Shown here: positions 1-32,000 of the stretch, one piece after another
Layout of the letters: the number at the start of each line of letters is the position of its first letter
Position numbering within the stretch: the stretch's first letter is position 1
Origin: Selenobaculum gibii
GTDB taxonomy: Bacteria; Bacillota; Negativicutes; ICN-92133
Reading direction: 5' to 3'
Assembly: GCF_030273445.1 (NCBI RefSeq)
Contig: NZ_CP120678.1
Location: 320,401 to 352,400 of the forward strand
Length of the DNA: 32,000 nt
Position numbers and translations under genes: made by a program
Notes under the pieces: model-generated
Databases searched by the model: none
Seen by the model: only the letters and a program-made list of their open reading frames with translations
Told to the model about the DNA's origin: nothing

Positions 1-197
1 TTGAAGCGATGTTTTTGAATTTAATGTATACAAAAATGCGTGAGACTGTTCCTAAAAATACTTTATTTGGCGATTCGAATGAAGAGCAAATTCTGCAGTC
101 AATGCTGGATACAGAATTGACAAAAAAAATGGCGGATGCCGGGGGCATGGGATTAGCTGATATGTTGTATCGACAATTATCATTATCGAAAAAATAA
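1..197 (+). CDS. flgJ: Flagellar rod-binding protein (FlgJ N-terminal-type domain only), 5' end cut by window edge
   Basis: The frame is open from the window edge, in phase with ORF 9..197. EAMFLNLMYTKMRETV...LFG...MLDTELTKKMADAGGMGLADMLYRQL fits the Rod_binding/FlgJ N-domain pattern. The protein stops with no muramidase domain, and a hairpin terminator follows. Confidence 0.75.
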   Translation, partial: EAMFLNLMYTKMRETVPKNTLFGDSNEEQILQSMLDTELTKKMADAGGMGLADMLYRQLSLSKK

Positions 198-202
198 TAG
201 TT

Positions 203-229
203 GCCAGGCTCCGAGTAGCCTGGCTTTTC
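203..229 (+). terminator. Rho-independent terminator after flgJ-like gene
   Basis: GCCAGGCT (203-210) and AGCCTGGC (217-224) form a perfect 8-bp stem with a 6-nt loop, followed by TTTT. Confidence 0.75.
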
Positions 230-255
230 TAATATAGTATAGGAAGTGTGGTTAA

Positions 256-1659
256 ATGAAGCGGTTTAATAAATATAGTGCTGTAATATTCCTTGTATTA
301 GTCATGTTTATGCAAGTTGTTTTTGCAGCCCCGGCTAGTTCGGTAACGAATATTCGTTTTAGTCAAAAAGCTGAGGCTGTTCGTATTGTGTTTGATGTTG
401 ATTCAGTTCCTTCTTATGAAGTGAAACAAGAGGTAAATGGCACAAAAATTATTTTGAATATGCCAAATACAATGAATAAAGCGAATTTAACATCTTTACC
501 AATTAAAGATACGGCTATAAAGAGTATTGATTTTGCAATGGATGCAAAAAACAATTTCAGTACGATTATCACATTGAATAGAAATGCAGTTTACAAAGTT
601 AATACACTAAAAAATCCTAATAGAGTCTATATTGATATTATCAAAAATTATGATCAAAAGATTGTAGACCAAATTGCGCCAGGATTTCAGCATATAACGC
701 TAATGCGAGGAAATGAAAAAGGGATGATTACTGCGCATGTGTTAGATATAGATTTGAAAAAGGGATACCAGATAAAACCTGCGTTAGCGAACGGGGTGAT
801 TGCAGGGCGGCAGACGGTTAGTGGTATTGCGAAAGACAATAATGCGATTGCGGCGATAAATGCTTCCTATTTTGCTTTAAATGGTGAAATACTTGGCTTG
901 ACCAAAATAGATTCAACGATTGTTAGTACAGCCGGATTGGCGCGTAGTGCATTAGGAATTGCGGAAGATGGAACCCCTTTTATTGGGACTGTTGATTATC
1001 AAGGTTTGGTAAAATTGCGTGACGGTGAAACTTTACCGATTTCAGGTGTGAATTCTGAACGTGGTGAAAATGGAGCAGTACTCTATAACCAATATTATGA
1101 TAAAACCACGAAGACGAATATTTATGGCAGGGAATATGTAATTAAAGATAATGAAGTGATTGCAATTAATCCTAATAATTCCGCCTTGAAAAAAGGTGAA
1201 GTAGTTTTATCTGTTCATGGATCAAGTGCAGATAGGTTAGCCAATCTACAAGTTGGTCAGGATTGTGTCATTACAGAGGATTTGGGAGAGCCTTGGAATA
1301 AAGCGAAAGATATTCTGGGGGTTGGCCCATTGCTTGTACAAAATGGTAGTGTATATTTGACGACAAAAATAGAGCAGTTTGGTCCTGACGTTGCAAGTGG
1401 CAGGGCGCCTAGAACTGCTGTTGGGTTAACAAAAGATGGACATGTTTTACTAGCGGTTATCGACGGCAGGCAAAGCCATAGTATTGGATACACTTTATTA
1501 GAATTAGCTTTATTTATGCAGGAAATGGGTGCGGTAAGTGCTGTTAATTTTGATGGTGGTGGTTCAAGTGAAATGGTAATTGGTAAAGATATTATAAATT
1601 CTCCATCAGACGGTGGGGAACGAAAAGTTGGTTCTGCATTGGTGGTTTTAGGAAAATAG
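256..1659 (+). CDS. Secreted AMIN-domain / phosphodiester glycosidase (NAGPA, DUF2233-type) protein
   Basis: 467-aa ORF with signal peptide MKRFNKYSAVIFLVLVMFMQVVFA/AP. An AMIN-like segment follows (VTNIRFSQKAEAVRIVFDV...NRVYIDI). The C-terminal two-thirds carries the NAGPA-type pattern (AINASYF..., RAPRTAVGLTKDGHVLLAVIDGRQ, AVNFDGGGSS). Confidence 0.8.
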   Translation: MKRFNKYSAVIFLVLVMFMQVVFAAPASSVTNIRFSQKAEAVRIVFDVDSVPSYEVKQEVNGTKIILNMPNTMNKANLTSLPIKDTAIKSIDFAMDAKNNFSTIITLNRNAVYKVNTLKNPNRVYIDIIKNYDQKIVDQIAPGFQHITLMRGNEKGMITAHVLDIDLKKGYQIKPALANGVIAGRQTVSGIAKDNNAIAAINASYFALNGEILGLTKIDSTIVSTAGLARSALGIAEDGTPFIGTVDYQGLVKLRDGETLPISGVNSERGENGAVLYNQYYDKTTKTNIYGREYVIKDNEVIAINPNNSALKKGEVVLSVHGSSADRLANLQVGQDCVITEDLGEPWNKAKDILGVGPLLVQNGSVYLTTKIEQFGPDVASGRAPRTAVGLTKDGHVLLAVIDGRQSHSIGYTLLELALFMQEMGAVSAVNFDGGGSSEMVIGKDIINSPSDGGERKVGSALVVLGK

Positions 1660-1668
1660 ACTAAATAC

Positions 1669-1696
1669 TTGCGATTACTTATAGTTAAGGTATAAT
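1669..1696 (+). promoter_or_regulatory. Candidate sigma-A-type promoter for the lipoyl-like/S55 gene pair
   Basis: TTGCGA (1669-1674), a 16-nt spacer, then consensus TATAAT (1691-1696), about 40 nt upstream of ATG 1735. Confidence 0.5.
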
Positions 1697-1734
1697 GGAA
1701 ATATAGACGGAATCTTTAGAAAGAGGTGTTTCGT

Positions 1735-2034
1735 ATGCTTCATAAGAAAAGTATATTACTCATAATATTTAGCTTATTATTTGTATTTGGTGTTTGGACG
1801 GTTGCTGCTGGATCTTTAGTAAATCAGCAAGCAGTTTTGTCAGGAGAAGTTGTTAGTGCTGTAGCTGTTGGAGAGCATGTAGTAGAAGGAAGTGAACTGG
1901 TAAGAGTAAAAACTCTTGCAGGATCAAATACTGCTGCTCGTTCGAATACAAGTGGAATTGTTCGAGAGGTTTTAGTAACTCCAGGTAATAAAATTAATAG
2001 TGGTGATGTAGTGGTTCGTATTGAGGCACAATAA
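1735..2034 (+). CDS. Small membrane-anchored protein with biotinyl/lipoyl-like (barrel-sandwich hybrid) domain
   Basis: The ORF-track start (GTG 1726) lies inside the RBS AAGAGG (1721-1726); ATG 1735 is 8 nt downstream of it. There is an N-terminal hydrophobic anchor (ILLIIFSLLFVFGVWTVAAG). GEHVVEGSELVRVK...SGIVREVLVTPGNKINSGDVVVRIE resembles lipoyl/HlyD-type hybrid barrels, but no modifiable MKM/AMKM lysine motif is present. The 3' end abuts or overlaps the next gene. Confidence 0.65.
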   Translation: MLHKKSILLIIFSLLFVFGVWTVAAGSLVNQQAVLSGEVVSAVAVGEHVVEGSELVRVKTLAGSNTAARSNTSGIVREVLVTPGNKINSGDVVVRIEAQ

Positions 2035-2041
2035 TGAGAGG

Positions 2042-3955
2042 ATGAATAGGTTGGTACAATTTTTAAAAAATATGGTATGGGCAATTTTATTGCTTATATA
2101 TATGCCCATCGCTTGTGTACAAGCATCCCCAGAGATTATGACGGTTGATCAATTGCAGCCGGGTATGCATGGAGTTGCAAAGACAGTGATTAGAGGAACT
2201 GCTGTAGAAAGTTTTGCTGTAGAGATTATTGGAGTATTACGCGATGGTGCGCCAGAAGGTATGATTTTAGGTCGTGTATCAGGTGATGTGATCAATCAGA
2301 CTGCTGGTGTATTACAAGGAATGAGTGGGAGTCCAGTATATATTGATGGAAAACTAGTTGGAGCAATTTCTGGCGGTTGGCCGAGTATTGATGCAAGAGT
2401 TTGTGCAATTACGCCAATTGCGGAAATGCTAAAAATATGGGATATGCCAGATGATAAAGGCGAGAAAAAGATTCATCAAGTAGAAGTGAATGCGCCTTTG
2501 GAAACTGCAAATGTAGAAAAGGATAAAGTTTCCGCACTGGAAAGCAAAGAGGAAAGTAAGGATTTATTTTTAGAAAAAGAAAAAGAAGTTGTTGAGGCAG
2601 TTAAGCAAGTAGACCCGGAAAAGGCTTCAACTATGTTAGTTGCTACAGGTTTTACTCCAGCGGCATTCTCGATGCTTGAGGAGAAGTTGGCACCTTTGGG
2701 AATGAAACCATACCAAGGAATTGGCTCGGCGAATGATTCGTATGCTCCAATTCAATTAGAACCGGGAAGTGCTTTGGGTGTTGCGCTGGTTCGAGGCGAT
2801 TTTAGTTTGGCTGCTACTGGCACAGTTACTGCAATTGAGGGAAATAAGCTTGTTGCTTTTGGACATCCTTTTTATCGTCGCGGTAATGTAAATTATTTTT
2901 TAACGGATGCAGTTGTATTGACATCAGAGCATGGATTAAATGGTGGTTTTAAATTCGGGCAGACAGGAAATTTAATCGGTGTAATTAATCAGGATCGTAC
3001 TGCGGGAATTGGTGGCGTCATTGGCAAATACCCTAGCGTAATTCCGATGCAGATTACGGTAAAAGATAAACAATTAAATAAAGATAGTGTTTATAACCTT
3101 CAACTGGCATATGATGAGGAGCTTACTGCGCCATTAGCCGCGTCTATGGTGTATAATGCAATTGATAAAACGATGGATCGTATAGGCGAAAGCACGGCAA
3201 AAATTGATTTTGAAATACAAGCAAATTCGGTTCCGGGTGGAGTTATTAAGCGTGATAATATGTATTATAGTATGCAAGACTCTGGACAGTTAGCCGTTGG
3301 GGAGCTGTTTCAAGCGTTGAATATGTTAAGCACAAATACGTTCCATGAAATTGATATTTTTAGTGTAAAAGCAAATGTTGAAATTGATCAAACGCGTCGT
3401 ACGGCATCTATTATTAGTGCTATACCGAAAAAGACAGCGGTTAAGCCAGGTGAGACTGTAGATATAGCAGTGAAATTGAAGCCTTATCGTTCAGAGGAAG
3501 TCACTGTGAATGTTCCTTATACTGTTCCTGCAAAACAACCGAAAGGAACAATGATGCTTGAGGTGCGTGGGGGCGGATTGATTTCGCTGGCGCAGCTTAT
3601 GATGAAACAGCAGGGAATTGACCTCAGCGCAGAAGAAGACAAAACGAGACCTTTAGAAGAAGATATTAAAAAATTCTTGGAAGCAAATAAAAATAATGAA
3701 ATTGTTGTGGCCCCTGGCGTTATGAATCCAAATTTACCAAATCAAAATAAGCCAATCCAAGAACCTCAACAAGTCCAAGAGCCAATAAATCCAGTAGTCC
3801 CGGAGGAAAGTTCTAAGACAGAAGATGTTTCGGAAAGAAAAATGGGGACGATTGGAGATGAAAAATTAGAAGAAGAGAATGTGCAATCTAAGAACAGGAA
3901 AACCGTTGATTATATTATTGATAACATTCAAAGGATTTCGCTAAAAGTAGAATAA
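2042..3955 (+). CDS. Secreted peptidase S55 (SpoIVB-family) domain protein, long non-sporulation-type architecture
   Basis: Serine motif GMSGSPVYIDGKLVGAIS is preceded by FAVEIIGVL. The signal peptide runs from ATG 2042 (MNRLVQFLKNMVWAILLLIYMPIACVQA/SP). An E/K-rich insert lies at about nt 2441-2630, and the C-terminal tail is P/Q/E-rich. No PDZ-like segment was recognised. The start is uncertain (TTG 2021 or ATG 2042). Confidence 0.75.
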   Translation: MNRLVQFLKNMVWAILLLIYMPIACVQASPEIMTVDQLQPGMHGVAKTVIRGTAVESFAVEIIGVLRDGAPEGMILGRVSGDVINQTAGVLQGMSGSPVYIDGKLVGAISGGWPSIDARVCAITPIAEMLKIWDMPDDKGEKKIHQVEVNAPLETANVEKDKVSALESKEESKDLFLEKEKEVVEAVKQVDPEKASTMLVATGFTPAAFSMLEEKLAPLGMKPYQGIGSANDSYAPIQLEPGSALGVALVRGDFSLAATGTVTAIEGNKLVAFGHPFYRRGNVNYFLTDAVVLTSEHGLNGGFKFGQTGNLIGVINQDRTAGIGGVIGKYPSVIPMQITVKDKQLNKDSVYNLQLAYDEELTAPLAASMVYNAIDKTMDRIGESTAKIDFEIQANSVPGGVIKRDNMYYSMQDSGQLAVGELFQALNMLSTNTFHEIDIFSVKANVEIDQTRRTASIISAIPKKTAVKPGETVDIAVKLKPYRSEEVTVNVPYTVPAKQPKGTMMLEVRGGGLISLAQLMMKQQGIDLSAEEDKTRPLEEDIKKFLEANKNNEIVVAPGVMNPNLPNQNKPIQEPQQVQEPINPVVPEESSKTEDVSERKMGTIGDEKLEEENVQSKNRKTVDYIIDNIQRISLKVE

Positions 3956-3964
3956 TAAAGCCAA

Positions 3965-3999
3965 ACCGAAGAATAAATAAACATTCTTCGGTTTTTTTT
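3965..3999 (+). terminator. Rho-independent terminator after S55 peptidase gene
   Basis: ACCGAAGAAT (3965-3974) and ATTCTTCGGT (3983-3992) form a perfect 10-bp stem with an 8-nt loop, followed by a T8 run. Confidence 0.9.
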
Positions 4000-4087
4000 G
4001 CCAAAAATTAATATTTTTTTTATTAAAATGCCAAAAAAATATTTTGCTTAGCAGGGATATGATAAAAAAAATTGAATTAAATATAGG

Positions 4088-4115
4088 ATAATAGTAAATA
4101 GTAGTTTACTATTAT
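4088..4115. promoter_or_regulatory. 11-bp perfect inverted repeat (candidate operator) just upstream of the putative mlaE promoter
   Basis: ATAATAGTAAA (4088-4098), a 6-nt spacer, then TTTACTATTAT (4105-4115). It ends 5 nt before the candidate -35 element. Confidence 0.4.
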
Positions 4116-4120
4116 TATTT

Positions 4121-4149
4121 TTGTTCTGTAATTCGTCAGCTGTTATAAA
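4121..4149 (+). promoter_or_regulatory. Candidate extended -10 promoter for mlaEFD
   Basis: TTGTTC (4121-4126), a 17-nt spacer, then TGtTATAAA (TG at 4141-4142, hexamer 4144-4149). The predicted transcription start would fall at the foot of the 4155-4190 stem-loop. Confidence 0.45.
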
Positions 4150-4154
4150 CAAGG

Positions 4155-4190
4155 CTGTTTCAGTGGAAATTTTAACTTCCGCTGAAACAG
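4155..4190 (+). other. 14-bp stem-loop at the predicted 5' end of the mlaE leader
   Basis: CTGTTTCAGTGGAA (4155-4168) pairs with TTCCGCTGAAACAG (4177-4190): 13 Watson-Crick pairs plus one G-U, with an 8-nt loop. No T-run follows, so it is not a terminator. Confidence 0.5.
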
Positions 4191-4284
4191 ATACGTAATC
4201 CGAGACTTACGAGGTCTTTGCTTTCGCTTGAAGAAGGTAGATCACGTTCGCTAGCGGATAAATGAAATAAGAGAGCGGGGATAG

Positions 4285-5058
4285 ATGGTGATAGCCTTTC
4301 TGGAAAGGATTGGACGAGAGGTTTTAAAATTTATTGAAGGCTTTGGTTCTGTACTAATGCTTGGTTATGAAACGATATGTCAATTTAAGAAGCCTCCGAA
4401 ATTTAAACATGTTTTAGAGCAAATGGCGCATTTGGGAGTAGATACATTACCGATTGTTACATTAACGATTCTGTTTACAGGAATGGTAATTACGCTCCAA
4501 ACAGCAACGGAATTTATTAAATTTGGTGCACAATCTACGGTAGGTGGAATTGTTGCAATTGCGATGGGGCGTGAATTAGCGCCTGTTTTAACAGGTGTAG
4601 TTGCGGCTGGGCGCGTTGGTGCAGCAATTACTGCAGAAATCAGCTCAATGAAAGTGACGGAGCAGATTGATGCATTAAGAGTAATGGCAACAAATCCTAT
4701 AGCCTATTTGGTCGTTCCTAGGCTTTTGGCTTGTATGATCATGATTCCGTTATTGACTATTTTCGCTAATGTAATTGGTAGTTTTGGTGGCTATCTTGTA
4801 GCAACTTTATATGCGGGAATCAACTCAATAACGTATACCCAATCCATACAAAACTTCACTGTTCCTTATGATATTACTGGTGGATTGATTAAGTCGGTAT
4901 TTTTTGGCGCTGTAATTGCAATTATTGGATGTTACAAAGGGTTGAATGCACCAAATGGAGCTGTTGGTGTTGGTAAAGCTACGACTGGGTCGGTTGTGGG
5001 TTCAATTATTACAATCTTTATTTCCAATTGTTTTTTATCATTGATTTTATATCGTTAG
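4285..5058 (+). CDS. mlaE: Mla/MCE-type ABC transporter permease MlaE (YrbE family)
   Basis: 257-aa polytopic membrane protein. LGVDTLPIVTLTILFTGMVITLQTA...GRELAPVLTGVVAAGRVGAAITAEISSMKVTEQIDAL is the characteristic MlaE/YrbE core. An ATPase gene and an MCE-domain gene follow immediately. Confidence 0.92.
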   Translation: MVIAFLERIGREVLKFIEGFGSVLMLGYETICQFKKPPKFKHVLEQMAHLGVDTLPIVTLTILFTGMVITLQTATEFIKFGAQSTVGGIVAIAMGRELAPVLTGVVAAGRVGAAITAEISSMKVTEQIDALRVMATNPIAYLVVPRLLACMIMIPLLTIFANVIGSFGGYLVATLYAGINSITYTQSIQNFTVPYDITGGLIKSVFFGAVIAIIGCYKGLNAPNGAVGVGKATTGSVVGSIITIFISNCFLSLILYR

Positions 5059-5068
5059 GAGTAGTGAA

Positions 5069-5833
5069 ATGATTGAATTAAAGGGTGTAAATAAGAGCTT
5101 TCAACAGCGTAGAATTTTGAAAAATATTAATCTGGAAATTACAAAGGGGGAAACTCTGGCAATTATTGGTGCTAGTGGCTCTGGAAAAAGTACGTTGTTG
5201 CGTTTGATTATTGGCTTATTAAAACCAGATAATGGAGAGATCTGGATTAAAAATAAGGAGATTAGTAATCTTTCAGAAAAAGAATTGAATGAAGTTCGTT
5301 TGAATATGGGAATGGTCTTTCAATATTCAGCGCTATTTGATTCTATGACAATAGGAGATAACGTTGCCTTTGGACTGAGGGAGCATACAACCTTGTCTGA
5401 AGCGGAAATCAAGGAGATTGTACAAGAAAATTTGCGAATGGTTGATTTAGAAGGTTTTGAAAATATGATGCCAAATGAGTTGTCGGGTGGAATGAAAAAA
5501 CGTGTTAGTCTAGCTAGAGCTATCGCATTTAAACCAGAAATTTTGCTTTATGATGAACCTAGCGCGGGATTGGATCCGATGATGAGTGCGAAAATTGATG
5601 AATTGATTTACCATATGCAGCAAAAATTAGGTGTTACTTCAATTGTTGTTACGCATCACATGAATAGTGCTTTTGCAATTGCCGATCGAATTGCGATGAT
5701 TCATGAAGGAGAAATTATTGCAATTGGAGATGTTGAAATGATACAAAATCTAGAAAATCCCATTGTACAAAATTTTATTCATGGATCGAAACGATTTACA
5801 GGAGGTGATAGAGGAAATGACAACAGAAGCTAA
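5069..5833 (+). CDS. mlaF: Mla ABC transporter ATP-binding protein MlaF
   Basis: Walker A GASGSGKST, signature LSGGMKKRVSLARA, Walker B LLYDEPSAGLD. It sits between mlaE and mlaD. Confidence 0.9.
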   Translation: MIELKGVNKSFQQRRILKNINLEITKGETLAIIGASGSGKSTLLRLIIGLLKPDNGEIWIKNKEISNLSEKELNEVRLNMGMVFQYSALFDSMTIGDNVAFGLREHTTLSEAEIKEIVQENLRMVDLEGFENMMPNELSGGMKKRVSLARAIAFKPEILLYDEPSAGLDPMMSAKIDELIYHMQQKLGVTSIVVTHHMNSAFAIADRIAMIHEGEIIAIGDVEMIQNLENPIVQNFIHGSKRFTGGDRGNDNRS

Positions 5834-7088
5834 AGTAGGTTCTTTTTCGCTAGGCGCATTAGCTGTATTAGTTTTTATTATTGTTCATTTAAGTGGTGCC
5901 AGCTGGGAAGAAAAGGGCTATAATATAGAAGCTGTTTTTGCTCATGTAGATGGATTAAAAGCTGGGAATATGGTTCGTTATGCCGGAGTTGAAGTTGGAA
6001 AAATTACTGGAGTGGAGCCTGTCATTGATGGAGCAAAAGCTCATTTAATGATTAATAAAAACGTGAAGATTCCTCACGGATCTATTTTCGTTGTTAGTAC
6101 AGATGGCTTCATGGGAGAAAAGTTTATTAGCATTTTACCGAATAGTGAGGCGGAAAATTTTTTGAAGCCCAATGACGTTGTAGAAGGGAAATCACAAAAA
6201 AGTTTAGACGATTTAATTGCTAGAGCTGATCTTGTTATGGCGGATATGGAAACGCTATTGTCCTCGCTTAACACAATTTTTGGTGATGAAAGAGTGCAGC
6301 AGTCATTTATTGAATCTGCAATTAATATCAAGGAATTAACGGCTAATTTGAATAAGATGAGTCTTGTTTTAGCTAGGATGGCGGTTGATAATGAAGGAGA
6401 TATTCGCGTGATGGTCAATAATTTGAAATTGATGAGTGCGAATATGTTAAATGCCTCTGCAAGAGTAGATGCCATGATTACCGATTTCGATAACAATGGA
6501 CAAACTACTGCTGACTTAAAGGAAGCGATTGCGAATTTGAATGTGACAAGTAAGCGGGTAGAGCATATGGCTGCTTCACTAGAAGGCGTAGTGACCGACC
6601 CTAAAACGGCAGAAAATATTAAAGTGACATTACAAAATGCTAGAAATGTTAGTGAAAAAGCTGATAAAATGATGACGCGGGTTTCAAATATTAAAACCGA
6701 GTTTGGGGCAGAGCTGCTTTATCATGGAGGTGAAAGACGTTATTTAAGCAATGCAGATTTTAAGATTTTTACAAATCCAAATAGCTTTCTTCTATTAGGG
6801 GTTAGTGATATTGGAGAAGAGAATAAAACAAACTTGCAAATTGGGTCAGGGAATGATAAATTTACAGGTAGAGTTGGTTTAATAGAAAGCAAAGCTGGTA
6901 TCGGAATCGATACAAAACTGGGGGAAGATGTTAAATTCTCTGTAGATGCATATGACCCGAATGACTTTCGTGTAAAACTAAGGGCTCAGTATGAATTTGC
7001 ACCCAATACTTTTTTAGTCAGTCAAACCGATAATATTAATAAAAGTGAAGAACGAGAAACGTTTGTCGGTTTGCGAAAAACTTTCTAA
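5817..7088 (+). CDS. mlaD: Long-form MlaD: TM anchor + MCE domain + extended helical region + C-terminal beta-rich domain ending in Phe
   Basis: The start is reassigned to ATG 5817 (GGAGGTG at 5801-5807), overlapping the mlaF end by 17 nt. TM helix LGALAVLVFIIVHL; MCE core FAHVDGLKAGNMVRYAGVEVGKITGV...GSIFVVSTDGFMGEKFISI. About 180 aa of helical sequence follows. The last ~125 aa show alternating-polarity strands and end ...FVGLRKTF. Confidence 0.88.
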   Translation: MTTEAKVGSFSLGALAVLVFIIVHLSGASWEEKGYNIEAVFAHVDGLKAGNMVRYAGVEVGKITGVEPVIDGAKAHLMINKNVKIPHGSIFVVSTDGFMGEKFISILPNSEAENFLKPNDVVEGKSQKSLDDLIARADLVMADMETLLSSLNTIFGDERVQQSFIESAINIKELTANLNKMSLVLARMAVDNEGDIRVMVNNLKLMSANMLNASARVDAMITDFDNNGQTTADLKEAIANLNVTSKRVEHMAASLEGVVTDPKTAENIKVTLQNARNVSEKADKMMTRVSNIKTEFGAELLYHGGERRYLSNADFKIFTNPNSFLLLGVSDIGEENKTNLQIGSGNDKFTGRVGLIESKAGIGIDTKLGEDVKFSVDAYDPNDFRVKLRAQYEFAPNTFLVSQTDNINKSEERETFVGLRKTF

Positions 7089-7108
7089 GAAATTGGAAAT
7101 CTATTCGA

Positions 7109-7138
7109 TTGACAGAAAACTAAAAGAAATCATATAAT
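7109..7138 (+). promoter_or_regulatory. Near-consensus sigma-A promoter for tolC
   Basis: TTGACA (7109-7114), an 18-nt spacer, then TATAAT (7133-7138). Both hexamers are perfect consensus, about 55 nt upstream of the tolC start. Confidence 0.7.
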
Positions 7139-7192
7139 GGAAAACAGAACATGACTGAATAGTCAATGTTTAGTTTAAGGAGGAAAACTAGC

Positions 7193-8482
7193 GTGTCAAA
7201 AAAATATAATTGGAAAAAACATTTAGCGGTGGTATTAGCAGGGGGAATCTTTACGCTTGCAAGTACATCGGTATGGGCTAATGCAATAGATTTAACATTA
7301 GAAGAAAGTATTAATATGGCACTTAATAATAATAAGTCCATAAAAATATCTGGTACTGAAGTGGATAGTGCAAAATGGGCAGTGGAAGAAGCGAAAGGGA
7401 ACAAAGGGTTTAGTTTAGGGTATATACACACAGATGGCCGTGCAAAAACCAGTTCTTCTCAGGGTTCTGTAATTGGGAACTCTTTTAAAAATCAGATTAA
7501 AGCCCAATTGCCAGTATATACTGGTGGGGCTTTAGAGGGAACGATCAATAAAGCTGAGATTGGAGCAGAATCAGCAGAGTTATCTTTAGAAAATACTAAG
7601 CAACAGGTAAAGCTAGACACGACAACAGCATATTTTAATATTTTAAAAACAGCAAATTTAGTACAAGTTGGGCAAGAGTCTGTAAACAGTTTGAACGGTC
7701 ATTTAAAAAATGTTAATGCACAGTATGCGGTAGGAACTGTTGCAAAATCCGATGTATTGCGTTCTGAAGTTGAATTGGCAGATGCACAACAAAATCTTAT
7801 TGTATATCAAAATAATTATGATTTAGCGATGTCTAACTTTAATAATATTGTTGGTTTAGAGTTGGATACGATAGTGAATATTAGTGATAAATTGCAATAT
7901 ACAGAGAATGATTTATCTTTAGAAGATAGCATTGCTTATGCATTAACACATCGTCCTGATGGAATTATGGCAGAAAAGAATATTGCAATGGCGCAAGAAC
8001 AATTAAATGTGGCTAAAGCTGGCGGACGCCCAAATGTTTATTTGGGAGCTGAACAATCTTGGCTTAGTGATAAATTTCCTGGTGATGACGACAATGGCTG
8101 GAGCGTTGGGGTAACAACGAGCTGGAATGTTTTTGACAGCAATGTTACTCGTTCACAAATTAAACAAGCAGAAGCTGCAGTAATGAAAACAATGGAGCAA
8201 GAACAACAGAAAAAAGATGCAATTCAGCTAGAAGTGCGTCAAGCGTATTTAAATATGCGAGAAGCTGAAAAACGTATTCAAACAAATCAAGTAAGTGTAG
8301 AAAAAGCTGAAGAAGATTTTAAAATTGCACAAGTTCGCTACAGCGCAGGTGTAGGTACAAACCTTGATGTAATTGATGCACAAGTGGCATTAACTTCTGC
8401 AAGAACAAACTACATTGTATCTTTGTATGATTACAATACAAGCAAGGCAAGTCTAGATAAAGCAATGGGCGTTGGAATTTAA
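7193..8482 (+). CDS. tolC: TolC-family outer membrane channel (OEP family)
   Basis: The start is reassigned to GTG 7193, 9 nt after AAGGAGG (7177-7183). Signal peptide VSKKYNWKKHLAVVLAGGIFTLASTSVWA/NA. Two OEP repeats show typical motifs (LTLEESINMALNNN, AQYAVGTVAKSDVLRSEVELA, VRYSAGVGTNLDVIDAQ). Confidence 0.9.
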   Translation: MSKKYNWKKHLAVVLAGGIFTLASTSVWANAIDLTLEESINMALNNNKSIKISGTEVDSAKWAVEEAKGNKGFSLGYIHTDGRAKTSSSQGSVIGNSFKNQIKAQLPVYTGGALEGTINKAEIGAESAELSLENTKQQVKLDTTTAYFNILKTANLVQVGQESVNSLNGHLKNVNAQYAVGTVAKSDVLRSEVELADAQQNLIVYQNNYDLAMSNFNNIVGLELDTIVNISDKLQYTENDLSLEDSIAYALTHRPDGIMAEKNIAMAQEQLNVAKAGGRPNVYLGAEQSWLSDKFPGDDDNGWSVGVTTSWNVFDSNVTRSQIKQAEAAVMKTMEQEQQKKDAIQLEVRQAYLNMREAEKRIQTNQVSVEKAEEDFKIAQVRYSAGVGTNLDVIDAQVALTSARTNYIVSLYDYNTSKASLDKAMGVGI

Positions 8483-8494
8483 TTTAGAAAATTA

Positions 8495-8540
8495 GGATTC
8501 AGATGAAGTTGTAATTTTATCTGAATCCAAGTTTTTCTTT
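8495..8540 (+). terminator. Rho-independent terminator after tolC
   Basis: GGATTCAGAT (8495-8504) and ATCTGAATCC (8519-8528) form a perfect 10-bp stem with a 14-nt loop, followed by AAGTTTTTCTTT. Confidence 0.7.
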
Positions 8541-8566
8541 ATTTTCATGGATGTGTAAAGTTGAGA

Positions 8567-8593
8567 TAGGGATATTGTTAAACAATATCCCTA
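8567..8593. promoter_or_regulatory. Perfect 27-nt palindrome upstream of tamB (operator candidate or second hairpin)
   Basis: TAGGGATATTGTT-A-AACAATATCCCTA has 13-bp arms around one central base. TTGAGA (8561-8566) lies immediately 5' and TGATTTTT immediately 3'. Confidence 0.45.
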
Positions 8594-8684
8594 TGATTTT
8601 TAGATGGGAAAATTCTCTACAGGAAGTCTCTATTGCTGTGTAGAATCTTGTATTATTAACAGTAGTGACGATGGAGGAGAAATT

Positions 8685-11600
8685 ATGAGGCAAAGGTTAT
8701 TCGTTGCAGTTTTATTGGTAATTGCTTTAACCATAGGAGCTTGCTTTTGGTATATAAAAAGCCAGGCTTTTACGACTTCGGCTGCAAATGTAATAGCTGG
8801 AGAAATAACAAGAACATTAGATACGCGGGTGGATATAGCGTCAGTTACTGTAGACTCGCCGACGACGCTTGCGTTAACGAATGTTACAATACAAGATAAA
8901 ATGGGCACTGCTATTTTGGAAAGTGGGAGAATAGAGGTTTCTTTTAGTCCTTTAGCAGTACTTATGGGAGAATCTGTAGTTAAGAGTATTAGTCAAGTAG
9001 AAGTTGACTCCCCAGAAGTCAATTTAGTTCGTCGCAATAATCAAGAGTGGAATTACATGGACTTTATGAATAGTGACGAGAAAAGTGAGCTTGATTTTTA
9101 TGGGAAAGTTAAGTTTAGTCAGGCGATAATTAATGTGGAAATCGATAAAAAAAGATTGAAGCTAGAGGATATCAGCGGTAGTCTAGATTTAGCTAATCAG
9201 CCATCCATTCATTTTGATATTATAGCTAAACAAGCAGATGGAGATATCAAATTCAATGGAGTATGGGGTGGAAAAAACAAAGCAGTGAGTGTAGAAGCTA
9301 ATAATTTTACACTGGATAACTACTTAGAATTTTTGCCAGAAGAGTTTGCAATTCAGGTTAATAGTGGGAAGTTGACTTCTTTTAAAGCGACGGTAACAAG
9401 TGATGATAATGGAAATCTGAAGGTTAATGGCGAAGCATTATTGCTAGGTATAAGTTTAACTGTTGAGAAAACGGAGGTTGATCATATTGATGGATTCGTT
9501 TTATTCAATGAGTCTGAAATAAGAATTTTTAGCCGTGGGCAGATCGCTAAGCAGCCAATTGTACTAAAAGGAACTACAGATCTGAATATGATTGAGCCGA
9601 TGCTTAATCTAGAATTAAGTTCTAAATCGTTTGATGTTACTAAAGTGCTTGAAAATTTCCCCGTTAAAGGGACGTTTAATTTTGTTGCAAATATTCAGGG
9701 CAATTTTAAAGAACCTCTCATCACGGGCAATTTTTCATCAGAAGAACTCATCTATCAAGAGTATATTGCTCATAACGTTGTAGCAGATTTGCGATTTGGT
9801 GATGATGTTTTATATATTGATTCATTAACTACAGATTTGTGTGAGGGAAAGGCGAACATACAAGGCGAGTTCAATACAAAAACAGAAAAATATGGAATAA
9901 CGTTGATGGGGAAAAATATAAATCTCGATTTGTTGCCCGAATATAATCAAGGATTATCAGGTTATATGGATCTTGACGTTAGGGCAAAGGGACAGGGATT
10001 AAATGATATCAATAATGTAATTGTATCTGGCAAAACGACTGTTCATGATGGTTCGTATGCAGGTGTTAATTTTACTGGCGTTGATGCTGGATTTTATAAA
10101 GATGCTAATTATATCGCCGTAGATTATGTAAATGTAAATTTGCCACAAGGGCAAGTGACATTAACAGGGCAAATCAATGAGCAAAATATTAATCTTGTTA
10201 TGCAAGGAAATAATGTAGCTTTAGCACAATTTTTGCAAAATAGATCAGAATTTGATTTGAGCGGTAATGCATCTTTTCATGGAAATATAAGAGGGACACT
10301 TGAGGCCCCTACAGTTTTTGTAAATGTTTTAGCTGAAAATGGAAGTCTACTTTATCAGCCATATCAGAAATTGACGGGAATTTTGGAAAGTGACTTTGAA
10401 ACGATAAATATAAAAAATATTGAAATGACAGATGGAATAAGTACACATAAAGTTCAAGGGAGTATTGGTTTAAAAAATGAGAATCCTTTGAATTTGACGG
10501 TTGTTTCAACTCAGGCTAGAGCAGAAAATCTAATAAAAATCTTATTGCCGGGAGAGGATTTAACTGGAAATATTGATAATACAGTTGTTTTGCGTGGAAC
10601 GTTAGAGAATATTGATGCGGAAGGAAATATTTTCTTTAATGATGGAAGTTACAGGGGAATGCTGTTGCGTGAGGCGCACGGTAAGTATAAACGTAAAGAT
10701 GGGGTAACTTCTATTGAAGATTTCTCAATAAGTTCACCAAACTTGAATGTAAAAATAAGTGGATTGATTTCAGCGGGTAATGCGCTAGATTTTGATATTA
10801 TTGCTGATGATATTGATTTAGTTCAGCTTAAATTAAACTTACCATATAAGGCAGAAGGAAAAGCAAAATTTGTTGGTAAGTTAAAAGGTCATGTAGATAA
10901 TCCTAATTTTTATGGAACTTTAACGGCAGATCGCACTGTTTTTAATCAAAATGAATTGCGAAACATAAACGGAAAAATACGTTATGCAAATGATGAAATC
11001 GAACTGGACTCCTTTAACTTCATGCAAGGAGATGGAAGTTTTGATTTATCCGCAAACTTTAATTTATCAACCAAAAGGGTCCGTGGGGATTTGGTTGTAA
11101 AAAACTCTGATGTTGCTGGTCTGTTAGAAATTTTAAATGTAAAACAAGATTGGCTTTTCGGGAAATTAAATGGTGACATCCATCTAGAAGGAAGTACTGA
11201 AAAACCGAAAGTCAGAATCAATGGAACAATTGAAAATGGATTTTTAAAGAAATACCCACTAGATGATGTCTCCTTAGATGTTTTTGTTGATGGAAGAGTC
11301 ATTAATATTGAAAAGTTTTATGCAAAACAAGGACAAGGGATTCTTGTCGCAAAAGGGACAGCAGATTTAGATGGTGACCTTAACTTTGAAGTTGCAGGGC
11401 AGTCTATACACGCTGCTTTATTAACAGATCTAATGGATCTGGATATTGATACAAAAGGAACATTGGATTTTGGCAGCCAAGTATTTGGTACTGCTTCATC
11501 ACCGAAAGCAAATCTATCTATGGAGATTAAAGGTGGGGGAATTGGTGGAGCGACTTTTGATTCTTTATACGGTATGTGTACGCTAAATGAAGGAATTATT

Positions 11601-12959
11601 GATGTTCAACAGATATTGTTGACGAAAGGCGAATATAAAGCTAGTGCGTATGGTATTGTCCCATTGGCGGCATTAACAAAAACAGATAATGTTGATGTAA
11701 AAGAGCAAATGAATTTGAAAGTTTCATTAGATCAGGCCGATTTAAGTATTTTACCGTTTTTGACGAAAGAAATAGAATGGGGCAGGGGAAATACAAATGG
11801 AAATTTAGTTATCACAGGAAGTTTATTGCAACCGTTAATTAATGGAAACATTACCGTGAATGATGGGACTCTAAAATTGAAACATTTGGGGAAACCAATC
11901 CAAAAAATGGCGGTTGATATTCAATTTCTAAATGATAGAATAGATGTACAAACTTTTGATGGTGTTATGGGAGATGGATCTTATCAATTGCGTGGACGCG
12001 CTTTTATTGGTGCTAACGGGCTAAAAGATTATTCCCTCACTCTAAATTTAAATGATTTAGACATTGTGAATAAGTATTATACGGGTCCATTGAATGGTTT
12101 GCTATCATTAGAGGATGATAAAGGAGTTCCTAAAGTTGTCGGAAATGTCGATTTAGCAAATTGTACAGTTGATATACCGATGCTTCCGGATACAGAAGAT
12201 GGTTTTCCTAATGTGAAATTGGATGTTACTGTTAATGCAGGTAAAAAAGTTCGTCTTTATAACTCAATGTTATATGATATTTTAGTTGAAGGACATGCTA
12301 ATTTTAGTGGATCAACGCAGCATCCACGGGCATCGGGGGAATTTTCTGCAATTCGAGGCAATGTAAACTATTTAAAGACTTCGTTTAAAATTCGTGAAGG
12401 CACCGTGTTATTTAATCAAGCGGGTTCCTTTATTCCAAGTATTAGGCTAAGCTCTGATACGCAATTGCAACGAACAAAAATTTATTTGGATATAGATGGT
12501 CCTGTTTCAAATATGCAGGTCAAATTATATTCTAATCCAGAGTTAAGTGAACAAGAAATCTTATCGCTGCTTACTTTAAGAAGTGCTTATGACAGCAAAG
12601 AGGAATCTGGAATTGGTAAAGACGAGTTGAATGCAATTGTTAATCTAGGTCTAAGTGCAAGCTTTTTTAGTGAGTTAGAGAACATTGCAAAGAGTGCATT
12701 AGGTGTAGATGAGTTTAATGTTGTTAGGGATACTTTATCGTATACTGAAAATGGAAGTAATTATAATCGTGAAGTGTATAATTTAGAAATAGGTAAATAT
12801 GTTACAGATAAAATGATGCTAAAATATACTACAGGAATTGATCATGAAGACTATTACTTTGGTATACGATATGATTTTAGTAATAGAATTAGTTTTACAA
12901 GTGATATTGATCAAGATAATAATAAACGATTTGGTATTGAGGCTAGATTTAAATTCTAG
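8685..12959 (+). CDS. tamB: TamB / AsmA-like translocation and assembly module protein (DUF490 C-terminus)
   Basis: The start is reassigned to ATG 8685 (GGAGGAG at 8673-8679). It has an N-terminal TM anchor (LFVAVLLVIALTIGACFWYI). About 1400 aa of repetitive beta-rich sequence follow, with recurring 'G.l.g.l...G....P...G.i...' units. The TamB-type C-terminus reads LSEQEILSLLTLR...FGIEARFKF. Confidence 0.88.
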   Translation: MRQRLFVAVLLVIALTIGACFWYIKSQAFTTSAANVIAGEITRTLDTRVDIASVTVDSPTTLALTNVTIQDKMGTAILESGRIEVSFSPLAVLMGESVVKSISQVEVDSPEVNLVRRNNQEWNYMDFMNSDEKSELDFYGKVKFSQAIINVEIDKKRLKLEDISGSLDLANQPSIHFDIIAKQADGDIKFNGVWGGKNKAVSVEANNFTLDNYLEFLPEEFAIQVNSGKLTSFKATVTSDDNGNLKVNGEALLLGISLTVEKTEVDHIDGFVLFNESEIRIFSRGQIAKQPIVLKGTTDLNMIEPMLNLELSSKSFDVTKVLENFPVKGTFNFVANIQGNFKEPLITGNFSSEELIYQEYIAHNVVADLRFGDDVLYIDSLTTDLCEGKANIQGEFNTKTEKYGITLMGKNINLDLLPEYNQGLSGYMDLDVRAKGQGLNDINNVIVSGKTTVHDGSYAGVNFTGVDAGFYKDANYIAVDYVNVNLPQGQVTLTGQINEQNINLVMQGNNVALAQFLQNRSEFDLSGNASFHGNIRGTLEAPTVFVNVLAENGSLLYQPYQKLTGILESDFETINIKNIEMTDGISTHKVQGSIGLKNENPLNLTVVSTQARAENLIKILLPGEDLTGNIDNTVVLRGTLENIDAEGNIFFNDGSYRGMLLREAHGKYKRKDGVTSIEDFSISSPNLNVKISGLISAGNALDFDIIADDIDLVQLKLNLPYKAEGKAKFVGKLKGHVDNPNFYGTLTADRTVFNQNELRNINGKIRYANDEIELDSFNFMQGDGSFDLSANFNLSTKRVRGDLVVKNSDVAGLLEILNVKQDWLFGKLNGDIHLEGSTEKPKVRINGTIENGFLKKYPLDDVSLDVFVDGRVINIEKFYAKQGQGILVAKGTADLDGDLNFEVAGQSIHAALLTDLMDLDIDTKGTLDFGSQVFGTASSPKANLSMEIKGGGIGGATFDSLYGMCTLNEGIIDVQQILLTKGEYKASAYGIVPLAALTKTDNVDVKEQMNLKVSLDQADLSILPFLTKEIEWGRGNTNGNLVITGSLLQPLINGNITVNDGTLKLKHLGKPIQKMAVDIQFLNDRIDVQTFDGVMGDGSYQLRGRAFIGANGLKDYSLTLNLNDLDIVNKYYTGPLNGLLSLEDDKGVPKVVGNVDLANCTVDIPMLPDTEDGFPNVKLDVTVNAGKKVRLYNSMLYDILVEGHANFSGSTQHPRASGEFSAIRGNVNYLKTSFKIREGTVLFNQAGSFIPSIRLSSDTQLQRTKIYLDIDGPVSNMQVKLYSNPELSEQEILSLLTLRSAYDSKEESGIGKDELNAIVNLGLSASFFSELENIAKSALGVDEFNVVRDTLSYTENGSNYNREVYNLEIGKYVTDKMMLKYTTGIDHEDYYFGIRYDFSNRISFTSDIDQDNNKRFGIEARFKF

Positions 12960-12963
12960 CGGA

Positions 12964-13617
12964 ATGGATGAGAAGATGGATTTACGTAATTATTTAGAGG
13001 AATTAAATAAAATACGGCTATTAGAACAAGAGGAAGAACTAGAACTTTGGAAGAGCTATAAGCAGCAAAATGATTTGTCATCACGTGAATTATTAATATC
13101 TTCTTATCAGCCTTTGATATTTAAAGTAGTTACACAACTGCATTTAAATGACAGTCTTCTTATGGATGTTATTCAGGAAGGGACTGTCGGGTTGATTGAG
13201 GCGGTAGAACGCTATGAATATGAGCGAGGCGTAGCATTTAGTTTATATGCTACGCATCGTATTCGTGGAAGAATGTTGAATTTTATTCAGAAGGAATATA
13301 AGCGTAATTTGACTTATATTGACAATCCAATGTATAATGAGGATTGTGTTTTGGACTGGAGGGAGTCTTTAGTTGATGATGCCTTGCCAGTCTGTGAGCA
13401 AGTTGAAGATCATGTTCTTATGGAGCAGATAAAAAGTGCTGTAAGCCGCTTGCCGCGAAAAGAGCAGCTTGTCATTGATAGTGTTTATCTTAAGGAACAG
13501 GAAACGAAGACAATTGCCCAAAATATGGAGCTAAGTACTACTCATATTTATCGTTTGCAAAAGCAAGGGATACGTCGAATTCGTGGAATGCTATCAAAGT
13601 TTATGCAGCATTGGTAA
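12964..13617 (+). CDS. Sigma-70 family RNA polymerase sigma factor, group 3 (FliA/WhiG-like)
   Basis: Region 2 reads DVIQEGTVGLIEAVERYEYERGVAFSLYATHRIRGRMLNFI; the RIRG motif is typical of FliA/SigD-type sigmas. The region 4 HTH reads LPRKEQLVIDSVYLKEQETKTIAQNMELSTTHIYRLQKQGIRRIR. The ORF-track N-terminal extension (12838-12963) overlaps tamB and is rejected. The start is ATG 12964 or ATG 12976. Confidence 0.85.
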   Translation: MDEKMDLRNYLEELNKIRLLEQEEELELWKSYKQQNDLSSRELLISSYQPLIFKVVTQLHLNDSLLMDVIQEGTVGLIEAVERYEYERGVAFSLYATHRIRGRMLNFIQKEYKRNLTYIDNPMYNEDCVLDWRESLVDDALPVCEQVEDHVLMEQIKSAVSRLPRKEQLVIDSVYLKEQETKTIAQNMELSTTHIYRLQKQGIRRIRGMLSKFMQHW

Positions 13618-13780
13618 ATTGAAGATAAACGATGTAAATAGGTTATTTTTAAATGATATTTAATTAAAATGTTTAAATTTGACCTATTTTCTGCTTTTTT
13701 TTCATGAATTTATGAGTGGAAAAGACTGTCCTTATATTGATTGTATTTTATGTAGTGCGTAAAGAGGGCGGGGATGAGGT

Positions 13781-14371
13781 ATGACTGATTTAAAAAAGAA
13801 GTTAAAAGGTCATCTTTGTTCTGCTAGACATTGGTTAGGCAAGGCCGAAGAATCTCTTGAAAAAGATAGAGACATTCGTGCAGAGTTAAATCTAATGTTA
13901 GCGCAAGCAGAGATTACTCATGCGAAGGAAGTTAAGAGTGAAAGCAAAGATAGAAGAATAAATTATCGAGGTCTGCTGATTCGCAGTATACTTTTAATAG
14001 GGCTTATAAGTTTTGGGATAGTATCTGGTTTTGGTGGATTTATTGGGACTCAGCAGAAACTGTCTAATGAGTCACAGGAAATAGTGCCGAACTATAGGTC
14101 GACACTGTCGGAAGAAGTCCCTTTAAATGGACAAGTTGTACCTAAAATACAGGAAACTTCGTCGTTTGATTCTGGAGGACCTGATTTAGCGGGGCAACAT
14201 AATGAAATTGAATCGGCTAAAAAAATGCCGATGAAGCAAACGGTAGTTGTTGAAGAAACTATACCTAAAGCTGAGGCAAAGGTTTCGGTATCAGAACAGC
14301 CAGTACGGCTGCAACCGCGTGAAATGCAAGAATTGATTAGTGCGGCTGGAAAATCTTTACGTGGAGAATAA
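13781..14371 (+). CDS. Single-pass membrane protein of unknown function (RseA-like topology; candidate anti-sigma or BAM-associated factor)
   Basis: An RBS (GGGGATGAGG) precedes ATG 13781. About 64 aa of helical cytoplasmic N-terminus come first, then one TM helix (LLIRSILLIGLISFGIVSGFGGFIG), then ~105 aa of low-complexity periplasmic tail. No family was recognised. The gene ends 21 nt before bamA. Confidence 0.6.
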   Translation: MTDLKKKLKGHLCSARHWLGKAEESLEKDRDIRAELNLMLAQAEITHAKEVKSESKDRRINYRGLLIRSILLIGLISFGIVSGFGGFIGTQQKLSNESQEIVPNYRSTLSEEVPLNGQVVPKIQETSSFDSGGPDLAGQHNEIESAKKMPMKQTVVVEETIPKAEAKVSVSEQPVRLQPREMQELISAAGKSLRGE

Positions 14372-14392
14372 GAGAACTTTAGGAGGTTATGT

Positions 14393-16171
14393 ATGAAAAT
14401 TAAATTAAATCATAGATGTATTTTATGTGCCTTGATGCTAACGACAAGTTTTGTAACTGTAAATTTACCTATAACGTTTGCTGAATCTAACCCTCAGGTT
14501 GCAAATGAAGCTCCGGCTCCAGCAGCAAATGAATTGATTGGTAAACCGGTTACAAGTGTAATTATTCAAGGGGTAAATAGCGAAGATTCTGTAGGGCTAA
14601 TGGAGTTATTGAATACGAAAGTTGGCGATTCACTAACTGAGGAAGCTGTAAAAAATGATATGAAAGCACTTTATGATACAGGGAATTTTATTGATGTATC
14701 AACTGATTTTGTTAGAGTTCCAGAGGGTGTAAAAGTTGTTTATACAGCAATGGAGAATCCTATATTAGATCGTGTTGTGATTACGGGGAATGTTAAGTTT
14801 GATGAAAGCAAAATTTTAAGTTTCATTAAAGTTGAGCCAGGCAAAACTTTAAATACAAAAACTTTACATGAAAACATCCGTGAGCTTGAACAAGCTTATC
14901 GTGAGGAAGGTTATATTTTTAGTAAGGTAAGCAATGTTGATATGAGTAAAGACGGTGTTTTAACATTATCAATTAACGAAGGAATATTAGAGGGATTTGC
15001 TGTTAAAGGAAATGAAAAAACAAAAGATTATGTTATTACACGAGAAATGCGTTTAAAGCCAGGTGAACCTTTTAATGCAAAAGATGCTCGCCGTAGTATG
15101 CAACGTGTTTACAATTTAGGATTTTTTGATGATGTAAATATGAAAATTAATCCTGGTGTTGAACCAAATGCTGTAGTACTGGAAACCGATGTTGTGGAGC
15201 GCCGTACGGGAACTTTTGCAATTGGTGGCGGTTACAGTCAAAGTGATGGTTTAATTGGGATTATTGAAGTCGGGGATACTAACTTCCGCGGCACTGGTGA
15301 TAACGCGAAAATCCATTGGGAGTTTGGCGGTGATGCAGATAGTTATGACAACTATGAATTTAGCTATACGCGTCCATGGATTGACAAAAAGGAAACGAGT
15401 GCTGGAATTAGAATTTATGATATGACAAAAGAGTTTGATGATTACGATAATGGCGGCGAGAGAGTTGCAACGTATGATAAAAACTATAAAGGAATTGATT
15501 TGTTCTTTAGTCGTCCAATGAGTGAATATTCGACAAACAGTGTAACACTTAGATATCGTGATGATGCTTATGTTGAATGGGTTGACGGTAGACATTACGA
15601 TGATGCAACCTTATATCCAAACTATTTAGATGATAACTTTGGTAATACGCGTAGTATTATTTTAGGACACGTTACAGATACACGTGATAATGTGTATAAT
15701 CCAACAGATGGTGCCAGAGCCTCTTTGCAAGCTGAGTTTGCTGGCTGGCTTGGCGGTGATTTTGATTATAATAAATATACGTTTGAAGATCGTCACTACT
15801 TTAAAGTTGGTCGAAACCATGTTATTGCTACACGTGGAACTATTGGTTTAGCCGATGGATCGATGCCGGAAAGCGCGCTCTTCTCTGTTGGTGGACAGAG
15901 TACTTTGCGTGGCTATGAAGATAGACAGTTTGAAGGGAAATATATGCTTTTAGGAAGTGTTGAATATCGATTCCCAGTTGTGAATAAAATACAGGCTGCC
16001 GTATTTACTGATTTTGGTGGTGCTTGGGAAAATAAATACGATTTCTCTGATATGCATGCCAGTGTTGGTGTAGGGATACAGGTTGAAACTCCAATTGGAC
16101 CAATTCGCCTTGATTATGGACGAGGTGAAGATGGTGGTAAAACACACTTTACTTTTGGGGGTAATTTCTAG
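14393..16171 (+). CDS. bamA: Outer membrane protein assembly factor BamA (Omp85), three POTRA domains
   Basis: RBS AGGAGG. Signal peptide ...NLPITFA/ES. Three POTRA-like repeats begin VTSVIIQGVN, LDRVVITGNV and LEGFAVKGNE. The Omp85 barrel runs from RTGTFAIGGGYS, with LRGYE and VFTDFGGAW motifs and a C-terminal ...THFTFGGNF. Confidence 0.92.
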   Translation: MKIKLNHRCILCALMLTTSFVTVNLPITFAESNPQVANEAPAPAANELIGKPVTSVIIQGVNSEDSVGLMELLNTKVGDSLTEEAVKNDMKALYDTGNFIDVSTDFVRVPEGVKVVYTAMENPILDRVVITGNVKFDESKILSFIKVEPGKTLNTKTLHENIRELEQAYREEGYIFSKVSNVDMSKDGVLTLSINEGILEGFAVKGNEKTKDYVITREMRLKPGEPFNAKDARRSMQRVYNLGFFDDVNMKINPGVEPNAVVLETDVVERRTGTFAIGGGYSQSDGLIGIIEVGDTNFRGTGDNAKIHWEFGGDADSYDNYEFSYTRPWIDKKETSAGIRIYDMTKEFDDYDNGGERVATYDKNYKGIDLFFSRPMSEYSTNSVTLRYRDDAYVEWVDGRHYDDATLYPNYLDDNFGNTRSIILGHVTDTRDNVYNPTDGARASLQAEFAGWLGGDFDYNKYTFEDRHYFKVGRNHVIATRGTIGLADGSMPESALFSVGGQSTLRGYEDRQFEGKYMLLGSVEYRFPVVNKIQAAVFTDFGGAWENKYDFSDMHASVGVGIQVETPIGPIRLDYGRGEDGGKTHFTFGGNF

Positions 16172-16201
16172 GTAAATGCTTTCTAGTATAATTATCATGG
16201 G

Positions 16202-17512
16202 GTGATCATAATTGTAAGGAAAATAATAGCTCAAATTTTTTATGTTTGTTTTATCATGCTATCAGCAGTTGCCGTTGTGTCAGCTGCTGATAGTGCAAGT
16301 GTTATAGAGACAATCGAAGTACAGGTTATACCCTTACAAGAAGAGCATCCTATTTCAGATAAAATTGCTAGACGAATGCAAGCTAGTGTTTATACTATTG
16401 GGGACAATGTATTAAATGGGCATAGAGTAGAGGAAATTGAAAATAATAAATTAGGTTATGAAGTTTTAATACAGGATGTTTTTAATCGAATTTTGATTGG
16501 CTACTCTGTACAAAAAGTCAATTTGGAAATTGGTAATCATACAGTGATAAAAGTCATGGTATTTCCTTGGCATAATGTGATTCATAATGTTAATGTTGAT
16601 GTTGAAATAAATGGAGTAAGTGAAGATATTAAACCGTTAATTATGCAAGATATACAAGGAATTGAGAAAATCTTTTTGAATGTATTGCAAGAGTTACCTA
16701 TTGACGCAGTAGAATGGGTAAATGGGATATTAAGGACAGGGCTAAATGAATTTTTATCTAGTCGTATTCCAGAGTTTAATGCATCTTTTACTCTTGTTGC
16801 TGATGAAAACAATAGAGTGGATATAAAAGTTGATTTATATCCTAAAGGACAATTGATCCGAGAGACCAATTTACAAATAAAGTCTGGTACAATTCCGAAT
16901 ACGATCAGGCTAATGTTTCGTCCAGAATTAAATAAGCAACTTGAAGGTTTAGTTGGTTTACCGGTAAGGTTTGTTCAACGACATCAAAGCTATTTTATTG
17001 ATAAATTAAATTCAGTTACTTTTGATAATAAAAATTTACAAAAGTATAAAGTCAAATCAGCGGTTGAAATGGTTGCTGATCATCAAACGCAAGTTTTGTA
17101 TACGATGGACAGCAGTGAGTATATTTTAACAGTTGAAGGATATTTAGATGTTGGCAAGGAGGAACGCAATACCTCTATTAAAGCGCATGCAGGAAGAATG
17201 TTAGACAAAGAAAATGAGTTGTTTTTAGAAATGGATTTTTTCCCGCATCAAATGGAATGGGATTTTTATCCGGGTATTTTGCATAGCCTTACGTCAAAAA
17301 CTAAAATTGGATTTAAATATGACATTGATGAGCGTAGAGGAATTCTTTTGGCGAATCAGATACTCAGCGATCGATTTTCAGCTAGAGTAGAACATGTGCC
17401 AAGCATCCAATTTACTGAGTTTGGGCTCAGATATCATTTGCATGATTTTTTTGATGTGGAATATGTAATTAATGATGATGAAAAATGGCTTAGGCTAATT
17501 GGAGTTTTATAA
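16202..17512 (+). CDS. Secreted protein of unknown function between bamA and skp
   Basis: 436-aa ORF. From GTG 16202 the N-terminus is a signal peptide (MIIIVRKIIAQIFYVCFIMLSAVAVVSA/ADS). No convincing RBS is present, so the start is uncertain (next candidate ATG 16256). The sequence is beta-rich with amphipathic strands near the C-terminus (KIGFKYDI, FSARVEH, FGLRYHL, FDVEYVI). No family was recognised. Confidence 0.65.
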   Translation: MIIIVRKIIAQIFYVCFIMLSAVAVVSAADSASVIETIEVQVIPLQEEHPISDKIARRMQASVYTIGDNVLNGHRVEEIENNKLGYEVLIQDVFNRILIGYSVQKVNLEIGNHTVIKVMVFPWHNVIHNVNVDVEINGVSEDIKPLIMQDIQGIEKIFLNVLQELPIDAVEWVNGILRTGLNEFLSSRIPEFNASFTLVADENNRVDIKVDLYPKGQLIRETNLQIKSGTIPNTIRLMFRPELNKQLEGLVGLPVRFVQRHQSYFIDKLNSVTFDNKNLQKYKVKSAVEMVADHQTQVLYTMDSSEYILTVEGYLDVGKEERNTSIKAHAGRMLDKENELFLEMDFFPHQMEWDFYPGILHSLTSKTKIGFKYDIDERRGILLANQILSDRFSARVEHVPSIQFTEFGLRYHLHDFFDVEYVINDDEKWLRLIGVL

Positions 17513-17552
17513 AAATAACATTATGTATTCTTAGAACCATAGATAAACTTTC

Positions 17553-17581
17553 TTGTATAATGAAAACGGGTTTGATATAAT
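17553..17581 (+). promoter_or_regulatory. Candidate extended -10 promoter for the skp paralog array
   Basis: TTGTAT (17553-17558), a 17-nt spacer, then TGaTATAAT (17573-17581), a perfect extended -10. It lies about 80 nt upstream of ATG 17661. Confidence 0.55.
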
Positions 17582-17660
17582 AAATTATGCTTTTGGCCTA
17601 TTGGCAAAGCAATTTAAATTTCATATTTTATGCCTTGAAGGGCAGGAGGAGAATCTTAGA

Positions 17661-18128
17661 ATGATTAAATTTGAGAAAAAACAGATTAAATTTATTAGCA
17701 TCGGTATTGCTTTGGTTTTTGTTTTTAGTGTGGTTGCTCTTGCAGTATCCCAGTCTTCTGTAGGATTTGCCGCAGCAGGCAATTCTTCGAATGTTGGTGT
17801 AGTAAATCATCAACTACTTGTGTCCCAGCATCCTGACATGGCAACTGCTAAAACTGCAATGGAAGCTGAAGTTGAACAAGCAAAAAAAGATTTTGAAACA
17901 AAATCTGCAAATATGAATGACCAAGAAAAACAAGCTTATTATCAACAAACACAACAACGTTTGGCGAATAAAGAAAGAGAATTGATTGCTCCTATTTTTG
18001 ATAAAGTAGATGCAGCAATCAAAGCAGTTGCTGAAGCTAAAGGATTATCTGTTGTTTTAGATAAAGGCACTGTTGTTTATGGTGGACAAGATATTACAGA
18101 TGAAGTTGTAAAAAAGTTTTCTAAATAA
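17661..18128 (+). CDS. skp: Periplasmic chaperone Skp/OmpH family, paralog 1 (cleavable signal peptide type)
   Basis: The start is reassigned to ATG 17661 (AGGAGGAG at 17644-17651). It has a signal peptide/hydrophobic segment ending SVGFAAAG. OmpH pattern: VGVVNHQLLVSQHP...coiled coil...AKGLSVVLDKGTVVYGGQDITDEVVKKF. Confidence 0.85.
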   Translation: MIKFEKKQIKFISIGIALVFVFSVVALAVSQSSVGFAAAGNSSNVGVVNHQLLVSQHPDMATAKTAMEAEVEQAKKDFETKSANMNDQEKQAYYQQTQQRLANKERELIAPIFDKVDAAIKAVAEAKGLSVVLDKGTVVYGGQDITDEVVKKFSK

Positions 18129-18159
18129 TTAATGGTAATAAAATAAAATTTAGAGTTTA

Positions 18160-18187
18160 TGCCGAGCTGGGGAGACCTCGCTCGGCA
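18160..18187 (+). other. Stem-loop between skp paralogs 1 and 2 (weak attenuator/processing site candidate)
   Basis: TGCCGAGC (18160-18167) and GCTCGGCA (18180-18187) form a perfect 8-bp stem with a 12-nt loop. Only a weak ATTTATT tract follows. Confidence 0.3.
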
Positions 18188-18209
18188 ATTTATTAGAAAG
18201 GGTGGGCAG

Positions 18210-19169
18210 ATGGAAAAGCGTAAATGGATGATCGTTGCTTTAATTGCTATAGTTGCTTTTGGGGTAGTAGGTTATGCTGTATCCTTACAATCGAATAAGA
18301 ATTCGACAAAACCTGATGCGCAAGCGGTTGAGAATCAGACCGATATTGGTGTTATTGATATGAGTCAAGTCCTTAAAGCTCACCCGAAATATGGTCAAAC
18401 TATAGAGTTGCAAAAAGAGCTAAATACACTTAAGGCAGAAATTGATAATAAATTGAATTTTATCAATCATCAAGCTATGCCGAATTCTATTGCAGTTGAC
18501 GAGAAAGCAATTTTATCGTCGCAAAACCAACTTGGACAACAACAGCTTATTGCTAAACATGCAGAGCTCAATGAAAAGCTACAAAAAAAAGAAGATGAAT
18601 TACGGCAGAATTTTAATGAGCAAATGAACAAAGATGTAGCGGTTATTGATGAAGAATATATGCCTGAAATTTTTAATTTAAAGTTAAAAATGAAAACTTT
18701 GCAGATGACGGAAGATGCTTTTAATCAGATGCAAGCAAAGATTAATGAGTTGCAAGAGGCTCGCAATAAGAAAGTCCATGAAAAACAGCAGCAGTATTTA
18801 AGTCAGCTTGGGGAACAGATGAAGGCTGAGCAACTGAAAGCAACAGAAGAGTTTAACCTTTTTGCGCAGCAAGTTGAAAAAGAAAATAAAGAATTTAGCA
18901 GTCAAAAAACAGCAGGCTTAACTGAGCGTAACAATAATGTGGAGAATCAAGGAAATGAAAGCGTTGCTCAAATTGCAGAATTAAAACAGCAAGTTGCAGA
19001 CAAAGAAGTTGAATTACAAAAAATTCAGAATGAAATTCTTGATGAAGCGACAAGTCTCGTTGCTAAAGTTGCGTTAGAAAATAATCTATCAGTGGTTATT
19101 AATAAGGTGAAAGTTAATATTAATGGATTAGATATTACTGATTTGGTAATTCAAGGGTTTAACAAATAA
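18210..19169 (+). CDS. Skp/OmpH-family protein, paralog 2: membrane-anchored with about double-length coiled coil
   Basis: The start is reassigned to ATG 18210. It has an N-terminal TM helix (WMIVALIAIVAFGVVGYAV). The OmpH N-motif is IGVIDMSQVLKAHPKYG and the C-motif is ENNLSVVINKVKVNINGLDITDLVIQGF. These are separated by ~230 aa of Q/E/K-rich helical sequence, against ~100 aa in the flanking paralogs. Confidence 0.75.
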   Translation: MEKRKWMIVALIAIVAFGVVGYAVSLQSNKNSTKPDAQAVENQTDIGVIDMSQVLKAHPKYGQTIELQKELNTLKAEIDNKLNFINHQAMPNSIAVDEKAILSSQNQLGQQQLIAKHAELNEKLQKKEDELRQNFNEQMNKDVAVIDEEYMPEIFNLKLKMKTLQMTEDAFNQMQAKINELQEARNKKVHEKQQQYLSQLGEQMKAEQLKATEEFNLFAQQVEKENKEFSSQKTAGLTERNNNVENQGNESVAQIAELKQQVADKEVELQKIQNEILDEATSLVAKVALENNLSVVINKVKVNINGLDITDLVIQGFNK

Positions 19170-19232
19170 ATAAAACGTATATAATAATTAAATATAAATA
19201 AATTTTTTATGGATAGAAATGGAGATGGAATA

Positions 19233-19658
19233 ATGAACTTACATTTAAAACGTTTATTATTATTAGTTGTAGTTGTTATTATGGCTGTTTTTATTGGGGG
19301 ATGCTCAAATGAAAAAGTCGGTGTCGTTGATGGCAGTAAAATTTCCGATACCCCAAAAATTCAAGAAATGCAAAAGGATTTACAAGCAAAATTAGATGAA
19401 AAAGCAAAAGAGTTGTCTACGCAACTTGAGCAAGAAAAGGCTAACCTTAGCCCAGAAGATTATCAAAAACGTTATGTATCACTTCGCACGGAATTTAATA
19501 CGCTACAAGAGTCTTATCAAAAAGATATTTTAAATGCTGTAAATGAAGCGATTTCTGCTGTTGCAAAAGAAAAGAGTATTTCTACAGTGTTATACAAAGA
19601 CGCGGTAGTACATGGCGGAATTGATATCACAGATGATGTCGTGAAAAAATTACAGTAA
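19233..19658 (+). CDS. Skp/OmpH-family protein, paralog 3: predicted lipoprotein
   Basis: The start is reassigned to ATG 19233 (GGAG at 19221-19224). The lipoprotein signal has a lipobox (LLLLVVVVIMAVFIGG/C). OmpH pattern: VGVVDGSKI...coiled coil...EKSISTVLYKDAVVHGGIDITDDVVKKL. Confidence 0.8.
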   Translation: MNLHLKRLLLLVVVVIMAVFIGGCSNEKVGVVDGSKISDTPKIQEMQKDLQAKLDEKAKELSTQLEQEKANLSPEDYQKRYVSLRTEFNTLQESYQKDILNAVNEAISAVAKEKSISTVLYKDAVVHGGIDITDDVVKKLQ

Positions 19659-19673
19659 CAGGAGGTTGTACTC

Positions 19674-20696
19674 TTGGAAAAAACATTAAGAGAAATTGCT
19701 GCATTAGTAGACGGCAATATATTAGGTGAGAGTGAAATAAAATTTACTGGAGCAACAAGCATTGAACAGGCTAATTTAACGGATATTACCTTTGCTGTAG
19801 AGCCACATTTACAAGAAGCTGAGGGGTGTAATGCAGGTGCAGTAATTATTCCAAAACATGTTACGGTATTTGCTAAACCTGCAATTCAGGTAGAGAATCC
19901 ACGAGTTGCTTTTACAAAATTATTGGAGTTGTTTACTCCTCCGTTAAAGATTAAGAGGGAAGTTCATTCTACTGTAATCGTTAGAGATAATGTAAAAATC
20001 GGTAAAAATGTTGCGATTATGCCATATGTAGTGATTGATGATGATGCAGTGATTGAAGATAATGCAGTGCTTTATCCTTATGTATATGTTGGACAAGGTG
20101 CTAGAGTTGGTGAATCAAGTACAATTTATCCTAATGTAACAATTCGTGAGTTTTGTGAAGTTGGGAAAAGAGATATCATTCATAGTGGGGCTGTAATTGG
20201 TAGTGACGGATTTGGTTTTGTCACGCAAAATGGTACGCATAACAAAGTGCCCCAGGTGGGGAATGTAGTTTTAGAAGATGATGTTGAAATTGGTGCAAAT
20301 GTTGGCATTGATCGTGCGACTACTGGATCTACGCGAGTAAAACGAGGAACTAAAGTGGATAATTTAGTTCATCTTGGGCACAATGTACAAATTGGTGAAG
20401 GTGGATTAATTGTAGCACAAACGGGAATTGCGGGGAGTACGAAAGTTGGACATCATGTAACTTTTGCCGGACAATGTGGTTGTGTGGGGCATATTGAAAT
20501 TGGTGATAATTGTACTTTTGCAGCGCGTACGGCGCCGATAAACAACGTTCCATCAGGATCTTTTTATGCTGGTTTTCCAGCACGTCCGCATAAAGAGTGG
20601 TTAAGAGTGCAGGCAAGTTTGCATAAGGCTCCCAATATGATGAAAAAAATGCGTGAATTAGAAAAACGTTTGGCTGAACTAGAAAAAAATAAATAA
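19674..20696 (+). CDS. lpxD: UDP-3-O-acylglucosamine N-acyltransferase LpxD
   Basis: TTG start 8 nt after GGAGG (19661-19665). The N-terminal domain reads LREIAALVDGNILGE...ITFA. A long left-handed beta-helix hexapeptide region follows, then a C-terminal helix. Confidence 0.93.
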   Translation: MEKTLREIAALVDGNILGESEIKFTGATSIEQANLTDITFAVEPHLQEAEGCNAGAVIIPKHVTVFAKPAIQVENPRVAFTKLLELFTPPLKIKREVHSTVIVRDNVKIGKNVAIMPYVVIDDDAVIEDNAVLYPYVYVGQGARVGESSTIYPNVTIREFCEVGKRDIIHSGAVIGSDGFGFVTQNGTHNKVPQVGNVVLEDDVEIGANVGIDRATTGSTRVKRGTKVDNLVHLGHNVQIGEGGLIVAQTGIAGSTKVGHHVTFAGQCGCVGHIEIGDNCTFAARTAPINNVPSGSFYAGFPARPHKEWLRVQASLHKAPNMMKKMRELEKRLAELEKNK

Positions 20697-20699
20697 ACA

Positions 20700-20760
20700 G
20701 AGGGCACTGATTTCAGCTGGTTTAAAAAATCAAAGAACGCAGTGCCTCCTTTATTATTTA
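20700..20760 (+). terminator. Possible terminator after lpxD (long-loop hairpin)
   Basis: GGGCACTG (20702-20709) pairs with CAGTGCCT (20740-20747): 7 Watson-Crick pairs plus one G-U, with a 30-nt loop. An interrupted T-rich tract (CCTTTATTATTTATTT) follows. The geometry is weak. Confidence 0.35.
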
Positions 20761-20790
20761 TTTGGTTATTGAGAAATGTGTGGTGATATC

Positions 20791-21672
20791 ATGTATGGAG
20801 TAATGATAATTTTAAGTAAATTTGTTTGCGTTTTGCCGTTAAAGCTGCGAATGTGGATTGGAAATTTGATCGGGAATCTTACATGGCTACTTGTACCTAA
20901 AAAACGTAAGATAATGGCAATGAGAAATATTCAATTGTCACTTAATACAACTCTGCAAGAAACGCAAATCATTGCAAAGGCAAGTTGGACGCGATTTGGC
21001 AGAATGATTATGGATGTTTTGGCAATTCCAATTTTACCAAAGGAAATTAAGCAACGTGTTCGTTTTATCGGGATAGAAAATATGGACAAGGCTTTAGTTG
21101 ATGGGAATGGTGTAGTTTTAGCTACTTCCCATAGTGGAAACTGGGAAATGCTTGGAGCGGCATTAGCTACGAGTGGATACCCGTTAGTTGGGGTTGCACA
21201 GAAACAGGCGAATTTGGCAATGGATAGGTTTATTAACGAATATCGTACATTGTCGGGGATGCATGTTACATATAAGAGCGGTGTCAGGGAAATGATTCGA
21301 TTAATGGGTCAAGGTATGATCATTGGAATATTAATGGATCAAGATGCAGCGGAAGATGGCGTTATTCTGCCGTTTTTTCATCGAGAGGCATCTTGCCCAC
21401 AGGGGACAGCTTTTTTGGCGAGAATGAAAAAAGCACCGATTGTGCCAACTTTTATTACGGAAGATAAAGATGGATATTATACGATAACTTGTCAGGTGCC
21501 TGTTTATGTAGAAGAAACAAATGATAAAACTAAAGACATAATCAGGACGATACAGTTATTGAATACGATTATTGAAAGTCATATTCGGAAACATCCTGAA
21601 GAATGGTTCTGGCTTCATAATCGCTGGAAATATACTGAGGAAACGCTAAAAAATAAAGTAGACTTGATTTAG
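20791..21672 (+). CDS. lpxL: Lipid A late (secondary) acyltransferase, LpxL/HtrB family
   Basis: N-terminal anchor (IILSKFVCVLPLKLRMWIGNLIGNLTWLLV). Catalytic HX4E motif HSGNWE. The family-typical C-terminus reads HPEEWFWLHNRWK. The start is ATG 20791 or ATG 20776. Confidence 0.8.
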   Translation: MYGVMIILSKFVCVLPLKLRMWIGNLIGNLTWLLVPKKRKIMAMRNIQLSLNTTLQETQIIAKASWTRFGRMIMDVLAIPILPKEIKQRVRFIGIENMDKALVDGNGVVLATSHSGNWEMLGAALATSGYPLVGVAQKQANLAMDRFINEYRTLSGMHVTYKSGVREMIRLMGQGMIIGILMDQDAAEDGVILPFFHREASCPQGTAFLARMKKAPIVPTFITEDKDGYYTITCQVPVYVEETNDKTKDIIRTIQLLNTIIESHIRKHPEEWFWLHNRWKYTEETLKNKVDLI

Positions 21673-21716
21673 ATAGAGTTTTCACTCCACCTAGATTTTA
21701 ACCGATCTTATCCAGG

Positions 21717-21796
21717 GGCTTAGCTGCTCGCCTGTGCTCTGGAATATACTCCTACTATAGAAGTTGGGAATCTTAGAGCAGGTTAGCCGTCGGCTA
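21717..21796 (+). other. Structured, relatively GC-rich RNA element (lpxL 3' UTR, or a leader/attenuator for the downstream ABC genes)
   Basis: A long-range helix joins 21717-21729 (GGCTTAGCTGCTC) and 21776-21788 (GAGCAGGTTAGCC), with 11 of 13 positions paired. The right arm can alternatively form a local hairpin: TAGCC (21784-21788) with GGCTA (21792-21796). The element lies directly upstream of a strong terminator. Confidence 0.35.
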
Positions 21797-21800
21797 AAAA

Positions 21801-21839
21801 AATACCAATCCGCTAAAAATATGGATTGGTATTTTTTTA
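21801..21839 (+). terminator. Rho-independent terminator (bidirectional-looking: A-run 5', T-run 3')
   Basis: AATACCAATCC (21801-21811) and GGATTGGTATT (21823-21833) form a perfect 11-bp stem with an 11-nt loop. It is flanked by AAAAAA on the 5' side and TTTTT on the 3' side. Confidence 0.85.
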
Positions 21840-21941
21840 CTTTTTAAATCGTGTAAATATTGTGTATCGAATCCAGCAGATTTATCAAAACTATAATGAA
21901 GTAAAATTATCTTGTTTTGATTTGGAAATGGAGTGCTGGGG

Positions 21942-24218
21942 ATGAAAAATAATTTTTTTCGTAACGATATATTTATCTTATTGTTAGTTAGCATATTATT
22001 AAGTGCTTTAGTTGCTAAAGGAATATCTTTGGGTGCTAATTTTTACTTTCAGGAAACACTGACAAGTTTAACCGGGGACTATGGAGAATACGATTTGCTT
22101 GTTCAAGTTAGAGAAGAGAGTAGAGAAGAAGGGAAAATACAAATGCAACAGATGCTGGAGACAAATTTTCCTGGATCAAAATTTAAAGAGGCACCATCGA
22201 TTGGAGGTAAAGCCAATTTTTTCATTGCATTGCCTCCAGGAGGCAAAACGAAAGAAATTTATGAAAATATTGATCGTTTATTTTCAGCGATTTATGGAGT
22301 TACGGGTGTAAGTATTATAACTGAGCCACGCCTAAGCATTCGTGGGGTTCCAAATGGTGCTGTAGATATGCTGATGAAACGATTTGAGGCAATTGATGGT
22401 GTCAATTTTGTCTATCGACTTGGGACATCGATTGGAATTGTCTTAGAGGGTGTTGACAAAATTGCGGCGGCAACTGAGCGGGTGGAGAATGAATTAAACT
22501 CTTATCAAGTACTAGAAGTCAATTTTCCGGCAGGGGCAGAGGCTGAAAATCCAGTTCGTTTGGCAGGAATTATTGTCGATGATATAACAGAAAAATTACA
22601 TCCTACGATGCTTCATTATGTTTCTATTGATGAAAAAGCAGATGAGATGGCTTATGCTGTAAGCACGATGCAGGAAATGAGAAAGTTTTTTCTTGCCTAT
22701 ATGACGAAGATTACGATCTATCCTGGGGAGTCAGGTAAAATTCGCAAAGGTGATTTGATGCTTCTGCAAGGGACCTCGCTTCGTGAACCGCAAATTGGCG
22801 ATGATTTTTTGCGAGGAAATATTATTGCAATTGTAGAAGAATTAAATAATGATGGTACAGCACAGGCTGTAATCACGCAAGGGGATTCTGAAAAGATAAA
22901 GGATCATCGAATTTATAAAATGGAAGGGGAAAAAGTACAAGGCTTTGTAGGGAAAGTTGAATATCAAAATCCTCGGATAAGATTAGCAAATGCAATTGAA
23001 AAAGCAGCTGGATTATTTGAAAAAGTTCCCGATCTAGCAAAAGATACTGTGCAGGTCAGTAAAACAGTGCGGCAGGCGATTGACGGATATAATAACAATA
23101 ACCAGCGTTTAGAAAAAACATTGAATAGAATGAATGATGCAGTAGCCATATTAAATAAAACCACGATTGATATTAGTTCTATTGATGTAAAAGGCGTCAA
23201 GAATCAATTGGAGAGTTCTATAAATTCTATTAAAACATTGCATACAGGGTTGAAATTGATTCAAATTTTTAATGCCGACGTTACCTCCTCTGTACAAGCA
23301 TTGGAGGTAACAAAAAATAAATTAGAAAATTTTCAGCAATTGTTAACCGGCATGGATGAGATGCATGATGATGCAGTAAAGGCACAAAGCGTTCTTAATG
23401 GATTAGCACAGGAAGGAAAAGGCATTACAGAAATCTTAAAAAGCATTAACCATAGTTCGGCTGAAAATAATTTGATGAACTTAGAAACAAAACTTACGGA
23501 TATTGCCGAAGCTGATTTAAAGCAAGCAGCAACAGAATTGCGTTATATGGCAGCATCAATTCCCAATATGAAAGATGAAGAAATTTATGCTTCTGTTAAG
23601 TTATTGGATAAATTAATGGCGGGACATTTTTCTTTGGGGCAAAGATTACAATTCCTTTTAGATCGTAATATTGCATTAACAGATTTAAAACCAATCGTTA
23701 TTCAGTCGATAGGTCATGAAAATGTTGGTGTATTGCAAGCTGATTTAGGCGTTATAGAGCCCAATATTTACTTGCAGGTATACCAAGTCTTAAATGAAGT
23801 TCAAGCAGTTTTAGCCGGGCTTACAGCGCTTGTGTTGACATTGGTTTTACTGGCGCTAGATCATACCTCTATCATGGCAGCGCTAAAGATGCGAAGAGAT
23901 GATAAAAAAAATGGGTTCTTCACGACTGATAAAATTTATGGAATGGCTGTAGGCGCAATTCTGCTAAGTACGATATTTTTATTAGCGGGTGGTGGAATCC
24001 CGTATGTTCCATTTTATATGATCCCAATGATTGGTGCTTTGTTAGGTATATTTATGGATTTTTATAGTGAAAAAATAAGTCCAATAGAAAGAGAGGAAAT
24101 ATTAGCAGCAGAATCCCTAGGGATGAGCTTTGATGAAATCATGCGAGAAATTGTTATTCCAAATGCAAGACCGGGATTATTACAGAAATTGAATCGTCGG
24201 AGATTGTTATTCAAATAG
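21942..24218 (+). CDS. Atypical ABC membrane subunit: TM1 + ~590-aa periplasmic domain (alpha/beta, beta-rich and long helical parts) + 3 TM + C-terminal EAA-type coupling loop
   Basis: ATG 21942 lies 8 nt after TGGAG. TM1 is IFILLLVSILLSALVA. No hydrophobic segment occurs until VLAGLTALVLTLVLLAL, IYGMAVGAILLSTIFLLAG and FYMIPMIGALLGIFMDF. The tail LAAESLGMSFDEIMREIVIPNARPGLL resembles the EAA loop of type I importer permeases. The protein ends 11 aa later. Confidence 0.7.
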   Translation: MKNNFFRNDIFILLLVSILLSALVAKGISLGANFYFQETLTSLTGDYGEYDLLVQVREESREEGKIQMQQMLETNFPGSKFKEAPSIGGKANFFIALPPGGKTKEIYENIDRLFSAIYGVTGVSIITEPRLSIRGVPNGAVDMLMKRFEAIDGVNFVYRLGTSIGIVLEGVDKIAAATERVENELNSYQVLEVNFPAGAEAENPVRLAGIIVDDITEKLHPTMLHYVSIDEKADEMAYAVSTMQEMRKFFLAYMTKITIYPGESGKIRKGDLMLLQGTSLREPQIGDDFLRGNIIAIVEELNNDGTAQAVITQGDSEKIKDHRIYKMEGEKVQGFVGKVEYQNPRIRLANAIEKAAGLFEKVPDLAKDTVQVSKTVRQAIDGYNNNNQRLEKTLNRMNDAVAILNKTTIDISSIDVKGVKNQLESSINSIKTLHTGLKLIQIFNADVTSSVQALEVTKNKLENFQQLLTGMDEMHDDAVKAQSVLNGLAQEGKGITEILKSINHSSAENNLMNLETKLTDIAEADLKQAATELRYMAASIPNMKDEEIYASVKLLDKLMAGHFSLGQRLQFLLDRNIALTDLKPIVIQSIGHENVGVLQADLGVIEPNIYLQVYQVLNEVQAVLAGLTALVLTLVLLALDHTSIMAALKMRRDDKKNGFFTTDKIYGMAVGAILLSTIFLLAGGGIPYVPFYMIPMIGALLGIFMDFYSEKISPIEREEILAAESLGMSFDEIMREIVIPNARPGLLQKLNRRRLLFK

Positions 24219-24231
24219 AGGGGATGATTTT

Positions 24232-24975
24232 TTGCTGGAAATCAGAGATTTGACAAAAGACTTTGGTGATATTAGGGCTGTTGATCACTTAGCATTACAT
24301 GCGGACAAAGGAGAAACAGTTGTGATTATGGGGCCGTCTGGCTGTGGGAAGTCTACAACAATCCGAATGATCAATCGTCTAGTTGAACCTGACTTTGGCA
24401 CTGTTTTTTTCGATGGCATAGATATTACGGGGTTGCATAAAAATGAATTATTGGCAATGCGAAAACGAATTGGGTATGTTTTTCAGCATTTTAATTTGAT
24501 TGCTAGGCTTACTGCACTGGAAAATGTGATGCTAGGATTAGTGATGGGGCGGGTTTCTTATGATGAGGCAAAAAAACGTGCTGTTGCAATTTTAGAAAAA
24601 GTGGGGCTGGGAAGATATATGGATTATAAACCGAGCGAACTATCGGGTGGGCAGCAGCAACGCGTCGCAATCGCTAGGGCTTTAGCCTTTGAACCAGAAT
24701 TAATTTTATGGGATGAACCAACTGCTTCGCTTGATCCAATTTTAGTTCGGGAAGTTTTAGTCATCATGGAAGAACTGGCAAAATATAGAGCTAGTACAAT
24801 GCTCGTAGTAACGCATGAGTTGTCTTTTGCATTAAAAGTGGCTGATCGTATTCTTCTCATGAATAAAGGGAAGATTGTAGAGAGTGGAAAACCTATTGAG
24901 ATTTTCACGAATCCACAGTCGACAATAGGAAAAACATACAAAGATCTCATTGATTATCAAATGAATACAATTTAA
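24232..24975 (+). CDS. ABC transporter ATP-binding protein (importer-type NBD, GlnQ/PhnC/ProV-like)
   Basis: TTG start 13 nt after the upstream stop, with RBS AGGGG. Walker A GPSGCGKST; NRLVEP; Q-loop region FQHFNLIARLTALENV; signature LSGGQQQRVAIARA; Walker B LILWDEPTASLD; H-loop VVTHE. Confidence 0.88.
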   Translation: MLEIRDLTKDFGDIRAVDHLALHADKGETVVIMGPSGCGKSTTIRMINRLVEPDFGTVFFDGIDITGLHKNELLAMRKRIGYVFQHFNLIARLTALENVMLGLVMGRVSYDEAKKRAVAILEKVGLGRYMDYKPSELSGGQQQRVAIARALAFEPELILWDEPTASLDPILVREVLVIMEELAKYRASTMLVVTHELSFALKVADRILLMNKGKIVESGKPIEIFTNPQSTIGKTYKDLIDYQMNTI

Positions 24976-25036
24976 AGTTAATGATTGGTTTTATTTAGAA
25001 TATTTACGTATTTTTATTCATTTTTCAAGGTAAAGC

Positions 25037-25065
25037 TTGCAGTAGTCGCTAATATTTTGTAGAAT
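25037..25065 (+). promoter_or_regulatory. Candidate sigma-A promoter for lpxC-fabZ
   Basis: TTGCAG (25037-25042), a 17-nt spacer, then TAGAAT (25060-25065), about 35 nt upstream of ATG 25099. Confidence 0.45.
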
Positions 25066-25098
25066 AAACAAAGGTTATCATGTCAGGAGGATTTTTTT

Positions 25099-25923
25099 AT
25101 GCAGTATCAAACTACGATTGCAAAGAATGCGACATATACAGGTATTGGTTTGCACTCGGGATGTGAAGTGACGGTTACAATAAAACCAGCGCCTGCAAAT
25201 ACGGGAATTGTTTTCGTTCGCGTAGATTTGCCAGGATGTCCACACGTTGCTGCTATTTCTGACAATGTTACTGCTACAATGCGAGCAACAACGTTGGAAA
25301 ATGGCGAGGCAAAAGTTTTTACGGTGGAACATTTGTTGGCGGCATGCAATGCAATGCAGTTGGACAACTGCTATATAGAAATGAATGCACCAGAACCACC
25401 GGTGGCGGATGGAAGTGCGATTGTTTTTGTTAATTTAATTAAAGATGTAGGACTTGTAGAGCAAGAGGCCAAGCGTCAGGTTATTGTAATTGATAAAGTG
25501 TATACAGCACGCGAAAAAGATAAATTTATTACGGTTATTCCTTATGATGGTTTTAGAATTTCATTTACTTCAGTAAATCCACATCCGATGTTGGGTGTAC
25601 AGTATTGTGATATTGAGATCAACGCGGAGACTTTTACTAAGGAAATTGCACCAGCACGTACGATTGCCTTTACAAAGGAAATTGAAGCATTGCAAAAGAT
25701 GGGGTTAGGTTTAGGTGGTTCTATTGAGAATGTCATTGTATATGATGAGGTAAAAGCGTTAAATCCACTTAGATATGAAGATGAGTTGGTTCGCCATAAA
25801 GTCTTAGATGTTGTCGGGGATATGCGTTTAGCTGGAAATATACGTGGGCATATCATTGCAGTGAAGTCAAGTCATGCGCTTAATACATCATTGGCAAGAA
25901 AAATAAAAGGTTTCGTGGAGTAA
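25099..25923 (+). CDS. lpxC: UDP-3-O-acyl-N-acetylglucosamine deacetylase LpxC
   Basis: RBS AGGAGG. YQTTIAKNATYTGIGLHSGCEVTVTIKPAPANTGIVF, TVEHLLAA and HKVLDVVGDM...IAVKSSHALN are hallmark LpxC motifs. Confidence 0.95.
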   Translation: MQYQTTIAKNATYTGIGLHSGCEVTVTIKPAPANTGIVFVRVDLPGCPHVAAISDNVTATMRATTLENGEAKVFTVEHLLAACNAMQLDNCYIEMNAPEPPVADGSAIVFVNLIKDVGLVEQEAKRQVIVIDKVYTAREKDKFITVIPYDGFRISFTSVNPHPMLGVQYCDIEINAETFTKEIAPARTIAFTKEIEALQKMGLGLGGSIENVIVYDEVKALNPLRYEDELVRHKVLDVVGDMRLAGNIRGHIIAVKSSHALNTSLARKIKGFVE

Positions 25924-25937
25924 GGAGAGGATTTTAA

Positions 25938-26378
25938 ATGGTGTTAAATGTAACGGAAATACAAGAAATTTTACCACATCGTTATCCATTTTTATTAGTG
26001 GATAGAATTATTGAATTAGAGCCGATGAAAAGAGCTGTAGGCATTAAAAATGTTACAATGACTGAAGCTCATTTCCAAGGGCATTTTCCGGGGCAGCCGG
26101 TCATGCCGGGAGTACTTATTCTGGAAGCAATGGCGCAAGTTGGTGGAGTGGCAATGCTTTATCCAGAAGAGAATCGCGGAAAAATTGCTTATTTTGGAGC
26201 GATGGAGCGCGTGAAATTTAGAAAACCTGCGATTCCAGGAGATCAATTACGTATGGTGGCTGAATTGATAAAAGTGCGTGGTTCTATTGGAAAGATTTTT
26301 TGCCAAGCTTATGTAGAGGAACAATTGGTAGCAGAAGGAGAATTTACTTTTGCATTAAAAGCGCCAGAAAAGAAATAA
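25938..26378 (+). CDS. fabZ: 3-hydroxyacyl-ACP dehydratase FabZ
   Basis: ILPHRYPFLLVDRI...FQGHFPGQPVMPGVLILEAMAQVGG is the canonical FabZ hot-dog active-site region. 146 aa. Confidence 0.95.
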   Translation: MVLNVTEIQEILPHRYPFLLVDRIIELEPMKRAVGIKNVTMTEAHFQGHFPGQPVMPGVLILEAMAQVGGVAMLYPEENRGKIAYFGAMERVKFRKPAIPGDQLRMVAELIKVRGSIGKIFCQAYVEEQLVAEGEFTFALKAPEKK

Positions 26379-26555
26379 ATTCAAGATATTTGGTGGATTT
26401 TTGGTGAAAACGTTAGCAATAATAGAAATTATTCGCAAAAATGACGAATTAAGCCGGTTTATTGGATGTTTAATTTAGACTGACTAGCTGGACTATATAA
26501 ACGTTAAAGAAAATGATACGTTAGACGTTCACATACTATTTTAAGAAGGAGTGAC

Positions 26556-27380
26556 ATGGTGATGAAAGCAGAAAAGGTTATCGCATTGCATAAGATACAT
26601 GAAGCTGCCGTAGTTCATCCAATGGCGCGTATTGGCAAGGATGTTGAAATTGGACCGTACGCGGTAATTGGAGAAAATGTCGTTATTGACGATGGAACAA
26701 AGATAGGGGCTCATGTTGTAATAGATGGGTGGACAAGCATCGGCAAAAATTGCGTTATTTTCCCAGGTGCGTCAATTGGTGCAGAACCACAAGATTTGAA
26801 ATTTGCTGGTGAAAAATCTTATGTATTTATTGGTGATAATACAAAAATTCGCGAATGTGCAACGGTAAACCGTGCAACTGGTGAAGGTGAAGAAACACGA
26901 ATTGGCAGCAGCTGTCTAATGATGGCTTATACGCATGTTGCGCATAATTGTGTCGTTGGTAACAATGTAATTATGTCAAACGCAGCTACACTTGCTGGAC
27001 ATGTAACCGTAGAAGATCGCGCTGTTATCGGTGGACTGACTGGTGTACATCAGTTTGTAAAAGTTGGACGAAATGCAATGATTGGTGGGGCATCGAAAGT
27101 AGTGCAGGATGTTGTACCTTATACAATCGTTGATGGACATCCGGCAAAGGTTTCAGGATTAAACAGCGTTGGTATGTCAAGGGCGGGTATTCCGATTGCA
27201 TCAAGGCGCAGCATAAAAAAAGCTTATAAATTATTGTATCGTTCGGGATTGAGCTTAGCACAAGCGATTGCTATGATTGAACAGGAAGTGGATTCTTGCT
27301 CGGAAGTGGATCATTTTTTAAGATTCTTGCGTAATGCTGAACGGGGAATTTGCCGCGGACGTAAAGAAGTTGGCGAATAA
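26556..27380 (+). CDS. lpxA: Acyl-ACP--UDP-N-acetylglucosamine O-acyltransferase LpxA
   Basis: RBS AAGGAG; the start is ATG 26556 or ATG 26562. IHEAAVVHPMARIGKDVEIGPYAVIG hexapeptide repeats are followed by the LpxA C-terminal helical domain (GLNSVGMSRAGI...IKKAYKLLYRSGL). Confidence 0.94.
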   Translation: MVMKAEKVIALHKIHEAAVVHPMARIGKDVEIGPYAVIGENVVIDDGTKIGAHVVIDGWTSIGKNCVIFPGASIGAEPQDLKFAGEKSYVFIGDNTKIRECATVNRATGEGEETRIGSSCLMMAYTHVAHNCVVGNNVIMSNAATLAGHVTVEDRAVIGGLTGVHQFVKVGRNAMIGGASKVVQDVVPYTIVDGHPAKVSGLNSVGMSRAGIPIASRRSIKKAYKLLYRSGLSLAQAIAMIEQEVDSCSEVDHFLRFLRNAERGICRGRKEVGE

Positions 27381-27407
27381 AAACTGTTTTATTCGGAGGA
27401 TAAGAAT

Positions 27408-28211
27408 GTGGAGAAAATAGGTTTACTAGCAGGCATTGGCAAGTTGCCAGTAGAAATTGCTTGTGCAGCGCGTAAAATGGGGTTTTCGATAGTCACAGTA
27501 GGGCTAGTAGAGGGTGTAGATGCAAGACTAGCTCAAGTTTCAGATACATTTGCACAAATTCAGGTTGGCGATCTTGAGAGAATCTTTGCTTTTTTAAAAG
27601 AAAACGAAGTTGAAAAAGTTACGATGATTGGCAAAGTAACGAAAGAATTGATGTTTAATGGTAAAGTTATCTTGGATGCACGTATGCAAAAGTTATTGTC
27701 ATCTTTACCTGACAATAGTGATGATACATTAATGTTAGCGTTTGTTCGTGAATTAGCAGCAGAAGGAATGACGGCGTTTGATCAAACAGCGCTTATTCGG
27801 TTTTTAATGCCGGCACCAGGAGTGTTGACAAAACGTGAGCCTACGCAAGCAGAAAAAGATGATATGCAATTTGGATTTAAAATGGCAAAGGCCATTGGCG
27901 GATTAGACATTGGACAAACAGTCGTTGTTAAAGATTTGGCTGTTATGGCAGTGGAGGCAATTGAAGGCACGGATGAATGTATTAAACGTGGTGGGCAATT
28001 AGGACGCGGCAAAGTAACTGTAGCTAAAGTTGCAAAGCCAAAGCAAGACAATCGTTTTGATGTTCCAGCGGTTGGTCTTGATACATTGAAATCTATGTGC
28101 GAGGCGAAAGCTGTAGCACTTGTAATAGAGGCTGGAAAAACACTTGTTGTGGATAGAGAAAAAGTTATTCAATTTGCGGATGAAAATGGAATAACAATTC
28201 TAGCGATGTAA
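27408..28211 (+). CDS. lpxI: UDP-2,3-diacylglucosamine diphosphatase LpxI (DUF1009 family)
   Basis: GTG start 8 nt after GGAGG (27395-27399). KIGLLAGIGKLPVEIA..., GLDIGQTVVVKDLAVMAVEAIEGTDECIKRGG and RFDVPAVGLDT match the LpxI pattern. It occupies the pathway slot between lpxA and lpxB. Confidence 0.85.
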   Translation: MEKIGLLAGIGKLPVEIACAARKMGFSIVTVGLVEGVDARLAQVSDTFAQIQVGDLERIFAFLKENEVEKVTMIGKVTKELMFNGKVILDARMQKLLSSLPDNSDDTLMLAFVRELAAEGMTAFDQTALIRFLMPAPGVLTKREPTQAEKDDMQFGFKMAKAIGGLDIGQTVVVKDLAVMAVEAIEGTDECIKRGGQLGRGKVTVAKVAKPKQDNRFDVPAVGLDTLKSMCEAKAVALVIEAGKTLVVDREKVIQFADENGITILAM

Positions 28212-28225
28212 ATAATGATAATAGG

Positions 28226-28268
28226 GCGCGAAGGATGCTAAAAGCGTAGCGTCCTTTTGCGCTTTTTT
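28226..28268 (+). terminator. Rho-independent terminator between lpxI and lpxB
   Basis: GCGC (28226-28229) pairs with GCGC (28259-28262), and AAGGATGC (28231-28238) pairs with GCGTCCTT (28249-28256). That gives 12 bp with a small internal loop and a 10-nt apical loop, followed by T6 (28263-28268). Confidence 0.65.
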
Positions 28269-28308
28269 GATTATAGTAAAAAGATTGAAACAATGGAGGG
28301 GAAATAAG

Positions 28309-29445
28309 ATGCACAAGGTCATGATATCGGTAGGTGAAGCTTCCGGTGATTTGCATGGTGCTAGTATTGCAGATGCATTAAAAGAATTAGAGCCAGATAT
28401 TCGTATTTTTGGTATGGGTGGGCAGGCCATGCGTAAGGCGGGAGTTGAGATTGTACACGATATTGCTGATCTTGGTATTATTGGATTTGTCGAGGTAGTA
28501 AAAAATTTACCTAGATTTTTTCGTTTGCGTGATGAGCTTATTGATTTAATGAAAAAAGAGCAACCGGATGTATTATTAGTAATTGATTATCCGGATTTTA
28601 ACATGAGATTGGCGCCAAAAGCTCGTGAATTAGGTATCCCTGTAGTTTCTTATATTCCCCCATCTGCTTGGGCTTGGCGAAAAGGACGGGCAAAGTCGGT
28701 AGCGAAGATTGTAGACAAGATTGCTTCCATTTTCCCATTTGAAGCTGAGGTATATCAAAAAGCTGGTGCGGATGTAGAGTTTGTTGGCCATCCTTTAATT
28801 GATATCATAAAACCTTCGATGGATAAAGAAACGGCGTATAAGTTTTTTGGTATCAATCCGAATCAGCCCGTTATTTTATTATTGCCTGGAAGCCGCAAGC
28901 ATGAAATTGAGAATTTGTTGCCGGTGATGCTCAAAAGTGCCGAAAAAATAAAATTAATTTATCCAGAATGTCAATTTATATTGCCTGTAGCATCGACAAT
29001 TTCCCAGGAAATGTTGCAAGGTATGATAAAACAATACAGCGTGAATGTAAAATTGACGTTTGAAAATACATATGATTTAATGGCGATTGCTGATTCGGCA
29101 ATTGCAGCTTCAGGGACGGTTACGCTTGAAGCTGCAATTTTAGGTTTACCAACGGTCGTCATTTACAAAATGGCAGCGATGACGTATTTTATCGGTCGAT
29201 TACTGGTGAAAATACCAAATATCAGTTTGCCGAATATTGTCGCTGGCAAACGTATTATTCCTGAATTATTGCAATATGAAGTCAATGCTGATAATATTGC
29301 AAGAGAGACTTTGGCACTTTTACCTTTAAGTGAACAAGGGGAAAAGGTGCGTAAAGAATTACTAGCAGTAAAAGAGAAACTTGGTGCTGGTGGGGCGGTA
29401 AAACGAGCAGCACAAGTTGTATTGAATGCAGCGAAAAAAAGATAG
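28309..29445 (+). CDS. lpxB: Lipid-A-disaccharide synthase LpxB
   Basis: The start is reassigned to ATG 28309 (GGAGG at 28295-28299). VMISVGEASGDLHGASIADALKEL, VDYPDFNMRLA, LLPGSRKHEI and the overall GT19 layout support the call. Confidence 0.93.
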   Translation: MHKVMISVGEASGDLHGASIADALKELEPDIRIFGMGGQAMRKAGVEIVHDIADLGIIGFVEVVKNLPRFFRLRDELIDLMKKEQPDVLLVIDYPDFNMRLAPKARELGIPVVSYIPPSAWAWRKGRAKSVAKIVDKIASIFPFEAEVYQKAGADVEFVGHPLIDIIKPSMDKETAYKFFGINPNQPVILLLPGSRKHEIENLLPVMLKSAEKIKLIYPECQFILPVASTISQEMLQGMIKQYSVNVKLTFENTYDLMAIADSAIAASGTVTLEAAILGLPTVVIYKMAAMTYFIGRLLVKIPNISLPNIVAGKRIIPELLQYEVNADNIARETLALLPLSEQGEKVRKELLAVKEKLGAGGAVKRAAQVVLNAAKKR

Positions 29446-29454
29446 GAGAATTTT

Positions 29455-31182
29455 ATGAATACTTATAAACGGTTACTGATGTATGCAAAACCATATATTC
29501 CACGCTTTTTATTAGCTGTTGTTTGTATTGTTTTAGCTGCTGCGGCAAATTTATATGTTCCTTGGGTAGTAAAAGATGTTATTGATGAAGTGTTGGCACA
29601 GCGTAATTTAATGATGCTCAATAGCATAGCGATAGGAATCGTAGTTGTATTTTTCTTTCGTGGAATTTTCTTTTATGGGCAGACTTATTTAATGAGTTAC
29701 ATTGCACAAAAAATTATTATTGATATCCGCGAAGTATTATATCGGCATTTACAAAAGTTATCGCTTTCTTATTATGAGAAACGCAAAACTGGTACGATCA
29801 TGAGTTATGTTACAAATGATGTAGCTGCCTTGCAAACTGCCCTTGTTGACAGTATGGTTGAGTTGGTTACGGAAGGGGCTATTTTAATCGGCTCCTTAGG
29901 GACAATGTTTTACTTGCATTGGAAACTTTCTTTGCTGACTCTGATTACTATGCCGGTAATTGCACATGCAATGAAGATTTTTGGGAGACGTCTAAAACAG
30001 ACTAGCTTTGTTATGCAAGAAAGAATTGCTGATATTACCTCTGTTTTACAGGAGGCTATTTCATCGGTTCGTGTAGTAAAATCCTTTGTTCGGGAAGACT
30101 ATGAAATAGAACGGTTTAAAAAAGAAAATTATTCTAATTTCGCGGCACAAATGAAAAATACGCAGATTATGGCAACGTTAACGCCCGTGGTTGAGTTTTT
30201 AGCAGCGATTGGTGTTATGGTTATCATTTGGTATGGTGGACTTGAAGTAATCAATGGTAACTTAACGGCAGGAGCTTTGATGGCATTTTTAATTTATGCG
30301 GTAAACTTAGCAAATCCAATTAAACGTTTAAGTCGTGTGTTTGGGAATATTCAAAAAGCAATGGCAGCGGCTGAACGTGTATTTGAAGTACTTGATACAA
30401 CTCCAGAGATTATAGATAAACCGAATGCTAAACCATTAGCAAAAATTGAAGGCAAGGTTAGTTTTAAAGAGGTGAGCTTTGCCTATAAAGAAGGCGAAAT
30501 GGCTTTGGATAATGTAAGCTTAGAGGCAAAAGCTGGGCAGATGGTTGCGATCGTCGGCCCAAGTGGCGCAGGCAAAACGACGATTGCAAATTTATTACCG
30601 CGTTTTTATGATCCAACGGCTGGGGCGATTTTTGTAGATGATATAGATATTCGAGAGGTAACGATGCATTCGCTACGAGAACAAATTGGGATTGTACCGC
30701 AGGAAACTGTTTTATTTAATGGAACAGTTTATGAAAATATACTCTACGGTGATTTAAATGCGACAGAAGAAGAAGTGATTGCAGCAACTAAAGCGGCAAA
30801 TGCCCATGAGTTTGTTATGGCAATGCCGGAAGGGTATCAAACGCAGATTGGTGAACGTGGGTCTAGTTTGTCAGGCGGTCAAAGACAGAGGCTGGCGATT
30901 GCGCGTGCTATTTTAAAAAATCCTCGTATCTTAGTTCTTGACGAAGCAACATCTGCACTTGATACAGAGAGTGAAAAGCTGGTACAGGCCGCTTTGGATC
31001 AATTGATGGTTGGCCGTACTTCTTTTGTAATTGCGCATAGATTATCAACGATTTTAAAAGCGAATATGATTTTGGTTATGGAGAAAGGTAAGATTGTAGA
31101 ACGTGGTACACACGAGGAGTTGCTTGCTTTAGGCGGATTGTATAGCAGTTTGTATCAGATTCAGTTTAATAAGAGCAGATAA
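29455..31182 (+). CDS. msbA: Lipid A/LPS-core flippase MsbA-type ABC exporter (fused TMD-NBD)
   Basis: 575 aa with a six-TM exporter domain. Walker A GPSGAGKTT, signature LSGGQRQRLAIARA, Walker B ILVLDEATSALD. It sits between lpxB and waaA. Confidence 0.85.
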   Translation: MNTYKRLLMYAKPYIPRFLLAVVCIVLAAAANLYVPWVVKDVIDEVLAQRNLMMLNSIAIGIVVVFFFRGIFFYGQTYLMSYIAQKIIIDIREVLYRHLQKLSLSYYEKRKTGTIMSYVTNDVAALQTALVDSMVELVTEGAILIGSLGTMFYLHWKLSLLTLITMPVIAHAMKIFGRRLKQTSFVMQERIADITSVLQEAISSVRVVKSFVREDYEIERFKKENYSNFAAQMKNTQIMATLTPVVEFLAAIGVMVIIWYGGLEVINGNLTAGALMAFLIYAVNLANPIKRLSRVFGNIQKAMAAAERVFEVLDTTPEIIDKPNAKPLAKIEGKVSFKEVSFAYKEGEMALDNVSLEAKAGQMVAIVGPSGAGKTTIANLLPRFYDPTAGAIFVDDIDIREVTMHSLREQIGIVPQETVLFNGTVYENILYGDLNATEEEVIAATKAANAHEFVMAMPEGYQTQIGERGSSLSGGQRQRLAIARAILKNPRILVLDEATSALDTESEKLVQAALDQLMVGRTSFVIAHRLSTILKANMILVMEKGKIVERGTHEELLALGGLYSSLYQIQFNKSR

Positions 31183-31208
31183 GTCGATGAGAATTGTGAG
31201 GTAAAAAC

Positions 31209-32000
31209 ATGCAAATAATATACAATATAGCTGCTATTCTATTGGTTGTAATTGCATTGCCGATTTTTGCAATTCGGACGATGCGGGAAGATGGTTTTTG
31301 GGAACGGCTTAAGCAGAGCTTTGGTCTTTTGCCACCGCATATTCTTGACCCTGTTGCTAAGAAAAATTGTATATGGGTACACGCAGCATCTGTAGGAGAA
31401 ATCGTAGCAGCGAGCCCATTAATTAAGGAATTCCGCAAAGAGTTTCCGAAAAAACCAATTTTAGTTTCAGTTGTGACGAATAACGGTTATGCGATGGCAA
31501 AGCGGATTGTAAAAGATGCGGACAGCATTATTTATTTTCCATTAGATTTACCATGGCTTAGCAGCGGAGTAGTAAGGAAAGTTATGCCGAGTGTATTTTT
31601 ACCTGTAGAAACAGAACTGTGGCCGAATTTCTTAAAAGCAGCGCGTAAGTATAAGATTCCGGTGATGATGGTGAATGGGCGGATTAGTGACAAGAGTGTA
31701 AGACGATACCATCATTTGCGCGGTGTATTAAAGGATATGATTGGAACAGTAAGCAAGTTTTGCATGCAGTCGGATATTGATGCACAGTATATCGTTCAAC
31801 TAGGCGCACCACCAGAGCTTGTTACGGTAACAGGCAATACAAAATTTGATCAAACCTATACCGATATCACGGAAAATGAAAAAAAGATATTGCGTGAGGA
31901 AATGGGACTTGCCAATTGTGAGATGATTTTGCTTGCTGGTAGTACGCATAATGGCGAAGAAGAAGTTATTTTTAAATCGTTTAGTAGGATTCGTGAACGG
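31209..32000 (+). CDS. waaA: 3-deoxy-D-manno-octulosonic acid (Kdo) transferase WaaA/KdtA, 3' end beyond window
   Basis: Absent from the ORF track because the frame stays open to the window edge. ATG 31209 lies 7 nt after GAGG. It has an N-terminal TM helix. CIWVHAASVGEIVAASPLIKEF and ETELWPNFL...IPVMMVNGRISDKS are typical WaaA motifs. Confidence 0.9.
   Translation, partial: MQIIYNIAAILLVVIALPIFAIRTMREDGFWERLKQSFGLLPPHILDPVAKKNCIWVHAASVGEIVAASPLIKEFRKEFPKKPILVSVVTNNGYAMAKRIVKDADSIIYFPLDLPWLSSGVVRKVMPSVFLPVETELWPNFLKAARKYKIPVMMVNGRISDKSVRRYHHLRGVLKDMIGTVSKFCMQSDIDAQYIVQLGAPPELVTVTGNTKFDQTYTDITENEKKILREEMGLANCEMILLAGSTHNGEEEVIFKSFSRIRER

Follow-up and report, generated by a model that had tools for sequence, protein, structure and literature searches.

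Set-wise retention and loss of a sigma factor, SonB and SonA around bamA points to a possible, as yet unstudied circuit that controls the building of the outer membrane in Negativicutes

Described systems, layout and inheritance of the locus

The Negativicutes are the main model for the retention and loss of the outer membrane (OM) in the Firmicutes, and we know of no regulator of OM biogenesis that has been described in them. A precedent from another group is RpoE (sigma-E) with RseA in E. coli. There the partner of the alternative sigma factor is an inner-membrane protein that crosses the membrane once, N-in, and the pair is linked to bamA, skp and the assembly of outer membrane proteins (OMPs). 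Most sigma/anti-sigma pairs are co-transcribed. The anti-sigma factors of FliA and WhiG (FlgM, RsiG) are small helical proteins, and the promoters read by sigma-28 factors have the consensus TAAA-N15-GCCGATAA.

Within the Negativicutes, the nearest described locus is the sonB-bamA-sonA-skp1 cluster of Acetonema longum, whose SonB and SonA proteins were reported in Nat Commun in 2026 (PMC13018214). That study reports that Negativicutes have neither the BamB-E lipoproteins nor the Lol pathway. It describes SonA as a barrel of 10 strands that carries three POTRA domains, predicts a TM helix in SonB, which its abstract calls a predicted outer-membrane lipoprotein, and predicts a promoter shared by the four genes (PMC13018214). 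The word "sigma" does not occur in its text, which mentions no sigma factor, and we found no paper in the literature that discusses the sigma factor considered here.

We analysed a window of 32,000 nucleotides from Selenobaculum gibii (NZ_CP120678.1, positions 320,401 to 352,400); all features below are on its forward strand. The gene tamB (8604..12959; Pfam TamB 1.9e-48) is the first of a tamB-sigma transcription unit. Since the alignment with its relatives begins only at query residue ~24-28, M28 (8685) is probably where its translation starts. Its stop at 12959 is followed by the ATG at 12964 that opens the ORF of an unnamed sigma-70-family factor (12964..13617; 217 aa). The orthologues mostly start at the residue matching M5 of the window protein, the ATG at 12976, and if this start is used the protein may be 213 aa long. 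A gap of 163 nt (13618-13780) separates the sigma gene from that of a predicted bitopic inner-membrane protein (13781..14371, ATG at 13781; 196 aa), which ends 21 nt before the bamA start at 14393. Then come bamA (14393..16171; Pfam Omp85 9.2e-49, POTRA x3), which would be the second gene of a sonB operon, the gene of a SonA-family protein assigned by synteny (16202..17512; 436 aa), and three skp/ompH paralogues taken from the ORF list (17553..19658), through which the operon continues. The coordinates, protein lengths, T8 run and intergenic distances given by a sequence-only reading of this DNA were all correct to the base. The order of genes around bamA, the TM helix of the 196-aa protein and the position of SonA after bamA are as in A. 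longum, which suggests that the 196-aa protein, directly upstream of bamA in the sonB-bamA-sonA-skp1 synteny, corresponds by gene position to the SonB of that species.

The order tolC-tamB-sigma-sonB-bamA-sonA-skp was found at 19/19 loci of related genomes and at 80/80 loci of named Negativicutes (99 in total), the exceptions being cuts at contig ends and one locus without a SonB tblastn match; Skp1 is syntenic in 65 of the 80. The sigma factor and the membrane protein are thus not chance neighbours of bamA and tamB, which the earlier reading had proposed to check in relatives. Sigma, SonB and SonA are present in the same 36 of 41 genomes. In the larger sample of 201 Negativicutes genomes, sigma is found in 165, with one ortholog each, and SonA in 166, and their tallies by family and by genus are identical bar one fragmented assembly of 450 contigs. 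The 36 genomes without sigma represent gaps in five families, and a genus with 16 species in the sample has no member of the set. The eight triad-less genomes that were inspected, which belong to four families, read tamB-bamA-skp, or bamA-skp where the locus was cut off; therefore the genes flanking bamA on both sides were lost together. A longer BamA in the triad-less genomes was considered and rejected, since the range of 572-845 aa is found in triad-bearing genomes too. This patchy distribution fits the reported absence of SonA and SonB from Veillonella parvula and Acidaminococcus fermentans (PMC13018214). The module was seen only in Negativicutes, and with 36 of the 201 lacking it, the earlier attribution to diderm Firmicutes in general was too broad.

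The locus resembles the RpoE/RseA system in its bamA/skp neighbourhood and in the topology of SonB, which matches that of RseA. It differs in that the sigma factor is not a member of the ECF family, being closest to FliA/WhiG in region 2, in that SonB carries no recognisable anti-sigma domain (RseA_N, zf-HC2, RskA, RsgI_N and the like), in that sigma and sonB are in separate transcription units, and in that no partner of the RseB, DegS or RseP kind can be seen next to these genes. The FecI/FecR/FecA system offers a further likeness, in that three co-inherited parts occupy three compartments: a cytoplasmic sigma factor, bitopic SonB and the outer-membrane barrel SonA. This is an analogy only, since no part is homologous, SonA is a POTRA-barrel and not a TonB-dependent transducer, and the periplasmic part of SonB is a disordered linker with one short helix in place of a folded FecR domain.

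Domains and phylogeny of the sigma factor

Pfam places Sigma70_r2 at residues 44-111 (E 2.7e-15) and Sigma70_r4 at residues 160-207 (E 5e-06), only ~48 residues apart, and the RIRG motif of region 2 (residues 99-102) is invariant among the orthologues. Regions 2 and 4 and this motif had been read from the letters alone, and correctly so. In the AlphaFold2 model (mean pLDDT 79.9) sigma-2 spans residues 7-112 and sigma-4 residues 143-216, with a disordered linker between them (116-138, pLDDT <50). This is the ECF-like two-domain architecture with a short linker; a sigma-3 domain is absent from both the AlphaFold2 model and the Pfam matches, and with it the three-domain architecture of FliA and WhiG. 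Region 1.2 is matched weakly (r1_2, E 0.0066, 16.8 bits vs a cut-off of 22), the model has an N-terminal helix at 7-15, and region 4 matches PF04545 and not PF08281, the latter being present in some orthologues. The co-transcribed downstream anti-sigma gene by which ECF factors are recognised is missing here, the next gene being set apart by the 163-nt gap, a hairpin, the T8 run and a promoter-like element of its own.

The likeness to the sigma-28 factors FliA, WhiG and SigD lies in region 2, where they share YA.HRIRG. Region 2.3/2.4 is of the FliA type (YA..RIRG) and reads YATHRIRGRM, with R99, R101, G102 and R103 invariant, and the genome's own FliA reads YAGVRIRGAI at the same motif. The best profile match among solved structures is FliA in 6pmi (E 7.9e-24), with 6pfv/6pfj and 1rp3 also matched, and by structure the protein is matched best by the B. 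subtilis SigD model 9a7s. None of the specific NCBIfam family cut-offs is reached: the protein scores 79.7 bits against TIGR02479 and 84.3 against NF005413, in two separate stretches, whereas the curated FliA/WhiG cut-offs are 189.6 and 201 and the genome's real FliA scores 258.4 and 232.8. It does exceed the cut-off of TIGR02937 (94.3 vs 42.9), a model that spans the whole sigma-70 family. In a tree with paralogues, the orthologues form their own clade (support 96/98) outside the flagellar FliA clade (99/99), a placement that the first reading had asked for. The two clades are joined weakly (87/68), and this link comes with a long-branch warning. The same genome also encodes SigA, SigE, SigF, SigG and SigH. 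Identity as FliA was therefore rejected: the factor is below all FliA cut-offs, lacks sigma-3 and has its own clade, and the true FliA is encoded elsewhere in the genome. The term "group-3 FliA-like" describes region 2 but not the two-domain protein as a whole, and in the absence of a sigma-3 domain the label "group 3" is doubtful.

That the protein is a second flagellar FliA, or a sporulation or germination sigma factor placed in an OM cluster by chance, is very improbable. FliA and WhiG give the best partial matches, and some databases name the orthologues "fliA" or "sporulation-specific sigma factor", but this is outweighed by the low scores, the separate clade and the two-domain architecture. 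Orthologues are also present in non-sporulating, non-motile genera such as Mitsuokella and Megamonas. BamA, SonA and SonB do rise during germination of A. longum, but the same study found no link of SonA/SonB to the ability to sporulate (PMC13018214).

Topology and conservation of SonB

AlphaFold2 predicts helices at residues 2-27 and 31-96 of SonB, disorder at 97-178 and a last helix at 179-193; pLDDT is ~78-85 for helix 2-27 and from residue 31 onward, with block means of 88-97 over residues 61-90 and 94 for 181-190. The most hydrophobic 19-residue window, residues 70-88, marks the TM helix (13988..14044), and among 51 orthologues K+R number 4.3 per 15 residues before it and 1.0 after it. 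This indicates an N-in, single-pass protein with a cytoplasmic N-domain, the topology of membrane anti-sigma factors. The RseA-like topology proposed earlier is thus borne out by the predicted helices, the hydropathy maximum and the charge bias, and the conserved part is cytoplasmic. The N-domain (residues ~1-60; 13781..13960) is a two-helix hairpin and the most conserved portion of the protein, with W18, A22, A41, A43 and E44 invariant in 51 sequences, and in distant orthologues only residues ~10-85 can be aligned. On the periplasmic side an unconserved, disordered linker of ~80 aa precedes the C-terminal helix (residues 179-193; 14315..14359), which has the motif P..EMQ.L...AGK.LRG and in which A189 and L193 are invariant, and G190 and R194 nearly so, among the 51 sequences. 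The family comprises 821 representatives, all ~140-235 aa and of a single architecture, and the homologues in Sporomusa, Pelosinus and other Sporomusaceae are clearly related to the window protein.

An N-terminal signal peptide is absent from the 51 sequences and a lipobox is not conserved among them; six have a lipobox-like tetrad, at residue ~67-74, within the TM helix. Ahead of this helix there is a conserved hydrophilic stretch of ~64 residues. These features speak against an outer-membrane lipoprotein, as given for A. longum SonB in the abstract of PMC13018214, and the positively flanked cytoplasmic N-domain of the window family suggests that SonB is predicted more aptly to be an inner-membrane protein facing the cytoplasm. 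This changes how the function of SonB should be tested.

SonB is a candidate for an anti-sigma factor or for a signal transducer. Pfam, NCBIfam and PDB profiles give no match to it, no anti-sigma family is matched at Pfam E <=1 by any of the 51 members, and Foldseek returns generic helical hairpins only (E >0.3). As the first reading had cautioned for the ZAS motif, HxxxCxxC is absent, and the protein has a single Cys. If bound by SonB, the sigma factor would differ from FliA/WhiG/SigD with FlgM or RsiG, in that the putative partner is membrane-anchored and not a soluble secreted protein; that the nearest solved relatives of the sigma factor, FliA and WhiG, also have small, helical anti-sigmas may by analogy be counted in favour of such a pairing. 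In a distance-correlation (mirror-tree) test over 63 taxa, with TamB and BamA distances controlled for, sigma and the SonB N-domain gave a weak correlation (partial r 0.12, permutation p ~0.03), which says nothing for or against binding because the N-domain has only 52 residues; sigma and SonA distances correlate better (r 0.45).

A different role for SonB would be that of a structural accessory to the BAM/SonA machinery, anchored in the inner membrane with its C-terminal helix on POTRA domains. The sigma factor would then drive sonB-bamA-sonA-skp or other OM genes, and the genes would travel together since expression of the operon is its sole task. Co-occurrence and synteny fit this explanation equally well. 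It is also favoured by the lack of an anti-sigma family or fold match, the weak distance correlation, the transcription of sonB with bamA and not with sigma, and the treatment of SonB as an OM biogenesis factor in A. longum (PMC13018214). However, a purely periplasmic role leaves the conserved cytoplasmic domain of ~50 residues unexplained, and a dedicated but unregulated sigma factor for a single operon would be unusual. We regard this explanation as somewhat unlikely.

Transcription units and a possible control circuit

Behind the sigma gene lie an AU-rich hairpin (13636-13689; RNA fold z -2.1) and the T8 run (13695-13702), which together (13636..13702) are likely the terminator of the tamB-sigma transcript, although a simple terminator scan did not call them. 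Next comes a promoter-like element (13719..13745) made of GAAAA at 13719-13723, a 15-nt spacer and GATTGTA at 13739-13745, the core standing 42 nt ahead of the sonB start codon. Among 82 distinct intergenic tails of more than 100 nt, 74 have the core pattern GAnTrTA ahead of sonB, at a distance of 11-66 nt, mostly 30-50. Relative to this core, an A-rich block is seen at -20..-16, with the -35-like block moderately conserved, and the T-run is conserved at -42..-39 (74 loci). In relatives the sigma start follows the tamB stop at a median of 22 nt (77 loci) and the bamA start follows the sonB stop at a median of 30 nt (74 loci), whereas the gap between sigma and sonB is ~140-450 nt (at least 139), except for three values of 12-49 nt that are due to mis-assigned sonB starts. 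The conserved gap and T-run and the promoter-like element of sonB place sigma and sonB in separate transcription units, as had been allowed for in the first reading.

By its conservation, GATTGTA would be part of the promoter of the sonB-bamA operon. The A-rich block, the 15-nt spacing and the GA-containing -10 of the element resemble the sigma-28 consensus, and in two triad-less genomes with a tamB-bamA gap a TGnTA-type extended -10 is found there and no GAnTrTA. The element may alternatively be an extended -10-like promoter read by sigma-A. This bears on a further explanation, in which the sigma factor merely rides on the tamB transcript and serves a regulon unrelated to its neighbours, for instance in general stress or growth phase, and sigma-A reads the sonB promoter. 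The moderate conservation of the -35-like block is in keeping with it, as are the TATAAT-like sequences that many Sporomusales-type loci have close to the ribosome-binding site. But these sequences are absent in the window and in several clades, whereas GAnTrTA is nearly universal, and the sigma-sonB gap of the window has no sigma-70 consensus promoter.

The searches for a regulon also speak to this explanation. A position weight matrix from 73 related promoters, scanned over the own genome, gave just 5.2 bits for the window's site, and the top matches were unrelated or intragenic. Across 41 genomes the exact pattern AATCTGGCC-N9-GAnTrTA occurs once per genome, at sonB, and its two-mismatch matches, ~2x those of a reversed-pattern control, are not tied to particular genes. 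Neither the weight-matrix nor the strict-motif scan thus showed a wider regulon, and the search for a promoter motif shared with genes beyond sonB, as first suggested, gave none. As to autoregulation, no GAnTrTA-like motif is present upstream of tamB, whose leader has just a conserved ACAGGAAG. The lack of a regulon would suit a sigma factor unrelated to its neighbours, but in five families the factor has been lost together with sonA, a gene that lies beyond bamA, and this pattern is difficult to account for unless they are tied by function. We consider an unrelated regulon quite improbable.

Our preferred reading, held tentatively and at somewhat less than an even chance, is that sigma, SonB and SonA make up a single regulatory module, specific to this lineage, for OMP assembly in Negativicutes, with SonB as the anti-sigma factor. 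Of the sigma/anti-sigma module first put forward, synteny, co-occurrence and topology have held, but no anti-sigma family or fold supports it and no regulon could be defined. Counted against it are also that the sigma and SonB genes are not co-transcribed, that the distance correlation is weak and that the strict motif occurs once per genome. In this module, the tamB transcript would yield the sigma factor and end at the terminator right behind its gene, and the sigma factor would read the dedicated promoter (A-rich -35-like block, 15 nt, GAnTrTA) that drives sonB-bamA-sonA-skp. SonB in the inner membrane would keep it inactive via the conserved two-helix domain, and the disordered linker and C-terminal helix would reach SonA and/or the POTRA domains of BamA in the periplasm. 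When assembly capacity is short, release of the sigma factor by SonB, or degradation of SonB, would raise the transcription of bamA, sonA, skp and sonB, and the newly made SonB would complete a negative feedback loop. Here we infer the binding of sigma to SonB, the reading of the promoter by sigma and the signal. The full signalling chain, in which the SonA barrel or BamA reports the state of OM assembly via the helix, linker and hairpin of SonB to free a FliA-derived two-domain sigma factor, by which bamA, sonA and skp are kept at their level, and which is independent in origin of both sigma-E/RseA and FecIRA, we consider unlikely as a whole.

The set-wise retention and loss of sigma, SonB and SonA across the Negativicutes suggests an unstudied control circuit for the building of the OM. 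V. parvula, the genetic model, is reported to be without SonA and SonB (PMC13018214), and this may explain why the sigma factor has gone unnoticed so far, as may the absence of the whole set from the 16-species genus. A dedicated sigma factor that adjoins bamA and is always inherited with SonA and SonB provides a handle on how OMP assembly is sensed and adjusted. If true, the signalling chain would bring with it an anti-sigma domain of a new class and would be the first circuit for envelope homeostasis to be described in Firmicutes with two membranes.

Inheritance of the gene cluster

The window is a Negativicute outer-membrane gene cluster with every gene on the + strand, in the order mlaD, tolC, tamB (listed ORF, 8604-12959), an unnamed sigma-70-family factor (sigma; 12964-13617, 217 aa), a 163-nt gap between 13617 and 13781, sonB (13781-14371, 196 aa), bamA (14393-16171), sonA (16202-17512, 436 aa), three skp paralogues and lpxD. 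All the distances around sigma, sonB and bamA given in the sequence-only reading were correct when the window was re-read. The names sonB (upstream of bamA) and sonA (downstream) come from a 2026 Acetonema longum paper (PMC13018214), and by position and family the 196-aa and 436-aa ORFs are SonB and SonA. The Selenobaculum gibii genome is a single contig of 2.68 Mb and the sole representative of its family within the genome collection used. Relatives of tamB align from about residue 24-28 onward, whereas the listed ORF begins at 8604; since M28 (8685) is preceded by GGAGGTGA, it is likely to be the true start. The tamB leader (8483-8700) contains ACAGGAAG, conserved across many related loci, and a perfect 27-nt palindrome (8567-8593) that had been noted before.

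Synteny of sonB-bamA-sonA-skp1 has been described across Negativicutes, excepting Veillonella parvula and Acidaminococcus fermentans (PMC13018214). The order tamB-sigma-sonB-bamA was kept in 19/19 related-genome loci reaching that far (a twentieth, L020, ends within the sigma gene and was left out), and 80 loci from named Negativicutes show the complete order tolC-tamB-sigma-sonB-bamA-sonA-skp, with genera including Selenomonas, Sporomusa, Pelosinus, Megamonas, Mitsuokella, Propionispira, Lucifera and Dendrosporobacter. The sole departures were contig-end cuts and one locus without a SonB tblastn match. Synteny of the sigma and membrane-protein genes with tamB and bamA in relatives, a check named beforehand, thus held. 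One contig labelled 'Patescibacteria group bacterium' (DATMYQ010000350.1) carries a full Negativicutes-type tamB-sigma-sonB-bamA locus, its sigma 52% identical to that of the window, and is probably mis-binned.

Co-occurrence, which the earlier reading had also proposed to profile, was followed within Negativicutes and pointed the same way. Of 41 genomes, an identical set of 36 carries each of sigma, SonB and SonA, sigma being cut by a contig end in one of the 36. At class level, among 201 genomes each at least 90% complete, 165 have one sigma orthologue and 166 have SonA; the per-family and per-genus tallies match bar one 450-contig assembly, and the absences are spread over five families, including one genus at 0/16. 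Eight genomes from four families that lack the three genes have tamB-bamA-skp, or bamA-skp in cut-short loci, the genes flanking bamA on both sides being jointly missing. No p-value was attached to these counts since related genomes are not independent. This pattern of being kept or lost together is the strongest evidence for mutual dependence of sigma, SonB and SonA.

The sigma factor and its relatives

Regions 2 and 4 of sigma were detected by Pfam, and the generic sigma-70 model was the sole NCBIfam model above its cut-off, the specific models falling far below theirs (FliA 84 vs 201, FliA_WhiG 80 vs 190, RpoH 80 vs 323). A genuine FliA is encoded elsewhere in the genome (258 bits vs a cut-off of 190), together with SigE, SigF, SigG and SigH, each confirmed by NCBIfam, and a 375-aa ORF that is SigA-like by appearance. 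That sigma itself serves a flagellar or sporulation role fits the data poorly and is very improbable. The public names of its orthologues disagree ('sigma-70 family', 'sporulation-specific', 'sigma-E', 'fliA'). The genome also has a SigK-like fragment and two sigma-like ORFs without an assigned family. The fragment (C1:819416-819790, outside the window; 124 aa) spans regions 1.2-2 only, and an inserted element may interrupt it, as happens to sigK in Bacillus subtilis, or it may be broken. The other two, also outside the window (C1:1675286-1676188, 300 aa; C1:2318782-2319345, 187 aa), fall short of every specific NCBIfam family; the tree groups the 187-aa protein with a conserved clade of ~190-aa proteins from other Negativicutes.

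In a maximum-likelihood tree of sigma orthologues, own-genome paralogues and 20 further paralogues from six other genomes, the orthologues formed a separate clade (support 96/98) with the FliA clade set apart (99/99). The sigma clade groups loosely with FliA and the ~190-aa clade, a grouping that carries a long-branch warning. In the AlphaFold2 model a disordered linker (116-138) joins sigma-2 to sigma-4 and a sigma-3 domain is absent; the top structural match is the B. subtilis SigD model, and FliA and WhiG are the closest solved relatives by sequence. Together, the family scores, the separate clade, the missing sigma-3 and the proximity to FliA and WhiG argue that sigma is a FliA-derived two-domain factor of its own kind. 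The earlier label of a group-3 FliA-like factor is therefore doubtful outside region 2, given the missed cut-offs, own clade and lack of sigma-3; the kinship with FliA survives in the nearest solved relatives, but not as membership of the FliA clade.

Architecture of SonB

The plan of SonB was drawn from an alignment of 51 orthologues and an AlphaFold2 model. On the cytoplasmic side lies a two-helix hairpin that is conserved, with W18, A22, A41, A43 and E44 invariant; it is followed by a basic stretch, a single TM helix, a disordered, non-conserved Pro/Ala/Gln-rich linker of ~80 residues and, at the C-terminus, a helix that is again conserved (P..EMQ.L...AGK.LRG; residues 181-190 have a block-mean pLDDT of 94). 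K+R residues are more numerous ahead of the TM helix (4.3) than behind it (1.0), which places the N-terminus in the cytoplasm. SonB has been described as a predicted outer-membrane lipoprotein (abstract), a TM-helix protein (results) and among small beta-barrels (discussion) of one paper (PMC13018214). The lipoprotein assignment is a poor fit since both a signal peptide and a conserved lipobox are absent from the 51 orthologues, which appear compatible only with a bitopic inner-membrane protein. At 50% identity the family comprises 821 representatives; the best 150 of them have lengths of about 140-235 aa, and almost all of these match over the full length. Every named member comes from the Negativicutes and bears a hypothetical annotation, and searches gave no match in Pfam, NCBIfam or PDB and no specific one with Foldseek.

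A promoter-like element and a proposed module

Measured from stop to start codon, the median distance is 22 nt between tamB and sigma and 30 nt between sonB and bamA, and the sigma-sonB gap is about 140-450 nt across loci, three shorter values being mis-assigned sonB starts. A GAnTrTA heptamer is present in 74/82 distinct intergenic tails, mostly 30-50 nt 5' of the start codon, and alignment on it revealed a T-run then GCC (-42..-36), 'CC' (-22/-21) and an A-rich block (-20..-16). With a GC hairpin preceding it in several loci, the T-run looks like a terminator. The window has a hairpin (13636-13689), a T8 run (13695-13702), GAAAA as A-rich block (13719-13723) and GATTGTA as core (13739-13745), and no sigma-70 consensus promoter in the gap. 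The earlier caution that this T8-containing 163-nt gap may preclude co-transcription was well placed, as the long gap and terminator-like T-run are conserved in relatives. The spacing of the element (A-rich block, 15 nt, GA-containing -10) is similar to that of the sigma-28 promoter consensus. Two genomes lacking the three genes and retaining a tamB-bamA gap have a TGnTA-type extended -10 there instead (n = 2). At locus L151 (G025:C9), in a genome lacking the three genes, a strong terminator hairpin and then a TGGTATACT extended -10 lie between tamB and bamA, an arrangement that suggests ordinary sigma-A control of bamA there. In some Sporomusales-type loci (L004-L006, L023) extra GC-rich palindromic repeats (e.g. 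CCGCAGAGTACGCAGAGG...CCTCTGCGTACTCTGCGG), which look like REP-type intergenic repeats, stretch the gap to 250-450 nt.

The strict promoter form occurred once in each genome scanned. The matrix scan of the S. gibii genome was uninformative; neither scan made a regulon past the sonB operon visible, and no sigma-like motif was found upstream of tamB. A sigma regulon unrelated to the neighbouring genes fits the data poorly and is improbable. Partial correlations of protein distances, controlled for TamB and BamA distances, reached 0.12 (p about 0.03) for sigma with the SonB N-domain, a weak value, and 0.45 (p about 0.0005) for sigma with SonA, a stronger one; both are suggestive at most. The main rival to the module proposed below keeps the link between sigma and the operon and makes SonB a structural accessory, which we regard as rather unlikely.

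A shared promoter has been predicted for sonB-bamA-sonA-skp1 in A. longum work in which the word 'sigma' is absent (PMC13018214), and full-text literature searches found no paper linking any sigma factor to the tamB-sonB-bamA cluster. We tentatively propose, as the best though still uncertain explanation, a three-part module in which sigma would be produced together with tamB, SonB would be its membrane-anchored partner and probable anti-sigma, and SonA or BamA would provide the periplasmic contact. Since the target of sigma would be the sonB-bamA-sonA-skp promoter, the module would form a feedback loop on the capacity for outer-membrane protein assembly.

Follow-up and report, generated by a model that had tools for sequence, protein, structure and literature searches.

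A two-gene ABC system lies between lpxL-like and lpxC genes

In the 32,000-nucleotide stretch of Selenobaculum gibii DNA analyzed here (the window, with positions counted from its first letter), adjacent genes for a membrane protein and an ABC ATPase lie among the lipid A genes, with the following features:

20776..21672, + strand: upstream neighbor, gene for an LpxL-type lipid A acyltransferase (PF03279, E 7e-51; NF006270)
21797..21837, + strand: hairpin and U-run 3' of the lpxL-like gene (RNA fold of -22.7 kcal/mol, z -4.9)
21942..24218, + strand: membrane subunit gene (758 aa; ORF with ATG start; homologues of 754 to 885 aa align end to end)
24232..24975, + strand: ABC ATPase gene (247 aa; ORF with TTG start; PF00005, E 2e-36)
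25099..25923, + strand: downstream neighbor, lpxC (PF03331, E 1e-96)

ORF and Pfam analyses confirmed what an earlier note on this DNA had described, namely, both ORFs, a membrane subunit of 758 aa, a spacing of 13 nt between the two genes, and lpxL-like and lpxC flanks. A ribosome-binding site (AGGGGA) was also seen, and an alternative GTG start, in frame with the membrane subunit ORF, is present at 21933. The hairpin 3' of the lpxL-like gene was matched in stability by none of 200 shuffled sequences and is a probable intrinsic terminator, so that the ABC pair probably opens a new transcription unit. We found no terminator-like site between the ATPase gene and lpxC. The order 3' of lpxC in the window is fabZ, lpxA, lpxI, lpxB, and an msbA-like gene, which carries ABC_membrane and ABC_tran domains and is separate from the ABC pair. 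A TolC gene belongs to the same cluster. As the note had stated for the vicinity of the pair, no gene for a substrate-binding protein was found across the 32-kb window.

The membrane subunit carries a large periplasmic part between TM1 and TM2

Hydropathy placed transmembrane (TM) segments at aa 4-34, 616-649, 663-691, and 685-707, with no hydrophobic stretch between TM1 and TM2; the periplasmic part has ∼570 residues. The AlphaFold model of the subunit (pLDDT 75.9) consists of a helix (5-44), beta-alpha-beta-beta units (52-252), a beta domain (256-342), a near-continuous helix (344-560) that includes a 69-residue helix, another beta-alpha-beta-beta unit (568-606), helices 609-650, 662-682, and 691-707, and short helices (717-756); the pTM is only 0.39, so the relative placement of these domains is uncertain. 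Across 32 homologues, counts of Lys plus Arg residues were 6.1 for loop 639-661 and 6.7 for the C-terminal tail but 0.6 for loop 683-690, a distribution that supports a topology of four TM helices with both termini in the cytoplasm. Hydropathy, the AlphaFold model, and these counts agree with the layout proposed earlier, i.e., TM1, a large periplasmic domain, and then TM2 to TM4. The regions of the subunit are as follows:

21951..22043, + strand: TM1 (aa 4-34), from hydropathy; the AlphaFold model extends the same helix to aa 44
22074..22094, + strand: GDYGEYD motif (aa 45-51) on the periplasmic face just past TM1, from the alignment
22095..22697, + strand: periplasmic alpha/beta region (aa 52-252), a series of ferredoxin-like beta-alpha-beta-beta repeats, from structure models
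22698..22970, + strand: small all-beta domain (aa 253-343) of six strands, pLDDT 83-90 in the domain model
22971..23621, + strand: heptad-like helical insert (aa 344-560), a long hairpin with one 69-residue helix in the AlphaFold model
23622..23765, + strand: second beta-alpha-beta-beta unit (aa 561-608), running straight into TM2, from the alignment and AlphaFold model
23766..24062, + strand: TM2, K/R-rich cytoplasmic loop, TM3, short periplasmic loop, and TM4, from hydropathy, alignment, and model
24063..24215, + strand: cytoplasmic tail (aa 708-758) with an EAA-like coupling loop, from alignment, Pfam, and profile searches

Residues G45, G48, Y50, and D51 of the GDYGEYD motif were invariant in 18 sequences, and the stretch that holds it (aa 35-51, conservation 0.65) is among the two best conserved of the protein. 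Conserved motifs were also present within the aa 52-252 region (TEPR, aa 127-130) and the second beta-alpha-beta-beta unit (G-x-I-E-P, aa 603-607). TM2 (aa 609-650) has a hydrophobic core at 616-638 and a conserved D640-H641 at its cytoplasmic end, from which a 22-aa cytoplasmic loop with a conservation of only 0.25 leads to TM3 (662-682); a conserved I-P-Y motif occupies the short periplasmic loop before TM4 (691-707). The helical insert, with a hydrophobic occupancy of 0.5-1.0 at the a and d positions, is the least conserved and most length-variable part of the protein. The hairpin with the 69-residue helix would measure roughly 100 Å in the model; the insert ranges from 60 to 261 aa across 149 homologues, which argues against a fixed periplasm-spanning length.

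Foldseek searches with the periplasmic model returned only weak tandem ACT/ferredoxin-like matches (best E 2e-3); neither a substrate-binding-protein fold nor a MacB fold was among them, and the periplasmic region had no sequence relative in the PDB. None of 32 family members contained a binding-protein Pfam family. Whether this region consists of fused substrate-binding domains had been set as a check, and neither Pfam, Foldseek, nor PDB sequences supported it.

The subunit ends shortly after a loop of the type I importer kind

The cytoplasmic tail, which is also among the best-conserved segments (0.63), contains the coupling-loop residues E719, A722, G727, P740, and R743-P744-G745, followed by an 11-aa basic end. 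The Pfam family BPD_transp_1 gave weak matches in 7 of the 32 members at E<0.01 (best E 2.7e-4); the window protein itself scored 16.3 bits, below the gathering threshold of 26.4 bits, and likewise stayed below threshold for UPF0014 (20.5 bits, E 3e-4, versus 22.6 bits). When a C-terminal profile was searched against all PDB sequences, the top three matches were two MetI entries and an amino-acid permease (E ∼0.008-0.009), and PotC came next (E 0.49). With hhalign, the C-terminal profile gave 78.7% for MetI, 55% for ArtQ, and 17% for PotI, versus 0.7% for MacB, 1.2% for LolC, 0.7% for LolE, and 0.4% for FtsX; the values for LptF, LptG, and MlaE were also at most 2.4%.

These searches support the assignment of the tail as a type I importer-type coupling loop, as the earlier note had proposed from an alignment by eye, except that the first Glu of the canonical EAA motif is out of register: A722, G727, and P740 correspond to the Ala, Gly, and Pro of the motif, the MetI Glu faces L721, and the invariant E719 lies two residues upstream of the canonical Glu position. 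The apparent homology to type I permeases has marginal statistical support (E ∼0.008) and is confined to ∼37-70 residues around the loop, and the PDB profile search and hhalign gave no demonstrable relation for the TM helices themselves.

Only 11 aa separate ...ARPGLL from the stop and 18 aa separate the loop Pro from the protein end. Among 149 full-length homologues, the median tail past the last residue of the window protein was 1 aa, the long tails being those of six ATPase fusions (252-282 aa) and a single 62-aa tail (P0113). With the latter left aside, no membrane helix follows the EAA loop in any of the 149, and in six of them the ATPase is fused directly behind it. The truncation is genuine, as the note had claimed; a frameshift hiding the missing TM helices is excluded by the conservation of the protein end across the 149 homologues.

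The partner ATPase is of the importer kind

All catalytic motifs of the ATPase are intact (Walker A, 34-41; Q-loop, 83-85; LSGGQ, 137-141; Walker B, 157-162; H-loop, 193-195). Its best NCBIfam scores were obtained with GlnQ (245 bits), ProV (230 bits), and TcyN (222 bits), with EhuA and PhnC also among the best families, versus 181 bits for LolD and 176 bits for FtsE. In blastp comparisons, MetN (184 bits) and ArtP (165 bits) outscored LolD (138 bits), FtsE (131 bits), MacB (129 bits), LptB (110 bits), and also MlaF. By these scores, whose margins are moderate, the ATPase is of the MetN/GlnQ/ArtP kind, in agreement with the importer-like nucleotide-binding domain recognized earlier. The membrane subunit and ATPase genes are adjacent in every case, and six representatives are fusions. 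The Carboxydochorda fusion protein has 967 aa, and its ATPase part is 46% identical to the window ATPase. We found no third conserved component: 12 paralogous loci have only the pair in common.

The pair is syntenic with lpx and lpt genes in LPS-bearing Bacillota

Neither Pfam nor NCBIfam has a model for the family, all named members are annotated as hypothetical proteins, and we found no description of it in the literature searched, all of which bears out the view that the system was undescribed. Homologues were found only in LPS-bearing Bacillota, beside LPS genes, in line with the proposed link to outer-membrane genes as opposed to an occurrence in monoderms; paralogous pairs are also present away from lpx genes. 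The order permease, ATPase, LpxC, FabZ, LpxA, LpxI is kept in 64 of 80 genome loci, and 3 further loci are broken by contig ends yet have LpxD and LpxL upstream. In one deep lineage, the pair directly adjoins LptB (58% identity to the E. coli protein). A complete Limnochordia genome has lptD-like, lptC, and lptA genes ahead of the fusion gene, which lies between lptC-lptA and lpxC with a gap of 22 nt to lpxC. The synteny with lpx and lpt genes spans three deep lineages, and in a neighbor-joining tree the lpx-linked position was ancestral and the extra copies arose by later duplication. Many loci have gaps of ∼100-300 nt between the pair and lpxC, so that any cotranscription with lpxC is putative. 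The named carrier genera are Sporomusa, Pelosinus, Acetonema, Anaerospora, Dendrosporobacter, Propionispora, and Lucifera, all of them spore forming. A SipL sporulation gene was seen nearby in a deep-lineage locus.

Negativicutes are without LolA, and the supplement of the same study lists LptB for them (PMC5007114). Judged from runs of consecutive accession numbers in this supplement, the pair was absent from Veillonella, Selenomonas, Mitsuokella, Megamonas, Acidaminococcus, Phascolarctobacterium, and Anaeromusa. The earlier note had connected the system with the missing Lol pathway, a link that fails as stated, since most Lol-less Negativicutes in this supplement have no pair. Its absence from Veillonella, Selenomonas, Acidaminococcus, and their relatives indicates that the pair is not a general substitute for Lol, and its absence from many LPS-producing Negativicutes indicates that it does not belong to the core steps of LPS biogenesis.

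Comparison with known systems

The subunit shares with the type I permeases MetI, ArtQ/ArtM, and PotC the pattern A-x4-G-x12-P, in register with MetI residues 112-148. The coupling loop of these permeases likewise comes directly after an out-to-in TM helix, TM1 to TM4 of the family are oriented as TM1 to TM4 of a six-helix permease, and the partner ATPase is also of the MetN/ArtP/GlnQ kind. In contrast, the two path-lining helices that follow the loop in type I permeases are absent from all 149 homologues (P0113 tail aside), an insert of ∼570 periplasmic residues separates TM1 from TM2, and there is no substrate-binding protein or domain.

In MacB, LolCDE, and FtsEX, too, each subunit has four TM helices, the first two of which flank a large extracytoplasmic domain whose alpha/beta units connect directly with the long helices TM1 and TM2, and these systems are likely without a transmembrane substrate path, which fits work in the periplasm, as here. 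The family differs from them in its ATPase subfamily, in the long helical hairpin built into the subunit, and in the coupling, which by sequence would proceed through the C-terminal EAA-type loop and not through a TM2-TM3 coupling helix. No FtsX or MacB_PCD match was obtained in the 32 members at E<0.01, and no MacB, LolC, or FtsX structure was among the top Foldseek matches of the full or periplasmic model. Thus, the MacB/FtsX-like character attributed to the subunit holds for topology only, with no homology detectable in these searches.

In Foldseek, the PDB structures that best matched the full model were MmpL5 (9mvz_D, E 4e-8) and MmpL4 (9syt), with Wzc and chemoreceptors also among the top matches; the TM-scores for MmpL5, MmpL4, and Wzc were at most 0.17, and these matches are driven partly by generic coiled coil. 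The MmpL coiled coil has been described as a tube for transport across the periplasm (PMC12501195). Like the family, MmpL5 and MmpL4 have a TM helix followed by an alpha/beta periplasmic domain, from which a long helical hairpin extends, and then another TM helix, and the bacteria that contain these lipid and siderophore exporters have, as here, an outer membrane but no Lol. Unlike the family, they are powered by the proton-motive force and contain 12 TM helices, and their sequences are unrelated to it (12% identity). The likeness, seen in the predicted structure, is an analogy and not family membership, and neither the window protein nor the 32 members contained MMPL, ACR_tran, or Wzz Pfam domains.

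With LptB2FG and MsbA, the pair shares a genomic neighborhood and probably a pathway. Its ATPase scored 110 bits against E. coli LptB, whereas true LptB proteins in three of the loci (L060, L063, and L065) scored 252-281 bits, and no LptF_LptG or ABC_membrane domain was found by Pfam in the membrane subunit of the window or the 32 members.

A possible ATP-driven periplasmic arm and its alternatives

We tentatively favor, at somewhat less than even confidence, a pair that acts as a type I-derived ABC motor driving a periplasmic arm that works on LPS or an outer-membrane lipid. The machine would have two components, most simply two membrane subunits and two ATPases. It may descend from the type I importer lineage, having retained the ATPase together with the EAA-type loop, dropped the two membrane helices after the loop, and gained the ∼570 periplasmic residues between TM1 and TM2. 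Since each subunit has only four TM helices, a type I translocation path is probably impossible. ATP binding and hydrolysis would instead act via the C-terminal coupling loop on TM4 and TM2 and, via the long TM1 and TM2 helices, on the directly attached beta-alpha-beta-beta units, moving the periplasmic domain and its ∼100-Å helical hairpin in a mode of mechanotransmission that may be analogous, and not homologous, to that of MacB, LolCDE, and FtsEX. The work would most likely be periplasmic, on LPS, lipid A, or another outer-membrane lipid, and might consist of lipid extraction and hand-over or of the control of an envelope partner. Against this proposal, MsbA and LptB2FG are already present and leave no obvious vacant step in LPS transport.

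The position in the LPS cluster suggests an unknown step in outer-membrane or LPS biology. It is conceivable, although we consider it unlikely, that the pair represents a new class of ABC machine, with a type I-derived motor, a four-helix anchor, and a periplasm-reaching arm, which belonged to the LPS cluster of the two-membraned Firmicute ancestor, serves an LPS or lipid step without a counterpart in Proteobacteria, and was later lost in host-associated Negativicutes. At the inner membrane, such a step could extract LPS or lipid, hand it over, or remove it, or the pair could power a bridge to the outer membrane.

The position immediately upstream of lpxC-fabZ in nearly all lineages would also suit a pair that transports nothing and senses or regulates lipid A synthesis, its periplasmic domain reading the envelope state (LPS load, outer-membrane distance, or integrity) and its ATPase relaying it to LpxC/FabZ. 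The absence of an evident translocation path and the conserved polar D640-H641 at the cytoplasmic end of TM2 are consistent with such a role, which we nonetheless hold to be improbable: besides the ATPase, the cytoplasmic surface is a tiny, poorly conserved loop of 22 aa, paralogous pairs lie away from lpx genes, and many LPS-making Negativicutes do without the pair. E. coli tunes LpxC by other means, via YejM/LapB-FtsH. Similarly low is the probability of a periplasm-spanning adaptor or export conduit for glycolipid or polysaccharide, in which a co-polymerase- or MmpL-like arm with its own ABC motor would meet a partner in the outer membrane, for example, LptD, TolC, or an OPX-like protein. 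MmpL5, MmpL4, and Wzc all share the succession of TM helix, alpha/beta base, long hairpin, and TM helix, the Limnochordia gene follows lptD-like, lptC, and lptA genes, and the TolC gene is in the cluster of the window. However, the structural matches are limited by the low TM-scores and generic coiled coil noted above, hairpin length varies more than fourfold, the two hairpins of a dimer mismatch trimeric TolC, and no conserved outer-membrane partner gene lies beside the paralogous pairs.

FtsEX works with the coiled-coil proteins EnvC, PcsB, and CwlO, and a built-in coiled coil could serve an FtsEX-like control of cell-wall or envelope remodeling, perhaps tied to the life cycle of sporulating two-membraned Firmicutes, for example, to the conversion of the outer spore membrane into the outer membrane. 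The carrier genera are spore forming, the nonsporulating Veillonella, Selenomonas, and Acidaminococcus groups are without the pair, and SipL lies near it in a deep-lineage locus. The correlation with sporulation is confounded by phylogeny, no hydrolase or LytM domain (Pfam, 32 members) and no conserved partner was found, and the pair is linked in the genome with genes for lipid A and Lpt rather than with those for the cell wall or sporulation; we regard this role as quite improbable. Even less probable is a divergent true member of the MacB/LolCDE/FtsEX (type VII) group, such as a cryptic Lol or FtsEX-like system, whose EAA likeness would be convergent. The four-TM topology with its large domain between TM1 and TM2, the beta-alpha-beta-beta units set on long TM1/TM2 helices like the Porter halves of MacB, and the lack of LolA in Negativicutes (PMC5007114) speak for such a member, but the 32 members have no FtsX or MacB_PCD match, hhalign gave at most 1.2% for MacB, LolC, LolE, and FtsX versus 78.7% for MetI, neither model had a MacB, LolC, or FtsX structure among its top Foldseek matches, the ATPase scores for LolD, FtsE, and MacB are below those for MetN and ArtP, and most Lol-less Negativicutes are without the pair. 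Finally, the GlnQ, ProV, TcyN, EhuA, and PhnC scores of the ATPase and the EAA-like loop would fit an ordinary type I importer of a small solute with fused binding domains, in the style of GlnPQ or OpuA, located in an LPS cluster by chance. This explanation is effectively refuted by the lack of any substrate-binding Pfam family in the 32 members, of a substrate-binding fold in Foldseek, and of a PDB sequence relative, by the loss of the two post-loop TM helices from all 149 members (P0113 tail aside), and by the lpx/lpt synteny conserved across three deep lineages.

An unannotated ABC gene pair lies between lipid A genes

The large ORFs of the window are all on the + strand and together form an outer membrane (OM)/LPS cluster typical of two-membraned Firmicutes. 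Its genes, in order, are as follows.

mlaE, mlaF, mlaD, tolC, tamB; + strand; first of the listed OM/LPS cluster genes
sigma-70-family gene, 196-aa ORF, bamA, 436-aa ORF; + strand; 3' of tamB
three OmpH/Skp-like genes, lpxD, LpxL-type acyltransferase gene; + strand; 5' of the pair
21797-21837; terminator-like 16-bp hairpin with U-run, 3' of the acyltransferase gene (-22.7 kcal/mol, z -4.9)
21942-24218; + strand; membrane subunit, 758 aa
24232-24975; + strand; ABC ATPase, 247 aa, TTG start
lpxC, fabZ, lpxA, lpxI, lpxB, MsbA-like exporter gene; + strand; 3' of the pair

The TTG start of the ATPase lies 13 nt past the stop of the membrane subunit and is preceded by an AGGGGA ribosome-binding site. 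The nearest database matches (97% identity) are entries of Anaerosinus/Selenobaculum gibii named "hypothetical protein." We found no description of the pair in the literature searched, and term searches of papers on the OM cluster of diderm Firmicutes (PMC5007114, PMC5491611, PMC10665443, and PMC13018214) returned no passage describing it. The pair is real, conserved, and unannotated.

The element at 21797-21837, between the lpxL-like gene and the pair, consists of an A-tract, a hairpin, and a U-tract, a symmetry which suggests that it could end transcription in both directions. The 123 nt separating the ATPase gene from lpxC contain no terminator-like site. The pair is probably first in a transcription unit, which may continue into lpxC. 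An Rfam search of the window gave no matches; the terminator-like hairpin was the one RNA element noted upstream of the pair. GC skew is positive in all 1-kb bins of the window (0.17 to 0.36), which, together with the shared strand of all large ORFs, places the cluster wholly on one replication arm in a co-oriented arrangement.

The membrane subunit ends genuinely after four helices

A word-indexed protein search returned 25 homologues of 754 to 885 aa aligning end to end, and the last 45 residues proved to be the best-conserved part of the membrane subunit; a second such search with a 32-sequence profile gained nothing further. An exhaustive search of 1.84 billion cluster representatives yielded 179 proteins at E <= 1e-3, and 149 full-length members were aligned to the family HMM for analysis of the terminus. 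Among these 149, the module of TM helices plus loop keeps a constant length (median, 150 aa), the proteins reach past the last residue of the window protein by a median of 1 aa, and no membrane helices follow the EAA-like loop, the cytoplasmic coupling loop near the C terminus. The long extensions are six that carry an ABC ATPase (252 to 282 aa) and one 62-aa tail (protein P0113). Since the terminus is conserved family-wide and the six fusions place the ATPase right after the loop, a frameshift or mis-assembly hiding TM5 and TM6 is ruled out, and the truncation is genuine, as the earlier note had maintained.

Hydropathy analysis gave one N-terminal TM segment (aa 4 to 34), ∼580 residues without a hydrophobic stretch, and three further TM segments between aa 616 and 707. 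An AlphaFold model built on 18 homologues reached a pLDDT of 75.9 but a pTM of only 0.39, so its domains are credible but their mutual arrangement is not. The model comprises the following elements.

TM1; 40-residue helix
aa 52-252; repeated beta-alpha-beta-beta units
aa 256-342; small beta domain
aa 344-560; nearly unbroken helix, including one of 69 residues
aa 568-606; further beta-alpha-beta-beta unit, continuing directly into the 42-residue TM2 helix
C-terminal to TM2; TM3, TM4, and three short cytoplasmic helices

The mean number of K+R residues is 6.1 in the TM2-TM3 loop and 6.7 in the C-terminal tail, compared with 0.6 in the TM3-TM4 loop, and the N terminus is also basic. This distribution fits an N-in, C-in topology with a cytoplasmic EAA-like loop. 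Conservation is lowest in the periplasmic helical insert (0.32), whose length varies from 60 to 261 aa across the family. The sites GDYGEYD, TEPR, and IEPN of the membrane subunit are conserved. Every descriptive statement of the earlier note on the two proteins was borne out by the ORFs, hydropathy, model, and K+R counts, and its structural reading was largely right.

The periplasmic part matched no Pfam or NCBIfam family and had no relative among PDB sequences. Because coiled-coil matches swamped the whole-protein profile when it was compared with PDB sequences, we searched the domains separately. A model of aa 40 to 345 (pLDDT, 78.7) gave weak Foldseek matches to tandem ACT/ferredoxin-like domains (best E, 2e-3) and none to substrate-binding proteins, MacB, LolC, or FtsX. 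With the full model, the top PDB structures were MmpL5 (E, 4e-8, over 566 aligned columns) and MmpL4, which has a long coiled coil, followed by Wzc and then generic coiled coils. The likeness to MmpL5, MmpL4, and Wzc is an analogy of layout, in which a TM helix is followed by an alpha/beta base, a long hairpin, and another TM helix. Fused substrate-binding domains, a check proposed in the earlier note, are ruled out by Pfam (32 members), Foldseek, and PDB sequences.

The coupling loop and the ATPase are importer-like

As a single sequence, the C-terminal module matched the Pfam families UPF0014 (E, 3e-4) and BPD_transp_1 (E, 8e-3), both below threshold; BPD_transp_1 was also matched by 7 of 32 diverse members (best E, 2.7e-4). 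With a profile of the C-terminal ∼165 residues as query against the full set of PDB sequences, the top three matches were MetI (two entries) and an Art(QM)2-type amino-acid permease (E, 0.008 to 0.009), with PotC next (E, 0.49); in each case the alignment covered the EAA loop and the helix before it. Comparison by hhalign with E. coli membrane subunits taken from MG1655 gave the following probabilities.

MetI; 78.7%
ArtQ; 55%
PotI; 17%
ArtM; 3.4%
LptG; 2.4%
LolC; 1.2%
MacB; 0.7%
LolE; 0.7%
FetB; 0.7%
LptF; 0.5%
FtsX; 0.4%
MlaE; 0.1%

The importer-type coupling loop noticed from the sequence was thus recovered by hhalign, by PDB sequence matches, and by BPD_transp_1, with its motif Glu out of register: A722, G727, and P740 match the EAA motif in register with MetI, the motif Glu of MetI aligns with L721, and the invariant E719 lies two residues upstream. 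The type I signal is limited to ∼37 to 70 residues, so the label type I-like is warranted for the coupling loop alone. The TM helices correspond in number and orientation to TM1 to TM4 of a six-helix type I permease, a correspondence for which homology is not demonstrable. The MacB/FtsX-like topology of the earlier note held as a layout but not as a relationship, since MacB/FtsX homology was found neither by Pfam in 32 members nor by hhalign (<=1.2% for MacB, LolC, LolE, and FtsX).

All catalytic motifs of the ATPase are intact. It scored 245, 230, and 222 bits against the NCBIfam models of GlnQ, ProV, and TcyN, versus 181 for LolD and 176 for FtsE, and blastp gave 184 bits to MetN and 165 to ArtP, versus 138 to LolD, 131 to FtsE, 129 to MacB, and 110 to E. 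coli LptB. On these scores the ATPase is closest to importer families, in agreement with the initial reading. The low LptB score and the genuine LptB genes nearby in related loci rule out that it is LptB or serves LptFG. A role of the pair in anti-phage defence was also rejected, the matches being only generic ABC-ATPase ones.

The pair is kept next to lpxC in distant lineages

We scanned one genome per species (185,579 species), with the closer alignment as query, and confirmed 140 relatives, the best 80 of which were kept as loci. Among these best 80 of 140, one group consists of Negativicutes of the Sporomusa, Pelosinus, Anaerospora, Dendrosporobacter, Propionispora, Lucifera, and Massilibacillus kind (35 to 44% identity) and a second of deep "Bacillota bacterium" metagenome genomes (26 to 30%). 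Searching with the window's own proteins identified the neighbours.

64 of the best 80 loci; membrane subunit, ATPase, LpxC, FabZ, LpxA, LpxI, usually then LpxB
3 of the best 80; truncated at a contig end, LpxD and LpxL present upstream
1 of the best 80 (L063); pair directly adjoining a genuine LptB, DUF3084, and a RuvX-like gene
12 of the best 80; second copies of the pair

The LptB at L063 is 58% identical to that of E. coli; DUF3084 and the RuvX-like gene figure in passages of PMC5007114 as two "hypothetical" markers of the Firmicute OM cluster. Each of the 12 second copies (L036 to L042, L044, L046, L047, L049, and L050) belongs to a Sporomusa- or Pelosinus-type genome also holding an lpx-linked copy. 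They lie away from the LPS cluster in variable neighbourhoods, and the 12 loci share no neighbour beyond the pair and no conserved third component. The second copies branch together, as sister to the lpx-linked copies from this group of genomes, indicating a lineage-specific duplication. At L046 (Sporomusa rhizae), the second copy lies directly 3' of a TetR, membrane-fusion-protein, and AcrB-type RND set on the same strand; this set was rejected as a third component, being seen upstream of this paralogue only.

The fused form is that of Limnochordia. Carboxydochorda subterranea, whose genome is complete (L088, CP141615.1), has the order Skp, LpxD, YjbH-like, an unknown gene, LptF/G, LptD-like, LptC, LptA, and the 967-aa fusion, followed after a 22-nt gap by LpxC, FabZ, LpxA, LpxI, LpxB, and MsbA. 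The fused gene sits in the slot after lptC-lptA, which holds lptB in E. coli, and no LptB gene is visible in this 19-kb locus. The locus also has a second, divergent LpxB-like gene (417 aa), the YjbH-like protein after lpxD, and an LptD-like protein of 800 aa with weak likeness.

Three deep lineages, the Negativicutes, the Limnochordia, and further metagenome-only Bacillota, thus have the pair placed between genes for lipid A synthesis and Lpt genes. The way two-membraned Firmicutes build their OM is studied for what it tells about the ancestral bacterial envelope and about the loss of the OM. Several Proteobacterial components have no counterpart in one or more of these lineages, namely LolA in Negativicutes and LptE, BamB-E, MlaA, and MlaC in the lineages examined. 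A conserved, unnamed ATP-driven system at this position in three deep lineages is a concrete candidate for an unknown envelope function.

Absence from other Negativicutes was deduced from consecutive protein numbering in the PMC5007114 supplement and from the best 80 of 140 loci, none of which comes from such genera. By this numbering, Acetonema, Pelosinus, and Sporomusa have exactly two genes between the acyltransferase gene and lpxC. By position, the candidate genes of Acetonema are EGO62941 and EGO62940. There is none in four Veillonella species, Acidaminococcus intestini, three Phascolarctobacterium, Succinispira, Anaeromusa, Megamonas, Mitsuokella multacida, Selenomonas ruminantium, and Zymophilus, and the lpxD-fabZ interval of Halanaerobium praevalens fits lpxC alone. 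The earlier note had appealed to a lack of Lol; the distribution does not support this, since the pair is missing, by numbering, from many Negativicutes.

Two loci carry unexpected labels. L079 (JBLNBS010000137.1), a 7.8-kb contig binned as "Patescibacteria group bacterium," has the pair followed by lpxC, fabZ, lpxA, and lpxI and is most likely a mis-binned Bacillota contig. L053 (JBLNCV010000026.1), from a metagenome labelled Syntrophothermus sp., has the pair with lpxC, fabZ, lpxA, lpxI, and lpxB; unless this label is mistaken, an LPS cluster exists in a lineage usually treated as single-membraned.

A putative periplasm-directed machine

Adjacency everywhere and natural fusions establish the subunits as partners. 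Together, our results show a two-gene ABC system with a competent ATPase and a type I-like loop at the extreme C terminus of a four-helix subunit. An importer-type loop and ATPase without three defining features of type I systems, a type VII (MacB/LolCDE/FtsEX) topology without homology, and the lack of a published description argue for a new subunit architecture, with a function that appears well circumscribed by context. It would be a new architecture in the ABC superfamily, with a coupling loop and an ATPase of importer type on a four-helix anchor of MacB-like topology, and would show that mechanotransmission-type layouts can come from the importer lineage.

We propose that the complex would be a 2:2 assembly with 8 TM helices. 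It probably does not pass solutes through the membrane, because it lacks the pathway-lining helices of type I systems and there is no third gene to provide them. Instead, the cycle of the ATPase would set TM4, TM2, and TM1 in motion, and these helices would carry along the long hairpin and the alpha/beta units attached directly to TM1 and TM2. MacB, LolCDE, and FtsEX share this working principle, which the pair would have reached from a different ancestor. Genomic context points to LPS, lipid A, or an OM lipid as the object of this work, and the pair is kept among LPS genes across lineages whose LpxC is only 39 to 47% identical. Taken as a whole, this account is tentative, and we rate its chances at somewhat under even.

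A core role in LPS biogenesis is opposed by the presence of MsbA and LptB2FG, by the loss of the pair from many LPS-making Negativicutes, and by the variable hairpin length. The pair next to lpxC might instead regulate lipid A synthesis, which we consider unlikely, and an envelope-spanning export adaptor built on the long hairpin seems to us unlikely to the same degree. An FtsEX-like or sporulation-linked controller of remodelling is improbable. A true but divergent type VII member would have the observed topology, but homology is undetectable, and we regard this reading as quite improbable. Least credible is an ordinary importer with fused binding domains: the pair shares the coupling loop and ATPase of type I permeases but lacks three of their defining features, namely helices after the loop, a binding protein, and a match above the Pfam threshold. 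In its general form, a periplasm-directed, LPS-linked machine, as first suggested from the sequence, is plausible.

Other genes of the cluster

The 196-aa ORF (13781-14371), before bamA, and the 436-aa ORF (16202-17512), after it, belong to no Pfam or NCBIfam family. They hold the positions of SonB and SonA, respectively, described in passages of PMC13018214 on Acetonema longum as a putative lipoprotein and a POTRA plus 10-strand barrel protein. Homologues of the 436-aa ORF occupy the same position in most related loci (21 to 48% identity). Between tamB and the sonB-like ORF lies the sigma-70-family gene (regions 2 and 4; about 12838-13617), which reached no equivalog threshold and had weak top matches of the FliA/WhiG, RpoH, and SigK/SigF types; the ORF as listed begins within the end of tamB, and its real start codon therefore probably lies further downstream. 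Upstream of mlaEFD, a 467-aa protein (256-1659) combines AMIN domains with an NAGPA phosphodiester glycosidase domain, and a 644-aa protein (2021-3955) shows just a short SpoIVB-type peptidase S55 segment (E, 7e-11). The three consecutive OmpH/Skp-like genes (17553-19658) have a common C-terminal ...G.DITD.V(V/I)... ending, and the middle one, at 336 aa, is twice the usual length, with a Q/E/K-rich helical middle part.
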